Part shown: positions 1-64,000 of the stretch, one piece after another
Layout of the letters: each line of letters opens with the position of its first letter
How positions within the stretch are numbered: the first letter of the stretch is position 1
Virus record (IMG/VR): IMGVR_UViG_3300008735_000004
Span: 6,649 to 70,648 of that record
Length of the DNA stretch: 64,000 nt
Direction: 5' to 3' (one strand)
Source of the DNA: a virus
Program-made: the position numbers and the translations under genes
The notes under the pieces: model-generated
What the model was told of the DNA's origin: nothing
Seen by the model: the letters and a program-made list of their open reading frames with translations, nothing else
Database searches by the model: none

Positions 1-3000
1 AATATACTTATAGGTGATTGTTAATTGCTTATTTAGCATTTTTGCTTTTTTTCTCATTTTTACAAAATCATCCCCAACACTCTCGATTCGAGTAAAATCA
101 TCTCCTGATAAATTGCCTTTGGCTACCTTTTTAATTTGTTCTATTTTAGAAATCTTTTTAAAGTCTTTTAAAGTACTTAAATTTTCTGCAGCATCTTTTG
201 CGCCCTTTTTTAAATAACGACCAATTACCCCGCCCACTTCGCCTGATTTAGGACTTAGCATTTTGGGTTTCATCGCAAACCACACAGCTCCTATAGATGC
301 TGCGTGTTTTAAAATAGTACCAATAAATCCCATAGTTTGTATAGTAGTTTGGATACTAAGAATAAGATTATCTATTTGTTTGGACGCACTTTTGTAGGTT
401 ACACAAAGATTAGGGATGATCGTGGTGGTATAACCACCTGTTGCTGATATTGTATTTACTACCTGCTCAACTTCTACAGGACCATACATAGCAATACTAT
501 CATCATGGATAAATACTTGATCCCATGGTTTAATATGAGGATTACCTAGCATCGTTAAAGTTCCTTGGTACATAGGTTTCATTACATTCATTAAAACTTG
601 CTGTGCAATTGCATGTTGCGTTAACATAGTCGCTTGTTGTGCGTCACTGTTGGCATTATTAATATAGGTGTTTGCTTCAAAAGTATTAAAAAATAAATGA
701 GAATCCATATTTTTCATATACGTTTGATAGGTGCGCATATAGTCCGGGTCTTGGTCATAACTTATCCAAGCCTGTGATCTATATTTAGCATTAGAAATAT
801 TATTGGTTGGATCCGGTTCATCGTCAAATAAAACTTCTACGTGATTGTACATTTGATCGGCTGTAGCAATAATGCTATTATCTAAAATATCTTCATAACT
901 ATTCACAACATGCATACCTATAACAGGTTTATATTGGAAAATTTGAGTTGTTCCTCTTAGAGAACTTATGGCTGCTTCTATGTCCATATCTACTCCGGTC
1001 GATTTTGAAAGGTTTCCTCTTTTTTTATTTTCTTGATAATAAATTAATTGATTATAAGCATCTTCTACAATAGCCTTATCAATATTAGGTAAATAATTAT
1101 AAAAAATATTTTTAAAGTATGGTTCCATTATTGCCCCAAGCGTTGTTCCTTTGAAAGAGTAAAAAATATAATAAAAACTTGATCTTAAATCTTCTTTGTG
1201 TTTTTCCTCAAAAGGAGAAGCAGTCCCCCATCCTGGATTATAAAGTGCATTAAATGTTTGTTTTGATGATGATACTACTGCTGAATAGTTATTTACAGTA
1301 TGGGCTGGATAGTGGTAGGTATAATTATCTCCTTCTCCTTTATAGTTTGTAATTTTACCGTTAACTAAATCATTACTTATTATTAGATCTTCTGTTGAAT
1401 ATTGAAATTTTGAAGCTTGCATGCTTAAAGACATATGTTTTCCTTCAAAATCATTTAAAAGTATTTCATGCAGAGCAGTTTTGGTGATTTTATCAGAAGA
1501 AATAATAGTACCTACGTCCTCCGTGCCCCTAGGGGCAACACTCTTTTTTATTAAATCAGCCACTTTAGACCACCCGTTTGACTCCAAAGTTCTTACAAAT
1601 ATACTTAAAAGATCAGTGTTACTACTCCAACCATAATCACTCTTACCAGCTAGCAGTTTTTCTCTTTCAGAAGGCTTCATATGTATCCCCCCTATTCTAT
1701 TACAAGGATTGCCATACTTCCAAGATACGTCTAGAGTTTTAGCTAAGATTGTTTTTCCTATTTGTAACAAAATTGAATCTGAATGTTCTTGTTCCGGAGT
1801 ACGTAATTCTTCTTTTACTGGTTTAGATATTTTATGCATATCGATAATCTCTTTTAATTGTTGCTCTATGTTAATTTTTGGCAAATAACGAGAAGCTTGA
1901 TATTGTCCCTCTCGCGGCCCAAAATATAGAGTTTCTCTAGGGGGATTAAGAAATATATCATTTCCTTCATCAAAGGGTAAAGTTGTTACTATATAGTCTC
2001 CTAAAAATAAAGCAGCTTCATGTAGAGCATCCCACGCAGATTGTCTAACTACGTGCCACTGAAATCCTGCCTCATCTGTGAACATACTACTGGCTTCATC
2101 CCATACTCTATAGAACCAGTTAGTAAATCCGTAACCATGAGCTCTTGTATTATTTATAATAATATTATCATATAAAGAATTTCCAAAAGATTTAACAATA
2201 ACATTATTTTGTCTATAAGAAGTTTGTAATTCTTCGTAAGTCGTAGGAGTATTTTTAATAATATCCATGAAGTTAGATTGAATAGGATTAAAATCCTGCA
2301 AAGGTCCAGCTAGTGATGAAATAGCCTTTGCCCAATAAGCATTTTTAAAGGAAGTTTCAGCTACTTTATCAGGATTATTTAACTCTTCATCTCGGATTTG
2401 CCATCTCCCCAAATGAGAGAGGCCAGGAGTTTGGGCTAAAATATCAATTACAGCAGCTCCCAAGCTTGTAGCTCCTGAGGTGGAACTGTAAGATACTCCA
2501 CCTACTGCTCCCACATTATTTAATAAACCAGCACCCCAAGATTGAGCCGTTACTTCTAGAACAGATCCAGGGTTTATTTCCGTAATAGCTCCTTTAAATT
2601 TCATTCTTAGCTGCCTATAATCCGAACCATACCCTACTAAAATCATTATTTGAGTGCCAATTTTTAAATTAAGATTATAACTACTTACTGCAGCTGATCC
2701 TTCATTTGCTAAATTAGCAAACACATCATTTGTTAAAACATTTGTGACATTAGATAAACGTAATACTGCTGTTTTGCTTGCTGCATGTTTGCTTTCTACA
2801 ATTGAAATTTCACTAGCAGCATCGTAACTATAAAAATCATCAAAAGCCTTCCATGCGTAATTATCCTCTTCTATAAAAAATATTTTAAAAGTAGGAAAAG
2901 CTCTATCCATTGTTCCTTTTCGTTTTGTTTGTAAATAGTTATTAAATTTACCTAACATCTCCCACTTTAATTCAGCATTATCTATATCTCCTACACCAAA

Positions 3001-6000
3001 ATATTGCAAGAAAGCATCTGGATTATCTTCATCTACCATCTTAGCCATATTAATTGCTAAAGTTCTTTTTTGTAATAGGGCAGCGGCTATTTGCATACCC
3101 ACTTCGTGTGTTTCATTTCCGATTTTAGCTAGTTGTGTTTCAAAAGTTAATGCTTTGGCTAGCGTTTCTTTATAACTATCCAGGTCCATGTTAAAATTTG
3201 CGAAAACTTCATAGGTAGCGCTAGCGCTTTTCTTTAATTCTTTTAAAGTCAAAGTTACATTAATATTCTTTGTCTTTGTTGCTAGCGTTTCATTAAGAGA
3301 AGCTGCATATACCATAGTAACTAAATAGTCTAGCATGGCTGCTCTAGACATTAAGTTTATTAAATTTACTTTGGTAATTCGTTTTAATTGCTCTACTCGT
3401 TGCATTTTTGGTAATGTTTTATCTTTTTCCCAAGTTTCAAGCTGGGAATGAGTAAGAACTACTGCTGTTTCTGGGGGTATATTACCTGTCCAATGAGCCT
3501 CAACATACTCAGTGGCCAAAGAATAGTTACTTCTTTGAGGTTCATTATTTTCATCAATCCAGTAATAAGTTCCAGCTATTCTATCAGAATCATCTCTAGG
3601 AAGAGTATCTGAGATTGTATTTCCTACTGTTTCTAGATCCCTTATCATAGCAGAAATATCTGTATATTTTTCTGATGTTTGGGGATCAATTGCGGTAGGT
3701 AAAAGCTTTCCCAAAGATTTACTAACTAACAATTTGTGCATTGCTTTTTGTACATTCATTTTTGCATCTGCATCTTCTGTACCATCTTCCCCAATAAATA
3801 ATGCTTTTAATCCTTTATATGATTCTAAAAACTTACCTGAAGAAATTGCTGCAAATTGTCCAAAAACTATAATTTTTAACTCTTCGGCTGCCTTACTCAT
3901 TTCAATAATTTCTAATTCAGGATCTTGATCTACAAAAGGAAATCCTGGTGAAATATAACGATGTCCCGTATTTGAATCAGAGTCTCTAGGTAATCTTAAG
4001 TCAGGATGTGTGTCTGTTACGGCTTCATTGATAGTTTTAATTAAGTCAGTATAGGTCGCATTAATATCAATTTTTTTGTTTATAGATTTGTTTTTTGTAT
4101 CATCTGCTTTATAATCTTCTAGTTTCTTTTTATTTTGATTTAAGATTGATAATCTTTCACCAATGTAGCTTTCATAGGTTGGTTCGTCTTCTTTTTGTTT
4201 TTTCAGTTTTACGGCGGTGTCTTCTATTTGTTTTATGACTCTGTCTACAAAAGTAAGAGATGAAATAGACTTATTAGGAAGTTTAATGTAGTAATCTAAA
4301 AATTGTCTAAAATCTTGTCTACGCAATAATCCAAAAAAGGATGTTTTAATTCTGTTAGAAAGTATTAAAAATTCTAAATATATAGGGTTATCCTCGTCAG
4401 ATTCAAAAGGTAAACCTACAATAGGATAAAAAGAAGGATTAGAATTCGTATATGTGAAAGCATCTGGCCGTGTTTTCATTAAATTAAAAAGAATACTAAA
4501 TACATTTTTTATGTAAGATGTATAATGTGCTTTTAAGGTTGAAGTTATACTAAATTTAATAGGATAATCTTTTCCAAAACCAGTAGGATCATCCTTTCTT
4601 TGCTGGTTTTCCCATTTTTGAACAGCATGCAGAATACCTGTTATATGTGCTTTTACGTCGGAATTGAGAACAGCATTAGCTAATTCTTTTGCTTCATTGT
4701 CTGCTGTATTTAGGTGTATAATTGGAACGGTTTCGGTACTGTCATCTAGTTCAATGTAAGCTGAAAGATAGTTAAATTTTTTACTAATTTTTTGATAATA
4801 GCTTTCATAAAACCGTTTTAAAGACATATTAGCGCTTACTAAGTTTGCGGCCCAACCATTATCATAATAGCCGTATTCAGATTTAACATAGAGGTGTTCT
4901 GGATTCCGCTCACCATTAGGACCCACATAGTCTCTTTTTGCTTGCCAATCTCGAATTAGTTTTACAAGATATTTTAATCTATTTTTATCTTTTTCATCCA
5001 TAAACTCTGGTAAATTCAAAATATTAAGAAGAGGCGTGGGAAAGAAATGCTGTGTTACATAGGGTAAATCCGATAGTTCGGGAATACTTAAAGGCTTAAG
5101 CTGTTCTAGTAATCTTAGATTTTGGGAATCTCCTAATAAATCAATGGAAACTTCCCACCAACCTGGGTAACCTTCTAAACTTCTAGAGCTTACATTTTGA
5201 ATAACACACTCGGTAAACCCTAAAGAATTTAATAAATGTCCTGAAAATGTTCCAACATTTGCCCCATTATAATTTCCTGATACTATTAATTTATCCATAC
5301 CCAGCAAAGAGGTTTCGCCAGCTAAGATCATAGAACCCACTTCTTGTATTGCTTCTTTCATATCAGTTAATATTTTATGAAAGCGTTCATCTCTAGTTCT
5401 GAAAGATAAACTAACTGATGGGTTGGAAATACCCATGTGCTGGAAGGTGGGCACCGTGCTGGAACTTAAATAGTGGGGTATTACATTATTTGCATAATTA
5501 TAGCTAATAGACTGTAATACAGTTTGAAATTGATATACGTAAGGATCTTTCTCATTCTTATCATAGTGTTGGTTTTGATTAATTAAATCATCTATATCTA
5601 CAGCAGATCCCAGCGCTCTTAAAGCCTTTTTTTGTTCTTCTGTTTTTGCAGAAAATATATCTGCATCTAAGGGAGGAACAGGATCACTCATCCAATTAAA
5701 TGTTAGATGTACTTTATCATAATTTAATAATGAGCTAAAATGGGAAAGTCCCAAAAAGCCTAAAGGATCCCTAGAAAGTTCCTCAAAGAGGGGACCTATA
5801 AAATTTTCTAAAGCAGAACCTATCTTTTTCCCGTCTTCACTAAGGATATCCTGTTCGGCTAATTTACCTAATCTGTCTAGAAACTCTTTACCTGCTGATT
5901 TTAATTCTAGGGTATCTGCTACCACAAAAATCTCATCCTCTAAGTTAATTGTAACTTCTTTTAGAACTGTTTGACCAGTTGTAGAATCTGGAATTTTTAA

Positions 6001-8322
6001 TGTAACTATTCCGTTATTTAAATCAGACGATTGTATATAATCTCCAAAAGTTTCATCCTGTATTCTGCTTCTTATCCAGGTACGTAAAGCATCATTCAAA
6101 CTATCCACAAAAAACGTTGCTTCTTTTGCGTAACTAACTGTTTTTGCTAATTCTAATAATATTTTTGAAATATCTGGTTTAGTGTTCACGTCTTGGTAAA
6201 GCTCTTTAAGCTTTCGCATACTATCAGAAGCGTCAGTACCTTGTAATTCTGCTAATACAGTTTTCATCAGGGTATATGCATGCCCTAATTTAGACATCCT
6301 AACTTTAAATAAACTTTGAGCTGTTTTAAAACCTTTAGGAGTATTATAAGTTAAGTATAGCTTATTATTATGTTCAGGTCTATATTTTGGCCAATATTTC
6401 TCTAAATCTCCATCATTCTCATTTTTAGTGGGCCTGCCCTCTCGTAGGCCTTTGTAAGTTGGAAAATCTCGTAAAACGTCTTTATATTGAATTTGAAATG
6501 GGATAGATTCTTGAGGATATCTTGTGACATAGGTTTCATCATCTACCTTGTAATTTTTATTACTATTTCCTATTTTAATTTCATGATACTTATTAACAGA
6601 ATCTAGAACAGATATAGTTGTAAAAGCATCTGATCTAGGATTGTTTGTATCTTTATCTAACTGATCATGAGCAGTGCTTACTATGGTATTATCTAAAGAA
6701 TATCTTAATGATTTTTCAATAGCGGATTCTTTGGCATCTTCCCATGATTTCCACATTTTAGGAACAACTCCATAAGGAAATCTATTCATTCTTACAATAG
6801 ATAGATGTGCTTGAATTGTATTAGGAAACCCAGGAAGAGTACTTAAGGATATATTTTCTAAATAAATAGCAATAGGCCCAAAACGTCGTTTTAAAACCTC
6901 TGCTTCATCTAGATCCTCCTCAGTTGCTTTTGTAAAGGTATTTTTTCTTCCAACCCAGGAGTCATAAATAGTAGTATTCTGAATTGTGGTAAATGGCATA
7001 CTTTGGAACATTGCGATAAGAGGTCTGAGCTGCTTATTAATAGCGTCTTCTCCCGAGAAATACAAAGTAAGATCTACTCTATTCATCTCATTATTTGTAG
7101 TTATTACCGGATCACCCTTAGTTCTAATGGTAGGAAGCGTCATTGCTTGGTTGGTGGAACTAAACCTTACAGATACGGGAGGAATGGTAAAATAAATATC
7201 TCCTATATACATTGATCCCGTTTCTTCTGCATTTTCTCCCCAAATATAAAAACGAGGATCATCAGTTTTAATTTCTGCTTTTCTTACTTTTTGTTGTACT
7301 TCCTCTCGTTTTTCTTGAGCAACTTCTGTCGCTTCTTTATAATTGTATTTTATAGCAGCCTTTGCTTCTTTTTTCCAAGTAGTAGGTTTAAATAAATGAG
7401 GTTTATTAAAGTTATCTATATTTAAAAGATTACGAATATCTTCTGTATTCCTAAAAACTCTTTTAAAGAAATGATCATTATTTGCTTTCTCCCATTTATC
7501 TTGTAAATAAAGAATAGAATCCGATATAAGCTGACTGTTTGTTATAGGAGTTTTAAAGATCTCAGATAAATTCTTGGGAGAAGGAGGAAGATCATCGTCA
7601 CTATAACAAATATATTGTAAATAGGTAATATCTAAGCTTGGATCATCTGGATGTACTTCATTATTTAATTGACTTATATCTGTATAATTAATCCAGCCGG
7701 TTGGGTTATTAATAATTATTTCTTCTAAAGAGTTAATAGACCTCTTCCGTAGTTTTTCTAAAACATATAAAGCAAAAAATAAATCCTGGACACTTTCATC
7801 AAAGTATTTTGGAAATTCTGATGATGATAAATTATATTTATAATTCGGATTTTCAGAATTAATAGACCCGGCTGTTATATCATTTTCTAACGCCTTAAGT
7901 AGATCAGAGTAAAATATGTCTAAATAATCTTTGCTATCTGGTAAGATAGTAGATATATAGTTAGAGAATATATAAAAGTTGATTGAAGAAAGCTGCTGCC
8001 AGCCTATATGATATTTACCGTAGTATTTATTGCAGGCTTGGGCCCCTTTAGCAGTATTAGCATTCCCGTTATTTTCCGACATTGCCTGTTTTGTCTTTAA
8101 AATATTAAACCAATTTTTATTTATATTAGAAACTGCAGCAGCAGTTTGCATAGCATTTAATAGTTTTATGTTATGCTCTGCTTTGCTGAAAGTAGGAACA
8201 TCTTCATTTGGAAAATGTTCTTTCCAAGCATTTTCCCTTTCATTTTTTTTCCAATCAGCATAATTTTTTTTAAGAACTTCTTCTACATAGTTTGCTATTG
8301 ATACATATTTTTTAGTAGCCAT
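1..8322 (-). CDS. Giant (>2774 aa) virion/baseplate hub-like protein, truncated at window edge
   Basis: ATG at 8322 (MATKKYVSIANY...). The frame is still open at nt 1 and the track lists no minus-strand ORF here, consistent with one ORF running off the edge. Hand translation shows two tube/Dit-like beta segments (~6780-7215, ~5130-5520) and gp27/late-control-D-like hub segments (LKIGTQIMILVGYG...FKGAITEI ~2500-2900; GTLTMLGNPHIKPWDQVFI...VEVEQVVNT ~420-600). Confidence 0.7.
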   Translation of the reverse strand, partial: MATKKYVSIANYVEEVLKKNYADWKKNERENAWKEHFPNEDVPTFSKAEHNIKLLNAMQTAAAVSNINKNWFNILKTKQAMSENNGNANTAKGAQACNKYYGKYHIGWQQLSSINFYIFSNYISTILPDSKDYLDIFYSDLLKALENDITAGSINSENPNYKYNLSSSEFPKYFDESVQDLFFALYVLEKLRKRSINSLEEIIINNPTGWINYTDISQLNNEVHPDDPSLDITYLQYICYSDDDLPPSPKNLSEIFKTPITNSQLISDSILYLQDKWEKANNDHFFKRVFRNTEDIRNLLNIDNFNKPHLFKPTTWKKEAKAAIKYNYKEATEVAQEKREEVQQKVRKAEIKTDDPRFYIWGENAEETGSMYIGDIYFTIPPVSVRFSSTNQAMTLPTIRTKGDPVITTNNEMNRVDLTLYFSGEDAINKQLRPLIAMFQSMPFTTIQNTTIYDSWVGRKNTFTKATEEDLDEAEVLKRRFGPIAIYLENISLSTLPGFPNTIQAHLSIVRMNRFPYGVVPKMWKSWEDAKESAIEKSLRYSLDNTIVSTAHDQLDKDTNNPRSDAFTTISVLDSVNKYHEIKIGNSNKNYKVDDETYVTRYPQESIPFQIQYKDVLRDFPTYKGLREGRPTKNENDGDLEKYWPKYRPEHNNKLYLTYNTPKGFKTAQSLFKVRMSKLGHAYTLMKTVLAELQGTDASDSMRKLKELYQDVNTKPDISKILLELAKTVSYAKEATFFVDSLNDALRTWIRSRIQDETFGDYIQSSDLNNGIVTLKIPDSTTGQTVLKEVTINLEDEIFVVADTLELKSAGKEFLDRLGKLAEQDILSEDGKKIGSALENFIGPLFEELSRDPLGFLGLSHFSSLLNYDKVHLTFNWMSDPVPPLDADIFSAKTEEQKKALRALGSAVDIDDLINQNQHYDKNEKDPYVYQFQTVLQSISYNYANNVIPHYLSSSTVPTFQHMGISNPSVSLSFRTRDERFHKILTDMKEAIQEVGSMILAGETSLLGMDKLIVSGNYNGANVGTFSGHLLNSLGFTECVIQNVSSRSLEGYPGWWEVSIDLLGDSQNLRLLEQLKPLSIPELSDLPYVTQHFFPTPLLNILNLPEFMDEKDKNRLKYLVKLIRDWQAKRDYVGPNGERNPEHLYVKSEYGYYDNGWAANLVSANMSLKRFYESYYQKISKKFNYLSAYIELDDSTETVPIIHLNTADNEAKELANAVLNSDVKAHITGILHAVQKWENQQRKDDPTGFGKDYPIKFSITSTLKAHYTSYIKNVFSILFNLMKTRPDAFTYTNSNPSFYPIVGLPFESDEDNPIYLEFLILSNRIKTSFFGLLRRQDFRQFLDYYIKLPNKSISSLTFVDRVIKQIEDTAVKLKKQKEDEPTYESYIGERLSILNQNKKKLEDYKADDTKNKSINKKIDINATYTDLIKTINEAVTDTHPDLRLPRDSDSNTGHRYISPGFPFVDQDPELEIIEMSKAAEELKIIVFGQFAAISSGKFLESYKGLKALFIGEDGTEDADAKMNVQKAMHKLLVSKSLGKLLPTAIDPQTSEKYTDISAMIRDLETVGNTISDTLPRDDSDRIAGTYYWIDENNEPQRSNYSLATEYVEAHWTGNIPPETAVVLTHSQLETWEKDKTLPKMQRVEQLKRITKVNLINLMSRAAMLDYLVTMVYAASLNETLATKTKNINVTLTLKELKKSASATYEVFANFNMDLDSYKETLAKALTFETQLAKIGNETHEVGMQIAAALLQKRTLAINMAKMVDEDNPDAFLQYFGVGDIDNAELKWEMLGKFNNYLQTKRKGTMDRAFPTFKIFFIEEDNYAWKAFDDFYSYDAASEISIVESKHAASKTAVLRLSNVTNVLTNDVFANLANEGSAAVSSYNLNLKIGTQIMILVGYGSDYRQLRMKFKGAITEINPGSVLEVTAQSWGAGLLNNVGAVGGVSYSSTSGATSLGAAVIDILAQTPGLSHLGRWQIRDEELNNPDKVAETSFKNAYWAKAISSLAGPLQDFNPIQSNFMDIIKNTPTTYEELQTSYRQNNVIVKSFGNSLYDNIIINNTRAHGYGFTNWFYRVWDEASSMFTDEAGFQWHVVRQSAWDALHEAALFLGDYIVTTLPFDEGNDIFLNPPRETLYFGPREGQYQASRYLPKINIEQQLKEIIDMHKISKPVKEELRTPEQEHSDSILLQIGKTILAKTLDVSWKYGNPCNRIGGIHMKPSEREKLLAGKSDYGWSSNTDLLSIFVRTLESNGWSKVADLIKKSVAPRGTEDVGTIISSDKITKTALHEILLNDFEGKHMSLSMQASKFQYSTEDLIISNDLVNGKITNYKGEGDNYTYHYPAHTVNNYSAVVSSSKQTFNALYNPGWGTASPFEEKHKEDLRSSFYYIFYSFKGTTLGAIMEPYFKNIFYNYLPNIDKAIVEDAYNQLIYYQENKKRGNLSKSTGVDMDIEAAISSLRGTTQIFQYKPVIGMHVVNSYEDILDNSIIATADQMYNHVEVLFDDEPDPTNNISNAKYRSQAWISYDQDPDYMRTYQTYMKNMDSHLFFNTFEANTYINNANSDAQQATMLTQHAIAQQVLMNVMKPMYQGTLTMLGNPHIKPWDQVFIHDDSIAMYGPVEVEQVVNTISATGGYTTTIIPNLCVTYKSASKQIDNLILSIQTTIQTMGFIGTILKHAASIGAVWFAMKPKMLSPKSGEVGGVIGRYLKKGAKDAAENLSTLKDFKKISKIEQIKKVAKGNLSGDDFTRIESVGDDFVKMRKKAKMLNKQLTITYKYI

Positions 8323-8329
8323 TTATAAA

Positions 8330-8524
8330 TTACCTATTAAGAATAGAGGGCTTGCGTAATTGTTTAAATACGCTAATTTTATCAGTAAAGTCTATGTCGT
8401 TTACATGTAAACGAACTTCTCCCTGTGTTATTTCAGATACAATCATCTGAAGATAACCAGATAGAGAAGAAATTTCATGATCATAGGGTACCGGCGGTAA
8501 ATCAACTTGAATCTTTATTTTCAT
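8330..8524 (-). CDS. Small hypothetical protein (64 aa)
   Basis: TAATG-coupled to the upstream 2994-aa gene and fills the gap to the next giant ORF. Confidence 0.6.
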   Translation of the reverse strand: MKIKIQVDLPPVPYDHEISSLSGYLQMIVSEITQGEVRLHVNDIDFTDKISVFKQLRKPSILNR

Positions 8525-11500
8525 TATCTTAGTAATATTCCGTTTACTTGTTTAGCCATTTGCTGTAAACTAAGTGCATCCTTTCTATGCTGCACTCTTG
8601 TATAATTTACCATTCCCGGTGGAGGGGGCGGCATGTGTTTATTCTCATAACCCGGTGCTCCACTAAAAGCAGGTAATCCAGCTAGCTTTGCCATTTTATC
8701 TAATAATACAGGTGAACTTTCTCTAAATCGTGTGAGCCTGTTTCTATAAGTTTTTCCTAACTCCTGTAGAGAAGGTATGTCATATCTTTCACCATCTGCT
8801 CGCTGATCTGGTAACAGAATCGAATTAGTATTCGGATCTAATATCATCATAGCCAAAGCAGCAACTCCCGCTCGTTTGGCCCACTTACCCTGTGCTACTC
8901 CATGAAGCATATCTCCTAAAAATTTAGAAGTTTGTTCAATAACTGTTCGTGAACTTACTGCCTCATCTGTAAAAGCCCTGCTAACCACATATTTAGCCAT
9001 ATCGTCTGCTGTTGAGATAGACATTGCATCTGCGCTTGATATACTTCCCTCGAAGGCATGCCCAATCCATGCTCTACTGCCTTGTGAAAAAGCATCCTGA
9101 AGAGCACCATAGACCCCAGCTTTGGGACCTCTACCAACTAAGAAGGATGTTATGTTACCATATATCAATTGATTGGCCTCCATTCTAGCGGCGGCTCCTT
9201 GTATTCGCCCTGCAATCTCTCCCATTTCAAAGAATAATTTTCTTTGCTTTTCTAGTTCAGCGGCTGCTCTTATTTTATTAGCATGTCCTTCTATGTAATC
9301 AGATTCTACATCCAGAAGTAAATTCTTTGCATTAGCATCTTCAGCTGACATTCCTCCCCATAACATCTTTAAGGCTTGTCCAAAGGTTCCTTTACCTTGT
9401 TGGTTAAAAAAGCCATAATGAAATTTTGTACGAGCCTCATAAGCTTGTTGGAATGATGCTAAAACACTGCTAGTAGCTGCTTTTTGTTTTTCAATAGGAA
9501 CATGGTGAGTATAGTTTGATAAAAATTTATTCATATAATCTAATCCAGTCATTTTAGATTTTACCCATTTTCCAACTATTTTTTCACCCGTTACAGGATC
9601 TATTCCATCCGCAACATAATATGATAAATTTGCATTTTTATTTAACTTTTCCCAACCTGTTTCAAGTTCTGTATGAAGTTTACGCGCATGTTTCCTAATA
9701 TAATCATAGTTGTAAGTTGTTTGACCATCTACCCCTGTTATAATTGCTTCTTTAGCACTAAACTCAGCGGAAACATCAGATAAAAAGTCTATGGTATTGC
9801 TGGCACTTTCTAATTTTCCTTTACCTGTTGCAATACTGCCTAATCTGTCTATAACGCTGGTTTTCATTCCAGAGGATTTTCCTCCCCCAAATAAAACATC
9901 CCATCGTTCTTGTTGTTTACCGACTGGGCCTACAAGTGTTTGCTGGATCATATAAAGAAGACCCCTATTACGCATTCCTGTTGCTGCTTCATCAGTAGTA
10001 ACTGTATTTACAAAACCTTCTAATTGAGAATTAGTTAAACGTTGGAATTCATCCTCTCCCATTTCTCCTAATAACCATCTTGATGCTAGATCCGGATCTT
10101 GTATTATTTTACCATAGTCTGTGCCGGAGTGTAGGAGAGAACCTCTTCCTTCTTTCATAGCCATCCAGCTTATGTTTTCTCGAATACGTGTAACTTCTTT
10201 TTGGATTCCTTTTTGTTGTTCTACTTTCCAAATACCTTTAGCGCGGTTTTTAAATTCTAATAAATCTGCCTTATTTCCGCTATTTTTTAATTCTTCTAAT
10301 TCTGTTAATTGGTTTAGTTTACTTTTATTTAACTCTCCTGATGCTTTAAGTTTCTGTAAATCTTTAAGCATCATATCCTCATCAACTCCTAGAGACGACG
10401 TTTCTAACATACGTTGTACAAGGTCACCATCATAGTCACCACCCATCAACGCAAGTTCTAATTGATTTACTGTTACTATTTTATCAATTTCTGCAGTTTT
10501 CATTCCAATCTTTTTAAATAATTCATCATGCCATAAGTAAGCTACAGAGTGATTCATAATTCCCTTGTTTTCAAACATGGGTTGTCTAGCTAATTCGTCA
10601 ATTACACGTCGTTTACCTGTGAGCATTTCAATCCAACGATCTACAGCAGATTTTGTTGTATTCCGAGACGCCTCAGTTGCTTCATGGGTAGTGTCTGTTA
10701 AACGACGCACTATATTCATCAAATCTTCGTCGGCGCTTTCGGCCATTACTTTAAGAGAGTTTGAAAACTGTCCAGTCGGCATTATACGTTCATTTAATCC
10801 AGTTCCTCGTGCATTATAAAATGAATGTCCATCGATACTTCTTAATAAATTTCCAATTGCATCTTTTGGTCTGCTTTTTGGTTTATTCATAATACCCTCT
10901 AAAACATCATCCATTTTAATATCTCTAGTGGCTTGGATCATTTTATCAAGAACAGCTTTCTGCCCTTTACCTGATCTCTTTTTAATTGCTTCCAGTGCCT
11001 CAACAATAGAATTTGAGCCCTCAAATTTTGATAGAGTTTTTCCAGCTAAATCACTTGCATCATTTGCTAGGGCTCCCATAATATTTTTAGCCAATACAAT
11101 AGAATTTACAGCTTTACCATATTGAGAACCTGCTGCGTAGAATTGATTTGCTTTCCAAGAATGAATATTAATTCCTTCATATACTAAGGAAGACAGCGGG
11201 GCTCCAATTCTTGCCATAGCATTTTCTATGCTACTTTTTATTGTACCTAAATTTTTGGCTCCTCCATTTTTTATGTCTTTTGCAATTCTAACTAGATCCT
11301 CGCTATAAACAGATATAGCATCAGCAATTTGTAAAGTTCTGCTAGATTGCGTACCCATAACATATTTATTATCTAATAATTGTGGTGCATCAGCTCTTAC
11401 AAAAGGGACCAGTATTCCATCCAAAGGTCCTGTAACATCATCAGCAAATCCTGGCATTTGTTTTAAATATACTTCTAGCATTTGTCTTTCTGCAGGATCA

Positions 11501-14500
11501 GTTGCCTTATCTTTTAATGTTTTCTTTATTTGACTTATTAACATTGACTTTTGTTTATTTTCGGCATCCTGCATTTGTCTTATAACACTGTCATCTATAC
11601 CCGCATCACCAAATACTTTTTCAATAGAAGGTAATTCGAATTTAAAAAGAGTATCCTGTTTAGTTTGAAATAGTTTTATTTTTTCAAAAGCCTCTTTGTC
11701 TATTAAACCAAGTTTACTTATCCGTTGGTTTTGTTTGTACCATTCTAATTCCTTTCCTAATTCTGTATCTTGTTTAATTAATTCATCCAACATACTAGCA
11801 TGTTTAGGATCTGTTACATCTATATTTTTGAAAACTTTATATTTCTTTACATCATGTTCTATGTCAGTTAAGCTATAGGTAGTGTGCAAACTTTTATCAA
11901 ATTCAAATCCATTTTTAAAAGTAAGCGAAGCCGCATAATAAGTTTTTAAAGCATTTTTTATATTTTGATGATGCTTGCCCATTTTTGGCAGTAATTGTCT
12001 AAATAAGTCTTTTCTAAACTGGTCATTTCCTTCGGTAGCATTATACATTAACATTACTTGCCAAATACTAAATGATTTATGTGTGGGAGTTCCATACATA
12101 TCTACAGCTAGCTTTCTTGGTCCTTTTATATCAGATAAAGTCTCAGATAATCCTAATTCCGTAGGCGTTAACCACGCCATAGCTTCTGTGTATACTCCGG
12201 CTGTTAATTTTCCCTGGATGCCTCCTTCTTGAAAGAGACCCTTAGATTTAAAAGTTTCCTCATCTAGTAGGCCTTTCTGTATTGTAGTATATGGATCAAA
12301 TAAAGCTATCTTAGTTTTTTTAACAATCCTGTTCATCTCATTTATAATGAGAGCTTTATCTGTAGCTTGAGTAGACGTACTTGCAGCAAGATCCCCAATT
12401 GCTTTCTCTTGTTGTTTAACTAAAATATCATATAAGGATTTAACTTGTTTTTCTAAAGTATCTTTACTAACTGTTCCTCCCAGTTTCTTGGAATAATCAA
12501 ATAAAGCTTCTGTGTTTATTTCAACAAACATTTTTTTCATAGAAGAGTGATCAACGCCACTAATCTCTAACATCTTAGCAACACCTTTAAATAACTCGTG
12601 ATTGGATGCATTTAGCTCTGAAGTTGATATTACTTCAGGTACATATATTGCTTTTCCAAACTGACTTGCTTGTTCTTTTGCCACTGGTGCTAGTTTTAAT
12701 TTAAACATTGAATCAAATTCCGCGTCGCTAATACTAAAGGATTCTTTAATTAATTTTTTAATTAATTTTTTCTGTTGGTTAGGATTTTTTCCATGAGCTT
12801 GGTAAATAGAATTTAAAGAACGTCTCATATGTATTTCAATCATATTTGTAATATTAGGCTTCTTAGCACCTAATATTGCTCCTATTCCTTTACCATAAGT
12901 AAAACCATGGCCTTCTCCGATACTATTACCCTTGAATAGTTTAGAAGGATCAACTAATTTATTAAAGCCAGACTCTTCTATTGGAGTAATATCGAATAAA
13001 AAAGTACCTTCATTGAAATCAAAAGCTAATTGTTTTACTATAGTATGTTGTTTAATAGGATGGCTGCTGCCATATTTTAATTCTTTTTCTAGTTTATATC
13101 TTTTTCCAGTACTAACGTCCCATACGGCTGCTGCCGTATCATCAACTTTTATTAAGGTGCTTCCTGGTTCTAAAATTGTTGCAGTAGATCCTTTTGTTCC
13201 TTTTTTTCCTACTAGATCTAATTTTAATATTCCGTCTGAGTCCATAGATTTAACAAAATCTTCTAAGGTCATACTGGCGTCTACGGAATCTACTATGGCA
13301 GAGTTTACACCTCTTGCGCGCAGCCATTCTCTCATATTTAACTTACGTGCTCTATAAGGTGGTTTTATTTCCGGACTATTTGCTGTCTTACTGGATTCTA
13401 GCATTTCTTTGGCCACTCTATCAAATACTTTTAATGTTTTACCAGAGCCTCCTAAAGGCATATGTTTAAATCCCTTAGCCATACCTGGAGCGAGCATTGC
13501 TGTATCTTCCCCTACTAAGGAGTTGTTACTGGGTAAATAGTAGGCCATCATCTGTAGTCTAGATTTAAATACTTCTTCATTTCCTCTTTCTAAGGACTGT
13601 CCCATTAACCAGTCTCTTGTGAACGTAGAGCGAAGCTGCGTCATCCACATAGAAAATCCAGTATCTGTATTAGCTATATCACTCAGAGAATGTCTTATAA
13701 TTGGAAAGAGGGATTTAGAAGCGCTAAGGCGGGCACCTCGTATTTCTGCACCTGTTCCAGGTATCAATGCCTTTTGGGATAAAACTTGATATGCTTGTTT
13801 TTGTAAATTAGCTTTATGCCCAAATGGTAAATAATTCTCTGGACCGAAAGCTGCCCCAATTCCTCGACCAGCTAGTCCTGGAGTAAACGCGAACAAATGG
13901 GAACGAAGAAGAGAAGGATCTCCAGCAGTACCCGCTTGGTTTAGTTGAAATAAGTCAGATTGTTCAGCAATTTGTAGGGGATTATACCACGCAAATTTTC
14001 TACCTGCTGTAATTTCTTCTGAAACAGTTCCAACTTGCATAATCTTATCATAGAGATAAGGATTATATTGTCGAATTTTTTCAGTTTTCCAATGCAATAA
14101 ATCATGTAACACTTTATTAGCCCTAGTATCAAATGCTGGATCATGGTGACCTCCTTCTCCAAAAGTTTGTACAACATTTTTCCAATCCTGCTGTACCCAT
14201 CTTTTAATGGAGCCCCTGAGATTAGCAGGGAGATCATCTATCATATGCTTAACGTTTTGGGTTAAACGTCCTCGTGATTTATTAACAGCAACGGATAGAT
14301 TTTTTGCCCAGTTTTTATGATCCATTTTTGGATCATCTACTGCTTCTTGAATTAGGCTTTCAAATAAGCTTGTTAAGTTTAAAGAAGTATGATCGGGGTT
14401 TCCAGTTTGTAATAGCCGTGCCCATGCGTATGTATCAATGATATTACCCTTTGCAATAAGAGTAGCATCAGTAGTATCATATATTAGGCGTTTTATTAAG

Positions 14501-17500
14501 TCATAATCCTTAGTACCTTCCTTCATATCCTTAAATACGCGCCTTGCTGCTTTATTAATTAGTTTTAAATCCGCAGTACCTACATTCTGACCTAACCAAG
14601 TTACTTGCTTGTCTAAAGCATCTGCTCCGTACATATCCTTAGCAAATTTTAACATTGAACTTTTTTCATTATAGAAGTGAGTAGTTTCCATTTTACCAGT
14701 TCTGGGATTGATTGCTTTTTGTGTAGAGATATCTACTCCTTTTTCAAAATCTTTCTGTGCTATAGAGAAACGCTTATCCATCCATTTATACCACTTAGTA
14801 TAACCGTCTTCCGCCGCTTCACCGCCGGGCTGGTGTTTTACCATGAATTCTGCAATATTATCTTTAATCAAAGACCAATTGTCTGGAACAATATAATGAT
14901 TTACTATTTTTTCTGGAGAACCTGATCCTTTGTTTAGTACATAGTTCATCCAATATATACGGGTTCTAGGATCCCTTATCATTTTAGTACTACCTTTTAC
15001 CTCGGTATATGGAGAACTAAACTCTAAGTCAAAAGATGCTAAGGTAGATTCTGTTTTGTTTATACTCATATCAGCTAATAAGGAACGCTTACCTAAGGCA
15101 TGCGATTTGTAGTAATAGCTTGATTTTTTACCAGAAAGAACCGCAAATTCTTCTGAAATAACTTTCATACCTCTTACTCGATCTTGTACGTGCTCAGTAG
15201 CTGTACCCGACAGATCTGTGTATTGACTTAACATTCTACTTATTTGTGTTTTAGCCTGATAAGGATCCCATCCAGAATCTACTAAGTCATTCATTATTTT
15301 ATTAGAACGCTCAAATAATTCATCTAGTTGTGCTAAACCTACACTTGAAGTATTACTTACAGAAGCATCTAAACCGGATCCTAGGATCATATTAGAGTTA
15401 TACAGTTTAGAGAAAGAGCTGGTTGAATATTGACCGAAACGTTCAAGGGATATGGATTGTTTTAATGTACTTTTTCCAGGTATTTTAATTTGTAATTCTG
15501 CGCGTTGATGGGCCATATTTCCGTGAAGATCTGTTTTAATTTCCATAGACACGTCAATACCGTCAATCATGTCCATGTATGCTGAAATATTATCCTCAAA
15601 GCCCACTGATTTAGCTAATATTTTTAATTGTTCAATTGCAGCGGCTCCTTTTGACCCACTTCTTTGAGAATTATTAAATAAAAGTTTTGCATTATTTTTT
15701 ATTTCTTGTACTTTAGTTTCAAAAGCTGTAAGCACTTTAGATAGTTTTTCAGCTTGCCTAGCAGTACCATAAGCGGAATCATGTAATGCTTCTTGTCCTA
15801 CAGATTTAAATATATCTTTATAAAGACGCTGTCTGCCCCTTAGTCTTTTTTCAAAAGACTTTAAATCTCCTATTCGATGTTTATCTGCTTCGGATAGGCC
15901 TGCCGTATAATCTTCTATAGTGGTTTTAAAGAGAGCAGTTAGCTGCTCAGGAGATGAAGTATTACTGGCTTTTATAATAGATCTGCCTTGCGGATTAAAA
16001 TCAGCGCCAGTTATATTTTTATAAAAAGCCTCAGCAGTCCATTTGCTTGTTTTATCATTCATTTTTTGTCCTATCGCAATAGGATCATTTAATCGTGAAT
16101 TTATTATATCTTTGATTCTTTCACTGGTAAATCTTTCTGATGAGAATTCCGAATCTCCCACCTTTTGGGCAAGAAGTATTCTGATTTCCCGTACTGTATC
16201 AAAATAAGAAGGATCATCGATTTTGTTTATAAACTTAATAAACTCTTTATCAGACATTGTTTTTAAATTTAATGATTTTTCTCCTAATTTATGTGTGTAT
16301 CTATTATCTACAAATTCATCAACAAGCTCTACAACTTGTCTTAGAGTTTTCCATTTTTTAACAGCAAAAAGGGGTTCATGCATTTTATTAACTTTATCAT
16401 AATGTTTTCCTGTTTCCATTTGAGCTTGGGCATATTTTTTTGCTATTTCATATGCTTGATCCTTTTTACTTTCAATGTCCTCCATTATATTCTTCTTAAT
16501 ACCTTTTCTTATTGCGTGTCGTCTTGTATCTTTACCTAAGCGTAAATTAGTTAATTCTCCAATACTGGTATCTACTGCTCTTGACATTTGTATTAAGTCA
16601 GAATCTCCGCTTTTTATTAAGTCATCTTTTAAACCTTTTAATGCGTCTATGTGGTCTTGATAAGTATATCTTCCTTTATGTGTGCCTCCTTTTAAATGGT
16701 TTAATAAATATTTTTTTGCAGTATTATTTTTTTGCCAAGTATTCCAAATAGCCCATCGCTGTTTACTAATTTCTGTTAGTTCTCTATTCTGCCTAACTGA
16801 AATTAGTAATCTTATATTTATTTTTTCATCACGTAAAGGATCAATCCATGCGAGTTTTCCTGCATTCTCACCAGTTATCCAACCTATTTGAGTTAGTCCT
16901 CTGTCCTCCATTGCTTCTTGTAAGCCTGTCTTAAAAAATTGTATTCTTTTATTATCTGCTATTAATTGTTCTGCTGCTTCTATTTCTTGTAATTTTTTTA
17001 CAGAAAATAGTCCTTTAGTGTTTACTAAACCATCTACTGCCGTTAAAGCTTCATCATATAATGTATTAATTTTTCCTATGGCATAACTATTATCTCTTAT
17101 TATTTCAGGAAGAATATGTCGATTAAGGTTTCCTTTTTTAAGCTCAGCCGCCTCTCGTAACATATCAGGAATATCCGCTCCTATTTCTTTTCCTGATCCT
17201 TTCTGAACTAGTTTACCTAATGTGCTTTCTTCTTGTACTTCAATGGCGTGCTGTATGGCTCGTCCGCCAGACATTGAATCAAATATTGGATTATTTCTAG
17301 CCTCAGCATAGAGGTTTTTTAAAGATTCAATAAAAGCATCTTTAAAACCTATGGCTGTTCCTCGTTTTATCCACTGATGCTGAGCTTCTACAATACCCAG
17401 AATAGAGGGTAAAGCAACAAAGGCAGATAAGCTTTTAGCCTTCCGTTTAGTATTCTTTTTTGTAGGAGAAAATAAAGGTTCTGGTTTTATGTCTTTAATT

Positions 17501-17508
17501 CGTGCCAT
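8524..17508 (-). CDS. Putative virion single-chain two-barrel RNA polymerase with embedded DEDDh exonuclease (2994 aa)
   Basis: Beta'-like motifs: RQP (aa 2308) and MGGDYDGD (D2358-D2362). Beta-like motifs: GEDTAML (E1334/D1335) and NKLV...FKG (K1517/K1526). Exonuclease motifs: FDLEF (D827/E829), GQNVGTADL, IIDT, HDPAFD (H1122/D1127). Confidence 0.75.
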   Translation of the reverse strand: MARIKDIKPEPLFSPTKKNTKRKAKSLSAFVALPSILGIVEAQHQWIKRGTAIGFKDAFIESLKNLYAEARNNPIFDSMSGGRAIQHAIEVQEESTLGKLVQKGSGKEIGADIPDMLREAAELKKGNLNRHILPEIIRDNSYAIGKINTLYDEALTAVDGLVNTKGLFSVKKLQEIEAAEQLIADNKRIQFFKTGLQEAMEDRGLTQIGWITGENAGKLAWIDPLRDEKINIRLLISVRQNRELTEISKQRWAIWNTWQKNNTAKKYLLNHLKGGTHKGRYTYQDHIDALKGLKDDLIKSGDSDLIQMSRAVDTSIGELTNLRLGKDTRRHAIRKGIKKNIMEDIESKKDQAYEIAKKYAQAQMETGKHYDKVNKMHEPLFAVKKWKTLRQVVELVDEFVDNRYTHKLGEKSLNLKTMSDKEFIKFINKIDDPSYFDTVREIRILLAQKVGDSEFSSERFTSERIKDIINSRLNDPIAIGQKMNDKTSKWTAEAFYKNITGADFNPQGRSIIKASNTSSPEQLTALFKTTIEDYTAGLSEADKHRIGDLKSFEKRLRGRQRLYKDIFKSVGQEALHDSAYGTARQAEKLSKVLTAFETKVQEIKNNAKLLFNNSQRSGSKGAAAIEQLKILAKSVGFEDNISAYMDMIDGIDVSMEIKTDLHGNMAHQRAELQIKIPGKSTLKQSISLERFGQYSTSSFSKLYNSNMILGSGLDASVSNTSSVGLAQLDELFERSNKIMNDLVDSGWDPYQAKTQISRMLSQYTDLSGTATEHVQDRVRGMKVISEEFAVLSGKKSSYYYKSHALGKRSLLADMSINKTESTLASFDLEFSSPYTEVKGSTKMIRDPRTRIYWMNYVLNKGSGSPEKIVNHYIVPDNWSLIKDNIAEFMVKHQPGGEAAEDGYTKWYKWMDKRFSIAQKDFEKGVDISTQKAINPRTGKMETTHFYNEKSSMLKFAKDMYGADALDKQVTWLGQNVGTADLKLINKAARRVFKDMKEGTKDYDLIKRLIYDTTDATLIAKGNIIDTYAWARLLQTGNPDHTSLNLTSLFESLIQEAVDDPKMDHKNWAKNLSVAVNKSRGRLTQNVKHMIDDLPANLRGSIKRWVQQDWKNVVQTFGEGGHHDPAFDTRANKVLHDLLHWKTEKIRQYNPYLYDKIMQVGTVSEEITAGRKFAWYNPLQIAEQSDLFQLNQAGTAGDPSLLRSHLFAFTPGLAGRGIGAAFGPENYLPFGHKANLQKQAYQVLSQKALIPGTGAEIRGARLSASKSLFPIIRHSLSDIANTDTGFSMWMTQLRSTFTRDWLMGQSLERGNEEVFKSRLQMMAYYLPSNNSLVGEDTAMLAPGMAKGFKHMPLGGSGKTLKVFDRVAKEMLESSKTANSPEIKPPYRARKLNMREWLRARGVNSAIVDSVDASMTLEDFVKSMDSDGILKLDLVGKKGTKGSTATILEPGSTLIKVDDTAAAVWDVSTGKRYKLEKELKYGSSHPIKQHTIVKQLAFDFNEGTFLFDITPIEESGFNKLVDPSKLFKGNSIGEGHGFTYGKGIGAILGAKKPNITNMIEIHMRRSLNSIYQAHGKNPNQQKKLIKKLIKESFSISDAEFDSMFKLKLAPVAKEQASQFGKAIYVPEVISTSELNASNHELFKGVAKMLEISGVDHSSMKKMFVEINTEALFDYSKKLGGTVSKDTLEKQVKSLYDILVKQQEKAIGDLAASTSTQATDKALIINEMNRIVKKTKIALFDPYTTIQKGLLDEETFKSKGLFQEGGIQGKLTAGVYTEAMAWLTPTELGLSETLSDIKGPRKLAVDMYGTPTHKSFSIWQVMLMYNATEGNDQFRKDLFRQLLPKMGKHHQNIKNALKTYYAASLTFKNGFEFDKSLHTTYSLTDIEHDVKKYKVFKNIDVTDPKHASMLDELIKQDTELGKELEWYKQNQRISKLGLIDKEAFEKIKLFQTKQDTLFKFELPSIEKVFGDAGIDDSVIRQMQDAENKQKSMLISQIKKTLKDKATDPAERQMLEVYLKQMPGFADDVTGPLDGILVPFVRADAPQLLDNKYVMGTQSSRTLQIADAISVYSEDLVRIAKDIKNGGAKNLGTIKSSIENAMARIGAPLSSLVYEGINIHSWKANQFYAAGSQYGKAVNSIVLAKNIMGALANDASDLAGKTLSKFEGSNSIVEALEAIKKRSGKGQKAVLDKMIQATRDIKMDDVLEGIMNKPKSRPKDAIGNLLRSIDGHSFYNARGTGLNERIMPTGQFSNSLKVMAESADEDLMNIVRRLTDTTHEATEASRNTTKSAVDRWIEMLTGKRRVIDELARQPMFENKGIMNHSVAYLWHDELFKKIGMKTAEIDKIVTVNQLELALMGGDYDGDLVQRMLETSSLGVDEDMMLKDLQKLKASGELNKSKLNQLTELEELKNSGNKADLLEFKNRAKGIWKVEQQKGIQKEVTRIRENISWMAMKEGRGSLLHSGTDYGKIIQDPDLASRWLLGEMGEDEFQRLTNSQLEGFVNTVTTDEAATGMRNRGLLYMIQQTLVGPVGKQQERWDVLFGGGKSSGMKTSVIDRLGSIATGKGKLESASNTIDFLSDVSAEFSAKEAIITGVDGQTTYNYDYIRKHARKLHTELETGWEKLNKNANLSYYVADGIDPVTGEKIVGKWVKSKMTGLDYMNKFLSNYTHHVPIEKQKAATSSVLASFQQAYEARTKFHYGFFNQQGKGTFGQALKMLWGGMSAEDANAKNLLLDVESDYIEGHANKIRAAAELEKQRKLFFEMGEIAGRIQGAAARMEANQLIYGNITSFLVGRGPKAGVYGALQDAFSQGSRAWIGHAFEGSISSADAMSISTADDMAKYVVSRAFTDEAVSSRTVIEQTSKFLGDMLHGVAQGKWAKRAGVAALAMMILDPNTNSILLPDQRADGERYDIPSLQELGKTYRNRLTRFRESSPVLLDKMAKLAGLPAFSGAPGYENKHMPPPPPGMVNYTRVQHRKDALSLQQMAKQVNGILLR

Positions 17509-20500
17509 AATAATCTTCTATTATATTTTTTGCAGACGTTCGTTTGACATTTAAAGTTATTTCAACTTCTGTTGAAAGTGACGGCATACTGCTTACACTT
17601 ACATTAGCTCCATTATATCCCATTCTTGTTAATACTTTTTGTATAGCATCCCTAATTTCTGGACCACTCATATCAGTTCTTAACTGAGGAGTACTTCCCT
17701 CTGCATTGATGTTGAGAGGTTGTATATCAAAGTGGCTACTTTTTATTCTATTTAATTGTTGTCTCCATCCCATTCCAAAGTCATGAGCATTCATTCCGTA
17801 ATCTTCTACGGTAACCATCTGGATATCTTCTTGTTCTACCGTAGGATCCATTACAGGATTTAAAGCAGAGGGCATTCTCTTGTTAGAAAAATAACTGTCT
17901 AAAGTGGGCAGATTAACATCTTCACCCCGTCCCCACATCATTTTTAACATATCTCCCATTTGAGAATCTACCCTTCTTAGAACTTTTTCCTGCTCATCTG
18001 CTTCAGTAGTTTCTACTAGTGCTGACCAGAAGGGCCTATCCCATGAAGGTAGAGCGGAGTATCCCTTATAAAAAGCTGTATTATACAAACGGGCAGTACG
18101 TTCATCAGAGCCCTGCCAAGGAGAACCAAATCCTCTATCAGACCCAACTCCATAAAAAGCTGGGTTATTGGTTCTTCTTAATGCTGAGTTTTGTGCAGAA
18201 GCCTCTGCTTCTATTTTAGCTTGACTTTGTTGCATATAATCCAACCAACCGTGCTGAGTTTTTTGCATTTGTTTACGATATTGCTCATCCTGTGTAGCTC
18301 TATACATTTGCATCGCTCTGGAATATTCTAATTTATCAAAATATTCTTGCATTTCTACGCGTTCTTGGAAGCTGCCGGGTCGATATTCGGAATCTGACAT
18401 AGCTCGATGTAGTCCGTGTGCTCCCCCATAAACAGCACCTATAACAGTACCAGCGACTGCTCCGGGTAGTCCCCCCAACAAAGCACCTCCCGTACCAAAA
18501 CTTAGCGCTCCTTGTAGGGGATCAGAAGCTGCTGCTAAACCCCGTCCCCATGGTTTAACAAAACTTTCTACTGGAGTAGTCCAACTTGCAAAATCTCCGC
18601 GGATCATCATATCTTCATATTTTTCCATCGGAGAATAGGCACCAATTAATTTAGTATGAATAGGACTCCTTTTATGAGTTAAAGTTTCCCAGGCAGATCC
18701 GGCGATTCTTTCTACTAAATTGTATTGATCAGCGGGTAAAATAAAGGGGTTAAGAGATAAATCATCAGGATATTCATCATCTGGATTTAATAATTCAGAT
18801 ACTTGAAATCTACGAGGATACATTTCATATTTACGTAAAATAGTTTTATGCTGTTTTTGTAGAATACTAAATTCTTCTTCTTCTTGCGGCGTTACATAAC
18901 CATCAGCAACTTGTTCTTCTAATAATTGAGATGTTTCTCTATACTCTTTCGAGTAAGGAGCAGCATTCATCAAGACACGTAAACGGTCTATATAGGAATA
19001 AGCTTCATTAGCATATCCATAACCTTGTTGTAAATACTCCTGCGCTAAGTGCCTAGCTTCATGCAGGTTCGCCTTAGTTCGTGACCATAAATCTGGGTCA
19101 AATCTTACTGCGAATTCTTTTGTTTGTGTTGGATCTTCCCTGGATACGTATAAAAATTTACCTTGACTAACGCCCATAGTTGCCATATAACTATTTAACT
19201 GTACTCTGTGTTTCCATTTAGGTTGTTCTAAATTAGCAAAGCCTTTGCCTCCTATCGATTTAATTTCTAATGGAAGCTCCTGTTGAGTACGAAGATCTCT
19301 ATACATTACATCAACATACGATCTTATGTTTTCAGCCGGGTCTGAAATTAATGCCTCTACGCGGGATGCTGCCCCTGTTGACATAAGTTGGTTTTGTACC
19401 ATTGCATGAATAGCACTACCTTCTTCTAATATCTCTTCTTGATCTAAAGTCATATGCCCTAATCCAATCATACTCATAGCCTGTTCATAGGGATTATAAC
19501 CTAAACGAGACATACCAACAGGAAAATCCAATTCGGGATTAAAGAAATTCTCATAGGCATCTCCCGGTAATAGAAGTTCTCCGTGTGCGATTTTACTATT
19601 ATGTACAGCAGCACCAGGAAGGGAGTAAGTACCAGGTTCTCCCATATCAATAGTATATACTAGACCTTTGTAATGCTCTTTTTCAATAGAAGCTATTTCT
19701 AGCATTGCAATGGGAGCATGTTTTATTGTTTCAAACGCTCCATCAAAAGTTGTCTGCATTTCTGTTTTAGATTTTATATCTAATAAACCCATTTCATAAG
19801 CAAGTTCTGCCGCATCGTTTCCACTAATATATAGAGCGGTTTCATCTATTTTTGAAGCAATTCTGTGTTGTAATAAAGAGCTCCAAATTACATATGCTGC
19901 ATTTTTACTATGGAATCTAAAAACAATTTTATCTTTATCCGTTTCAGATTGAACAATAAATGCTTTAATATAGTTTAAAAGAATATATAAGTCTGAGGTA
20001 CGTAAATGGGGTGGAACTCCTGTGTACTGCAGGTACTTTATAGTTTCAAATAATTTAACATGCTCAGCATAATATGTTTTTATTTCTTGTTGAATTTCTA
20101 CAGGAGTTTCTTTTCTAAACTTCAAAGAATTATTAGAAGGAATAATCCAGCGTGTCATTAGTCCTAATATATAACTATTTAGACCGGTGAGCTTTACTTG
20201 CTCTTTTTCTGAAACTTCAAAGACAGCAGGTAGTTCAATATCTAGTAAAGGATAAGATGTTTTATCGGTTACAGCTAAATCTTTTGCAAATTTCCAATCT
20301 CCATCTATGTAAAATGGATGTCCTCCAGTTGTTTTTAATGGAAAGTCTTCTAAACCTTTAATTGTTATTTTATAAATTTCTTCGTCAACAGGCCTTGTAC
20401 TAAGTTTGTTTACAGGATGATAATGCCCATTAAGAGTTCTGAGTAACATTGTTTCTTCAACTTGGTCTGCTCTTATTAAACCTTCATTAGTTTCTACCAG

Positions 20501-23500
20501 GGTTTCTGGGTGTAAACAATAAGGATCACCTGTTTGCATTGTTTCAGGCATCCAACCCGGCATATCGTTTCGAAGAGGATTTACTTTTTCATAACTAGTT
20601 CTTGGCCTAGGAATAGCACGACGTAATAGCTCTGTTGTTCCAACCAAATCACCTATGTTTGCATCCCAGTAGGAACGAGTTAAGGAATCCATAGCGTTAG
20701 CGCTCTCTGCTACTGGTATATGAGTAAAAGGTTCATCTCCTCCCCAAAGAGCTGCAGAGGTTATAAAACCAGGTAAACCAAGTGGTTCAATCCATCCTTT
20801 GTATACTTGCTCACCTATTAGAGGTTTAAGACTATGTGGGGACATAATAGCAGAGGTATTAGTAGCATTTCCAGGTAAATTATTTTGCTCATTATATGCT
20901 CCTAGAAATCCTCCGTACTGCGGTCCGTATGTTCCCAGTGACTCCCCTCTCCAGTTAGTAGAAGTACCCTTCATATATTGACGCATTGCGCGATCTTCTT
21001 GCATTGGTCCAACTTCTCCAAGAGGATGTATAAAATTATAAAGTTGACCAACTGTAGAGCTTAGTAATGGTCCAGCAACTGGTACTTCGGCAAATGGAGT
21101 TGACGCCACGGGATAAGGTCTATCCGTCATATGTTTGTATTCTAAGTAATGGGGGTCAACTAAATCCATTAAAGAGAAATCAACAAAAGGAACATCTTTT
21201 GCTAAAAATTGTTCAAGTTTAGACCCATAGAGGGTAGGACTAGCTTTATACTGGGACTTTAATCTAGGATACCAACCAGGTTCGTAGCGTTCTACTCTTC
21301 CGCCTGCAATAGGAGTGATACCCAAAGTCCAGCCTCGTCCTTTTCTAACGGGCAACATTCTCTGTCCTTCATATACATCTTGAATTTCGTCAAATCCCAT
21401 AGTAGGATCAGTTACAAAAAAGTTAGCGCCGGGTACGGCTGCTAGAAAACTTAAGGGCCCCTCTTCTAATTGAGGCTGTAAATATGCATTTGCTAATCCT
21501 CCAATTACTGCGCCCTTTACGCCGCCCATAGCAAAACCCATAGCGGCCCCTGGAGCTACTTTAGTAAAACCAGGCATCATGCCTTCAAAATATCTAGAAA
21601 CATTATCAATACCCATTTTGTCATAAGCCCATCCAGCGGCTAATCTTGCCTTAACTGCTTGATCGGCTAAGCCCACCGTTAATCCTTCATCAAACATAGT
21701 CCAATCGAAGAGGCCAGATGTATCCACAAAAGTATCTAATGCACTATAACCGAGGGTTGCTCCTGCAAAGGCACCTAATCGTTTTCCCCATAATTTTGTT
21801 ACATCTCCTCCAGTATTATATCTAGAGGAATCCCAACCTAATCCTGAAAAACTAATAAGTTTATTTACAGTTGATCCTGCCCATCCAAAGGCTAATCCTG
21901 CTTGAGATTTAAAGTCCCCTGGGTATAAAACAAAAGGATTAGCATTTCGTACGGCTCCCGCAGTTGCTGTTAGATCATCAATACTAAAGGATGTGTTACG
22001 GGCCCAGGTATTGTCGAACATACCAAGTTGTCCAGTGAATTCATCTAAAACCGAGCCAGGACCTGAAACAGAGTTCTTCTTAATTAACTGTTTTCTTACT
22101 GTATCTAGAAAATGAGTATCAGGATCTATGAGTTTTTCAAAAGCTTTTTGTAATTCTTTACTTCCAGCAGCCGCAACAGCTTCATCATCCAGCATAGGCC
22201 CATCGACTGCTTTACGCATAGAGTAACGAAGTTTATCATAAAACATTCCAAATTCTGCTTTTGCTATTTCATTAGGAGATACTTTTGCTTTAGAGGCTTC
22301 TGATTTAAGCCTACTAGTTAAAATATTAAAAATATCATCTCCAGTGCCGGTTAAGCTTTGCGTTTCTGAATGATACACAGCGTATTCATAAATAAATCTT
22401 TTTACTTTCTGTAAAGGCTCTTCTCCATAACCGAATCCTCCACGTCCTTCAACTCCTCGTCCACCCACTTTCATAGACTTAATTATATTTTTAACAGCTT
22501 TATCTTCTCCAAATACTTTAATATCTGCTGCATCCTGTTTAAGCATTAATTGAGATGCAATATCTAATATACTGTCAGATTCATTAATTGCTTTTCTTCC
22601 ACTTATTTTATTAATAGCTCTTTGTCTTGATAGAAAGTCAATTACATTTGACATATATTCATCTTTAACTAGGGTATCATCAAAACTTTCTTTTGCCATC
22701 TTAGAACCTAAAGAACGCACTCTGGAAAACATATGAAGTACTTGTTCTTTTTCTTCGTTTGCCATTCCTTCTAAGTTTCTTATATCCATTCCTGCTACTT
22801 TTGCTAATTGTTGCATGGTGGTTTTTGCCCTATGATGGCTATATGGAATTTTATCCCCAGGACTAAGCATTTTATTCCAGGAATCAGGTAAGAACATTCT
22901 AGCTCTATTAAATAAACTAGGAGATTCTCCTTTGTTATCAAAGAGGCTCAAATGTTTCTGCATCCAACCTACTATAGGATTAGGGCTATACTGACCAGCA
23001 TCGCCTGTCATTTTCCTAATATCGGCAGTTCTTATTTGTCCTTTTATAAAAACATTAGCTAACTTTGGAGAATCTGTTATTAGCCCTGCTTTTAAGTTTT
23101 TTCCTATTACATTCCAGCCTCCGGTCTTATCTGGATCAAAATCTAATAAATTATAAGACTTATCTCCGGCTTTTCGGACTACTAATCCAGGTGTACCTTT
23201 TTTAAATGTGTGAATATTTTTATGAGAAACTGATCCTACGCTTCCGTCCATAAGACCTTGTTGAAATGGTCGCGGTACTCCATCGCCTCCTACCTGTGAT
23301 GAAGGATGAAGCGCTGTCATTTCATCCATAGTCATTACTCGATGCATCTCTTTAGAGGAAAATACTTTAAAGGGGAATAAATCAGCAATAGAGGCCTTAT
23401 TTCCTAATACCATTAACTTAGAGTGTAGCATTTTATCTGTCCAATATTTAGGACCCATTGGAGCAATATCTACTATTTTACCAGAAGCCTCATGGAAGAA

Positions 23501-24850
23501 TTTATCTTTAGCTAGTATATTCTTAACAAAGTCTGGCTTCTCCATGCCCATTGGTTTTCCGCCACCAACCACCTTGGCCATTTTATCATAAACTTTACCT
23601 AATGTTTTGTTTTCAGCATAATCAGACCCCTTAGCTCTGCGTAAGCCTAAGAGACGCGCCATGTAAGGAAGTTTTCTATTTTCATTAAAGAAAGATTTCT
23701 TTAAGTGAGTTTGTACTTCATCTATAGCACTTTTACTTGCTCCAACAACTCGTGCATATTCGGATGAGTTATGGAAAACTCCAATATTTGCAAAATCTAG
23801 AAAATCATCAAAATCATTTTCTAAGGCTTCTACAGTACTTTTACCAGCTCTACTTTTTCTTCGGGTATATGCATCTAATCGTTGTTTAAATCGTACATCA
23901 AATTTATTAGTAAATTCATCTGCAAAACTTTTTCTTACATTTCTAAAAGATTTACCACTACGTTCCATTTTAGACATAGTCTTTTGAGTGGCTAATAACA
24001 TTTTGGGTCTTGAAAGAACGGCATGTACAAACGCATCTTTAGTTGCTCCAACTCCCGCCGCATAGTCTCGTACTTTATGTATCCCTACTTGTTTTTCTAG
24101 ATAGCTGCCTTTTCGTAAATAATCAGCAGTACGGACAACTCCTTCTTGAACTACAGATGGAACATTTTTGGCAACTCGATCAGCGAGGTAGCCCATCCCT
24201 GCCCCAACTGCTTTAAACACTCCCCTACCTACTGCATCTCCTGCTAAATAAAGAGGAGCATACTTGGCCATGCCTATGGCATGCGCAGGTAAATTATACC
24301 AGGCTGGACGTTCCTTATGTTCTGGACCAGGAGTTACATGTCCAATACCCTGTTCCATCATATAAAAAGTAGGCATAAGGAATGCGGTTTCTCTCGCATA
24401 ACGAGCTCCCCACATTGTTTTCATATCTGTTTTAGAGAACTTATCTAATTTTTTATATTCTTGATACTTTTCATAACGAGATAATCCTCTATCTGCCCAA
24501 TCCTTTTGTTTTTGAAGAGCTATTGCATTATTAGAACCCTCGTCTAATCCTCTAGATAACTTACCTACTACGGAATCTTTTTTGGTAATTTTGGAAAGAA
24601 AAGCGGTTAGTGAGTTGCCACGCTTTTGTGCATGCTTTGCTGCAGCACTGATAGAAAACTTGGCACCAGCTCCCTTAGGGAGTTTAGCGAGATGCTGAAA
24701 AGCTTTTGATTTTCCAGCTGAAAATCCCATCATAGCTAAAGCCTGTCCGCCTACAAATAACCCCATAGTTAGGGCCATTTGTCCAATAGACTTACTTATA
24801 GCGCTTTCGGTACGTTCAGGAGGTCTTATATGATCATCATAATCTGGCAT
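17495..24850 (-). CDS. Giant tape-measure/ejection-like protein with intein and PD-(D/E)XK (Cas4/RecB-like) nuclease domain (2451 aa)
   Basis: Follows the tail chaperones. Has Gly/Ala-rich hydrophobic segments, an intein (CLHP...VHN/S) and nuclease motifs GSAIH, YVDVM, LEIKS, QLNSYM, FLYVSR. Confidence 0.7.
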   Translation of the reverse strand: MPDYDDHIRPPERTESAISKSIGQMALTMGLFVGGQALAMMGFSAGKSKAFQHLAKLPKGAGAKFSISAAAKHAQKRGNSLTAFLSKITKKDSVVGKLSRGLDEGSNNAIALQKQKDWADRGLSRYEKYQEYKKLDKFSKTDMKTMWGARYARETAFLMPTFYMMEQGIGHVTPGPEHKERPAWYNLPAHAIGMAKYAPLYLAGDAVGRGVFKAVGAGMGYLADRVAKNVPSVVQEGVVRTADYLRKGSYLEKQVGIHKVRDYAAGVGATKDAFVHAVLSRPKMLLATQKTMSKMERSGKSFRNVRKSFADEFTNKFDVRFKQRLDAYTRRKSRAGKSTVEALENDFDDFLDFANIGVFHNSSEYARVVGASKSAIDEVQTHLKKSFFNENRKLPYMARLLGLRRAKGSDYAENKTLGKVYDKMAKVVGGGKPMGMEKPDFVKNILAKDKFFHEASGKIVDIAPMGPKYWTDKMLHSKLMVLGNKASIADLFPFKVFSSKEMHRVMTMDEMTALHPSSQVGGDGVPRPFQQGLMDGSVGSVSHKNIHTFKKGTPGLVVRKAGDKSYNLLDFDPDKTGGWNVIGKNLKAGLITDSPKLANVFIKGQIRTADIRKMTGDAGQYSPNPIVGWMQKHLSLFDNKGESPSLFNRARMFLPDSWNKMLSPGDKIPYSHHRAKTTMQQLAKVAGMDIRNLEGMANEEKEQVLHMFSRVRSLGSKMAKESFDDTLVKDEYMSNVIDFLSRQRAINKISGRKAINESDSILDIASQLMLKQDAADIKVFGEDKAVKNIIKSMKVGGRGVEGRGGFGYGEEPLQKVKRFIYEYAVYHSETQSLTGTGDDIFNILTSRLKSEASKAKVSPNEIAKAEFGMFYDKLRYSMRKAVDGPMLDDEAVAAAGSKELQKAFEKLIDPDTHFLDTVRKQLIKKNSVSGPGSVLDEFTGQLGMFDNTWARNTSFSIDDLTATAGAVRNANPFVLYPGDFKSQAGLAFGWAGSTVNKLISFSGLGWDSSRYNTGGDVTKLWGKRLGAFAGATLGYSALDTFVDTSGLFDWTMFDEGLTVGLADQAVKARLAAGWAYDKMGIDNVSRYFEGMMPGFTKVAPGAAMGFAMGGVKGAVIGGLANAYLQPQLEEGPLSFLAAVPGANFFVTDPTMGFDEIQDVYEGQRMLPVRKGRGWTLGITPIAGGRVERYEPGWYPRLKSQYKASPTLYGSKLEQFLAKDVPFVDFSLMDLVDPHYLEYKHMTDRPYPVASTPFAEVPVAGPLLSSTVGQLYNFIHPLGEVGPMQEDRAMRQYMKGTSTNWRGESLGTYGPQYGGFLGAYNEQNNLPGNATNTSAIMSPHSLKPLIGEQVYKGWIEPLGLPGFITSAALWGGDEPFTHIPVAESANAMDSLTRSYWDANIGDLVGTTELLRRAIPRPRTSYEKVNPLRNDMPGWMPETMQTGDPYCLHPETLVETNEGLIRADQVEETMLLRTLNGHYHPVNKLSTRPVDEEIYKITIKGLEDFPLKTTGGHPFYIDGDWKFAKDLAVTDKTSYPLLDIELPAVFEVSEKEQVKLTGLNSYILGLMTRWIIPSNNSLKFRKETPVEIQQEIKTYYAEHVKLFETIKYLQYTGVPPHLRTSDLYILLNYIKAFIVQSETDKDKIVFRFHSKNAAYVIWSSLLQHRIASKIDETALYISGNDAAELAYEMGLLDIKSKTEMQTTFDGAFETIKHAPIAMLEIASIEKEHYKGLVYTIDMGEPGTYSLPGAAVHNSKIAHGELLLPGDAYENFFNPELDFPVGMSRLGYNPYEQAMSMIGLGHMTLDQEEILEEGSAIHAMVQNQLMSTGAASRVEALISDPAENIRSYVDVMYRDLRTQQELPLEIKSIGGKGFANLEQPKWKHRVQLNSYMATMGVSQGKFLYVSREDPTQTKEFAVRFDPDLWSRTKANLHEARHLAQEYLQQGYGYANEAYSYIDRLRVLMNAAPYSKEYRETSQLLEEQVADGYVTPQEEEEFSILQKQHKTILRKYEMYPRRFQVSELLNPDDEYPDDLSLNPFILPADQYNLVERIAGSAWETLTHKRSPIHTKLIGAYSPMEKYEDMMIRGDFASWTTPVESFVKPWGRGLAAASDPLQGALSFGTGGALLGGLPGAVAGTVIGAVYGGAHGLHRAMSDSEYRPGSFQERVEMQEYFDKLEYSRAMQMYRATQDEQYRKQMQKTQHGWLDYMQQSQAKIEAEASAQNSALRRTNNPAFYGVGSDRGFGSPWQGSDERTARLYNTAFYKGYSALPSWDRPFWSALVETTEADEQEKVLRRVDSQMGDMLKMMWGRGEDVNLPTLDSYFSNKRMPSALNPVMDPTVEQEDIQMVTVEDYGMNAHDFGMGWRQQLNRIKSSHFDIQPLNINAEGSTPQLRTDMSGPEIRDAIQKVLTRMGYNGANVSVSSMPSLSTEVEITLNVKRTSAKNIIEDYYGTN
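19598..20518 (-). mobile_element. Intein (307 aa, aa 1445-1751) with degenerate LAGLIDADG region
   Basis: Block A CLHPETLVET, block B LKTTGGHPF, block F/G VYTIDM...AVHN followed by Ser. Central YILGLMTRW and YIKAFIVQS segments resemble LAGLIDADG helices without their acidic residues. Confidence 0.88.
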
Positions 24851-25425
24851 TATTTTTTATTTTTAAGTTGCTTTAAAGCATCGCCTAAAGCAACAGAAGC
24901 TTGGTCATTGGCAGCATCTGGAAGATTTCTTTGGGCTTCGAAAGAACTTGCGTCTCCCGTTAAGAATTGGACACCTGTAATCTTTTCAACAATAGCACCC
25001 ACTTTCAGTAACTGTGGTAGGGATAAATTTAACAAAGTTGTTAAATCTATCGAAGGAAATACTTTACAAATAATAGAAGACAATGCAATATTAAAATTTG
25101 TATTAATATTTACTTCAGCCCATTGTCTGATATCTTCTACTTTTGTTTGTACTTCCTCTGCGGATGGTGTAGATTGTTTCCATATAGCTGCAGATATGCT
25201 AGATATGGAGCCCGGTTTCTTAAAGTTTGGGAGAGGGGTTGGTTCTAGAATAGCTAACAAACATGTTGATAATTCTAAATCATTTGACGTTTTATTTTCA
25301 CGAAGTTCTGTTAATGCTTGAAGTTCCCATGCATTAAGAGCTCTATAGATTATAGAATGTCCTTCAATATTTATTTGATAGACAGAACCATAAGTAGATT
25401 TCCACTGTAATAACTTATTATTCAT
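24850..25425 (-). CDS. Putative tail assembly chaperone (191 aa)
   Basis: Lies between the tube paralogues and the tape-measure-like gene. N-terminus WKSTYGSVY...IIYRALNAWE resembles that of the neighbouring 122-aa protein. Confidence 0.55.
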   Translation of the reverse strand: MNNKLLQWKSTYGSVYQINIEGHSIIYRALNAWELQALTELRENKTSNDLELSTCLLAILEPTPLPNFKKPGSISSISAAIWKQSTPSAEEVQTKVEDIRQWAEVNINTNFNIALSSIICKVFPSIDLTTLLNLSLPQLLKVGAIVEKITGVQFLTGDASSFEAQRNLPDAANDQASVALGDALKQLKNKK

Positions 25426-25430
25426 ATTAT

Positions 25431-25440
25431 AGATATGTCA
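25431..25440 (-). promoter_or_regulatory. TGACATATCT motif (candidate phage promoter)
   Basis: Directly after a terminator and 5 nt before an ATG. The motif recurs in other intergenic regions. Confidence 0.55.
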
Positions 25441-25446
25441 TTAAAC

Positions 25447-25475
25447 AAAAGGGGAAAGCCGAAACTTTCCCCTTT
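25447..25475 (-). terminator. Intrinsic terminator
   Basis: Minus strand GGGGAAAG-TTTCGG-CTTTCCCC followed by TTTTGTTT. Confidence 0.85.
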
Positions 25476-25504
25476 ATAATCGAGAATTTATAGATAATTA
25501 TTTA

Positions 25505-25873
25505 TTATAATTCAATACTTTCTCGATCTTGAACGAATCCAGAAAAACGGGAAACTTCTTGAGCAAGGACAGTAGCAGAACCACCAGGTTCTTTGTCCCA
25601 ATCAATAGAAGCAGGCCAGACGGTATATCGTTTTGATATTTCTGAATCTACATCAAAATCATCATCTCCAGCAGCCATACGTTCGCTGATTTCATCTTGA
25701 AAAGAAACATATTCTTCCCTAGTCATCATACGAATTAGGTATGTTTTACCACCGGTAAAGCATGCTTTCACACTTCCGTAATTTTCTTTTAATTCATCAA
25801 TCTCTGATTGACCTGGACCATCAGATCCAAGTGGATAAGTATCAGGAATGATGTCTTTTGCTTTTTCAGTCAT
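25505..25873 (-). CDS. Putative tail assembly chaperone (122 aa)
   Basis: Small acidic protein downstream of the tube genes (LKENYGSV...YLIRMMTREEY), with an AAGGAG ribosome-binding site. Confidence 0.55.
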   Translation of the reverse strand: MTEKAKDIIPDTYPLGSDGPGQSEIDELKENYGSVKACFTGGKTYLIRMMTREEYVSFQDEISERMAAGDDDFDVDSEISKRYTVWPASIDWDKEPGGSATVLAQEVSRFSGFVQDRESIEL

Positions 25874-25937
25874 TGAGATATCTCCTTAATTTAATAGTAT
25901 AATTTACTAATAAAATAATATATGATGCAAGTACTTT

Positions 25938-26405
25938 TTACACTATTGGTGTAAATTCTCTTGCAACGAAATGTAGTACTTCCACTACATTCTCAGCTGA
26001 TGGATGTATAGTATGATTTCTTGAAATAATATTTACACCATCTATTGTGTATCCTTTCTGATGCTCTTCAAAATCATAGAAAGAACCAGGATCATTGTCC
26101 TTTTCGAAGCCTTCATTTTTCATGTTAATTAGTAATGAAAGTTCTTCATTCATGAAATCAGGCAAGGTTTTATCGTTTGTTAAATTTAATACCAGTGTTC
26201 CTTGTACTAAGCCTGTGCCTCGCATTACAGTGCTATACTCATGCTCATGTGTCTTATTTCCCTTTATATCAGCACGTGTGGCCGCGTGGCTATAGATAGG
26301 GGATGCTGTTTGATTTATACTAAATTGTATGTCCACTGCATCTAATTGTTTTACGGGGGTTGGATAGTATACATAAATATCTACGTCTATTCCTGAGAAA
26401 TACAT
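25938..26405 (-). CDS. Tail tube-like paralogue (155 aa)
   Basis: YFSGIDV, SPIYS and LVQGTLVLN match the tube pattern FSGSD...RPIF...VAGSVV. Ends HFVARE, versus TYVARH in the tube. Confidence 0.6.
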   Translation of the reverse strand: MYFSGIDVDIYVYYPTPVKQLDAVDIQFSINQTASPIYSHAATRADIKGNKTHEHEYSTVMRGTGLVQGTLVLNLTNDKTLPDFMNEELSLLINMKNEGFEKDNDPGSFYDFEEHQKGYTIDGVNIISRNHTIHPSAENVVEVLHFVAREFTPIV

Positions 26406-26893
26406 TAAATAACCCTCTTTGCTACAAAGTTATAAAATTCAGAGGCGGGTGTTGCGTCGCTTGAAAAACCAGTTTGCATACCGGTAACAGTTACATCTTT
26501 TATTGTACGTTGTAAGGAAGCCTCTACTAGTTCGTATTTCTTATTTTCTTTATTAAATTCCATTTTTCCATATTTAATTATAATATCAAAAGTATTTTGA
26601 GCAATCAACGGATCAGCACTTAGTAGGGGTGTATATGTTGTATCATCTTGTCCAGCCCTTATCAATGCATCTAAAGAAAATTCATCAGCTGTGCTAATAC
26701 TGAATTGACCTTGTATTAATTTTTCTCCTAAAAGAAATTCATCAGCTAACACAGACTTATAACCGTAAATTGGCATTTTCTGAAAAGATTCAGAATATTC
26801 TAATGTTATACTATCTGGAAGTACAGTTTTTACGGCTAATGTTTTAATAGATATTTCCGCATTATGGCCATTAAAATAAGTAACAGGTTCCAT
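26405..26893 (-). CDS. Tail tube-like paralogue (162 aa)
   Basis: YFNGHN, KMPIYGY, LIQGQFSI, FDIIIKYG, YNFVAK. Confidence 0.6.
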   Translation of the reverse strand: MEPVTYFNGHNAEISIKTLAVKTVLPDSITLEYSESFQKMPIYGYKSVLADEFLLGEKLIQGQFSISTADEFSLDALIRAGQDDTTYTPLLSADPLIAQNTFDIIIKYGKMEFNKENKKYELVEASLQRTIKDVTVTGMQTGFSSDATPASEFYNFVAKRVI

Positions 26894-29800
26894 TATCTAT
26901 ACCAACTAAATCCAGCTTTTTCACAAGTTAATTGAGTAGTATACTCTTTTTTAAAGTCAAAACGTTCGAGAGTTCCTAAGTCATTTCTTATTTCCTCTCC
27001 ACAGAAACTACCATTAAAAAATTTCTTTTGATATTCTTTTTGCATTTCCATAATTGCTTCATTTAAAGTACCGTATCTTTCAGGATTTACAAATATTTTT
27101 GGATAATCATCTTTAGCTTTTCCAGTTTCTGAGCCTATTAACCAGAAACCCCATTGAATTAATTTTTGCGAATCTGATAGTTCTTGTAATTTTATGCCTG
27201 TTATTTTACCAGTCTTAATACTTGATTTATCGGTTATACGTGTGTCGGTTGTCCCTGGAGGAGTATTATCGCTATCCTCAGTTTCATACTCTATAGAGCC
27301 TCCTAAAGCGTTTGCTATTTCTTTATCTACGTCTACGGGATAAGTAAATACAGATTCTTCCCATTCATTACCCGCGGAAGTCCATGTATACGCTGTCCAA
27401 ACATGCGGAGCAGCACAGTCACTTACATCTACATTCCCCGTCAAAATATTTCCTTGATCGTCTGCACAAATACCTCTGGAAAGACACATCGTCCTGTCAT
27501 TATTGTAGACAGTAGCGGAACAAGTACCAGCACCTTCACAATCTTCCGGGTTAATCCATTGAGCATCACTACAGAGTCCAGGATGATCTTGACATTCAGA
27601 CCGAGTTAGATGACTTAAATCTACTTGGGTATTCGTACAATTACCAGCTTCCCATGCTTCCCCTGTATTAATACGCAATGTACCGTCATTAACATTAACT
27701 GCTAGTTCCCAATCTTTTTTATATTTTTCATCTAGATCCGAGTCCCATTCAACAGCATCTGAGTTTAATCTAGCAGTCATAACGTAGCCTGCTTTTGTAT
27801 AAGCAATTTCAGGATTATAATATTCAATAAATTTGTATCCAACTTCCAAGCTATAATTATTATTATTATTATCTGACATATAAATAGCAGGATCTAGTTC
27901 AACGGGCGTATCTTCTGTACCTTCTGGATGAAGACCTGCATGATAAAATAATCTACGCAATGGATCAGCTTTTGTTATTTTTTCATTACCTATATTATAA
28001 TCTACAATGTCTGTAGCCTTACAGTAGCCCCCTTCCCAGGCTTTGTCCATTGCTAATCCCCAATCTTTGTTTGTGAGAGAGTACTCTGTAGTATCACCGG
28101 GGGTTACAAAGTTTACACTTTCTATTTTATCTAAATTATATTTAGTTTTCTCTTTTGTTACCATTATTGGAACTTCAGTTTCTAATGCAAAATCTCCTTT
28201 TATAGGCATTTCGGGCCATATCTCTCCACTATCATGAAGATAAGTTATAGATATAGGCAAAGGATTAGCCATATACTTAAAGGTATATGCTAAGTTTATT
28301 GTATCAGAAACTAGCGGTATATGTTGAATTCCGAAAGTAAAAGTATCCGGTGGATTATTTACATCACTATAATCTGTTATATCAAACATAGTTAAATCTG
28401 CTATATCAGAACCTTGAATATCATCCCATTCTTGTCTATCGGGTTTACTCGTTATTTCTATCTCTCTAATAGAAGTTCCTGACCATGTATCAGAAGACCA
28501 ATCAACAAAGTCATCATATTCTGTTTCTGGAATAATTACTGCATAATCTACTCCTAACAGCTCAGAATAATTTGGTATTTGAGCAGTTCCTTCTAGCATA
28601 TTAATTCCCATTCCTTCTTCATCTGAGGTATCCCATACTTCTGAAGCAGGAAACGAGGGAAGATCATATGTAAACGATATAGAACGAATAACGTCGTCTT
28701 TAAAATGAGCATTTGCCGTTGCTTTTACATGTCCCCTGGGGGCAGAGTCAATTCCCCAGATACCATTCCATATAGATTCTAGCCAACTTGTTGCATCTTC
28801 TTTTACTAAAAGTGGTATATTATTTATGGTTGCTTTCCAATTTCCAGCATTATCCTGCGCGGGGGTTGTTACGGTAATTGGATTTACACCATCAGCCCCT
28901 GTTTCCTGTAATAACTCGATTAGACCTTTTGAGTTCTCACAGCGTAATTGTAAATAATCTCTCCAATTATTTACAGCTCCAGCTCCCTTAATACTGTCCC
29001 AATCCCAATCATGGTAAGTACCATCATTGTGTAAAAATAGTGGTTTATATGCGCCAAAATCTAATTCAATGCTGGTTTGAGTTTCATCGGTTGGGTCAAA
29101 ATTAAAAGCTTCATAATTTACTTTAATAGAAATTGGAGAAAAAGTACCATTAGTATCCTTCCATTTATATGTGTAATCTGCTGTGATTTCATAAGCAGCA
29201 TCATTTTCTTTAATTGGAATATTTTTTATTTTGAATTTCCACTCAGAGCCATCAGCTGCTGATAAATCTTCTATATTATTTGTATCCCACTGTATCCCAT
29301 CTAATTTAATAATAGGTTCTGTTGTTAATTCATAATGAGTTAATCCATCCGGGTTAAGTACAGAAGGAGTTAAAGTAATTTCTTTTTCAAATGTATTGGT
29401 AGGTTGAGGAGGTGTTTCGTTGTTTAAATATTGTTTATAGGTTACTTCCATTTGCCCGAAGTCTGCATAAGAATGATTAAAGTCTAAACTAACTTGAATA
29501 GGATCTACAGGAAGATGAATTAATTTTTCATGAATATCAGCTATATCAACGGTAATACCAGTAGCACTTACAGTAATATCTCTATCAGTTGCTTCAGCCG
29601 GATAAGTCCACCACATATTTCCTGCAGAAGTCCATACATTCGGTTTCCATTGATATTGAGTAAATGTGGCAGGTTTCCATGTATATTGTTTCCATGTATT
29701 AGCTTTCCATTCATTTTGATTCCATACTGCGGGTTGCCAGGTGTGGGATTCCCATATTAAATCACTAGCTGTCCATGCAGTTGTATCTGGTACCCATGTA

Positions 29801-32800
29801 AAATATGTCCAATCTCCTCCATAATTGGTACAAGTAGTTTCATCAGGTGCACCTATTGTATCACCAGTAACAGGATCTACACAAGCACCTGCTGCTTCAC
29901 AATCTGTACGATTTGTATAGGAAGGTCCTCCACTACATGCCCCAACATTATCTAAACAACCCGTTTGATTATTATTATATAGAGAATCAACACAATACCC
30001 ACCTATTACTGCTTCACAAGAACCTTGATCAGTATACTGAGGGTATATATCTCCATTACTGTTAACACAAGTTCCCTCAGTCACACAAGCGTTCTCTGTA
30101 GTGAAAGTTGCTGATAAATCTTCGCCTTCATAGTTAAAACAACTACCTATTATATTACAGGCAGCTTCTGTCATCTGGCCATGTTGAATTTCTCCATTCA
30201 GAGACACACAATTACCCTCAGCTATGCAATTACCTTCTGTGGTTAAAGTTTCTACTTCTGCTCCTACGCTATCTAAACAAATACCAGCTACTGTACATAG
30301 ATTTTCTGCAGTACCTCCTGATAACTTTTCGCCTGTATAATCAAAACAATCTCCTTCAGCGATACAACTAGTTTCATCAGATAACCCAAGTACTACCTCA
30401 GTTTCTTGATCTAAACAAGCACCTATAGCATCACAAACTGTTTTAGTGGTATTATAAGTGAATGTGTTGCCATCCGGATGTGCACAATTACCGCGCTCTT
30501 CACAAGTAGTTTGAGTAGTGTGCGGTCCGTAGTCTCCTGAGTCACACCATCCCGAGTCTTCACTTAAAGTGGTACATCCGCTTTTATCGTTTTCATAGGT
30601 TGTAGTGGCGTAGTCCTGAATACTTGAATGTTCTGATGCATTAGAACAAGTTCCCTCGGCCACACAATCTGCATAATTATCCCAATCTGGATTAGTGCAA
30701 GCCGTGAAAGATGGGAAATTTAGAGTAACTTTATTATTACCGCCCCAACCATCTATAAAATAGTTATAATGATCTCCTACGTCTACTCCTTCTTCTGATT
30801 TAATTGGAAAAGTATAAGTTCCCGTCAAAATAGAACTTGTCCACTCTAATTGAGTAATATCAAATTCATAGGGATCAGTACTTTCTATAGGATCGTATAT
30901 CCCCAGGATAGTTACACCATTTTCTCCAGGAGTAAATTCGATTGTCCCTGCCGCAGGAGTATATTCTTTGTTTAGAATACTATTAGCTTGTGAGGCAATA
31001 TCATTGGAGAAATAATTCATAGCTGTATTTTCATCAAATTCTGCCTTAACAACTTCTGTAATAGATTCTATATACTGAACAGTATCTGGAAAAAATAATG
31101 TGGTGCCATAAGGACCTACCATTCCATCCATTGAGGTATGTTGTTCTTGTGGGATAAATCCACTTTTTACATTACTTTCGGAATATGTTTCTGAAAGAGT
31201 ATCTAGAAATCCTTCTACAGCAAATGTTGTATTATAATTACTAAAATCTTGAGTATGATTTGAAATTATTAAATTTGCATAAATACCTGTTACCGCCCCG
31301 GATGGATCTGTAATAGTGCATTGCTCTTCTGAAATAGATAATTTTTGATTTGGAGTAGTAATCTCAAAAGCTTCTGTTGCTACATCTGCTGTAATATTTT
31401 CCGAAGATGCACTTTGAGTTAGGTCTCTTTCTCCCTCTGCTGTTATATCTTGTATTGCAGGAGAAGGAACTAATACACCTACAACGCTAGCATTAGCACC
31501 ATAAGTTTCTAATTTGCCTAGGGGATCATATGTAATAATTTTATCTGTCAGATCAATGGGTGTCCCTGCGTCTATTAATTCTACTTTTATACTTTTTCTA
31601 ACTTCTTCTAATGCACTACTATGCCAGTATTTTGCAGACATTAAAGGACCGCTTGTAAGGTCATCTTTAATAATACCTGGAAGACTAAATCTCATACTTT
31701 TTTGATCTAAGTTTCCTACGGCATCATTTGATAATTCATTCCAAGTATGACCCGCCTCTATGCATTCAGCTTCAGAAGTAAGGGAAATATCACTGCAAGA
31801 TGCCTCAGCAGTACTTGATTGATACACTTTTTCTTGTGTAGCTACTTTTAATTCTAAGTTACTTGAGTATTCTTTTATTAAATCTTCTGATTTTACGTAA
31901 GCATCATCGGTACCCCCAAGTGTTACTCTAATCAAAGTATTATCATCTGGGTTTTCATCGGCAAATACATAATCATCAGCTGGATCTATGCTGTTAACTT
32001 TTTCAACTAGAAGATCGCCTAAAGAACAGTATGCCTTTATGTAATCTGCCCCAGGTGATCCTAAAATATTCCAGTCCTCTCTAATAGGAAACTCATTAGT
32101 ATTAAAGTAGTATTTACCTTCTCCTTTATTTAATTTATACTTAGTATTTGTATATGTTACATGGGGCGCAGCTTCTGCTGCTTCTGTAATCCAAGTATAT
32201 TTTGGCCCTTTAATATTAAAAAATTCATGAACACCAAACTTATTGCCCCAGCCAGGTATAGGATGTTTCTCCGTAGTTAAATAAGCTTTATCCATAATTA
32301 GAAAACGAGCATCTACTCCATCTATTTGAGCATTGTTTTCTTGTCCTGTAGCATTTACAAAATCAAAGGTACTAAGAGGGTTGAGAGAGGTCTCTGTAAG
32401 GGTCGTGCGGGAATCACTATTAGGGCCCGTAGTGTAAATTCCAGAAGGATCTATGGAGGATATATAAGTCGGTGTAGCATTCACGCCATTTTTAATAGAA
32501 ATACTTGGAGTTCTGTTAGGGTCATCAAAATAGGGAGGTACCTTTTCAGGTCTAACGTAAACTCTAAAAGCTTTCCAATTATCATCTGTTGAGTCCATAT
32601 AAACTGAAGATCCATCAGGATTACCCACGAAGTTAGAAATTTCATCTTCTAAGAGTTCTTTAGTTTCAGCCCATGTTCCGGGGGAGGCTCCACTTCCAGC
32701 CTCATCTGCTTCACACTTAGCTCTAGTATTATTAGCAGGATCATCAGTAGAGCCGCTACAAGTTCCTGGTATTCTATTAATAGACACATCAAAAGAGCCG

Positions 32801-33672
32801 GCAAATTCTCTTGGAGCCTCTGTCCAGAATGTTAAGGGTACTACTTCAACTCTAGTATTACTCCATATAAATTCTTCTGGTTTTTGAATATTATAAAAAG
32901 TTTCACCTTTTTCATATCCAAATAATCTATAAGGCTCAGCAGGTACAATTTCTATAGGAGAATTAGAAGGAGCATCAATTGATTCAGGAATAGAGGTATC
33001 GGGTACATCAGTGGGTCGTAAGTATTCTAAATCTTCAGCCACATATTGGAAGGTTGTTTCTAAATATGCTTCATCAGTGCCTGTTACTACGCCTTCATCA
33101 ACTAGGCGAACATTTTTAATTAGCATTTTGGATAATACTTGTTCGTCAGAATCCTGTCTACTTAGTTTACTTTTTCCACCAACAAAGCCATCTCCTATGG
33201 ATTTTTCTTCTTTGAAAAGAAGCATAATATCAAAAGGTGGAATTTCATCGGAAAAGGCAATCTCTCCGTTTTCTAAACTAGAGGTATCACCATATACTAA
33301 GTTATTGCTCCTATATCCTGCTTGATTGGAAGCAATTAGTTCATAGAAGCCTGCTCTATCAAAATTAACAAGAACAATACTTCCAGCGATTGTTCTTGTT
33401 CCTTTAGTATATGATTTAGCAGAAGCTTCTCCTAAGCGTCTAACTGGTGCCTTGTCCCTGTGTACGGAACAACTGATAGCCGCTAAGTTTGTAATTGGGA
33501 TATAAGCTTCCTTACTTATTTTACCATAAGTAAGAATAGAAGCATTGACATCAGCTCCAGAGAAAGCTATGTTTCGTCTGGGAGGTGCAGGCATATAAAC
33601 AGAACCTGCTACTCGTTGTTCCGCTACTGTTTCTTGATCAACAGGAATTGTTTTATTGGTATTATTTGCCAT
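26893..33672 (-). CDS. 2259-aa virion protein: N-terminal tube-fold domain plus long acidic extension with nested Cys/Trp modules
   Basis: aa ~30-220 parallel the tube protein (FSGAD, SVHRDKAPV, RTIAGSIVLVNFDR, DEIPPFDI, FQYVA). Cys-pair repeat clusters at ~29608-30705 and ~27345-27645. Confidence 0.75.
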   Translation of the reverse strand: MANNTNKTIPVDQETVAEQRVAGSVYMPAPPRRNIAFSGADVNASILTYGKISKEAYIPITNLAAISCSVHRDKAPVRRLGEASAKSYTKGTRTIAGSIVLVNFDRAGFYELIASNQAGYRSNNLVYGDTSSLENGEIAFSDEIPPFDIMLLFKEEKSIGDGFVGGKSKLSRQDSDEQVLSKMLIKNVRLVDEGVVTGTDEAYLETTFQYVAEDLEYLRPTDVPDTSIPESIDAPSNSPIEIVPAEPYRLFGYEKGETFYNIQKPEEFIWSNTRVEVVPLTFWTEAPREFAGSFDVSINRIPGTCSGSTDDPANNTRAKCEADEAGSGASPGTWAETKELLEDEISNFVGNPDGSSVYMDSTDDNWKAFRVYVRPEKVPPYFDDPNRTPSISIKNGVNATPTYISSIDPSGIYTTGPNSDSRTTLTETSLNPLSTFDFVNATGQENNAQIDGVDARFLIMDKAYLTTEKHPIPGWGNKFGVHEFFNIKGPKYTWITEAAEAAPHVTYTNTKYKLNKGEGKYYFNTNEFPIREDWNILGSPGADYIKAYCSLGDLLVEKVNSIDPADDYVFADENPDDNTLIRVTLGGTDDAYVKSEDLIKEYSSNLELKVATQEKVYQSSTAEASCSDISLTSEAECIEAGHTWNELSNDAVGNLDQKSMRFSLPGIIKDDLTSGPLMSAKYWHSSALEEVRKSIKVELIDAGTPIDLTDKIITYDPLGKLETYGANASVVGVLVPSPAIQDITAEGERDLTQSASSENITADVATEAFEITTPNQKLSISEEQCTITDPSGAVTGIYANLIISNHTQDFSNYNTTFAVEGFLDTLSETYSESNVKSGFIPQEQHTSMDGMVGPYGTTLFFPDTVQYIESITEVVKAEFDENTAMNYFSNDIASQANSILNKEYTPAAGTIEFTPGENGVTILGIYDPIESTDPYEFDITQLEWTSSILTGTYTFPIKSEEGVDVGDHYNYFIDGWGGNNKVTLNFPSFTACTNPDWDNYADCVAEGTCSNASEHSSIQDYATTTYENDKSGCTTLSEDSGWCDSGDYGPHTTQTTCEERGNCAHPDGNTFTYNTTKTVCDAIGACLDQETEVVLGLSDETSCIAEGDCFDYTGEKLSGGTAENLCTVAGICLDSVGAEVETLTTEGNCIAEGNCVSLNGEIQHGQMTEAACNIIGSCFNYEGEDLSATFTTENACVTEGTCVNSNGDIYPQYTDQGSCEAVIGGYCVDSLYNNNQTGCLDNVGACSGGPSYTNRTDCEAAGACVDPVTGDTIGAPDETTCTNYGGDWTYFTWVPDTTAWTASDLIWESHTWQPAVWNQNEWKANTWKQYTWKPATFTQYQWKPNVWTSAGNMWWTYPAEATDRDITVSATGITVDIADIHEKLIHLPVDPIQVSLDFNHSYADFGQMEVTYKQYLNNETPPQPTNTFEKEITLTPSVLNPDGLTHYELTTEPIIKLDGIQWDTNNIEDLSAADGSEWKFKIKNIPIKENDAAYEITADYTYKWKDTNGTFSPISIKVNYEAFNFDPTDETQTSIELDFGAYKPLFLHNDGTYHDWDWDSIKGAGAVNNWRDYLQLRCENSKGLIELLQETGADGVNPITVTTPAQDNAGNWKATINNIPLLVKEDATSWLESIWNGIWGIDSAPRGHVKATANAHFKDDVIRSISFTYDLPSFPASEVWDTSDEEGMGINMLEGTAQIPNYSELLGVDYAVIIPETEYDDFVDWSSDTWSGTSIREIEITSKPDRQEWDDIQGSDIADLTMFDITDYSDVNNPPDTFTFGIQHIPLVSDTINLAYTFKYMANPLPISITYLHDSGEIWPEMPIKGDFALETEVPIMVTKEKTKYNLDKIESVNFVTPGDTTEYSLTNKDWGLAMDKAWEGGYCKATDIVDYNIGNEKITKADPLRRLFYHAGLHPEGTEDTPVELDPAIYMSDNNNNNYSLEVGYKFIEYYNPEIAYTKAGYVMTARLNSDAVEWDSDLDEKYKKDWELAVNVNDGTLRINTGEAWEAGNCTNTQVDLSHLTRSECQDHPGLCSDAQWINPEDCEGAGTCSATVYNNDRTMCLSRGICADDQGNILTGNVDVSDCAAPHVWTAYTWTSAGNEWEESVFTYPVDVDKEIANALGGSIEYETEDSDNTPPGTTDTRITDKSSIKTGKITGIKLQELSDSQKLIQWGFWLIGSETGKAKDDYPKIFVNPERYGTLNEAIMEMQKEYQKKFFNGSFCGEEIRNDLGTLERFDFKKEYTTQLTCEKAGFSWYR

Positions 33673-33683
33673 TTAAGATATGT

Positions 33684-33719
33684 TAAGATATGGGACAGAG
33701 GATTCCATCCCATATCTTA
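33684..33719 (-). terminator. 12-bp perfect hairpin after tail tube gene (terminator or processing site)
   Basis: TAAGATATGGGA-N12-TCCCATATCTTA, with no clear U-tract. Confidence 0.55.
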
Positions 33720-33742
33720 TGTTTAGACTTGTGTTCAGTTTC

Positions 33743-34345
33743 TTATATGATTGCTTCACTAGATTGAATACCTGTAGTATCCGCACCAGCTGCAGCAGTT
33801 CCATCAACCGGACGCCACGCATCGATATGCCTAGCAACATAGGTAAACTGAGCTTCTTGGATACCATCATCAATAGAGATACCAGCACCCTCAGAAATAA
33901 TAGTAACGTCAAATATACGCATTACCATTTGTTTTCCGAATTCATTTTTACCATAAAGAGTAATATCAAAAGGTGGGATTTCGTCAGCATAAACTGCTAC
34001 GCGAGAATCATCGCCAAAAGGATTACTATCTGTAGTATTAAACTCATTACCAGGATTATAACTTTGATCAGTTCTATAAACTGTAGAAAGTTCCATAATG
34101 TCCCGCAAAGCAGCACGATCAAAACAAGTCATCACAACTGATCCTGCCACACCACGTTTGTTCTTTGAGTATGAAAGAGCGTTTGGATCCCCGCATACAA
34201 AAATAGGACGAACTTCCCTATTAACTGACCAAGATATTCCTTGGATATTTCCTATTTCAACATTACCAAATACGGATTTAATGTCTGAACCAGAGAAAGT
34301 CGTAACTAGACCTGGATTCGTTTCAAGGTTTGATTTAAAAGCCAT
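33743..34345 (-). CDS. Tail tube protein (200 aa)
   Basis: Immediately downstream of the sheath gene, of tube size, with a strong RBS (TAGGAG) and a beta-rich pattern shared with the paralogues. Confidence 0.75.
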   Translation of the reverse strand: MAFKSNLETNPGLVTTFSGSDIKSVFGNVEIGNIQGISWSVNREVRPIFVCGDPNALSYSKNKRGVAGSVVMTCFDRAALRDIMELSTVYRTDQSYNPGNEFNTTDSNPFGDDSRVAVYADEIPPFDITLYGKNEFGKQMVMRIFDVTIISEGAGISIDDGIQEAQFTYVARHIDAWRPVDGTAAAGADTTGIQSSEAII

Positions 34346-34449
34346 TTTATTTTTCTCCTAATTAATAGAAAGCCCCATCAAAATTGACAGGGCTCTCCAC
34401 ACTTTGGGAACTGCTCTAGGTAGTTATTTCCTCATCAATTATTCATATT

Positions 34450-34459
34450 AGATATGTCA
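34450..34459 (-). promoter_or_regulatory. TGACATATCT motif upstream of tube gene
   Basis: Exact copy of the motif at 25431, 61935 and 63558. Confidence 0.55.
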
Positions 34460-34463
34460 CACT

Positions 34464-36824
34464 CTATGCAATGTCATCAGCGGTTAACTGAACATTGTAA
34501 TGTACGTCTCTAATTTCAAATTGTGGACTTAAGGTTAATGGAATAGTAATTTTTCCAACAACCCGTTCACCCGGTGTCATAACCACAGGTGCTTTAAATC
34601 CGCGAAGGACTCTAGGCACAAGTGCGTCACCAAGCTGCTTATCCAAAGAACTTTGGAATGCTTGCAATAGAGCTGCACTAGAAACTTTACCAATAAAGTC
34701 TTTAGCTACGCTTCTGCAGATATCCAAGGCTTCTTGCAAGATAAGGACAGTCATTAAGTTTTCAAAGTCTGATCCAGCAGTTGCTAATGATCTTGATTCT
34801 GTTAATTTAACAGCTCCATTATCAATAGTTCCTACCGCGATTCTAGAATCAGAAAGAACGTCGACTTGACGTTTTCCGCTAATCTGATCAATTTCAGTAT
34901 AACGATATCTTAAACCCTGCATTCCTGGAATTGAGTGTCTATAAATAGCTTCTTCAGTAGGCATTGCTGCAATTAAACCTGCAACAGCTGCTGTACCGAT
35001 TGCTGAGTATCGAACACCATTCTTTGAGAATATTGGTTCTAGATCTACTGCGTACATGAAGGGTTGGTGAAAATCAGATAACACAGTTCCCGCATTTGTA
35101 CTAGATCCACCGAGACCAGATACAGTTAAATTAGCTACACGACCAGTAGATGGATGAGATATATCTTCATATCTTTTGATTCGTCCACCAACTCCGCTAC
35201 CTACCAAGGGTTCGAAGCCAATAACACCTACCATTTCGCCATTAAACTTTTCTAAAAAAGCTGACATTTGTGGTGCATATCCAGCAGCATTTCCATCAGC
35301 AAGAACAGCATCAGCTGTCAGATCTGTGACACACATTACATCAAAGAAATCATAGATAAAATGCTCGTATGCTTCATCCAGGTCAGATTTTAATTCATCG
35401 TTAGTCATTACTGTTCCATCTTGTCCACCCGCTAAACTATAAGTACTAGCCCATGAAGGGTCAGCCGCTAAGTAAAGGTAAGAGAATCCTAATACTACAT
35501 TTGTATCAGAAAGATCCGGAGCATCAATTACAATACTATTAGAAGATTCTTCATAAGCAGATTCTTCATAGTATTTTTTCTGAGCATAACGTAGTACCAT
35601 TGTATAGGAAGGAACTGCACCAAATCGTAGAGATTTGCCAGCAGCAGATGCAATTTTATATTGAAATTCTCCTGCAGGGTTATCCGCTTTTACTACTGTT
35701 TTCTTGTTTTCACTAGTATCAAATGCTACTGATACTGTAACAGTTTTGTCTGCAAAAGCAACGCTTGATAGGTCCCAAGAACACGCATTCACAGCACTTA
35801 CTGTTAAAGTTTCATCTGAAAAAGTTTCTGTAGTATTAGCATCTGCTTCATCAGTTACAGTAACTACTGCATTTGTCATATCAATTGCAGCATCTCCGAG
35901 AATATCAGCATCAAAACTAATTGCAACCGTGGCCTCTCCAGAACCATTTGCTAGTACTCCGGATACAATTTCTGTACCTTTGTAATAAACTTTGTTGGCA
36001 TCAGCAGTTAATAAATTGGCCCCAGCAGTGATGGGTTCAAATGCTTGTCCATTGCTATTCAATAAGTCATCAGCAGCTGTTTCGTCTGCAACAGAACCTG
36101 AAGGAATTGAAAAGCTTGCGCTTCCAGTAAATTCATATTCTGCAGAAGCGCTAACCGTATATACTGAATTAATTTGCGCAACTGGCCATAAAGAGTCGGT
36201 AGCTTCTTCTTCCATATTTACGCTTAGTTGGTTATTAGAGTATGTTCCAGCAGCTGCTGAGAATTCTAATAAAGCTTCGTTGTCTGCTGTAGCTGATACA
36301 GCAAAGATAATATCTTTAGTATTTGGATCGACATTGATAGCCGCAGCTAATTCATCAATCGTTAAATCAACGCTAAATTTAGAACTAAGTTCAGTTTTTG
36401 GATTATATACATAAATCCACCCAACTCCGTTAGCGTCTTGTTTCTTTTCAATTGTTACATCATTATATACACTACCTTCATTGATCGCTTCGATTTCAGC
36501 AACTTTATTTCCGCCTACATCTTGTAGCTCCGTAATAGCTCTGGTAGCATTTACACCACCAATTCTCATACCCCAGGTATCTGGTGTAGCAGAACTACCT
36601 GCTTGAGCATCAATACATTCTTTTAAACCACGAACAAGTGTTCCTTCGCCAAATGCACCAAAAAGCTCTTCAGCTTCTGCTGGTGACTTAACTTGGAGAG
36701 GCTCATACATCGGTCCATCTGTAGCGGTACCGAGAATTACTACTCGTCGATTAGTAGGTCCCTGTGGAACCGATCTATCAAGGTTGTTGTCATATAAAGT
36801 TCTAGTTACTTTTGGTGTTGCCAT
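34464..36824 (-). CDS. Tail sheath protein (786 aa)
   Basis: N-terminal VVILGTATDGPMYEP...AEELFG, LAGGQDG, and C-terminal sheath-type IPLTLSPQFEIRDVHYNV. Confidence 0.88.
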   Translation of the reverse strand: MATPKVTRTLYDNNLDRSVPQGPTNRRVVILGTATDGPMYEPLQVKSPAEAEELFGAFGEGTLVRGLKECIDAQAGSSATPDTWGMRIGGVNATRAITELQDVGGNKVAEIEAINEGSVYNDVTIEKKQDANGVGWIYVYNPKTELSSKFSVDLTIDELAAAINVDPNTKDIIFAVSATADNEALLEFSAAAGTYSNNQLSVNMEEEATDSLWPVAQINSVYTVSASAEYEFTGSASFSIPSGSVADETAADDLLNSNGQAFEPITAGANLLTADANKVYYKGTEIVSGVLANGSGEATVAISFDADILGDAAIDMTNAVVTVTDEADANTTETFSDETLTVSAVNACSWDLSSVAFADKTVTVSVAFDTSENKKTVVKADNPAGEFQYKIASAAGKSLRFGAVPSYTMVLRYAQKKYYEESAYEESSNSIVIDAPDLSDTNVVLGFSYLYLAADPSWASTYSLAGGQDGTVMTNDELKSDLDEAYEHFIYDFFDVMCVTDLTADAVLADGNAAGYAPQMSAFLEKFNGEMVGVIGFEPLVGSGVGGRIKRYEDISHPSTGRVANLTVSGLGGSSTNAGTVLSDFHQPFMYAVDLEPIFSKNGVRYSAIGTAAVAGLIAAMPTEEAIYRHSIPGMQGLRYRYTEIDQISGKRQVDVLSDSRIAVGTIDNGAVKLTESRSLATAGSDFENLMTVLILQEALDICRSVAKDFIGKVSSAALLQAFQSSLDKQLGDALVPRVLRGFKAPVVMTPGERVVGKITIPLTLSPQFEIRDVHYNVQLTADDIA

Positions 36825-36874
36825 AACTTTATCTCCATTTAATATTGTTATTTAGCTTACTCGTGGTATTATTT

Positions 36875-37528
36875 TTATTCATCATCATTTAATTTAATTT
36901 TAATCACTTCAATTAGATCTGCAGGAATAGCTGTGTATTTCTCCACATCAATCGCATACTCTAGGCTTCTTACATTAAAAGTTTGATTTAGTTTCTCTAC
37001 CTCTTTATCCTTAGTACGTTGTCTAAAAACAGTGTAATGAGATCCAAATAAACCTCCAAAGTGATCCATGAATGCAAATTGAAACCAATCTGCTAAATCT
37101 TCTGCCTCATTTGGGCTTTTTGCAAAAATATCAAATTGAAAAAATGCAGTAAATCTCTGAGCTAATACTCTTAGAGCTGTGCCATCATCCAACATAATAT
37201 CATTTCGTAATCTTGGTTTAACTTCTCTAGTACCTACTTCTGGATTTGCAGCGGGTTTACCGCCTAAATTTACTGGTAACATTCTGTTAATGCTCCATAC
37301 AATTCCATTTTCAATTTTGTTTTCATCCTCTTTAACAGTTACCCATGTTGGATAAGCTGCGTCAAATCTTAAGTTTGGCTTAAGAAGATGTAAACATTTT
37401 TCTAGTTCAGTAATATATTTGAGAGGACCAACGTTTCCAACTACCGATTCACCATTTATGGTCAACGGCATGCTTTCACCGTCGATTCCTTCTCTATAGA
37501 GAGTTATGTCAATCGGTGATTTTTCCAT
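36875..37528 (-). CDS. Putative tail terminator/completion protein (217 aa)
   Basis: Lies just before the sheath gene and shows a FQFDIFAKSPNEAEDLADWF pattern. Confidence 0.5.
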   Translation of the reverse strand: MEKSPIDITLYREGIDGESMPLTINGESVVGNVGPLKYITELEKCLHLLKPNLRFDAAYPTWVTVKEDENKIENGIVWSINRMLPVNLGGKPAANPEVGTREVKPRLRNDIMLDDGTALRVLAQRFTAFFQFDIFAKSPNEAEDLADWFQFAFMDHFGGLFGSHYTVFRQRTKDKEVEKLNQTFNVRSLEYAIDVEKYTAIPADLIEVIKIKLNDDE

Positions 37529-37529
37529 A

Positions 37530-37997
37530 TTAATAATCTCCCATGTGTGGAACTATTTGTACTAAGTAGAATTCTATCTTACCTTGAAATCCACGTTTGG
37601 TATCTACTTCCACGATTTCAAAAGCCTCAACATGATCAGAAGTATACATTTCATGTTCAGATGGAGCTGAATCTGTCTCCTTATATTCAACTTCTATAAT
37701 AACATCTCCTCGTTTAGGTTTTACACTACGAGGTATATACATTTTAGAATTTTGAATAGTAACACCAACCGCCCCTCTGACCGACATGGGATCATGTCTT
37801 ACTTTTATAATTTCATCAGCAAAGGTCCACTTAGGGCCTCCAGAACTTGAGCCAGTATCTTCATGATAAAATTCACTTTTTTCTCCAACATTATATCGTC
37901 GATATAAAACAAAATGACCATATTTGTCTAAAATACTTTCAAATGATCTTTTTACAGATGAGCCCGCGGAACTAACTGACCATGGTTTCATTGCCAT
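37530..37997 (-). CDS. Putative head-closure/neck protein (155 aa)
   Basis: Neck position, with LDKYGHFVLYRR and PKRGDVIIEV patterns. Confidence 0.5.
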   Translation of the reverse strand: MAMKPWSVSSAGSSVKRSFESILDKYGHFVLYRRYNVGEKSEFYHEDTGSSSGGPKWTFADEIIKVRHDPMSVRGAVGVTIQNSKMYIPRSVKPKRGDVIIEVEYKETDSAPSEHEMYTSDHVEAFEIVEVDTKRGFQGKIEFYLVQIVPHMGDY

Positions 37998-39430
37998 TAT
38001 TTAGTCCTCGAAGTAAATCCTCGGCTCATTCCTCTGGATTCGAAATCTGACCCACCAGTTGCCCCCGGAGATGCACTAGTAGTGCTTGTGGGTAAGCTTT
38101 GGTGAGTGTGGTCCGTATAGGGACTAGTTGAAGAATCTTTTGTTTTTAATTTATGCTCTAGTGCTACTATTTTAAGATCCAATGCTGCAATATTATCTTT
38201 GAGATATTGAGCAAGATTTCTTCCAGACATTTTAAAGTCTCCAAGAGAAATAGAACCTGCTCCTGCGCCAGTAGGATCAGTAAAATAAGTTGATAGAATA
38301 TCTTTCTTAGTTCGCGCTACTACATATTCAGTAACTCTTAATGGCACATTTAAAGAATCAATAGTACCATTCCATAATTGGGCAGCAGTTATGCTATGAC
38401 GGTGTATGGATAAGGCTACTGTAAAATCATCGTATTGATTTACAAAAGGCCCAATTTCTAATTTTGTTTCATTGATAGAGGCATAGAAAGGCGATAATAA
38501 ACTCATAAAAGAAAGAATAGGCGTATGTTCATTAACTGATATATCAAATCCTATTTCAAAAGTTCTATTAATATCAAAATCTAATGTAATATACCCCTCT
38601 TCATCTGGAGTTTTACTAATGCATGCTATGCTATCAACGGTTAAAGCATCCGCGCCTATAACTGCTAATAGATCTTTTTCTTCTTGATCTAAATTATCAT
38701 ATAAAATTTTAGACGTTAGGTATACGTCTTTTCCTAGTACGAAAGGATTTTGCAAGTTATCAATCCAGTATGCTTTTGGATTTAATCCAAAACCTAAAGG
38801 ATGATTTGCTAAAGCAGATACTTGTACATCTCGTGTCCACGTTTCACCAGCTGCTTCACAGTTTACTAATGTTTTATGCTGAGGATCACTGCACGTACCT
38901 CCCTCAGGTACACGACCATCAAAGCTTACCGTTAGACTTCCAAGTCCATACTGCATGATACTCCCTTCTGCTGGAATTGCAGAGGCAAAATATAATTCTT
39001 CAGGTATAGCTTCTATATCTTCTACAACTGTTTCTCCCGTTTGATCTACTTGAGTTACGGCTTCAATAACAGTAAATGTCGCAGAATAGCTATTTTGTAA
39101 AGAGGTTCCGTCGGCTGCTTTTATACCATAATTACTTTTAGGAATATATAAAGCATATGAAGCTCCTGCAATCAGGTCTGATTTAGGAGATACTCTAACA
39201 ATTGTTCCCGGATCAATTAGAGATAATTCAATATCTACTGGGGTTTCGTTACCCCCATCAGGCATTGTTCTAAAAAGAGTTACCGCGTACGATAATAGAG
39301 AGGAAGATGCTACTTCTGAGGAAAATGTAATGTCTAGGGGAGAATCTTTTGGAACATCAGCAGCCCCGAGTAATGCAATTGGATTTCCAGATGCATCAGT
39401 AAATTCTGTTTTTAAAATATTGAAAGCCAT
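37997..39430 (-). CDS. Putative head-tail adaptor with N-terminal Ig-like domains (477 aa)
   Basis: N-terminal Big_5-like segment (ITFSSEV...VRVSPKSDLIAGASYALYI...YSATFT), one Cys/Trp module, and C-terminal adaptor-like SISLGDFKMS. Confidence 0.55.
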   Translation of the reverse strand: MAFNILKTEFTDASGNPIALLGAADVPKDSPLDITFSSEVASSSLLSYAVTLFRTMPDGGNETPVDIELSLIDPGTIVRVSPKSDLIAGASYALYIPKSNYGIKAADGTSLQNSYSATFTVIEAVTQVDQTGETVVEDIEAIPEELYFASAIPAEGSIMQYGLGSLTVSFDGRVPEGGTCSDPQHKTLVNCEAAGETWTRDVQVSALANHPLGFGLNPKAYWIDNLQNPFVLGKDVYLTSKILYDNLDQEEKDLLAVIGADALTVDSIACISKTPDEEGYITLDFDINRTFEIGFDISVNEHTPILSFMSLLSPFYASINETKLEIGPFVNQYDDFTVALSIHRHSITAAQLWNGTIDSLNVPLRVTEYVVARTKKDILSTYFTDPTGAGAGSISLGDFKMSGRNLAQYLKDNIAALDLKIVALEHKLKTKDSSTSPYTDHTHQSLPTSTTSASPGATGGSDFESRGMSRGFTSRTK

Positions 39431-39432
39431 AA

Positions 39433-39537
39433 CTATGTCCTCTTAGTTTTCTTTTGCTTCCTTTTTAGAGAAGCACCGCCTGGACGAATTCCCACCCGCC
39501 CAGGTTTCTTTGTGCCTTTGTCATTTTTCTTTGTCAT
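39433..39537 (-). CDS. Unannotated 34-aa basic peptide MTKKNDKGTKKPGRVGIRPGGASLKRKQKKTKRT
   Basis: Start overlaps the upstream stop (TAATG) and the stop lies 2 nt before the next ATG. 14 of 34 residues are K/R. Confidence 0.6.
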   Translation of the reverse strand: MTKKNDKGTKKPGRVGIRPGGASLKRKQKKTKRT

Positions 39538-40205
39538 TAAGTAACAAAGCGTAAAGGTTTTACATCCTTGACTGGGGGATTTTCATCCTCAACTTTAACA
39601 GAACTAATCCCAGTTGATTTACCCAAGTCGTTCATGATGTTAGACACAAAGTCCATAACAACATCTCTTGGATGCATCGAAGGATTTTTACCTTCTTTTT
39701 CTATACTGTGACAAGCTTCAATAAATTCTAATTTATCTAGTTTATTATCTAGAGTTATTAAAACTGATTGCATTTCTTTTACAGCATTAGAGGGAGTTCC
39801 TGCAAGAATAGTAAAAGCTTTTTTATAGATTGCGCTATCATTACTAAAACCTATTGAGTGATATGAGAAAGAGGGTGTTTTTAAGACTTTACCTTTTACT
39901 CCAGTACCTTTATCTGTCCAACGGAATTGACCTCTATTGGATGTTACAGGAGGAGTTGAAGGTGTATTTACACTTTTTTCTTTATACTTTTCGTCAGGTT
40001 TACTAATATAATCTAAAGTACCTGAATTTACTGCTGCGTCTATCTCAGGTAAAAACTCTTCAGCAATTTCTGAAACTTCTACCCAATTATCTCCATTTTT
40101 AATAGAGTCGGTAGTAAAAGCAGTAAGCGAGACTTTAGATGCAGGGTGTCGCCACATTGCTTCCCCTTGTGCTAATCTAATATACTTTTTTCTATTTTTG
40201 GCCAT
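39537..40205 (-). CDS. Hypothetical protein downstream of MCP (222 aa)
   Basis: AAGGAG RBS, preceded by the TGACATAACT motif. Confidence 0.7.
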   Translation of the reverse strand: MAKNRKKYIRLAQGEAMWRHPASKVSLTAFTTDSIKNGDNWVEVSEIAEEFLPEIDAAVNSGTLDYISKPDEKYKEKSVNTPSTPPVTSNRGQFRWTDKGTGVKGKVLKTPSFSYHSIGFSNDSAIYKKAFTILAGTPSNAVKEMQSVLITLDNKLDKLEFIEACHSIEKEGKNPSMHPRDVVMDFVSNIMNDLGKSTGISSVKVEDENPPVKDVKPLRFVT

Positions 40206-40233
40206 TTCTAGCTCCTTATGTTTATCTTTTCTA

Positions 40234-40243
40234 AGTTATGTCA
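40234..40243 (-). promoter_or_regulatory. TGACATAACT motif
   Basis: One-mismatch copy directly after the MCP terminator. Confidence 0.5.
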
Positions 40244-40252
40244 ATCAGACAC

Positions 40253-40286
40253 AAAAAGAGGGGCCCGATTACTCAGTCCCCTCTTC
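40253..40286 (-). terminator. Intrinsic terminator after major capsid gene
   Basis: Minus strand AAGAGGGG-ACTGAGTAATCGGG-CCCCTCTT followed by TTTGT. Confidence 0.8.
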
Positions 40287-40327
40287 TTAGTCATTTACAA
40301 GTTAAGTAACGTCAAACTAAGCTATGC

Positions 40328-41692
40328 TTAAGAAGCAGTGGGCCCAGCATCAGGTGTGTCACCACTCAAAGATACTTGGTTAACATTGTCAAATACATAG
40401 TTATCTTTGATAACAACGTCTTTTGCAATACCAACACCTTTACCTTGAGCGAGAAGTGCCATACCCCAACGTTCTTTAATCTTCATAGCATGGATGTCAA
40501 CTTCCGGATCTTTCCATTCATCTACAGAAATGCCTTCTTTAGTCATTAATAGACCAGCATTTTGAGAATCAGCCATGATGATATCTGTTACGTATACGCT
40601 TGAATCATCTGCAACATTATCAGCTCCAGCATTAGCGCCTGTAGCACCAGATGCATATTTAACATGAGGTGAAACAATCACTTTAAGAGGTGAAGGTAGA
40701 TATTTAGGCGCAATATTAAAACTTGAGCCGAGAGGATTCAAAGTTGTTACGAACGGATTTGGACCAGCAACGCCACCTTCTTGTGGGTTACGTCCAGTTG
40801 GATCTTGTTTGTATCCTAATCCACCAAAACCTGTTCCAAATGTTTGTGTACCGCCACCGTTTGGTAAACCGTTAGTAGCAATAACACCATTTGCGAATAA
40901 GATTTCACGCATTTTAGGATCGTTCATAAATGTTTTCCAAGCAAGTGGATTCATCAAAAGAGTATCATAATTGAAGCCTCTTAAGTAACCATAAGCCCAC
41001 ATATCAAAGACATCATTAATGGTCATAGAACCATTAAATTTACCATCGATACCGCGACCTTTAGTATAACCTAATTCGCCGGAATCATCACTATTGCTGA
41101 AAATGGTTTGACCCATATCATTTAATAGAGCGATACCATACTCTTCTTTATGTCTTGCCAATGCACGGCCAGACATTCTCAACCACATTCCGAATACATC
41201 GAAAAGGTTGTCATCAATCACTTCTTGTGTCATGCGCATTTTCAATCCATGCTTAGCAATGCCAAGTTGGATGATATGGCCTTCTCCGAAAGACATATCA
41301 GCTTCTGGATATTCCTGACCTTCAGGAACTTCAGCAGCATGAAATGCACCCATAGCACCAATTTCTACAGTGCGACCTGGGCCTTCATATGCAATCTGTT
41401 TAAACAGATTGGGAACGACTAGCAAGTCTGGTTCAATAGCTTCTTGCACTAAGGAAGTTACAGTTGTACCAATGAATCTTGTAAGATCTTCTGTAAAGAA
41501 TACATCTTTAAATTCATCAATACCTTCTGCTTCCATGTGTTTTCCAATACTGAACACATCTTTGAAGTCGAAATGCAAGTTCAACGCATCTTTATCTTCA
41601 GTTTCTATCCCAACAATACCATTGTTAGTAAAGATATCATAGATAAGTTTTTGAGCGTGAGCCTGCTTTGCTGTTAGTTTTGTCACTTTCAT
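40328..41692 (-). CDS. Major capsid protein (HK97 fold, 454 aa)
   Basis: AAEVPEGQEYPE, KHGLKMRMTQEVIDD, ALARHKE, DTLLMNPLAW and KIKERWG patterns. Lies after the protease and scaffold and has its own terminator. Confidence 0.9.
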   Translation of the reverse strand: MKVTKLTAKQAHAQKLIYDIFTNNGIVGIETEDKDALNLHFDFKDVFSIGKHMEAEGIDEFKDVFFTEDLTRFIGTTVTSLVQEAIEPDLLVVPNLFKQIAYEGPGRTVEIGAMGAFHAAEVPEGQEYPEADMSFGEGHIIQLGIAKHGLKMRMTQEVIDDNLFDVFGMWLRMSGRALARHKEEYGIALLNDMGQTIFSNSDDSGELGYTKGRGIDGKFNGSMTINDVFDMWAYGYLRGFNYDTLLMNPLAWKTFMNDPKMREILFANGVIATNGLPNGGGTQTFGTGFGGLGYKQDPTGRNPQEGGVAGPNPFVTTLNPLGSSFNIAPKYLPSPLKVIVSPHVKYASGATGANAGADNVADDSSVYVTDIIMADSQNAGLLMTKEGISVDEWKDPEVDIHAMKIKERWGMALLAQGKGVGIAKDVVIKDNYVFDNVNQVSLSGDTPDAGPTAS

Positions 41693-41795
41693 TATTATTT
41701 TTCTCCAATATTTAAGTGAATACTTTCTAAAGCAGACTCTCTATGATTATTCATCTGGAGTTCTGTTTTAAAAATAGCTTTCATACTATTTCTCA

Positions 41796-43100
41796 TTAAA
41801 CGTCGAGCTGAATCCAAGCTTCCCCGATCGCTCCGCCTTCACAGAATTCTAAGATCTTTTCGGCTGGATCGGCGCCTGGCCACTTGCTTTCCCATGTGCT
41901 GCTTTCTGCCTCTAGGGCTGCACTGATTGCATTGTATGCAAAATTATACAAGAATTGAGGTACGCCTTTGGTGCCCGTTCCGGCTACTCTGTAGCCTGCA
42001 TTATCTTCATATACAGTTTGCACTGTATCTAATAAGTCTTTTCCAAATCTATAATCTACGCCCATTAAACGTCCAACACATTGAGCATCGTCAGTTGTAT
42101 GAGGCATAAAGTTACCGTAGTAATCAGATTTAAGGAATGAACCTGCTGTTCCTTGGCTAGCTTCACTATTGAAGGTATAGAAGGAATATTCTTTTTCAAC
42201 CGATTTGTAACCAGTATCAGAAATATCTGTAGTAGATCCAGGAGCAACAGAACCTACGTTAGCAAGATCATAAACAAAGTTTATAACAACAGATTCTGTA
42301 CCTGTACCTTGATCTGTGCTGAAAGTAATATCTCCAGCAGCATCAACACTATAATCAGTAACTAATGTTAAGTCAGCTCCGTCATATGTAACCACACCTA
42401 AGCTACTAAAAGTAGCGCCAGCATGAGCAGCTGCATATGTTGCAAAAGCCACTGTAACAGGAGTCGCAGTTGCGTCTGATAAATCTAATGCAGCAGTATA
42501 GCTACCGTCTAAATCTTCAGCACCGCCTTCTGCACCAGCAACAGCTGGAACAAATAAACCAGCTTGTCCCATAAAAGTATCGAATGTGTAGGTATCTACA
42601 GCAGGTAATTTAATTAATTGTCGGCTCAATACGCCGTAGTTTTTATTACGCATATCATAATTAAGATTTTCACCTCTAATATCTTGATATACATCGTGCT
42701 CTGAAACACCAATAGGTTTATTAGCAGGCATCACATAGTCTGCAGCATCTGAAGGCGAAGTAACTGTTCTAGCTGTTCCACCATTTGCTGGGACCATTAA
42801 ACCCATAATACCCTTAGCAACGCCATAATAGTCTGTCCCATCACCAATAACTCCTTCTGGAGCATCATTGGATGTAATTGCAGAAACAATACGACCTTTA
42901 GGAATCACAACCCAATCTTCAGTATTAATATCCTGGAAAGATTCAGGTAAATGTTTAAAAGGCAGCAATGGAAATGCTGGACGAACTCCATCAGATTGAC
43001 TAATATTCGGTCTACCCGGAGACAGTCTGTATTTAGATGGTGCGCCTTTTAGTGGTCGAGTCGGAGCTCCTTTTGCGTTAAAGTTAATCTTGTTAGCCAT
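41796..43100 (-). CDS. Capsid-associated/decoration protein, paralogue 2 with Ig-like insertion (434 aa)
   Basis: Near-identical to the upstream gene over the N- and C-terminal parts, with a central ~90-aa beta-rich insert. Confidence 0.6.
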   Translation of the reverse strand: MANKINFNAKGAPTRPLKGAPSKYRLSPGRPNISQSDGVRPAFPLLPFKHLPESFQDINTEDWVVIPKGRIVSAITSNDAPEGVIGDGTDYYGVAKGIMGLMVPANGGTARTVTSPSDAADYVMPANKPIGVSEHDVYQDIRGENLNYDMRNKNYGVLSRQLIKLPAVDTYTFDTFMGQAGLFVPAVAGAEGGAEDLDGSYTAALDLSDATATPVTVAFATYAAAHAGATFSSLGVVTYDGADLTLVTDYSVDAAGDITFSTDQGTGTESVVINFVYDLANVGSVAPGSTTDISDTGYKSVEKEYSFYTFNSEASQGTAGSFLKSDYYGNFMPHTTDDAQCVGRLMGVDYRFGKDLLDTVQTVYEDNAGYRVAGTGTKGVPQFLYNFAYNAISAALEAESSTWESKWPGADPAEKILEFCEGGAIGEAWIQLDV

Positions 43101-43118
43101 TATTAGTTATCCCCTAGA

Positions 43119-44141
43119 TTAAACGTTAAGTTGGATCCAAGCTTCACCAAATGCACCAGCAGCTACAGCAAGAGCAACAACTTCTGCTGCGTCTTTACCT
43201 GCATAATTACCACCGTCACCAAGTTCAGCAGTCCAAGAAGTTCCAGCTTTAACAAAAGCTTGTGTCATTGCCGCATAAGCAAAGTCATATAAGAACTGAG
43301 GAATACCCATGGTACCTGTTCCGGAAACTCTGTAACCAGCATTATCTTCATAAACAGATTGTACTGTATCTAGTAAATCTTTATTAAAACGATAATCAAC
43401 ACCCATTAAACGTCCAACTACTTGAGCGCCTGATCCGGCCATAAAATTACCATAGTAATCAGATTTTAGTTCTGTACCTGCAATACCATCTGTAGCACCT
43501 TCTTTAACAGTTAACCAAGAAAATTTAGGATTAACAGCAAAGTAAGCAGATGCGGCAGCTAAACCAGCAGCAGCCGGAGCGCCTTCTGAAGTATCACAGA
43601 AGCAATCAGCAGCCATACCAGTAAAAGCATCTAATGCAGTAAGATCAACGCAAGGAAGTTTAATTAACTGACGACTTAATACGCCGTAGTTTTTACTTCT
43701 CATGTCATAGTTTAAGTATTCGCCTCTGAGGTCTTGGTATACGTCATGTTCTGCAACACCAATTGGTGCGTTTGCGGGAATAGTTTTAGTAGCAGCATCT
43801 ACAGGTGATGTTACTTCTTTAGCAACTCCACCGTTAGCTGGAACCATCAGTCCCATAATTCCTTTAGGTACACCATAGTAGTCCAGACCATCACCGAGAT
43901 CACCATCATTAGATGTGATCGCAGATACGATACGTCCTTTAGGTATTACAACCCAGTCTTCAGTGTTAACGTCCAAAAAACTTTCTTCTAAATGCTTATA
44001 AGGCATTAAAGGAAAAGCAGGACGGATCCCATCAGATTGACTGATATTAGGTCTACCTGGGGATTTTTGATATTTCGAAGGGGCTCTCTTCAAGTCTCTT
44101 GATGGAGCACCCTGTGCGCTAAAATTAATTTTGTTAGCCAT
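43119..44141 (-). CDS. Capsid-associated/decoration protein, paralogue 1 (340 aa)
   Basis: Lies between scaffold and MCP. Shares MANKINF, EDWVVIPKGRIVSAI and GEAWIQL with paralogue 2. Confidence 0.6.
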   Translation of the reverse strand: MANKINFSAQGAPSRDLKRAPSKYQKSPGRPNISQSDGIRPAFPLMPYKHLEESFLDVNTEDWVVIPKGRIVSAITSNDGDLGDGLDYYGVPKGIMGLMVPANGGVAKEVTSPVDAATKTIPANAPIGVAEHDVYQDLRGEYLNYDMRSKNYGVLSRQLIKLPCVDLTALDAFTGMAADCFCDTSEGAPAAAGLAAASAYFAVNPKFSWLTVKEGATDGIAGTELKSDYYGNFMAGSGAQVVGRLMGVDYRFNKDLLDTVQSVYEDNAGYRVSGTGTMGIPQFLYDFAYAAMTQAFVKAGTSWTAELGDGGNYAGKDAAEVVALAVAAGAFGEAWIQLNV

Positions 44142-44154
44142 TTTTATTTATCTC

Positions 44155-44946
44155 CTATTTACGTTTCAGATAAGATCTGATAACTTTTCGTGCGTCGCTC
44201 ATGGCGCCTTCATTGTCTTCTTCTTTGTCCAAACCATCAGGTTTGTCCTCTGAGAGTGTTTCGTCATCCAGACTCTCTGTTGGAGCTTCTACAAAAGTCT
44301 CCGTCATTTTGTGAGAGAGGTCTCTGAATATTGTTTTGAGTTCATCGAGATTTTTCTCTATTAAGGATTCTTTATACTCCTTACTGGAATTCCCGATATC
44401 TTCTAGGTTAATTTCTGAACAACGCAGTGCTACAGCATTTTGTACGATTGAATCGACTAATACTTCGCGAACTCGTTCTTCTTCTTCCGTAGATTTATCT
44501 TCTTCAGAATCTTCGGTTTCAGTAGCTTCTTCTTCTTCTTCAGCTTCCTCTTCTTCAGATTCTTCGGCCTCAGCTTCTTCTTTAGATTCTTCATCTTCAG
44601 GATCTTTTTCTTCTTCCTCTTCAGCTTCATCTTCCTCTTCTGCTGTCGGCTTTGCATTTTCAAGGCCTTTATTATAGGCTTCTTCTTTTACAGAAGCAAT
44701 ATACTCAGCCATGCCATCAACTGCTAAAGCTTCGACAAGATCTTCCGGAACATCTTTATTATCATCATTTTCAGAATTTTCTTCTACTGGTTCGATAGAG
44801 TCAATAGCTGCAAAAAAGCCGTCTTTAACTTCTTGAGAAACTTTTGTATTCTTCTCAATAAGAAGGCGTACTCTTTCTAGCTTTTCAGCAGAAGCATCTT
44901 CTAGCATTTCTGATAAGTTTTCTAAAATAGAATCATCGAATTTCAT
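44155..44946 (-). CDS. Putative scaffolding protein (263 aa, Glu-rich)
   Basis: Highly acidic and helical, with a basic C-terminal tail; follows the protease. Confidence 0.6.
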   Translation of the reverse strand: MKFDDSILENLSEMLEDASAEKLERVRLLIEKNTKVSQEVKDGFFAAIDSIEPVEENSENDDNKDVPEDLVEALAVDGMAEYIASVKEEAYNKGLENAKPTAEEEDEAEEEEEKDPEDEESKEEAEAEESEEEEAEEEEEATETEDSEEDKSTEEEERVREVLVDSIVQNAVALRCSEINLEDIGNSSKEYKESLIEKNLDELKTIFRDLSHKMTETFVEAPTESLDDETLSEDKPDGLDKEEDNEGAMSDARKVIRSYLKRK

Positions 44947-44970
44947 TTTGATATTTCCTCGTATTAAATT

Positions 44971-46110
44971 CTATTGGATAAGTTCTAGTGACTTTAAAAC
45001 AGAATCAATCTGTTCTTGTTTTTCGGTTTCTTTAGCAAGTTCCTTAGCTGTTTCAAGATTATCCTTAAAAGTAGCTTCAGTATATACTAAAATTTCTTGT
45101 TGGTCTTCTGGAGATAATCCATCCCAGTTACCTAACTGTTCTATATATTTTGTAATTTGATCTTCCCAGCTATCATACTTTGTAAGAATATCTTCCATCG
45201 TAGGTTTGACTGGGGGATTCTCAGGCTTATCACCTTTTAATTTTTGTTTATTCTCATTATCCTCTGATTCTTTATCTGTATTTACATATACTAAGCCTTT
45301 AGCTGCTATATACGCTTCTTTATCATGATCTACAGCTTCCCAGAGAATAGAGTTAGCAACACTTTCAATTTCCATATTATCAGATGTGGCATACTCCACT
45401 TCTGAGTCAGAAAATACTAATGCTTCTCTGTGTTTATCTTCTGTATGATAAGGAAGGGGTTTTTCACCATCCATCATACTATATGAAACAATTTGAGCAG
45501 CACCTTCTTCAGAACGATAATCTGCGGGTGCGTTTACGATCGAAACTTCTTTATAGTCCATGGCTCCTATAGTCCAGAAGCACTTTTCTTCTTTACCAGT
45601 TTTTTCATTTTCGTAAACATTTCCACGCATATGACCACACCATTCATCGGCAGTCAAAATATTTGTTCCACAAATAGAACATTTGACATATTGTAATTCA
45701 GCAGGAGCATCTTCCATAGGAGCTCCATGAGCAGATACAGTTAAGTATCGTCCATCTATAATTTTTTGAATAGCTTCCTTGTCAGTAACTTTAACGTCTA
45801 ATTGGGTAAAGCCCTCAGCTTCGGATGTTTTAATATAACGAGAAGCAGAAACTCTTCCAAGAGGTTCGCTCTCCATATCGTGATTTTTTAGTAATGGTTT
45901 TTCAAAAGGTTTAATCCACACATCCTGGGAAACAGCATAAGACATTGCGCCTGAATCATAACAAAAACCATTTCTATTAACATAACCGGCATGCGTTGCA
46001 TCAACAGTTATTAATAGAGATTCCGGAATTGCTCCGCTAGGAGTATACGAAACACTCGAAAAATCACTAGTAGTTTCGTCTCTGAAATCATTTTTTAATA
46101 GTTTACTCAT
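44971..46110 (-). CDS. Prohead protease (likely start 46110)
   Basis: KPLLKNHD, PLGRV, IIDGRYLTVS, CSICG...CGH and EVSIVNAPAD motifs. A GGAGG RBS precedes the ATG at 46110. Confidence 0.8.
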   Translation of the reverse strand: MSKLLKNDFRDETTSDFSSVSYTPSGAIPESLLITVDATHAGYVNRNGFCYDSGAMSYAVSQDVWIKPFEKPLLKNHDMESEPLGRVSASRYIKTSEAEGFTQLDVKVTDKEAIQKIIDGRYLTVSAHGAPMEDAPAELQYVKCSICGTNILTADEWCGHMRGNVYENEKTGKEEKCFWTIGAMDYKEVSIVNAPADYRSEEGAAQIVSYSMMDGEKPLPYHTEDKHREALVFSDSEVEYATSDNMEIESVANSILWEAVDHDKEAYIAAKGLVYVNTDKESEDNENKQKLKGDKPENPPVKPTMEDILTKYDSWEDQITKYIEQLGNWDGLSPEDQQEILVYTEATFKDNLETAKELAKETEKQEQIDSVLKSLELIQ

Positions 46111-46447
46111 AAGTGTCCTCCGACAAAAGTTCCGGAAATTGATCAACGCTACGTGTCATCTTTTTACATCTAGGACACTTCACTTCGACATCTGTTCCAG
46201 GAACAATTTTTGCAAGTAATTTATTACATAGTGTGGGTGCGCCCCATCTTTCAGACTTCTTTTCGTCTAATTCCTGACAACGTAGTTCCACTAAGTTTAT
46301 TGGAACACAGTTTGCTTTTACGTTTATATGAGAACATCCTCGCTTTTGGCATTTAATTTCTACCGCATAAGGATTTTCACCGTCTTTGTATTTACAAAGC
46401 AAGGCGCCACACGCGGGACACCTAAAATCTAGATACTTTTTATTCAT
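46103..46447 (-). CDS. Tandem Com-like zinc-ribbon protein (114 aa)
   Basis: Two repeats: FRCPACGALLCK...VEIKCQKRGC and LRC...CNKLLAK...VEVKCPRCK. Confidence 0.7.
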   Translation of the reverse strand: MNKKYLDFRCPACGALLCKYKDGENPYAVEIKCQKRGCSHINVKANCVPINLVELRCQELDEKKSERWGAPTLCNKLLAKIVPGTDVEVKCPRCKKMTRSVDQFPELLSEDTYE

Positions 46448-46449
46448 TC

Positions 46450-48204
46450 TTACTCCTTGGTTATATCAGCTTCGAGTGCTGTAAATATTGAATTTACTGC
46501 ATCTGGTAATTTGTTGTCTCTTAGGTACTCTGACACTAGCATCTTTAGTAGAGTTATGTCATACGTCTCTAACTTAGACCCGCTTAGGATCCTGTAAAGG
46601 TCCTCTTTAGAGTCAGCTTTTAAGCAAGTATCCCATAATTTTATGTAATAATCTTTAGATACATTTGGTTTTGCTAATTGAGTACCATGTTGGTTACTAG
46701 GTCTAGCATTATTCTCCGCAGTGTTTTCTGCCGCGTTAGTCTGTACCGCTGCAGTTGCTTTTGCTAAAGGTATTTGGATTTTACTAATGTATAGTCCCTC
46801 CCTCTCTGCATCACTTAGGATATCTCTACCTAGTTCTTTTCTAAGCTCGTCTTCTGTGATTGTATTATTATTATATAGGTTAAGATAATGAGCTTCTCTT
46901 CTAATTTTCTCAGCTAGATCGATTTCTGGAATAGATAAATATACCATGTTGTCATCGTCTAGTGTGAACTCTGAGTAACCTACTTCATAAAGTAGTTCTC
47001 TGATTATATAAAATTCTATAGCATTTTTAATAATTCTTTGAAATTTAGCAGAAGTACTTTGCATTTCTGCACTTAAAGTTTGTGCGGTAGATCTATTTGC
47101 AGTAGATCCATCACCCATTGCTATTCCTGACATTCCTAACCCGGCCATTACACGAGCTCTGAAATAAGATATAGAGGCTGTTAAAATATTATTAGCTTGT
47201 GTAGCTTTTGCAACATCATCTAAACTAACTCGTTCAGTTGTAACTAATATACCATCCCCAGTAATATTACGAATAGTAGAAGCTAAATCATCTACTTGTT
47301 CCTGTGTACCGGGCTGTTCCTTTGAGCCTACCTTAGCATGTATTTTTGGGACTGCTACCTTAATAGATTCTAATAAAGATAATTCTTCTAATTCTCGTAG
47401 AGCTTCCATGTCTGCTAAAACTGGTATTGACATAGGCATTGCAAAGAAATATTGCGATGGAGATGATCCTCGATCTTTAACATGGATAACATTATGAGGT
47501 GGCCATTCTGGAGTTTTTATCTCCTCTTTCTGGCCCAGTCTAGAAATTAAACTAGCAGTAGTACTAGCTGTGGTCGGCAATTGTCTCCATTTTCTAACAT
47601 TACCAAAATCATCTTTATCAACCTCTATGCTTGTTAAATCTACAACATTATAACCGGCAACAGGTACACGTTGATATCCATCAAAAGTTTTACGAGGTTT
47701 ACCCCCAGATGCTTTTCTATTACGGCGTTTAATAATAACTACATTATTATATAATACGATATTAAAAGCAATTTCATCTAAAAAATCATCAGTAGGTTTA
47801 TTCTGTACTGTAGCAATTTGATCAAAACGTTTTCTAATATATTTAACAGTGTTAGGATTATTTCCTATAAATTCCCATTTTTGCTTACGAATCTGTTCTA
47901 CGTATTTTTCAATAGCACGTCTAAACATTGATTCATTAGTGAAAGCAAGTTGAACTTTAGCCATATCCCACTCCGGAGCACGAAAGATTCCTCTTTGTCC
48001 TCCTTTAAAAGCGCTAAGTACGTTTGATTTTAATGTTTTAAGAATACTTGATAAACTAGAGGAACGCGCATCCTTTACTTGTTTTAAAGGTAAAGAATCT
48101 TGCTCAACAGTTTGATTTCTCTTTTTTAAGACATGTTCGATCTTATCTTCTAGAGTTTCTTTAGGTTCTCTTCTTAAAAAAGAGAAAAATGTTCGTTTGG
48201 CCAT
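46450..48204 (-). CDS. Portal protein (584 aa)
   Basis: Lies between terminase and protease. NVIHVK, GLGMSGIAMGDGSTANRSTA and ITEDELRKELG patterns. Confidence 0.85.
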   Translation of the reverse strand: MAKRTFFSFLRREPKETLEDKIEHVLKKRNQTVEQDSLPLKQVKDARSSSLSSILKTLKSNVLSAFKGGQRGIFRAPEWDMAKVQLAFTNESMFRRAIEKYVEQIRKQKWEFIGNNPNTVKYIRKRFDQIATVQNKPTDDFLDEIAFNIVLYNNVVIIKRRNRKASGGKPRKTFDGYQRVPVAGYNVVDLTSIEVDKDDFGNVRKWRQLPTTASTTASLISRLGQKEEIKTPEWPPHNVIHVKDRGSSPSQYFFAMPMSIPVLADMEALRELEELSLLESIKVAVPKIHAKVGSKEQPGTQEQVDDLASTIRNITGDGILVTTERVSLDDVAKATQANNILTASISYFRARVMAGLGMSGIAMGDGSTANRSTAQTLSAEMQSTSAKFQRIIKNAIEFYIIRELLYEVGYSEFTLDDDNMVYLSIPEIDLAEKIRREAHYLNLYNNNTITEDELRKELGRDILSDAEREGLYISKIQIPLAKATAAVQTNAAENTAENNARPSNQHGTQLAKPNVSKDYYIKLWDTCLKADSKEDLYRILSGSKLETYDITLLKMLVSEYLRDNKLPDAVNSIFTALEADITKE

Positions 48205-50582
48205 TATAAATCTGTTCCTGCTTTATTTAATATTGATTGAAGTTCCTGTATATCATCAGAAGACATGCTCTTTAGACACTCGCCTTTCTTGGATCCTTGA
48301 ATAGCATCAGAAGCTTCCTCGGAAGAAAGTCCCATGTATTGCATCATAAATTTTTGTACCTCTGCATCTTCTTGTAAAACTAATAAACCAATAGGGTCTA
48401 TGTCATTATTAGTTATGTCAATCTTATTCCCCGTTGGCATAGAAGTTAGAAAATTTCCTGCCCCACCGCTGCTAACATTAGTTATATTTTGTGAACCTGT
48501 ATTTCCTGAGACATTTACACCGGTACCTGTAGTATAGGTACCCTCGCCATTTCCTGTTTGCATTGTAGTTTCTTGGCTAGTTCCATCTTTATCAAGCTCA
48601 GAATTAGATTTATCTTTATTTTTATATTTATTACAAATAAGAATACCATCAGCATTTAAAGCTAATAACCAATCAATCATATTAATTAATCCTTTAAGCA
48701 TGGGTACTAGTCTACTTTCTTCAACTTCTTTATCATCACTGTTCCATGCTTCATTAATAGCTTTATTTTTCTGTTTTAAAAGCATCATATTTTTTATACG
48801 CTGAATAAAGGCCTGAACGGATTTAAAGAAACCATCTTTTCCGAAAATAGAAGTTATTAACATAATTAAAACTTTTTCCCAAGGTAAACATTTTACGGCA
48901 GCAGAATAATAAGTACTACCAGGTTTCCAGATACCACCATTAGTTTCACATGTTTCTTTATCTCCAAATTCAGTTAAATAACGTCCATCCGTATCAAAGC
49001 AATGTCCTTGGGCAGCGGCTTGTTTATCAGCCTCTTCCTCCCATTCCTTCTTACGGTCAGCCACCCATTTAACCGATTGAGTCATTAGATGTTCTCTAAT
49101 AACGTCTACCATTGTCATTAAAATTAATTGAACACTATTGGTAGTTAATTCAATCATATTAAAACCTAAAGCCGGTAAACCAACTTTACCGTGTTTTGTT
49201 TCTAATAATACTAATAATATTTGTGCAATACTTTTAACATCGTCTAGCCATGCCTTTTGCTCTGATAAGAAGTCTTCCAATGACATTGGATTCTCTTTGT
49301 AATATACAATTTCTTCTAGAATCTTTTCAAGTCTTTTTTCAAGTTTATTTAAAGCCGAAGTCATGGTAGCAAGTGACCATTCTCCGCCCCCTAAATACAT
49401 ATCTACAATCGAATCTAAAATCTTTTTTTCAATTTTGCTAGAGGTGCTAGTTTCATCTAATGCATTAATAAAATCACTGGCCACTTCTAACTGAGATATT
49501 CCGCTTTCTAATTTTGATATATTACCAGTAAGCATTGGTTTTATTTTTGTCAAAACTTTTTGCTCTTGCTCAAGTAACCATATTTTAGCCGGAGAGAGGT
49601 TATTAGGATCAAGTTCATGCTCTGCTAAATAATCTAAAAGTTCTGGTTGATTTTTCATAATTTCATAAAAAATACAACAATAAAATTGAACATCAACAGC
49701 AGTGTCCTGCGCTATTTGCAAGAATCCATTAGTAGTGTCTGCCGCAGTATTTAGTACCCCATTACCTACATCATAAGAAAACCCTCCTAAGAGGTTACTC
49801 ATCATATCGTCAACACTGGGCTTTGTAGGATCAACATAATGGCCTAAGAGAAGAGGGGCTTCGTCATACTGATTATCTGAAACTTCTAATGGTACATATT
49901 GTTTAAAGTCTGGACTCGGGAAAGAAGAACCTTTTCCAGGTTTATTATAGAACTCTATTATAAGTTTTCCACCATTCTTCCATAAATCCTCATGCTCTCC
50001 TTCTTTAGGTTCTAACTTTATAGAGCTAACAGCCATGGTAAAAACAGCCGTTTGTTTTTTATTACCACTAACATTGTCGTAAGAAGTATCTTTATCAAAG
50101 ACGGAAAATAAAGTAGCTTTAGTAGGTCCTATCCAAAAATTAGCATCTTTACTATAAATTATGCCATTTTCCTTTGATGCTTTTTTCAGACCGCCACTGG
50201 GAATTCTTAAAGGATCATCACCGGGATAATCTTCAATAATAATTTTATTTGAATCATTGGCTGCCAATTCGCGAAATTGTCCATACCTTATTTCAAAATA
50301 ATCACTACCTCCCTTAGTTTTAATCTTAGGATCACGTCCCCAGTCACCTACTTTATATGCAAGAGCATTTTTTAAGATAGATTCAAGTTTCAAAATAGGA
50401 TGAGATGTGGCAGTAATTATATCCGGCTTAGCTGTCATAGCCTCGCCTTTATGCATCAGAATATCAACAGTTGCTTGTAACTCTGCTTCAGCTTTTGCTT
50501 TAGCTTCGTCTACAGCTTCATCGGTGTTCTCTTGTAATGTGTCCAAATAGCTTTGAGCTAGTTGTTCCATATCTGATGGCAT
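48204..50582 (-). CDS. Hypothetical protein (792 aa) with one Cys/Trp module
   Basis: TAATG-coupled on both sides. Helical, and contains GHCFDTDG...TCETNGGIW. Confidence 0.7.
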   Translation of the reverse strand: MPSDMEQLAQSYLDTLQENTDEAVDEAKAKAEAELQATVDILMHKGEAMTAKPDIITATSHPILKLESILKNALAYKVGDWGRDPKIKTKGGSDYFEIRYGQFRELAANDSNKIIIEDYPGDDPLRIPSGGLKKASKENGIIYSKDANFWIGPTKATLFSVFDKDTSYDNVSGNKKQTAVFTMAVSSIKLEPKEGEHEDLWKNGGKLIIEFYNKPGKGSSFPSPDFKQYVPLEVSDNQYDEAPLLLGHYVDPTKPSVDDMMSNLLGGFSYDVGNGVLNTAADTTNGFLQIAQDTAVDVQFYCCIFYEIMKNQPELLDYLAEHELDPNNLSPAKIWLLEQEQKVLTKIKPMLTGNISKLESGISQLEVASDFINALDETSTSSKIEKKILDSIVDMYLGGGEWSLATMTSALNKLEKRLEKILEEIVYYKENPMSLEDFLSEQKAWLDDVKSIAQILLVLLETKHGKVGLPALGFNMIELTTNSVQLILMTMVDVIREHLMTQSVKWVADRKKEWEEEADKQAAAQGHCFDTDGRYLTEFGDKETCETNGGIWKPGSTYYSAAVKCLPWEKVLIMLITSIFGKDGFFKSVQAFIQRIKNMMLLKQKNKAINEAWNSDDKEVEESRLVPMLKGLINMIDWLLALNADGILICNKYKNKDKSNSELDKDGTSQETTMQTGNGEGTYTTGTGVNVSGNTGSQNITNVSSGGAGNFLTSMPTGNKIDITNNDIDPIGLLVLQEDAEVQKFMMQYMGLSSEEASDAIQGSKKGECLKSMSSDDIQELQSILNKAGTDL

Positions 50583-52939
50583 TAAAATCTCCTGCGTTTT
50601 GGTTTAACAATTGATCTAGATGTATGTTTGAAACCTGAACGATTAAATAAAGTTCTTTGTTTTATAGGAACAGGTTTACCCTTTCCATCTAATTCATATT
50701 CCTCAGGTTCGCCGCGTGAAATAGACCCGTGGTTATATATAGTCATGTCATCCCGTTGTTGTACCTCTGGTCTAAAAGTTTTCTGTTCCACACTTCTCCA
50801 TCCGGGTTTTACTGCAGAAATTCCTTCAAATCCTTCTACATTTTCTGCAGCTAAATCAGAGTCTCTTTTATGAAATACTGAGGTGTCCATTGTATAAGCA
50901 TAGATACCTAGCATCATAGCATCTAATCTATGATCTAAGCCATCACGAACTGTGGATGCATACACTTCTCCCTGCTTACCAATTCGCTCTACTACATAAC
51001 CCCTCATTTGTCCTATTAATTTTTGCTCCTCATCTTCAACTATTCCACCTTTTAAATCACACGCAGGAATAGCTAATAATCCACTTTCATTCATTAACTG
51101 GGCATTCTTCACCATAACATTTTTTGTGGGTGCTTTAGTAGAAGTTCCGGTTATTTTATCAATAATTTCAGTAGATCCTCCCATGTCAACTGATATCATA
51201 TTATTTAGAAAATTTTTCATACCAGCACATGATGTCCCCATCGGGCCTACTCCATTTTCTAAGGATAAACGTAACATTTCATAATTAGCTTCCCCGTGTC
51301 CTTTATCAAAAGCCATTAATTTAAAAGGAATCTTTTTCATCAATTTTAAAATAAAGTCAACGGAACCCATATTGGTGTAAGAAGCGGGATCAATAGCGTC
51401 TGCATAGAATACACGTAATAGGCCTGACTTTTCAATTCGATTGTTAGGCTCGCCGTTGATATCTTTCCATTCTCCTCCATTATAGGGTAGCAGGTGTTCT
51501 GTGTCATTCATATATTCAAGTATTACTGCTTGTACTCCAAACTGAGATTCATTCCAATCAACCCCTAATATATAATAGTTATTAGGATTTACTTTCAAAC
51601 TACTATAACTATAGACATATAAATTTTGATCAATAAAATGATTTTTAAAGACACCTTCAGCCATCGATCCAAACTCTGCCATATACTCATGAAGATATTG
51701 ACTCTCTGAAGTAACCATTCTAATTTGTTTAGCTTTTTCTTCACTCCACTGGGGAGAAACATTGGAAGGCATATGCCACTCCGAAAAGCCCATTTCGTCT
51801 TTATGTTTACTGACATTATAAAAGTATTCGCGTTTACCTGTAGGAGTACCCGACACAGTAATTGAAGTATGTGTGTAAGATTGCTCAATAGGAAGAACTG
51901 CTTCTACCAATAAGGCATTAGGAATAGAATCTACCTCATCAATGTATAAGTCACTAGCTGAGTTATGTACAAGAAATCCTCCGGAGTGTAAGCCATCTAT
52001 TTTAAAAGAAGATAATGCATCTGCTCCATAAGGGGTAACTACGGCACCGCTAGAATTTGGAATTTGATTAAAGGCTATAAAATTATGATATTTGTCAATT
52101 GTAAGATCATATGTTTTTGCTTTTCCAATTTTATGAAATTTCTGAACTCTTGTCCAATAAGCTTTTCCATTAGGATGTACTGTTGCTATAAAATCTGATT
52201 TACTACCCTGGTCCTCCTCAGTATTTAAATCTTTAGCCTCTATCCATCCTCTATACATTGCCATAACTTTATGGTTTTCTGTTAAATGTAATCTGCGCTC
52301 ACTACTGCTTTCAATAGCATATATATCTTTTATTCCGTTATCGTGTATAGATGAAACAGTACCAACTCGAGCGTTATTATCAGTCAGTTCCGTGTCTACT
52401 GATAAAACTTTATCACCTTCTTTTATATCTTTAATTTCTTTTAATGTTATTCCATCCGCCATCACTACTAAAGTATCGCCGGGAAGACATTTACCACGAA
52501 CAGCATTATTTCCAACAAAACCCATAATAATAGAATTATTCTTAAATTTTATTTCGTAAGGACGCATTCTAGTTCCCTCAATTGATTTGGAAACTTCAGG
52601 AGATTCATTAACCATGTTCTTAATAAGATTAAACACAGTTTGAACCTGCGAATCATAGCCTGCAACTATAAGAATCTCCCTATATTTATTAGTATAAGCT
52701 TTCCAAATAGCTTCTACAGCTATAGTTACAGATTTACCAACACGACGGCCAATTCTAAGAATTCTTTTAGAGGCTCTATCTCTTAATATCTTCTTCTGGT
52801 AGGAGCGTAATTCTAGGGGTTCATTGGGATTAGAGGGAGATCGTAAATATATTTCAGCAAAGTAAACTGGGTCTGCCAAAATCTTAGCTTCTAGTAATTG
52901 TTCATCGTCTAATATAGGTTTTTCTATTTGTTCAGACAT
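50582..52939 (-). CDS. terL: Terminase large subunit with mini-intein
   Basis: LRSYQ, Walker A GRRVGKS, Walker B LYIDEVD, VSGTP, and nuclease motifs LGVDWN and DHRLDA. Confidence 0.93.
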   Translation of the reverse strand: MSEQIEKPILDDEQLLEAKILADPVYFAEIYLRSPSNPNEPLELRSYQKKILRDRASKRILRIGRRVGKSVTIAVEAIWKAYTNKYREILIVAGYDSQVQTVFNLIKNMVNESPEVSKSIEGTRMRPYEIKFKNNSIIMGFVGNNAVRGKCLPGDTLVVMADGITLKEIKDIKEGDKVLSVDTELTDNNARVGTVSSIHDNGIKDIYAIESSSERRLHLTENHKVMAMYRGWIEAKDLNTEEDQGSKSDFIATVHPNGKAYWTRVQKFHKIGKAKTYDLTIDKYHNFIAFNQIPNSSGAVVTPYGADALSSFKIDGLHSGGFLVHNSASDLYIDEVDSIPNALLVEAVLPIEQSYTHTSITVSGTPTGKREYFYNVSKHKDEMGFSEWHMPSNVSPQWSEEKAKQIRMVTSESQYLHEYMAEFGSMAEGVFKNHFIDQNLYVYSYSSLKVNPNNYYILGVDWNESQFGVQAVILEYMNDTEHLLPYNGGEWKDINGEPNNRIEKSGLLRVFYADAIDPASYTNMGSVDFILKLMKKIPFKLMAFDKGHGEANYEMLRLSLENGVGPMGTSCAGMKNFLNNMISVDMGGSTEIIDKITGTSTKAPTKNVMVKNAQLMNESGLLAIPACDLKGGIVEDEEQKLIGQMRGYVVERIGKQGEVYASTVRDGLDHRLDAMMLGIYAYTMDTSVFHKRDSDLAAENVEGFEGISAVKPGWRSVEQKTFRPEVQQRDDMTIYNHGSISRGEPEEYELDGKGKPVPIKQRTLFNRSGFKHTSRSIVKPKRRRF
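51962..52489 (-). mobile_element. Mini-intein in TerL (176 aa, aa 151-326)
   Basis: K/CLPGDTLVVMADG, LTENHKV, YDLTIDKYHNFIA and GFLVHN/S. Too short to hold an endonuclease. Confidence 0.92.
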
Positions 52940-53763
52940 ATAAGTAATCCGCTAATTATGGGAGATGAATTATTTTCAAAAGTAAGCATGAAAGCTGTTT
53001 GCTCTGTATCTTCTACAAAACGCATACTTTCCTTTTTTAGCACCGGTAGCTCTTTACATATTTCAGGTAATTTAATAGTACCGCATCCTTGTACAGCTTT
53101 ATGTCCTTTGACTTGTCCATCAAAAGGTATAAAGAGTTTACTAAGTGTTTGTATCATTATATCTTTACTATCCGTGGTTAAGTGTTTTAATGTTTGTAAG
53201 GGTAAAATAAATTTGTCTAGTATATAGGTTAAGGCGCTTTGACTTAATTTTGTTAAAGCCGCGGGTACCCATTGTTTTGTGTAGTAGTTAGGACGACTAT
53301 TATTAACACGTATTATTGAACTACCTAGGCTATCTAAATATAGTTTAGAAGGAGACCACGTTCCAAAAAAGGGCAGATGCCTAAAAGCACATGCATTAAC
53401 TTCCCTAGGAGAGCCTCTAAAAGTTTCTGGATATTCTTTAAGTGATTGCGCTGTTAAGTACTCTTCTTTGCAAAGAGGTCCGCGAGTTAATTTTGTATCT
53501 TTCCCGCAATATAAATTTCTACCATGAGATGATCGTAAATGCATAATATTTTCTTTAACTTTTTTAATAGATACAATACGATTAAATGTAAATTCATCTT
53601 TCCAGGCTATGATGGATGGATAAGGAGAATAGTTTCCAAGATCTTCTATGGAAACTATTTCACCTGAAGCGAGCATTAAAAGTTGACCTTGGCCTAAGAC
53701 CAGGGTTTTACTTTTTTGAATTTGTGCCTTAGACTTGGTTTTATATAAAATCTTCTGTGCCAA
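52924..53763 (-). CDS. Free-standing degenerate Hint/intein-like protein (start uncertain)
   Basis: VLGQGQLLMLASGEIVSIEDL resembles block A, LRSSHGRNLYCGKDTKL block B, and AFMLTFENNSSPIISGLLI blocks F/G. The catalytic C1, TxxH and HN residues are absent. Confidence 0.55.
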   Translation of the reverse strand: MAQKILYKTKSKAQIQKSKTLVLGQGQLLMLASGEIVSIEDLGNYSPYPSIIAWKDEFTFNRIVSIKKVKENIMHLRSSHGRNLYCGKDTKLTRGPLCKEEYLTAQSLKEYPETFRGSPREVNACAFRHLPFFGTWSPSKLYLDSLGSSIIRVNNSRPNYYTKQWVPAALTKLSQSALTYILDKFILPLQTLKHLTTDSKDIMIQTLSKLFIPFDGQVKGHKAVQGCGTIKLPEICKELPVLKKESMRFVEDTEQTAFMLTFENNSSPIISGLLICLNK

Positions 53764-53861
53764 AGTTCTTGCATAACTCCTGATTGATCGACTTTTTTCT
53801 TAAATCTGCGAAGCATTCCCTCTACAGATTCGTTTTCATGTTTAGGTGTAACTTTTACCAT
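53694..53861 (-). CDS. rpsU: Ribosomal protein bS21 homologue (55 aa), not in ORF track
   Basis: MVKVTPKHENESVEGMLRRFKKKVDQSGVMQELWHRRFYIKPSLRHKFKKVKPWS matches the bS21 pattern ES-x4-LRRFK...G...E...R-x-Y-x-KPS. An AGGA RBS lies upstream. Confidence 0.88.
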   Translation of the reverse strand: MVKVTPKHENESVEGMLRRFKKKVDQSGVMQELWHRRFYIKPSLRHKFKKVKPWS

Positions 53862-53872
53862 AACTATTCCTA

Positions 53873-54916
53873 TTATCTTGAATGATGGTACATTGCTTCT
53901 GTACCCATTAATCTATTTGTTGGATTAATTTTATTACCATACGTAGCTCGGACTGCTCGTTGCCTTTCTGTTGCAGCTCCAGCAGATGCCATAGCCATAT
54001 GTAAACGTCCTCTTCCAAACTCTGGACGTTGAATTTCTTTTACATATTGAAAAAAAGATCTAGCTGCTTCTCCTACTCCTTCTACAGCAATACTTCCTGC
54101 TGCCTTTGCTATACCTCCAAATAATTCAAACCAGGCATATGTAGAGTATAATCCTAAAGCTGCTGTAAATAAACGAGCACCTCCGCTTGTAGCACCTACT
54201 TGTAATCCCTTTTTCATCATATCTTTTGTAATATTAACTGTAGTTTTTCCTTTTACCCCAGACTCTATAACTTTAGCACCGGCCACGTCTACTCCTCCCA
54301 TTTTGTATAGCTTGCTTGCTATTAAATCTTTACCAACTGTGGAGCCTACACTCTTTTCGGACAAGTTTGCCATTCCTGCTAATCCCAAACTTCTAGCATT
54401 AGACATAGTCTGTACAAATTCATATTTTGCCCAGTCAGTGCTTTTAGCAGAAATACCCTGTCCTAAAGCTTGTATACCGGAAAGCATAACGTTGCCAATA
54501 GAAGCTCTAGCTCCCATACCAGCGCCTTCTCCCATACCTAGGAGCAAAGTTTTATAACCAAGCATTCCCCCAAAACGAGTAGTTGCTGCGGTACCTGCTT
54601 TATACATTCTTCCGCCGTCCCCGAATAAGTTAGGCGTAGTGTAATATCCTTTTGCTAAACCTTTAGGAATTTTATTAACTTTTCCAACAAAGTCACCTCC
54701 AGCACCAAAAATACCCTGCTTGGCCATTTTAGCTGCTGTAAGTGGATTAAAGATAAACCCACCATACATAGCACCTGTCCACGGGGTAGGCATCAGGCTT
54801 AGAGGATTTACACCTGTAGCGCCTTCAATTCCCATATAAGCGCCACCCACTGCAAGGCCTCCCCCTGTGCCTGTAAGAGCTTTGCTCATAACACTAGCTT
54901 CTGTCTGTAAAGGCAT
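53873..54916 (-). CDS. Gly/Ala-rich basic protein with hydrophobic segments (347 aa)
   Basis: Glycine-rich with several hydrophobic stretches; TAATG-coupled. Confidence 0.65.
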   Translation of the reverse strand: MPLQTEASVMSKALTGTGGGLAVGGAYMGIEGATGVNPLSLMPTPWTGAMYGGFIFNPLTAAKMAKQGIFGAGGDFVGKVNKIPKGLAKGYYTTPNLFGDGGRMYKAGTAATTRFGGMLGYKTLLLGMGEGAGMGARASIGNVMLSGIQALGQGISAKSTDWAKYEFVQTMSNARSLGLAGMANLSEKSVGSTVGKDLIASKLYKMGGVDVAGAKVIESGVKGKTTVNITKDMMKKGLQVGATSGGARLFTAALGLYSTYAWFELFGGIAKAAGSIAVEGVGEAARSFFQYVKEIQRPEFGRGRLHMAMASAGAATERQRAVRATYGNKINPTNRLMGTEAMYHHSR

Positions 54917-55539
54917 TATACTGTACTCCTATGTCTGGCTTTGTGCATTGCAAAAGGCAAACTTCCACTCATACCTAAATGCCCTGGTTTACCCTTAGTG
55001 CGCTGATTTGACCACATACGATAACCTGCTCCTCCTCCTCTAGCACGGTTACCTGGAACTTGTTTCTGGTATGCTGCTCGTCTTGCTGTATTAGCGGCAT
55101 TAACTACTTGTAATTGAACTTTTCGAGCTGTATATGCTCCTGCTACAGCGCCAATACCAGTTGCTGCGAGAGCTGCTCCTCCTATAGGTGTCTTAGAAAA
55201 AGCACCTATTAGTAACGAACCTGCTAGCCCAATTCCGGCACCTGTAACTGCACCTACTCCGACTGGTTTAGTCATAGTAGACTTAGCAATATCAGGAAGT
55301 CTTTCTCCCCAATAGCCAGTAAGAGCGCCAATTCCTCCAACACCCTGTCCTGTAATACCTAAGGTAGCGACAGTTGCCTGTCTTCTCCAAAAACCCGCTT
55401 CTCTAAATGCTTTTGAAGATGTCATACTTTGGCTTCCCGGAGTCTTTGCTACACTCTTTCCGGGGCTATTTAACCATGATCCGGCCATTCCGGCGGCTCC
55501 TAACCCAGCCATTACGGCTAATGTAGATTTAGCTATCAT
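54916..55539 (-). CDS. Glycine-zipper-like membrane protein (207 aa)
   Basis: GVGAVTGAGIGLAG and GAALAATGIGAVAGA segments. Confidence 0.65.
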   Translation of the reverse strand: MIAKSTLAVMAGLGAAGMAGSWLNSPGKSVAKTPGSQSMTSSKAFREAGFWRRQATVATLGITGQGVGGIGALTGYWGERLPDIAKSTMTKPVGVGAVTGAGIGLAGSLLIGAFSKTPIGGAALAATGIGAVAGAYTARKVQLQVVNAANTARRAAYQKQVPGNRARGGGAGYRMWSNQRTKGKPGHLGMSGSLPFAMHKARHRSTV

Positions 55540-56320
55540 TTTTCACATCCTCTTTAAAGGCTTCGTCAAGACTCTGTTCGGTGATCTTTTTTTCTTCTTG
55601 CTCTATTTCAACTAATTTTTCAAATTTCTCACGCATTTCTGCAGCCCTTGTTGAAGGATCTGTTTCATCCGTAAGTTTATACTTAGCACGTTGTTCTCTT
55701 GTTGCTAATAATTCTTTTCTTAGTTGTGTTAAAAGTTTAGAAGATCTAGCTTTTATGTCTACATAAGGAGTAGCCTGCTCTGTATACAAAGCCGTACCTG
55801 TGGCTTGAATAACGCTAGTTGCTACTTCTTTTACATCTCCATATAAAGCTATCATATTCTGTGCTCTCCGTTTATCGAGTAAGGCTGCTGCATATTCTTG
55901 TACCATACTTACTTCTAAATAATTTTCTAAGTCAACACCCATATCAGTAATTAACTGAGGTATCATTTGATCTAGATACATAATTTCATCGGGACAGCGT
56001 TCCCCCTTGGGAGCAATTCCAGCTTTATAAAAGAAACAAGTCTTATATACTGGACACTCCTCGCCATGACACAGCATGGGTAAAGTATTATTTACTCCGA
56101 AAGTAGAGATCTTAGAATGCTTTAACAAGCTTGTCACTTGCTTTCTACTAAGCTTTATATCCTCCCTAACCTCTTCAGGATAGGCAGCAAGTATCTTTTC
56201 AATCTCTGTTGTTTTAGGTAGATCAACTAAGGCCACTAGGTCATCTTTACCCATCTTAGCCAAAGCTTTTTCTACCTTATCGGGAACTATGTCCTTATTA
56301 GTTATGTCATCTTTACTCAT
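55529..56320 (-). CDS. Hypothetical protein with Cys4 cluster; terminase small subunit candidate (263 aa)
   Basis: C-x4-C-x5-C...C cluster followed by helices, a few genes upstream of terL. The TerS role is positional inference only. Confidence 0.4.
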   Translation of the reverse strand: MSKDDITNKDIVPDKVEKALAKMGKDDLVALVDLPKTTEIEKILAAYPEEVREDIKLSRKQVTSLLKHSKISTFGVNNTLPMLCHGEECPVYKTCFFYKAGIAPKGERCPDEIMYLDQMIPQLITDMGVDLENYLEVSMVQEYAAALLDKRRAQNMIALYGDVKEVATSVIQATGTALYTEQATPYVDIKARSSKLLTQLRKELLATREQRAKYKLTDETDPSTRAAEMREKFEKLVEIEQEEKKITEQSLDEAFKEDVKNDS

Positions 56321-56534
56321 TCAAAGCCTCTATTTGTGCCTTTATTTCTGGATCCATATCTATCACTTTACACACACTTAGTAGATAATTACACCTAGGT
56401 CCAGAATCCTTATATAACTTAAGAAACATTTTAATCTCTTTGTATTCTTTTAAGAAATCTAATTTACCTTTTTTAGCTAAAGAACATAATTCTTTCCGCA
56501 TAGGTATATATCTTACTAGAGAATGATTAGACAT
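56313..56534 (-). CDS. Hypothetical protein (73 aa)
   Basis: Overlaps both neighbours in the operon. Confidence 0.6.
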   Translation of the reverse strand: MSNHSLVRYIPMRKELCSLAKKGKLDFLKEYKEIKMFLKLYKDSGPRCNYLLSVCKVIDMDPEIKAQIEALNE

Positions 56535-56892
56535 CCATTTCCAGTATACCTTTTGTAATAGTTTTATTAGAATACTTTTGATTCCATAAAGGAATCATAG
56601 TTTCATCTATTTCATAAAAGGCAAGAATAGCACATGGTTTATAGTAAGGATCATGTACAATATGTTTAGATTGTATTTTTCGTTTAGCATCTCCTGCTAC
56701 TACTGCATAGAACTTATGCTCATTACGCCAAAAAAGCAATTGAGTAACTACATCATCGGTAGTTGCTAAGTTATCGTATTCTTCCATATCAACCTCGTAC
56801 ACTTCGGGCTCATTGACATCTGCTTCATAGAAGTTTTTAGCCATAGCTCTTACGGGCTGAGGTAATTCTTCGTAACTTTCAACGGGTATCAT
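56527..56892 (-). CDS. Hypothetical protein (121 aa)
   Basis: ATGA-coupled to the clpP-like gene. Confidence 0.65.
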   Translation of the reverse strand: MIPVESYEELPQPVRAMAKNFYEADVNEPEVYEVDMEEYDNLATTDDVVTQLLFWRNEHKFYAVVAGDAKRKIQSKHIVHDPYYKPCAILAFYEIDETMIPLWNQKYSNKTITKGILEMDV

Positions 56893-57512
56893 TGTTGCAT
56901 CATTCCTATAATTTCAGCTAAACCTTGTAAATGCATTGCTGCTTCTGCAAAGTTTTTATCTGTTTTATGTTGTATCAGTTCTATGGGCAGCTTATGTTCA
57001 ATTTGTGTAACAATACCTTCTTTTTTAGCTCTATCAGCCCACATAAAGTTTACCTTCGAATGAAGTTTTTCAAATTTCTTTTTGCTTATATTAGCTCGAT
57101 CTTTGAATAAATCCTTTACAATTTCGCCTTGACTGCTTAGAGTTTCACTAGTTGTTTTAAAATCTAACGAAGATCCAGTTACATTTAAAGTACTGGGATG
57201 TGTCATAAATTGTGTGCGAGGAAAAGCTATACGCTTATCCCCTGCAAGGAAAATAAGGACACCTGCCGAAGATACCTCGGACAACCCCAAAGTATGTACG
57301 GGAGCAATGGAGGATCTTAATATATCAAACAAAGATAAGGCTGTTTTTAAGTTTCCCCCATCTGTGTCTATAACAACATAGATAGGATCTTCTGTTGACA
57401 TGCTATTTAATTCTATTATTTGTGCCGCTACTCTTCCAATAAGGGAGTTTTCTCTTGTATCTTCCCCAGAAGTAGAAACAATATTTTCTGTTATAAAAAT
57501 TATTCTATTCAC
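56889..57512 (-). CDS. clpP: ClpP-like protease subunit (207 aa)
   Basis: NRIIFI, PIYVVIDTDGG, VSSAGVLIFLAG, RIAFP...FMTHP, A...GIV. Confidence 0.85.
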   Translation of the reverse strand: MNRIIFITENIVSTSGEDTRENSLIGRVAAQIIELNSMSTEDPIYVVIDTDGGNLKTALSLFDILRSSIAPVHTLGLSEVSSAGVLIFLAGDKRIAFPRTQFMTHPSTLNVTGSSLDFKTTSETLSSQGEIVKDLFKDRANISKKKFEKLHSKVNFMWADRAKKEGIVTQIEHKLPIELIQHKTDKNFAEAAMHLQGLAEIIGMMQQ

Positions 57513-57910
57513 TAAGACCTCTTTACTGTTATATATTCTATAATTATCATATAAAATGTTAATGCATCTCTGTTTTTATTAGAGTTTAATTCGCTTTCTT
57601 CTATTGTTTTTTCAGTCATCCAATCATTATTATCTACTCTAATTGATTCATAAACTACTGTACTCTTATAATCTTCCTTTACAGTTCGATCAATATATTG
57701 AATACTAAAATCTTCAACGGTTACCTCATCTGAACCAGCTTGCGCTGTTAAAGTATTAATTCTTGTATTTACAAATTCAGTAAGTTCTATTGCAGTTGAA
57801 TTTGCTGACATAAAAGAAACATCTTTAAAAGTTGTTTTCTTTATAACTGCCTGCTTCTGTCGTTTCTTTTTCTTTATTAGTTCCCTAATTCTTTTAGATA
57901 AAAATCCCAT
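57512..57910 (-). CDS. Hypothetical protein (132 aa)
   Basis: In operon, with a basic N-terminus and a GGAGG RBS. Confidence 0.65.
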   Translation of the reverse strand: MGFLSKRIRELIKKKKRQKQAVIKKTTFKDVSFMSANSTAIELTEFVNTRINTLTAQAGSDEVTVEDFSIQYIDRTVKEDYKSTVVYESIRVDNNDWMTEKTIEESELNSNKNRDALTFYMIIIEYITVKRS

Positions 57911-57911
57911 A

Positions 57912-58166
57912 TTAGTCCTCCATTATGTCAAGCACGTCTCCTTGATCGCGTGCTTCTTGTATTACATCATCGGGTAATTCTACTTTTACTATTTCTGAAA
58001 TAGAGTATCTTCTTCCACAATGCGGACATAAAGTATAACTATCTGAGAAAATGTCTAATTCTGGGGCCTTTAAGCAGGAACAAACCACAATAATTTTTTG
58101 ATCTGCCCATTCTACCCGGTAATCGCCCAAATAAATTTCACGTCGATAAATATCGGTATATGACAT
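57912..58166 (-). CDS. Small zinc-ribbon protein (84 aa)
   Basis: CSC...CPHCGRRY. Confidence 0.65.
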   Translation of the reverse strand: MSYTDIYRREIYLGDYRVEWADQKIIVVCSCLKAPELDIFSDSYTLCPHCGRRYSISEIVKVELPDDVIQEARDQGDVLDIMED

Positions 58167-58168
58167 AA

Positions 58169-59308
58169 TTAATTTCCTTGTTGCTGTGCCTCATAGGCAG
58201 CTTTTGATTTAAGTTTAAATCTTTGTTTCTCATTCTGCCCCATAAAAGCATCTCGATGGTCATAAAATCGTTTTTTATACCTAGGTATATTCTTTGTAGA
58301 TTGATATAAATTATCAATTCTATTTTCGAAATGATCCTTATTTTTAATACTATTACATATTGTACCAAATTTGATAGCCTCATGTTCTGCTCGTTGTTCC
58401 CGGGCATTAAACATGGTTCTAACTTCTTGATTACCTCTGAGACTGGTTTCGCAATATGTCATTACAGTGGCTGCTGCTTCCAGGCAGTCCATGCCTGTTG
58501 CTTCCATATCATCCGCATCCATCCAAGTATCCTCATCTACATCTAAAGGATCTTCTGCCTCATCTTCCTCAGAACAGGTTTTAGCTTCTCCAGATAAAAG
58601 AAACCACGCAGGGTTTACCATATTACAATTTACCCAACGAATTGCTTTATTAACTGGTCGCCTAACCCATCTATTTCTAATTTTTTTAAGAAACTTAACA
58701 ATGTCCAAACCTGGAAAATATTTAAAAATTCTGTAAAGTTTTCCAAGAATATCTAAAGAATTAGTTTGATGTACTTCCCTAGAAATATCATCTATTTTAG
58801 AAGTCTCATAATTAGGATCACTAGGACTGCTGATGCCTTCTAAATTCTGCATAGCTTGGCAATCTTGAAATACAGTAGGAATAGGGGCATTCGGAACACC
58901 ATCAGTAGCTCCGTGTAATCCTAAAGCAGCTGCAACAGGATCAAAACCCACCCCATGTGTAAAGCCATCCATAGCTAAATCTAAAGCCATTTCAATAGTT
59001 TTACCATCCAACAAAAGGGAAGGCTCAGCTTTTAATACAGATATTGCTTGAACCATTGCTGTTTGACCCGGATCCATTAAGATAGTTAGATCATTCATTG
59101 CTTTATCTACCAAATCTTCCAATTCTTTTAGATCTTTCTCAGCGGTCTCCAGAAGAGCTAAACGGACTTCATCATCATAAAGACTTTCTACTAAGGTAAT
59201 GTCAGTTATATCTTCCTGTTCTGCTTTTTTAGCAGCAGGTTCTATAACTCTATCACCAGAGATGGGCTTTCTAATATATTTACGTTTATCTCTTCTTATG
59301 TAACTCAT
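58169..59308 (-). CDS. Hypothetical protein (379 aa)
   Basis: Long ORF in the operon; AGACATAACT lies 5 nt upstream of its ATG. Confidence 0.7.
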   Translation of the reverse strand: MSYIRRDKRKYIRKPISGDRVIEPAAKKAEQEDITDITLVESLYDDEVRLALLETAEKDLKELEDLVDKAMNDLTILMDPGQTAMVQAISVLKAEPSLLLDGKTIEMALDLAMDGFTHGVGFDPVAAALGLHGATDGVPNAPIPTVFQDCQAMQNLEGISSPSDPNYETSKIDDISREVHQTNSLDILGKLYRIFKYFPGLDIVKFLKKIRNRWVRRPVNKAIRWVNCNMVNPAWFLLSGEAKTCSEEDEAEDPLDVDEDTWMDADDMEATGMDCLEAAATVMTYCETSLRGNQEVRTMFNAREQRAEHEAIKFGTICNSIKNKDHFENRIDNLYQSTKNIPRYKKRFYDHRDAFMGQNEKQRFKLKSKAAYEAQQQGN

Positions 59309-59315
59309 ATTCTAG

Positions 59316-59642
59316 TTATGTCTTACTATGTTTTAATTTATGCCTATACATATTATCGTGTCCTTGACATAGGCCATTTGCATGATGTTTCTTAATACAA
59401 CCCGGATAAGTACAAGTTCCACCAGTTCCTTTGTTGGGAGCTTCTCTAGGCCCCCAACGAATTACAGTTTCATAATCAAACCCAGCTGCTTCCACAGCAG
59501 CTCCCCATGAACCAAAGTGACGTTGAGCCGCTTTCCATAAAGCGCCATTAGTTTGCTTTACGTATGTAGAATAGCATTTACTTTGTCCTAGTTCCTGAAT
59601 AGCATCTACTATTTTATCTTCTGTCCATTTACGTACTGGCAT
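59316..59642 (-). CDS. Putative DNA-binding protein: homing-endonuclease-associated-type repeat plus Zn finger (108 aa)
   Basis: KWTEDKIV...RHFGSWGAAVEAAG and CTYPGC...H..GLC..H. Confidence 0.6.
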   Translation of the reverse strand: MPVRKWTEDKIVDAIQELGQSKCYSTYVKQTNGALWKAAQRHFGSWGAAVEAAGFDYETVIRWGPREAPNKGTGGTCTYPGCIKKHHANGLCQGHDNMYRHKLKHSKT

Positions 59643-59644
59643 GC

Positions 59645-59911
59645 TTATTCGTAGGAGGCTATTACATCCTCTTCTCTTATTATGAGAAATGTTTCATCAT
59701 CTAAATTAACAACTGTACCAGCGTATTTAGAAAATACTATTTTTTCTCCAACGACTATATCCTTAACATCAGGACCTATCTCAGTAACTACTGCTTTGTG
59801 TGGACGTCCTTTAGATTTTTCAGGTATAATAATACCGCCATCTGTAACGTCTTTTTGTTTTTCGGCCACAATTATAAGCCGATCTTTTTTAGGTTTTACT
59901 TTATAACTCAT
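59645..59911 (-). CDS. groES: Co-chaperonin GroES
   Basis: VKPKKDRLII, TDGGIIIPE, VTEIGPDV, GEKIVFSKYAGT, LIIREEDVIA. Confidence 0.93.
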   Translation of the reverse strand: MSYKVKPKKDRLIIVAEKQKDVTDGGIIIPEKSKGRPHKAVVTEIGPDVKDIVVGEKIVFSKYAGTVVNLDDETFLIIREEDVIASYE

Positions 59912-59952
59912 TAGTTTCTCCTTATTTTAGGTACGAAAAATTACAACTATTT

Positions 59953-60684
59953 CTAGTTAACATGCAAGCCTTTTGTTGCATTTTCTCTAAATAAATTTAC
60001 TGGAGGTAATTTAATCCAATCCTTTTCAAAATTAACACTAAGTAAATCTAAAAGATTTACTATAAGATTTTGAGCTCCATTCTTGTGAAGAGTAATATCT
60101 CCTACTCTTTCAAATGTTTCTGCTATTTTTTCTATCTCTGTTGCTTGAATATAGCATTTAAATTGTCTACTTATTTTTTTATTTGATTCTATTACATTAC
60201 TTATATTTATGTAGTTCATAGGAACTGAATCTGGATTACCTGGAATAATACCACGACTGGCCCATATAATTCTTTGTAAATTTGCAGAAAAGTCAAAAGT
60301 CGGGTCAAATTCCTGCACATTATCTAAAGGAATCATACTGATCTCAGGTGCATTAGAAGATGTGACTTTAAATTCTCTGTTAAAGATTCCTATATTATAA
60401 GCTACCGGAGAATTAGGACATTTAATAAGTTTTAACATAAAACTTTTTTCTTTTCCTTTTACAGGTTTAATATCGGGATTAACTAAGAATAAATTAGATT
60501 TATTCGGTAATCCTTCATATTCTATATAAACTGCTTCTGCGGGAATACCCATTTGATATGCAGCAAAACCCATTAATTCTTCACGTTCATATTGTAAACG
60601 AAAATGGTCCTGCATCATGGTTTTTAGGATCGTATTTGCTTTATAATCCTCTGCTCCAGGAGTAGGAGTGGGATTGGTTTCCAT
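59953..60684 (-). CDS. Degenerate peptide deformylase-like protein (243 aa)
   Basis: MGFAAYQMG resembles GxGLAAxQxG; LVNPDI; IKCPNSP resembles EGCLSxP; ANLQRIIWASRG sits at the QHExDHLxG position. Confidence 0.6.
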   Translation of the reverse strand: METNPTPTPGAEDYKANTILKTMMQDHFRLQYEREELMGFAAYQMGIPAEAVYIEYEGLPNKSNLFLVNPDIKPVKGKEKSFMLKLIKCPNSPVAYNIGIFNREFKVTSSNAPEISMIPLDNVQEFDPTFDFSANLQRIIWASRGIIPGNPDSVPMNYINISNVIESNKKISRQFKCYIQATEIEKIAETFERVGDITLHKNGAQNLIVNLLDLLSVNFEKDWIKLPPVNLFRENATKGLHVN

Positions 60685-60752
60685 TAATTCACTAAACCCC
60701 AGATATGCTGAATAATGTAGAAAATCTCCTCGAAGACTTTCTCTGACATCAT
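60684..60752 (-). CDS. Possible 22-aa peptide MMSEKVFEEIFYIIQHIWGLVN
   Basis: Its stop overlaps the next start (TAATG). No RBS seen. Confidence 0.3.
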   Translation of the reverse strand: MMSEKVFEEIFYIIQHIWGLVN

Positions 60753-60779
60753 TTAGAGGGAAGGTTTGCAGATAATCTG

Positions 60780-60974
60780 CTATTTCTGTGCTTCGATTAT
60801 TGATTTGTACGTTTCCTGTAGTTTACCGATAGTAATAACAGCTTGTTCCAAATCTTTTAATCGAATATTTGCCGATTGTAAGGTTTTAAGAAGAAATTCA
60901 AAATCTTCTTTATTAAAGGATATTTCTGGTTTTTTACGTTTAGAATCGGTTGTATATTTTGGTAATATTGCCAT
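60780..60974 (-). CDS. Small hypothetical protein (64 aa)
   Basis: AGGA RBS; helical. Confidence 0.6.
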   Translation of the reverse strand: MAILPKYTTDSKRKKPEISFNKEDFEFLLKTLQSANIRLKDLEQAVITIGKLQETYKSIIEAQK

Positions 60975-60990
60975 ATACTTAGTTCCTATA

Positions 60991-61914
60991 TTAAGTTAAT
61001 CTTACCCACAGTACGCCATCATCTGCATTATGACAAAGTGATCCCACTCCGCTGCCCAGATCAGTTACGTCACTTGGTAAAGCTCCAGCGCCACTAATTG
61101 TATAGAAACCCACAATAGGTAAATCCTGATAAGTATCATTAGTATCCACTTTTGATTTCATTTTCCATTGGGCGCCATCATTTTCATCCCAGGCTAAAAC
61201 TGGTTCATTATTTTCGGCGCTTCGTATTGCATTTAACTGTAGAGAGGCAGTATCCCCTAGTAGGGTTAAAGAAGCATCTCCTCCAAGAGCCATTTGTTCA
61301 AAAGAATCTCCATCTGCTACTAGTAAGGTTGATGCTGTATAATCTATATCTCCGAGATCCTGCATGCCCGCTATTTCCTGTATACCAACATATTTTGGAG
61401 AAATCTTTTGCAGAGTACCAGATATATTGTCATAAATTAATAGCTTATCATCATCCACTCCAGCAGTAGCTTTCTCATCACTTGTAGTATAATCAGTTAG
61501 TAATTTTGAGGCAACTCTATCGTCCGTATAGAATATATTAGAGGTTCCTTCAGTGATATCATCTGTATCAAATTCTGTAAAATCTATATTTAAAAGAACT
61601 TGATTATTTACTGCATCTTCTTCTGCAGAAATACCAGTACCGCCCTCGAATAATGGAACTAACTGTTCAACTAGTAACTCTGATAAATCAACAGATAAAG
61701 TTAATTGATCTTGATCATCATCGTAATCTATATCAATTCCTGATGTATTAGAATCTACTAAAAGGTCTACTAATCTGTCATCAATGAATTCTCCTGTGAA
61801 CTCATTGGCTACATAATTAGCTATCTGCTTGAAATTACTATCAAGTTCAGCAATTGATAAAGGAAACCCTTTTTCTTCTCTAGTTGTTATATTTAATGGT
61901 CCATATGCTGGCAT
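60991..61914 (-). CDS. Acidic fibre/virion-associated protein (307 aa)
   Basis: N-terminal REEKGFPLSIAELDSNF and TDDITEGTSNIFYT motifs, of the kind seen in phage fibre proteins. Confidence 0.55.
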   Translation of the reverse strand: MPAYGPLNITTREEKGFPLSIAELDSNFKQIANYVANEFTGEFIDDRLVDLLVDSNTSGIDIDYDDDQDQLTLSVDLSELLVEQLVPLFEGGTGISAEEDAVNNQVLLNIDFTEFDTDDITEGTSNIFYTDDRVASKLLTDYTTSDEKATAGVDDDKLLIYDNISGTLQKISPKYVGIQEIAGMQDLGDIDYTASTLLVADGDSFEQMALGGDASLTLLGDTASLQLNAIRSAENNEPVLAWDENDGAQWKMKSKVDTNDTYQDLPIVGFYTISGAGALPSDVTDLGSGVGSLCHNADDGVLWVRLT

Positions 61915-61934
61915 TTTAATTTACCTCTTTAGAT

Positions 61935-61944
61935 AGATATGTCA
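61935..61944 (-). promoter_or_regulatory. TGACATATCT motif
   Basis: Exact intergenic copy upstream of a GAGG RBS. Confidence 0.55.
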
Positions 61945-61947
61945 TAG

Positions 61948-62778
61948 TTAGTAAGGCTGGAATCCTGATTTAGGTTTACTTTTTGCCTCTTTTTGAAATT
62001 CAATTTCTTTTCCTCTTTGCTTCTTTTTAGGTGGAGTATCCTCTAAATTTATAGATAAAACCTTAGTATGATGGTGTTCTTCTAATACTATATTAACCGC
62101 AATTACAAGAGCTAAAGCAAGTGGATCGAATACAAAGATTAAAATAAAAATTAACCATTTTGCTACATTATCCATAGTTGTATCAAAGGCGTTAGCCACA
62201 TATAGAAGAGGTCCCACATCAACTCCGGTAGTAAGTAATTTTTGTTTTAACTCTCCCAAATTAGAAGTAACCTTTATAATATCTTCAGATAAAGCTTGCA
62301 CTTGAGGAGAGTATTGTTCTCTTAATTTACGCTTTGCCGTAATATAATTAGGAGGCAAAGTACTTATTTGTTCCTCTAATTCTTGTTGTAAATATACCTT
62401 ATCTTCCTTTAACTGTGCAAGCCTTTCTTCTAAAAATTTAGTTTCTAAATTACTTTGCTCTAGCTCTAATGTAGATCCTTGATAAGCTTTAGATAAAAAA
62501 CCAAATATACCTGTAGAAGTTATTCCTACTAAAGTTATAATTCCAATTAATAAATAAGCTTTTAATACTGTATTTATTTTATCCCAAAAACGATATAAAA
62601 AACTAGCTGCTACTAATTTTCCTAGTTCTAAAGAAGAAGCCATAATTATAACAGACCAAAATGCTCCTGCAAAAAAATGAGAAAGGCCAGTGATGCTAAA
62701 AAAGGCAGCATTACCGGCCACAAAGAGAGCTGTTCCTGCTAATAAAAGCAGGAAAGCTTTTGAATTACTAGCTATCAT
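61948..62778 (-). CDS. Multi-pass membrane protein with coiled coil (276 aa)
   Basis: Three N-terminal hydrophobic helices, a heptad region, and a C-terminal transmembrane segment with FVFDPLA. Confidence 0.75.
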   Translation of the reverse strand: MIASNSKAFLLLLAGTALFVAGNAAFFSITGLSHFFAGAFWSVIIMASSLELGKLVAASFLYRFWDKINTVLKAYLLIGIITLVGITSTGIFGFLSKAYQGSTLELEQSNLETKFLEERLAQLKEDKVYLQQELEEQISTLPPNYITAKRKLREQYSPQVQALSEDIIKVTSNLGELKQKLLTTGVDVGPLLYVANAFDTTMDNVAKWLIFILIFVFDPLALALVIAVNIVLEEHHHTKVLSINLEDTPPKKKQRGKEIEFQKEAKSKPKSGFQPY

Positions 62779-63475
62779 CTTCAGGTAAATTTATAATAGA
62801 CTGAATATCAGTAGCTGCATTTTCCATAAATGGAAATAAAGTCTCTCCCTTTTTAGTTCGTTTAGTAGTCCAAGATACTCCAATAAAACCAATTAATAAA
62901 CCGCTATCCGGATCAGGGATAGGAATAGTTGCAATAGCCTTGGTATCACTTTTTTGATACATATTTTTTTCAATAGTAAATTCTTGAGGTATATCCTTTA
63001 CTTTTGTAACAGCGGCTTCACCCTCTAATAACTTATCTAATATAAAAGGATGCCCGTGTACTGGTACATTTTGATATAGTGCCATAATAGGAGTTGTGCC
63101 TCCGCTCACTACTTCGACCTCACAAGTACAACGAGTTTGATGTTTGTTAGTGTAATATTTGGTACCGTTATGGAATTTAAAGAGATAGGCTCTGTTAGCC
63201 CCGGCATTGCTCAATAATTTTTTTAGTACTTCTCTGACAGAAGATCTTTCAGCTACTTCTTTCTTTAAGTCAGTATAGCTTAAGGTAGGTGTTTGTATTT
63301 CTTTTTCAATCTTCTCTACTCTATCAGCTAAAGAAGTTCTATGTTCTAGTGTTTGTAAATTAGTTTTTTTATAAGCTAAATATCCTAAAAAAGCTACAAC
63401 TAATGTTGTTAATGTATCTGAATTATTAGAAACTAATGTGGCTAATTGTTTTAATAAAAGTATAAATGGGTCCAT
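62768..63475 (-). CDS. N-terminal TM plus GAF-like domain protein; T4 T-type holin candidate (235 aa)
   Basis: Transmembrane segment LTTLVVAFLGYLAY; RAYLFKFHNG and IPIPD...LIGFIGVSW form a GAF-like pattern. Confidence 0.55.
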   Translation of the reverse strand: MDPFILLLKQLATLVSNNSDTLTTLVVAFLGYLAYKKTNLQTLEHRTSLADRVEKIEKEIQTPTLSYTDLKKEVAERSSVREVLKKLLSNAGANRAYLFKFHNGTKYYTNKHQTRCTCEVEVVSGGTTPIMALYQNVPVHGHPFILDKLLEGEAAVTKVKDIPQEFTIEKNMYQKSDTKAIATIPIPDPDSGLLIGFIGVSWTTKRTKKGETLFPFMENAATDIQSIINLPEDDS

Positions 63476-63538
63476 TTTCTTTTCCTTGATATATCATCGT
63501 AATTAAACTCTAGGTTATTTTCTCTATGGAATTAACTA

Positions 63539-63567
63539 TAGTATGTCATTTCGACTAAGATATGTCA
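63539..63567 (-). promoter_or_regulatory. Tandem TGACATA motifs
   Basis: TGACATATCT (63558-63567) and TGACATACTA (63539-63548), just after a terminator. Confidence 0.55.
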
Positions 63568-63580
63568 TACTGGCATATAC

Positions 63581-63604
63581 AAAAAAGGGACGAATTAATG
63601 TCCC
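63581..63604 (-). terminator. Intrinsic terminator
   Basis: Minus strand GGGAC-ATTAATTC-GTCCC-TTTTTT. Confidence 0.75.
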
Positions 63605-63758
63605 AAAGAGAGCGCGGGCAGGGTGTCTAAAGAGTTTTCCACCGAAAACAAATTGACCTAACCTGCCCTACCCTTTTACACTTAGCCCCATTATGGGCAG
63701 CCTTGGACTTAGAAAGCACTTTATGCGTAAAGTAATGATGCAGTCACAATAGTCCAAA
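63605..63758 (-). ncRNA. Putative structured RNA (unknown family)
   Basis: GC-rich non-coding segment with several nested inverted repeats (see findings). Confidence 0.4.
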
Positions 63759-63760
63759 AT

Positions 63761-64000
63761 CTATGATTTTAAAGTAATAACTAAGTATCCATCTGTATCT
63801 TTTTCAATAGAAGATACATTACTTAGATGTTGGTTACCTGTATCTCCTTTTACACCTTGTATACCCTGTATACCTTGATCACCTTGATCACCTTTTAAAC
63901 CTTGAGCACCTTGTTCACCTTGTATACCTTGATCACCTTGTATACCTTGATCACCTTGTTCACCTTGTATACCTTGATCACCTTGATCACCTTGTGCACC
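63761..64000 (-). CDS. C-terminus of collagen-like (Gly-X-Gln) fibre protein, partial
   Basis: [15 protein letters not shown]... repeats, then [25 protein letters not shown] and a TAG stop at 63761-63763. Confidence 0.85.

What the first reader, a model, noticed from the sequence alone, without database searches (positions are those of the whole stretch)
8524..17508. Single-chain two-barrel RNA polymerase with a built-in DEDDh exonuclease, encoded at the tape-measure locus of a myovirus
Seen: four motifs occur in beta-then-beta' order. They are GEDTAML (like beta FEDSIL), NKLVDPSKLFKG (like beta GDK...NKG), LARQPMF (like beta' NRQP/NRAP) and, 50 aa later, VTVNQLELALMGGDYDGDLV (like beta' NADFDGD). 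Upstream, aa ~820-1130 carry the DEDDh motifs FDLEF, GQN...AD, IIDT and HDPAFD. Known: fused virion RNAPs with DxDGD occur in crAss-like phages (phi14:2 gp66), and Thermus phage P23-45 gp96 is a tape-measure-fused one. Inference: this is an injected RNAP for early transcription. An apparently intact 3'-5' exonuclease inside the same chain is an architecture I do not recognise. It could serve proofreading, RNA or DNA end processing, or anti-defence.
Basis: partly seen in the sequence, partly recalled or inferred. Interest (0 to 1): 0.9.

Follow-up and report, generated by a model that had tools for sequence, protein, structure and literature searches.

The report
Tail-gene giant: exonuclease plus RNA polymerase
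A 2,994-residue protein encoded among the tail genes of an uncultured contractile-tailed phage carries an intact 3'-5' exonuclease and, very probably, a one-chain version of the cell's RNA polymerase core, so the phage probably brings its own transcription enzyme into the host.

Summary

**Conservation.** The motifs stay invariant or nearly so in 15-18 homologues down to 18-25% identity.

**RNA polymerase, probable but unproven.**
- The model of aa 1200-2399 was poor (pLDDT 55), so no double-psi barrel was seen.
- HMM and profile searches find no polymerase.

**Context.** The gene is the middle one of three giant genes between sheath/tube and baseplate. This order is kept in nine distant loci with both flanks, so "tape-measure locus" is only partly right.

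**Novelty.** I found no paper describing the fusion. This scan has reported the same architecture before on other DNA.

The parts
8524..17508 (-). Whole gene, 2994 aa (P0001). Its ATG overlaps the end of the upstream giant gene by 14 nt.
17209..17508 (-). Conserved N-terminal segment, aa 1-100. Function unknown. Candidate virion-incorporation or ejection element (inference).
   Evidence: Conservation profile, (0.56 and 0.42 against about 0.25 for aa 101-500). Invariant columns.
14059..15066 (-). DnaQ-like DEDDh 3'-5' exonuclease domain, aa ~815-1150. It carries a ~75-aa insertion (two helices and a beta-hairpin) between helix A and strand 4.
15019..15033 (-). ExoI motif FDLEF (D827, E829), at the end of model strand 1.
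   Evidence: DxE in 15 of 15
14569..14592 (-). ExoII motif GQNVGTAD (N975, D980), at the start of the helix after strand 4.
   Evidence: Asp in 17 of 17; Asn in 12 of 17
14128..14148 (-). ExoIII motif HHDPAFD (H1122-x4-D1127), at the start of the last long helix.
   Evidence: 16 of 17. Local pLDDT is only about 53.
12814..13845 (-). Beta-like block, aa ~1222-1565: LPFG..NLQKQ, P.N....GED, K1517-x8-K1526-G, LGAKKPNI..MIEIH, MRR.
   Evidence: motifs in register with E. coli RpoB; z only 1.7 and 2.0
11113..11913 (-). Domain resembling the N-terminal clamp of RNA polymerase largest subunits, aa ~1866-2132.
10411..10617 (-). Beta'-like block, aa ~2298-2366: R2308-x-P2310 ... GGD2358-Y-D2360-G-D2362-L. 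Putative metal-binding barrel.
8527..8961 (-). Highly conserved C-terminal segment, aa 2850-2994 (DPNTNS..LPDQR..GER.DIPS). It was the only part matched by tblastn in the most distant relative (L009).
17495..24850 (-). Upstream giant (2451 aa) with a Cas4/PD-(D/E)XK-type nuclease domain at aa 1783-1936 (nt 19043-19504). Conserved partner gene.
1..8322 (-). Downstream giant (2976 aa in all; it runs 605 nt beyond the window start). It has a phrog_20474 'endolysin' domain at aa 2464-2659. Conserved partner gene and tape-measure or tail-lysin candidate.
34464..36824 (-). Tail sheath gene, which marks the tail as contractile.
   Evidence: phrog_16991, E 4e-29

Best explanation
P0001 is a ~340-kDa multi-domain protein of the tail module of an uncultured contractile-tailed phage. 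From N to C it contains:
- a conserved N-terminal segment;
- about 700 aa of unknown fold;
- an active DnaQ-type DEDDh 3'-5' exonuclease (aa ~815-1150);
- a single-chain two-barrel RNA polymerase core laid out like a beta-beta' fusion: beta-like motifs at aa 1222-1565, a clamp-like domain at aa 1866-2132, and the beta' RxP/DYDGD barrel at aa 2298-2366;
- a strongly conserved C-terminal segment.

**Shown:** the ORF, the exonuclease fold and its conserved catalytic residues, the ordered conserved polymerase-like motifs, a clamp-like domain, the tail-module position, and the conserved three-giant gene order.

**Inferred:** the protein is built into the tail or tube lumen together with its two giant neighbours. 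It is expelled into the cell when the tail contracts. It then transcribes the first phage genes from the entering DNA without the host polymerase, as shown for P23-45 gp96 and phi14:2 gp66.

For the exonuclease I commit to work on nucleic-acid 3' ends in concert with the polymerase. My odds within that reading are:
- about 35%: it resects the entering DNA end to expose single-stranded template;
- about 25%: it trims or rescues the 3' end of the nascent RNA;
- about 25%: it attacks host or defence nucleic acids;
- the rest: other.
For: **Exonuclease**
- A further 22 rows are DNA polymerases. By my own knowledge these carry such a domain. One row is uncharacterised.
- The motifs sit where the fold expects them.
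- The catalytic residues are conserved.

**Polymerase**
- DxDGD, RxP, K1517 and K1526 are each present in 18 of 18 homologues.
- The best hhalign paths place these pairs in register with E. coli RpoB, E. coli RpoC or P23-45 gp64: PF..NLQKQ with PF..NMQRQ; P.N....ED with P.N....ED; LGAKKPNI..IEIH with LGVPSRMNIGQILETH; RxP..DYDGD with RRP..ADYDGD.
- The barrel-A profile beat every shuffle against RpoC (z 4.1, 0 of 30), gp64 (z 4.4, 0 of 30) and gp96 (z 5.2, 0 of 30).
- Blind fold search: 5 of the top 5 rows are RNA polymerase clamp regions. In the second look, 50 of 50 rows are. All map to the stretch between the beta-like and beta'-like motifs.

**Virion role**
- The gene lies between sheath/tube and baseplate J.
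- In all nine related loci that hold both flanks it sits between a nuclease-bearing giant and a lysin-bearing giant.
- Precedent comes from PMC10770324 and bioRxiv 10.1101/2020.03.07.982082.
Against: - No double-psi barrel was seen. The AF2 model of aa 1200-2399 has mean pLDDT 54.7 and pTM 0.35. Both motif regions are below 50, and helices are drawn where barrel strands are expected.
- There is no Pfam, PHROG or PDB-sequence hit to any polymerase. In one search the barrel-A HMM hit only hydroxynitrile lyases (E 0.13-1.6).
- hhalign probabilities are all below 13%.
- Shuffle tests on the beta-like blocks are weak: z 1.3 (4 of 40), z 1.7 (1 of 40), z 2.0 (1 of 40).
- The barrel-A z-scores rest largely on the DxDGD motif by which the protein was picked.
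- By sequence, neither the clamp (z 0.7) nor a bridge helix (z -0.2) is recovered.
- Comparison with phi14:2 gp66 gave nothing (z 0.6, 6 of 30).
- Foldseek found nothing significant.
- There is no virion proteomics, and no early genes are on this fragment. The record is 37% complete by CheckV.
Confidence: 0.65

Rival explanations
1. An ejected or tail-associated multi-enzyme (polyvalent-type) protein with a real exonuclease but no polymerase. In this reading DYDGD and the other motifs belong to a different metal-binding or structural domain.
For: - No profile or HMM method finds a polymerase.
- No barrel appears in the model.
- The beta-like shuffle tests are weak.
Against: - Seven beta/beta'-like motifs lie in the canonical order, with their key residues invariant in 16-18 of 17-18 homologues.
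- The only fold family recovered for the intervening domain is the RNA polymerase clamp: 50 of 50 rows.
- RxP plus DYDGD aligns in register with a proven phage RNA polymerase, gp64.
Confidence: 0.15
2. A real two-barrel RNA polymerase with exonuclease that is not delivered by the virion. It would be made late and act inside the infected cell, or it would be only a structural tail protein whose enzyme domains act during assembly.
For: - No proteomic or expression data exist.
- Gene position alone is weak evidence.
- Three giants share the slot, so P0001 need not be the tape measure.
Against: - The gene sits inside the tail operon and overlaps the upstream giant by 14 nt.
- The order giant, P0001 homologue, giant, baseplate is kept in relatives only 18-33% identical.
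- The ends of the protein are its most conserved parts.
- Both characterised tail- or virion-encoded two-barrel polymerases are delivered.
Confidence: 0.1
3. A two-barrel DNA polymerase or primase (PolD-like chemistry) with a proofreading exonuclease. It would be used for end repair or for priming the entering genome.
For: - PolD shows that the two-barrel core can make DNA (PMC10770324; abstract of PMC7708050 in the listing).
Against: - The matching motifs and the clamp are those of RNA polymerase beta and beta'.
- The H-x4-D (DEDDh) form is that of epsilon, RNase T and TREX1-type enzymes rather than the DEDDy form of family A and B polymerases (my own knowledge).
- The tail-module position fits a virion polymerase.
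Confidence: 0.06

Closest known systems
Thermus phage P23-45 gp96, a tape-measure-fused virion two-barrel RNA polymerase (PMC10770324; PDB 8H2M and 8H2N as listed in the paper)
   Same: - A giant tail-module protein with a DFDGD-type metal motif.
- It is delivered to transcribe pre-early genes.
- The barrel-A region gives the best shuffle z-score against my profile (5.2, 0 of 30).
   Different: - gp96 belongs to a non-contractile-tailed phage. Its polymerase is N-terminal, followed by membrane and metallopeptidase domains, and it is described as flat and clamp-less.
- P0001 has no Pfam peptidase hit and no strongly hydrophobic 19-aa window. Its polymerase part is central, it seems to have a clamp-like domain, and it carries an exonuclease that the sections of that paper I read do not mention.
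- There is no significant sequence similarity (hhalign probability 5%).
Multisubunit RNA polymerase beta/beta' core, including split phage versions (phiKZ, AR9)
   Same: - Motif order: NMQRQ, ED, K..KG, SRMN, clamp, RxP, DFDGD.
   Different: - Here there is one chain, with large helical inserts.
- There is no Pfam hit to any Rpb1 or Rpb2 family.
- PF00623 finds nothing on the contig, while it hits 14 of 14 control genomes.
Cellulophaga phage phi14:2 gp66 (crAss-like virion RNA polymerase; PDB 6VR4 as cited in PMC10770324)
   Same: A giant (2180 aa) virion-packaged single-chain two-barrel polymerase, flanked by other giant virion genes.
   Different: - gp66 has DFDID, with I or V at the fourth position in all crAss-like phages. 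Here Gly is invariant.
- The host phage is a podovirus-type crAss virus.
- No similarity was detected (z 0.6).
- A word search of the preprint found 'exonuclease' 0 times.
DEDDh 3'-5' exonucleases (Pol III epsilon, RNase T, ExoI, TREX1, CBASS Cap18, Cas2-DEDDh)
   Same: - DxE, D and H-x4-D lie in the canonical places.
   Different: - No RNase_T or DNA_pol_A_exo1 Pfam hit even at E up to 10.
- hhalign against E. coli DnaQ is not above shuffles (z 0.08, 16 of 40, wrong register).
- ExoII has N-x4-D rather than N-x3-D.
- There is a ~75-aa insertion.
- The domain is embedded in a 2994-aa chain.
Polyvalent proteins injected by phages and conjugative elements (mentioned in PMC7824862; passages read)
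   Same: Very large multi-enzyme proteins thought to enter the host with the DNA.
   Different: In the passages I read, those proteins are described with modifying and signal-degrading domains, not with a polymerase core. Membership was not tested here.

Membership tests
Two-barrel (double-psi beta-barrel) RNA polymerase superfamily | DxDxD/DxDGD metal-binding triad | tested here: met
   D2358-Y-D2360-G-D2362. D[FYL]DGD is present in 18 of 18 homologues and in fragments P0010, P0014 and P0016.
Two-barrel (double-psi beta-barrel) RNA polymerase superfamily | Two basic residues supplied by the second (beta-like) barrel | tested here: inconclusive
   K1517 and K1526 are invariant (18 of 18) in a K-x8-KG pattern resembling GDK-x7-KG of E. 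coli RpoB (sequence printed). Their assignment is by motif only. The hhalign path for this block aligned the following LGAKKPN segment rather than the lysines.
Two-barrel (double-psi beta-barrel) RNA polymerase superfamily | Two double-psi beta-barrel folds forming one cleft | tested here: inconclusive
   In the AF2 model of aa 1200-2399, both motif regions are below pLDDT 50. Foldseek and VIA gave no barrel match, but those parts were barely tested.
Two-barrel (double-psi beta-barrel) RNA polymerase superfamily | Bridge helix and trigger loop after barrel A | tested here: inconclusive
   hhalign of aa 2440-2720 against RpoC 720-960 gave z -0.2 (17 of 30 shuffles as good). The best path does align HVPIEK..VL..F..AR with TPITAN..VL..F..AR. 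This region was not folded.
Two-barrel (double-psi beta-barrel) RNA polymerase superfamily | Significant profile similarity to a known member | tested here: not met
   There are no Pfam, PHROG or PDB-sequence hits. hhalign probability is 13% or less. PMC10770324 states that many families of this superfamily lack significant similarity beyond the DxDxD region. This feature therefore does not define membership strictly.
Multisubunit-type RNA polymerase (beta-beta' lineage) | Clamp domain of the largest subunit, N-terminal to barrel A | tested here: inconclusive
   [not shown]
DEDDh (DnaQ-like) 3'-5' exonuclease | RNase H-like/DnaQ fold | tested here: met
   [not shown]
DEDDh (DnaQ-like) 3'-5' exonuclease | ExoI DxE, ExoII D, ExoIII H-x4-D all present | tested here: met
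   D827, E829, D980, H1122 and D1127. Conserved in 15 of 15, 17 of 17 and 16 of 17 homologues.
DEDDh (DnaQ-like) 3'-5' exonuclease | The five residues converge on one site | not testable with these tools
The only support is their placement at the end of strand 1, at the start of the helix after strand 4, and at the start of the last helix. The ExoIII stretch has pLDDT of about 53.
P23-45 gp96-type tape-measure-fused virion RNA polymerase | The polymerase is part of the tape measure protein itself | tested here: inconclusive
   P0001 is one of three giants between tube and baseplate. None has a tape-measure family hit. The downstream giant carries the lysin-type domain.
crAss-like gp66 virion RNA polymerase | DFD[IV]D motif and homology to gp66 | tested here: not met
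   Gly at the fourth position in 18 of 18 homologues. hhalign against gp66 gave nothing and z 0.6.

The most novel reading that the evidence does not exclude
The exonuclease is mechanistically coupled to the polymerase, and the three conserved giants form one ejected nucleic-acid machine: a PD-(D/E)XK nuclease giant, the exonuclease-polymerase giant and a lysin giant. On entry the nucleases would cut and resect DNA, so that the polymerase starts on single-stranded template without a promoter. Alternatively, the DEDDh domain would give a DNA-dependent RNA polymerase a true 3'-end editing nuclease, something known so far only for viral RNA replicases.
Probability: 0.2. Interest if true: 0.85.

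Novelty: new variant of a known kind. Interest (0 to 1): 0.66.

Why it matters
Virion-delivered two-barrel RNA polymerases have been shown experimentally in only a few phage groups: phiKZ/AR9-type, crAss-like, and P23-45.

This family would add contractile-tailed uncultured phages with genomes of about 95 kb or more. In these phages the polymerase sits in the tail module and always travels with an intact DEDDh exonuclease and two further giant partners.

If the enzyme is active:
- it offers a compact, apparently beta-beta'-like single-chain polymerase for studying the minimal cellular-type core;
- it raises a new question: what does a 3'-5' exonuclease do for an injected transcription enzyme?

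It also shows how much enzymology hides in "hypothetical" giant tail proteins that no domain database recognises.

Tried and rejected
**Searches that led nowhere**
- Pfam and PHROGs on the whole protein and on four pieces, at E up to 10: only sub-threshold noise.
- phmmer and profile searches against PDB sequences: nothing, or dynactin at E 0.26.
- Barrel-A HMM (A5) against PDB: 13 hits, all hydroxynitrile lyases, E 0.13-1.6.
- tblastn against 50,697 phage records: no match at 1e-5.
- The search for related loci with the 4-sequence alignment A1 in all three collections: no relative. The 8-sequence alignment A2 then found loci.
- The search for homologous proteins for shorter relatives of aa 790-1199: none.
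- hhalign of the family profile against single sequences of gp66, gp96, gp64, RpoB, RpoC and DnaQ: probabilities below 13%. One search used a wrong option and its output is void.
- Exonuclease against DnaQ by sequence: not above shuffles, and in the wrong register.
- Foldseek against PDB for both models, and against BFVD for the polymerase model: nothing at E up to 0.001. Of the 46 weak rows, 8 are chains of RNA polymerase complexes, all with E above 1.
- ESM Atlas on aa 2270-2720: only unnamed viral clusters, 0.86, with recognition below the mark.
- PF00623 on the contig: no match.
- Complex prediction with aa 1195-1600, aa 2270-2720 and Mg: no verdict (score 0.09 against a mark of 0.32; controls not run). 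This is neither for nor against.

**Readings considered and dropped**
- P0001 as a paralogue of the other giants: blastp among the four giants gave no hit at 1e-2.
- A membrane-anchored tape measure: no 19-aa window with Kyte-Doolittle mean above 1.5.

**Literature**
- Five searches found no paper on an exonuclease fused to a two-barrel RNA polymerase.
- I read passages only of PMC11348598 and PMC7824862. Neither describes such a fusion.
Full report
**Observation.** The window holds one uninterrupted ORF at 8524-17508 on the minus strand, 2994 aa (translation P0001).
- D827/E829 in FDLEF
- N975/D980 in GQNVGTAD
- D1025 in IIDT
- H1122-x4-D1127 in HHDPAFD
- E1334/D1335 in GEDTAML
- K1517/K1523/K1526 in NKLVDPSKLFKG
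- R2308/P2310 in LARQPMF
- D2358/D2360/D2362 in GGDYDGDL, 50 residues further on

**Surroundings.**
- The window is bases 6649-70648 of a 70,648-base linear virus record (CheckV completeness 37).
- All genes run on the minus strand. In order they are: large terminase, portal, major capsid protein, tail sheath; a 200-aa tube-like protein; a 2259-aa giant whose N-terminus resembles that protein; and four small ORFs.
- Three giants then follow back to back. The first is 2451 aa, with a Cas4/PD-(D/E)XK-type nuclease at aa 1783-1936. The second is P0001. The third is 2976 aa, with a phrog_20474 'endolysin' domain.
- After them come two small genes and baseplate J.
- The phage is therefore contractile-tailed, and P0001 lies in the slot where a tape measure is expected. 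It shares that slot with two other giants.
- The four giants are not paralogues.

**Relatives.**
- The family is rare and unnamed. There were 3 relatives in the 5.8-billion-protein index.
- There were 14 proteins at E up to 0.001 among 1.84 billion cluster representatives, P0001 itself included. All are unannotated. The long ones are 2729-2968 aa.
- Nothing matched in 50,697 GenBank phage records.
- With an 8-sequence alignment, 4 IMG/VR loci and 12 metagenome loci were recovered.
- In all nine loci with both flanks (L006, L007, L008, L012, L013, L015, L017, L020, L009) the homologue sits between two other giants.
- Where I tested the neighbours, the pattern held. In L006 the upstream giant has the same Cas4-like nuclease. 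In L006 and L009 the downstream giant has the phrog_20474 domain. In L009 a baseplate wedge gene follows.
- The three-giant module is thus conserved among phages whose P0001 homologues are only 18-33% identical.

**Conservation.** The MAFFT alignment of 18 homologues gives the following.

| Site | Conserved in |
|---|---|
| DxE | 15 of 15 |
| ExoII Asp | 17 of 17 (the Asn in 12 of 17) |
| D1025 | 17 of 17 |
| HH-x3-[FY]D | 16 of 17 |
| N/Q-[LIV]-[QL]-K-Q | 16 of 17 |
| D1335 | 16 of 17 (E1334 is Gln in 4) |
| K1517 | 18 of 18 |
| K1526 | 18 of 18 |
| R1563 | 18 of 18 |
| R-x-P | 18 of 18 |
| D[FYL]DGD | 18 of 18 |

The single deviant row is the most distant protein (L009, 18% identical). Its metal motif, ADFDGDIGY, is close to the ADYDGDIGY of P23-45 gp64.

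**Exonuclease.**
- AlphaFold2 on aa 790-1199 with an 11-row alignment gave pLDDT 71.3 and pTM 0.71.
- Foldseek found nothing significant.
- In the model, D827 and E829 end strand 1. D980 opens the helix after strand 4. IID1025-T ends strand 5. H1122 and D1127 open the last long helix. This is the canonical layout.
- The ExoIII stretch has low local confidence (about 53), and I could not measure distances.
- ESM Atlas features point the same way (0.90; phage 3'-5' exonuclease clusters).
- I regard the domain as a DEDDh exonuclease under purifying selection, hence probably active.

**Polymerase, evidence for.**
- *Motif order.* The conserved motifs follow the order of bacterial beta and then beta'. 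The unguided best hhalign paths put four pairs in register. LPFG..NLQKQ aligns with IPF..NMQRQ. LP.N....ED aligns with MP.N....ED. LGAKKPNI..MIEIH aligns with LGVPSRMNIGQILETH of E. coli RpoB. RxP..G-DYDGD-L aligns with the same elements of RpoC and of the proven phage polymerase gp64.
- *Barrel-A profile.* It beat all 30 shuffles against RpoC (z 4.1), gp64 (z 4.4) and gp96 (z 5.2).
- *Position.* That domain lies exactly between the beta-like and beta'-like motif blocks, where a beta-beta' fusion would place the clamp.

**Polymerase, evidence against or missing.**
Both barrel regions are below pLDDT 50 in the model (mean 54.7, pTM 0.35).
- No HMM or profile method reaches significance.
- The beta-like blocks exceed shuffles only weakly: z 1.3, 1.7 and 2.0, with 4, 1 and 1 of 40 shuffles as good.
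- The barrel-A z-scores lean on the very motif used to pick the protein.
- A bridge helix was not demonstrated.
- gp66 shows no similarity.
- I put the polymerase reading at about 0.8, and the whole explanation, delivery included, at 0.65.

**Comparison with what is known.**
- P23-45 gp96 is a tape-measure-fused virion polymerase with DFDGD at 779-783. It is flat and clamp-less, and it is followed by membrane and peptidase domains (PMC10770324; sections 6, 11, 12 and 13 read).
- phi14:2 gp66 is a 2180-aa virion polymerase with DFDID (passages of bioRxiv 10.1101/2020.03.07.982082).
- P0001 works like these by inference. It is not a member of either family.
- It looks closer to the beta/beta' lineage. 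It also has a built-in DEDDh exonuclease, which I found in none of the text I read.
- Five literature searches found no such fusion. The closed supplements of PMC10770324 might list it.

**Earlier findings of this scan.**
- A word search returned 27 notes in at least 23 genomes. The eight shown all describe tail-module exonuclease-polymerase giants.
- One of them, e1-6167944, is the very protein of my locus L006 (110 of 110 words). That protein is 33% identical to P0001.
- The scan has therefore found this architecture before on other DNA. I treat those notes as leads, not as support.

**Mechanism.**
- Shown: the domain content and the conserved context.
- Inferred: incorporation into the tail, ejection on contraction, and host-independent first transcription.
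- The strict co-conservation of the exonuclease with the polymerase suggests coupled action on 3' ends. So does the conserved neighbouring PD-(D/E)XK giant.
- Resection of the entering DNA to make single-stranded template is my first choice. Editing of the RNA 3' end comes second, and attack on host or defence nucleic acids third.

Noticed in passing
window 17495-24850 (-): The upstream 2451-aa giant has a Cas4/PD-(D/E)XK-type nuclease domain at aa 1783-1936 (phrog_1706, E 7e-14). It also has sub-threshold intein/HINT hits at aa 1471-1751 (Pfam E 0.0025 and 0.014, below the cut-offs). The same nuclease occurs in the upstream giant of L006.
   Followed up: partly
window 26893-33672, 33743-34345 and 26405-26893 (-): The 200-aa gene after the sheath matches phrog_9206 at E 3e-38. 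The N-terminus of the 2259-aa giant matches it at E 1e-18, and a 162-aa gene matches it weakly. The family is labelled 'major head protein', but from its position it is probably a tail tube family. If so, the 2259-aa giant is a tube-like domain fused to about 2000 further residues.
   Followed up: no
window 8329-8523 (-): A ~64-aa ORF fills the gap between P0001 and the downstream giant. Related loci have a gap of similar size (about 170-340 nt) at the same place.
   Followed up: no
window, 17 sites, e.g. 25431, 34450, 61935 and 63558 (-): TGACATATCT with up to 1 mismatch occurs 17 times against 6.2 ± 2.6 expected (0 of 100 shuffles reach 17). Eleven sites are on the coding (minus) strand, including all 4 exact ones. 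It is a possible phage promoter element, as another first-reader note proposed.
   Followed up: partly
L009:2579-10507 (+): This is the most distant relative (2634 aa, 18% identical; only its C-terminus was found by tblastn). It keeps DxE, the ExoII Asp, RxP and ADFDGDIGY. It lacks the HH of ExoIII and the NLQKQ and ED motifs as aligned. Either it is misaligned or it is a variant with an altered exonuclease.
   Followed up: partly
homologues P0005, L006, L011 and L013, at the column of P0001 E1334: The Glu of the ED motif is Gln in 4 of 17 homologues, while the Asp is kept. If ED corresponds to the beta E813/D814 pair, only the Asp would be essential here.
   Followed up: no
window 8527-8961 (-), aa 2850-2994: The C-terminal 145 residues and the first ~50 residues are among the best conserved parts of the protein. 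They have no family match. They are candidates for the signals that place the protein in the tail.
   Followed up: no

Follow-up and report, generated by a model that had tools for sequence, protein, structure and literature searches.

The 64,000-nucleotide stretch of DNA analyzed here (the window; positions 6,649 to 70,648 of IMG/VR virus record IMGVR_UViG_3300008735_000004) comes from an uncultured jumbo phage and encodes a giant tail protein, P0001, in which 13 open Cys-pair units in tandem are followed by 13 short strands that end in an aromatic residue. This array is probably a nested ladder whose chain folds back on itself, each returning strand closing one of the outgoing units. Protein repeats are normally arranged in tandem, and separated front and back halves in matching numbers would represent a different mode of building and lengthening a protein, one that should be recognizable from sequence alone. 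Such an array would provide a scaffold that is compact, stapled by disulfides and adjustable in length. In uncultured marine phages, arrays of this type would mark exposed and fast-changing parts of virion proteins and may help to find host-contact surfaces. The features located in the window are collected in Table 1.

Table 1. Location of P0001, its domains and Cys/Trp units, and single units in two other proteins (positions within the window).
Feature	Position	Strand	Basis
Gene for virion protein P0001, tail-tube paralogue with giant extension	26893..33672	-	ORF and translation
N-terminal tube-like domain, aa ~25-216	33025..33600	-	phrog_9206 match and tblastn to ORF141
13 open Cys-pair units in tandem, C992 to C1281	29830..30699	-	sequence parse; shuffle controls
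13 returning aromatic-ended strands (aa 1282-1354) and extra Trp W1355	29608..29829	-	sequence parse
Second P0001 cluster, four open units, C2012 to C2086	27415..27639	-	sequence parse
Second-cluster returning strands AAPHVW, TAYTW, TSAGNEW, EESVF	27346..27414	-	sequence parse
Single closed unit, P0001 aa 305-334, C-x14-C-x13-W	32671..32760	-	motif read
Single closed unit, P0001 aa 626-644, CSDISLTSEAEC IEAGHTW	31741..31797	-	motif read; T4 gp8 alignment
Single closed unit, extreme P0001 C-terminus, aa 2224-2257	26902..27003	-	motif read
Single closed unit, 477-aa Big_5-domain protein, CSDPQHKTLVNC EAAGETW	38837..38893	-	motif; Big_5 Pfam match
Single closed unit, 792-aa protein, C-x17-C ETNGGIW	48927..49001	-	motif read

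The P0001 reading frame is translated into 2259 aa without internal stops and sits after a sheath gene (34464-36824, phrog_16991) and a tube gene (33743-34345). Similarity and this position after the sheath place the N-terminal domain, and only this part of the protein, in the tail tube family of the gp140/gp141 lineage of Bacillus phage 0305phi8-36. The profile phrog_9206 matches aa 25-158 (E 1.2e-18), and tblastn with aa 1-230 finds ORF141 (gp141) of 0305phi8-36 at 26% identity (E 5e-9), which is annotated as a 'tail tube paralog' and was detected in virions by mass spectrometry. The neighbourhood is syntenic with gp139-gp145 of that phage and shares the gene order of sheath, tube, tube paralogue, chaperonins and giant protein. 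The gp141 gene is only 1509 nt long, however, compared with the 2259 aa of P0001, and all Cys/Trp units are found in the extension beyond the gp141-like N-terminal domain. The portion of the 0305phi8-36 comparative paper that was available (PMC2147016) does not discuss gp141, and no relative of the 200-aa tube protein was returned by a PDB sequence search. P0001 contains 45 cysteines, whereas three neighbouring giant ORFs contain 0-5.

Within the array (aa 990-1355, nt 30705-29608), 26 cysteines at aa 992-1281 form 13 C-x10-23-C units with loops of 10-23 aa, which are joined by 12 linkers of 5-9 aa, nine of them exactly 5 aa long. The first Trp follows 7 aa after C1281, the last Cys of the units, and the strands then read TNYGGDW, TYFTW, VPDTTAW, TASDLIW, ESHTW, QPAVW, NQNEW, KANTW, KQYTW, KPATF, TQYQW, KPNVW and TSAGNMW, each of 5-7 aa and all ending in W except for one that ends in F (12 and 1, respectively). 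The first-pass annotation had described 13 Cys-pair modules followed by 13 Trp/Phe strands at 29608-30705, and its count, strand list and coordinates were borne out. The count carries an uncertainty of plus or minus 1 owing to two further residues, W1042, at the end of the 9-aa linker that follows unit 2, and W1355, a surplus Trp beyond the last strand. Assigning W1042 to unit 2 as its closing residue was considered and dropped, as it would leave surplus strands. The longest unit chain in 2000 shuffles of the whole protein was 3, and 2000 shuffles of aa 985-1365, in which all 26 Cys and 15 Trp were kept, gave a chain of 5 once and nothing longer; a chance origin of the 13-unit chain is thus excluded. 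This is the deepest of the arrays examined here. The second P0001 cluster is 4:4, with the parser counting three Trp and the fourth strand ending in Phe, and a search of the phage's own 70.6-kb genome fragment detected no clusters besides these two. The isolated module GxC-x(10-25)-C-xxxG-x-x-W, which the annotation had also put forward, does exist and was found three times in P0001, at aa 305-334, 626-644 and 2224-2257.

The numbers of units and strands agree across relatives, as the original proposal expected of homologues. In fibre family A, sampled as 38 distinct sequences from 77 loci (two sequences without a parsed array), 35 of 36 parsed arrays are equal, namely 2:2 (4), 3:3 (19), 4:4 (2) and 5:5 (10). 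The sole exception is interrupted by the end of its locus, and unequal numbers were found in 0 of the 35 complete arrays. The array-bearing segments measure 187, 211-237, 249 and 273 aa, and this step of about 24 aa corresponds to a 17-aa unit together with a 7-aa strand. Family B contains orthologues with 1:1 (L006/L011) versus 2:2 (L025, L032, L037), the array of P0004 is 8:8, and that of P0005 is 9:9 when its six CGA codons are taken as Trp, a reading based on a passage in PMC13092985. A run of k open units and then an equal number of aromatic-ended strands is therefore found in P0001, family A, P0004 and P0005. Counts for P0006 are ambiguous or off by one, as the parser returned 3:2 and 3:4, and a further cluster read by eye has five units and four clear aromatic strands. 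An extra Cys led the parser to 4:3 and 5:4 in the L001 family; extra cysteines of this family and of P0004 come in pairs, located ahead of the outermost unit and beyond the final strand. P0003 is truncated at the N-terminus, and no arrays were found in L139-L143, which are relatives of P0005. The innermost unit of every array keeps the Trp spacing seen in single closed units. For P0001 itself, a homologue search at near lengths with aa 960-1400 returned only its own 90% cluster, whose 14 members are nearly identical and offer no variation to compare. No loci related to aa 985-1365 were detected among viral contigs, and a DNA pattern of two joined units matched 0 viral contigs, while a representative search gave only three distant relatives and a profile search at longer lengths gave two.

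One growth event could be followed directly. The orthologues L001 and L003 share 81.8% identity over 236 columns, and their arrays differ by one contiguous gap of 24 aa, which contains two Cys and one Trp and is placed at the turn of the array; read from the alignment, this difference is a nested insertion. Likewise, family A members with 2:2 arrays are separated from those with 3:3 by one contiguous gap at the turn. The step from 3:3 to 5:5 appears in MAFFT alignments as one gap (A2) or three gaps (A3), and growth at the turn only is not established for this step because the two alignments disagree on gap placement. The claim that the repeat expanded by nesting rather than in tandem accordingly stands for the L001/L003 insert and does not extend to purely nested growth beyond that event. 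A somewhat unlikely alternative retains the hairpin fold and assumes that units and strands were duplicated separately as tandem blocks, with selection restoring the 1:1 ratio. It could draw on a tandem repeat with a 15-nt period (29673-29710, 2.6 copies, 87% matches) within the P0001 strand block, which has no detected counterpart among the units and suggests that duplication can also affect strands alone, on the mutual likeness of units 5-9 and of strands 5-12, and on the separate gaps of alignment A3. Yet the insert between L001 and L003 carries a complete unit and its Trp in one contiguous piece at the turn, the change from 2:2 to 3:3 needs one gap, and the intermediates that separate duplication predicts, complete arrays of unequal numbers, do not occur among the 35 of family A. 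A co-duplication test on the units and strands of P0001 itself was dropped, as adjacency confounds it. The balance is even for the broader proposition that the unit is self-inserting, with ends that meet and copies placed within copies. Such arrays would follow a bracket grammar of k openers and k closers, not tandem repetition, and in phages and some bacteria each single mutational step would alter the length of a rod by about 24 aa.

The preferred reading, the nested fold-back ladder, can be assembled from a building block of about 20-30 aa that would consist of C1, a loop, a short helix with C2, x3-G, one or two residues and the Trp. A C1-C2 disulfide would close the loop and the Trp-ended strand would run back beside the residues just before C1; as the unit ends would then adjoin, a whole unit could fit into another unit between its Gly and its Trp. 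At aa 992-1354, units would be inserted within units 13 deep. The chain would go out via 13 loop-helix knuckles and C-x3-G-x-C linkers, turn after C1281 and return via the 13 strands, where the Trp of each strand would close the unit to which it belongs, in the order last in, first out. This would yield a ladder of two strands and 13 rungs, each rung stapled by a disulfide; the finger so formed would be stiff, and its length would depend on how many rungs it has. Its most likely role is that of a disulfide-stapled finger of adjustable length, possibly a spacer or a host-contact finger, that would project from the extension of this tail-tube-paralogue virion protein and become oxidized once the virion leaves the cell. 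An out-and-back, disulfide-stapled chain had been suggested before under the name of a filament; the chain path is kept here as a likely feature, and a finger or rod within one chain is the better description.

Structure prediction was informative for a shorter relative. AlphaFold2 without an alignment gave no usable model of the 13:13 array (aa 970-1380, pLDDT 34.6), and a 5:5 relative with 32 aligned sequences reached a mean pLDDT of 73 and a pTM of 0.41. In this model every confidently modelled unit is predicted to form a loop, a short helix around C2 and then a short strand, the G-T-C linkers and Trp strands are also modelled as short strands, and units 2-3 fall below pLDDT 50. When the five units and their strands were co-folded as split chains, the pair scored 0.33 and the best of three controls 0.00. 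Of 80 solved complexes, 58 attained the mark used, as did two of 110 mismatched pairs, but scores of 0.60 or lower account for only seven of those 80 complexes and for both mismatches; as a custom alignment was supplied, these calibration counts hold only roughly. Contacts agree between runs to at least 98%, with a partner pLDDT of 76 or more. The co-fold thus weakly supports the pairing of units with strands. A pairing rule, by which 7-aa strands go with 10-aa loops, was satisfied by 31 of the 44 pairs when these were taken last-in-first-out and by 19 of the 44 when taken forward (permutations within arrays: mean 23.4, SD 2.9, P=0.010), the rule being post hoc and derived from the same data, and it is not followed by P0003 (3/7) or L003 (0/3). 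Of the last-in-first-out pairing originally proposed, the fold-back is indirectly supported by the indel at the turn, the pairing rule, the 5:5 model and the co-fold, and from these we infer the register of unit n with strand k+1-n, that is, the contact with strand 14-n in P0001.

The same data bear on where the strands find their partners. Tube proteins form rings, and trimers or hexamers are usual for tail proteins. As the N-terminal domain of P0001 is tube-like, the hairpin might span chains, with Trp strands closing the units of a neighbouring subunit in a trimer or hexamer, which would also keep unit and strand numbers equal. This arrangement is improbable: a single closed unit has its Trp at a distance of only 6-13 residues past C2, so that this Trp must close its own unit, the innermost unit of every array keeps this spacing, and the co-fold with one copy per half gives a consistent, weakly scored pose. 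Very improbable is a pair of independent domains, one Cys-rich and one Trp-rich, with numbers equal by coincidence or through a shared length requirement. The two halves are indeed separate sequence blocks and AlphaFold2 left the 13:13 array without a usable model, but numbers are equal at k=2-5 for 35 of the 36 arrays in one family and again in unrelated proteins at k=1, 2, 8, 9 and 13, a single indel carries unit and Trp together (L001/L003), and the unit chain reaches a pLDDT of 77-84 with its own strands versus 34 with two unrelated partners, by the model's own confidence. Metal binding by the cysteines (e.g. Zn or Fe) in place of disulfides is most improbable: the C-x5-C spacing from C2 of one unit to C1 of the next resembles metal-binding knuckles and phage proteins fold in a reducing cytoplasm, but single units hold two Cys, too few for a site, the 26 Cys of the 13 units are not a multiple of four, and the extra Cys at array ends (P0004, L001 family) are paired as for a further staple.

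Known families and folds do not account for the nested ladder. No Pfam, NCBIfam or PHROGs profile covers the array and P0001 matches are confined to aa 25-216; Pfam at E up to 10 gave only DUF6799 (E 0.36) for aa 985-1365 and aa 2000-2120, and the arrays of relatives had no Pfam match. Sequence searches of the PDB, run with the array, with a 27-aa single unit and with profiles A1 and A2, detected no relative, an ESM Atlas search had no usable match, and Foldseek and VIA-align with the 273-aa 5:5 model found no PDB match, which is not proof of a new fold. The thrombospondin type 1 repeat is a fold of small size and elongated shape, stapled by disulfides and with its Trp side chains arranged as a ladder, as is proposed for the array, but it consists of closed 6-Cys domains in tandem (Pfam TSP_1, no match on arrays at E up to 10), whereas the array has open halves followed by an equal number of closing halves. 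The needle at the tip of the T4 gp37 long tail fibre and antiparallel coiled-coil arms also run out to a tip and back with length-matched arms. Both of their arms are of one kind, a strand alongside a strand or a helix alongside a helix, while those of the array would be unlike, with units of about 23 aa outward, strands of 5-7 aa back and one disulfide per rung.

The closest counterpart of the single closed unit is found in T4 gp8, a baseplate wedge protein of solved structure (PDB 1N7Z and 10 further entries of identical sequence). Its aa 142-160, CSIASLTDKDECLKLGGKW, read in the gp8 translation as C-x10-C-x3-G-G-x-W-T, share 9 of 19 residues with P0001 aa 626-644, and C-x10-C followed by x3-G-(G)-x-W is in register in both, with Cys, Gly and Trp aligned (BLASTP of gp8 against P0001 aa 601-660, E 2e-4 in a single comparison). 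Both are virion tail proteins, compared here by sequence alone, and gp8 has one closed copy without nesting. The first-pass statement that the repeat belongs to no named family holds for Pfam, NCBIfam and PHROGs and needs the amendment that its single unit occurs in a solved protein. The accessible part of a T4 tail review (PMC3004832) does not describe this gp8 segment as a module, and no description of such a repeat was found in the literature searched at abstract level. The Pam3 paper (PMC9942802) was set aside, since the disulfides it deals with join fibre to wedge and are unrelated to the array. The equal numbers of units and strands kept by related proteins point to an undescribed type of fold-back, extendable protein rod.

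P0005 is an Absconditabacterales protein in which CGA occupies six of the array Trp positions, and the invariant Trp positions of such arrays could serve as a natural reporter of codon meaning.

The large array of P0001, a tail-tube paralogue with a giant extension, consists of 13 units, each a Cys pair with its loop, directly followed by 13 strands, which are short aromatic-ended segments (12 ending in Trp and one in Phe). The same 13 modules and an identical list of strands had been given in the first-pass annotation. Nine of the 12 linkers between the units are exactly 5 aa long and mostly take the form x3-G-x. P0001 contains 45 Cys residues, compared with 0-5 in the three adjoining giant ORFs, and shuffling of the whole protein or of its Cys/Trp-rich region yielded chains of at most 3 and 5 units, respectively, versus the 13 observed. 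Closed units, which carry their own Trp, also occur singly, with three in P0001 and two among the other virion proteins encoded in the window. Two Trp residues are not accommodated by the 13:13 pattern: W1042 closes the long linker that follows unit 2 and immediately precedes C1043, and W1355 comes right behind the last strand; a trailing Trp comparable to W1355 is present in two other array proteins, P0005 (SLW) and P0006.

Positions of the described features (window coordinates unless a protein or locus is named)
Feature	Position	Strand	Description
Major capsid protein	40328-41692	-	
Sheath	34464-36824	-	
200-aa protein	33743-34345	-	tube-like; matches tail tube gp140 of Bacillus jumbo phage 0305phi8-36
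P0001 ORF, 2259 aa	26893-33672	-	comes after the 200-aa protein gene; tube-like at its start
Third tube-like gene	26405-26893	-	
Row of tube-like genes	25938-34345		
13 Cys pairs	Cys 992 to 1281 of P0001		loops 10-23 aa; 12 linkers of 5-9 aa
Second P0001 cluster			four units, then HVW, TAYTW, TSAGNEW, EESVF (3 Trp + 1 Phe)
W1042	30574-30576		
W1355	29608-29610		
15-nt tandem repeat	29673-29710		2.6 copies, 87% matches
Two tandem closed units, host gene	L008:5561-6439	-	head-closure/neck protein (gp14-like, phrog_679)
Unit within a loop, host gene	L001:6861-9776	-	second cluster
CGA codons at P0005 strand ends	L138:4565-5290	+	

Close relatives of P0001 were found only as near-identical copies. 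With aa 985-1365 as the query, three distant proteins were retrieved from 1.84 billion representatives, and a profile search added one more. Among the array proteins compared, P0004 carries an array of 8 units with 8 strands, and P0003, whose N-terminus is cut, shows no fewer than 9 units, with 10-11 strands. Two degenerate DNA patterns retrieved 11 and 54 viral contigs, the latter number being close to a rough chance estimate, with about half of these contigs real on translation. A fibre-like phage protein family (family A) was extended by adding 31 metagenome loci and 41 viral ones. Arrays were counted with a fixed parser (loops of 8-26, linkers of 4-9 and Trp anchors spaced 4-8) on an input of 38 distinct C-terminal sequences taken from 77 loci; hits in non-coding frames were many (523 rows overall) and only rows in ORFs with recognisable units were used.

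Units and strands follow a 1:1 rule. Equal numbers were obtained for 35 of the 36 family A arrays parsed, namely 2:2 (4), 3:3 (19), 4:4 (2) and 5:5 (10), and the remaining array, 3:1, is truncated at its locus end, so that module and Trp-strand numbers co-vary in homologues as the nesting proposal had anticipated. The family A segments measure 187, 211-237, 249 and 273 aa, and two of the 38 sequences gave no parse. A second family showed 1:1 at two loci and 2:2 at three. The fit is poor for P0006 (3:2 and 3:4 by the parser; by eye a five-unit cluster with four clear aromatic strands) and for the family of locus L001 (4:3, 5:4 and 4:3, owing to extra Cys), and neither the small P0001 cluster nor the truncated P0003 gave a clean 1:1 parse.

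According to the first-pass annotation, each module had been inserted inside the previous one before its final strand, and one such nested insertion was observed. The proteins of loci L001 and L003 share 81.8% identity across 236 aligned columns, and their arrays are distinguished by a single contiguous 24-aa gap, located at the turn between the last unit and the first strand, that adds two Cys and one Trp. This insert is a whole closed unit that sits between the Gly of the preceding unit and its Trp. It is absent from L004, and L002 starts the insert before the locus ends. Within family A, 2:2 and 3:3 arrays differ by one gap at the turn, and MAFFT alignment of 3:3 with 5:5 arrays gave a single 48-column gap in one case and three gaps in another. 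The L001 protein also contains a unit whose loop encloses a closed unit, C SDTTDT [C..C EAVPATW] TVVTHTNETD C VNAGFTW, which would represent a second insertion site beside the Gly/Trp junction. A non-nested form was found at locus L008, where two closed units, both with a Trp of their own, follow each other in tandem; repetition of the unit is therefore not confined to nesting. At the DNA level, TRF analysis of window 29400-30900 detected a 15-nt tandem repeat as the sole repeat. It lies within the block of 5-aa Trp strands, which suggests that strands may also duplicate alone.

When strands are paired with units in reverse order, the partners of 7-aa TSAGNxW-type strands tend to be units with 10-aa loops. 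This rule, formulated post hoc on seven arrays, holds for 31 of 44 pairs in reverse order versus 19 of the 44 when the order is forward (mean 23.4, SD 2.9 and P=0.010 by permutation within arrays), with P0003 (3/7) and L003 (0/3) as exceptions. AlphaFold2 modelling of aa 970-1380 of P0001 without an alignment failed (pLDDT 34.6). A 273-aa family A segment, comprising two closed units, a 5:5 array and two further closed units, was modelled with a 32-sequence alignment at a mean pLDDT of 73 and a pTM of 0.41. The closed units exceeded a pLDDT of 90, nested units 1, 4 and 5 reached 55-80, units 2-3 stayed below 50 and the strands ranged from 50 to 84. Each confidently modelled unit is predicted to form a short helix around C2 followed by a short strand, and the G-T-C linkers and Trp strands were also modelled as short strands; the unit-strand pairings are inferred. 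Co-folding of the five units with the strand block scored 0.33, compared with 0.00 for the best of three controls, and lends slight support to their contact; contacts agreed between runs to at least 98% and the partner pLDDT was at least 76. In calibration, whose counts hold only roughly for the custom alignment used here, 58 of 80 solved complexes attained the mark, as did 2 of 110 mismatched pairs, and scores of at most 0.60 included only 7 of those 80 complexes but both mismatches. Overall, the first-pass observation holds and its reading is supported, and there are good reasons to expect a fold-back register, disulfide pairing and a rod shape. In P0004 (aa 467-678), the first unit is immediately preceded by an extra Cys and the last strand immediately followed by another (PLCSC ... 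TWTCSS), and the arrays of L001, L003 and L004 are similarly flanked (GYC ... GPVMC). Such residues would be suitably placed for a further disulfide stapling the two hairpin ends.

The view that no named family exists stands for the arrays, which are covered by no Pfam, NCBIfam or PHROG model, but the single unit is present in a protein of solved structure. Sequence and profile searches of the PDB returned no relative, and Foldseek and VIA-align found no match for the model, which by the tools' notes is not proof of a new fold. No description of such a repeat and no counterpart of the nested arrays were found in the databases and literature searched. Residues 142-160 of T4 gp8 read CSIASLTDKDECLKLGGKW and align with aa 626-644 of P0001 at 9 of 19 identities. 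Solved structures of gp8 exist (1N7Z and others), which means that the single unit has already been seen in a crystal, but no text treating this segment as a unit was found in the literature searched.

All genes in the window are on the minus strand and the phage is contractile-tailed. In phage KLEB27-3, a protein with a tail tube annotation also matches the 200-aa protein. The N-terminal 230 aa of P0001 match gp141 of 0305phi8-36, annotated 'tail tube paralog' and detected in virions by mass spectrometry. As in the window, the gene order in 0305phi8-36 is sheath, tube, tube paralogue, chaperonins and giant protein. Together, this match and the common order indicate that P0001 is a virion protein with an extension grown to ~2000 aa, in which every Cys/Trp unit of P0001 is located. 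Three consecutive tube-like genes all match phrog_9206 and are followed by small genes and three ORFs that encode 2451, 2994 and over 2774 aa, a layout paralleled by gp140-gp145 of 0305phi8-36. Judging from this context, a spacer or contact finger on the tail protein would be our guess for the function of the array. Proteins of the L001 family carry C-terminal PA14/GLEYA sugar-binding-type domains (E 1e-11 to 2e-7, noted for the L001 and P0006 C-termini); the proteins bearing the nested fingers are thus likely adhesins.

One further example is P0005, encoded in a Candidatus Absconditabacterales genome, whose 9 units are followed by 3 Trp-ended and 6 Arg-ended strands. All six Arg strand-end codons are CGA, and the ORF contains 13 CGA, 0 CGG, 9 TGG and 68 in-frame TGA codons. 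Absconditabacterales are reported to decode CGA and CGG as Trp (PMC13092985). With CGA read as Trp, the P0005 count becomes 9 units to 9 Trp strands, and the conserved Trp ladder provides an independent witness, within the protein itself, of the reported CGA-to-Trp reassignment.
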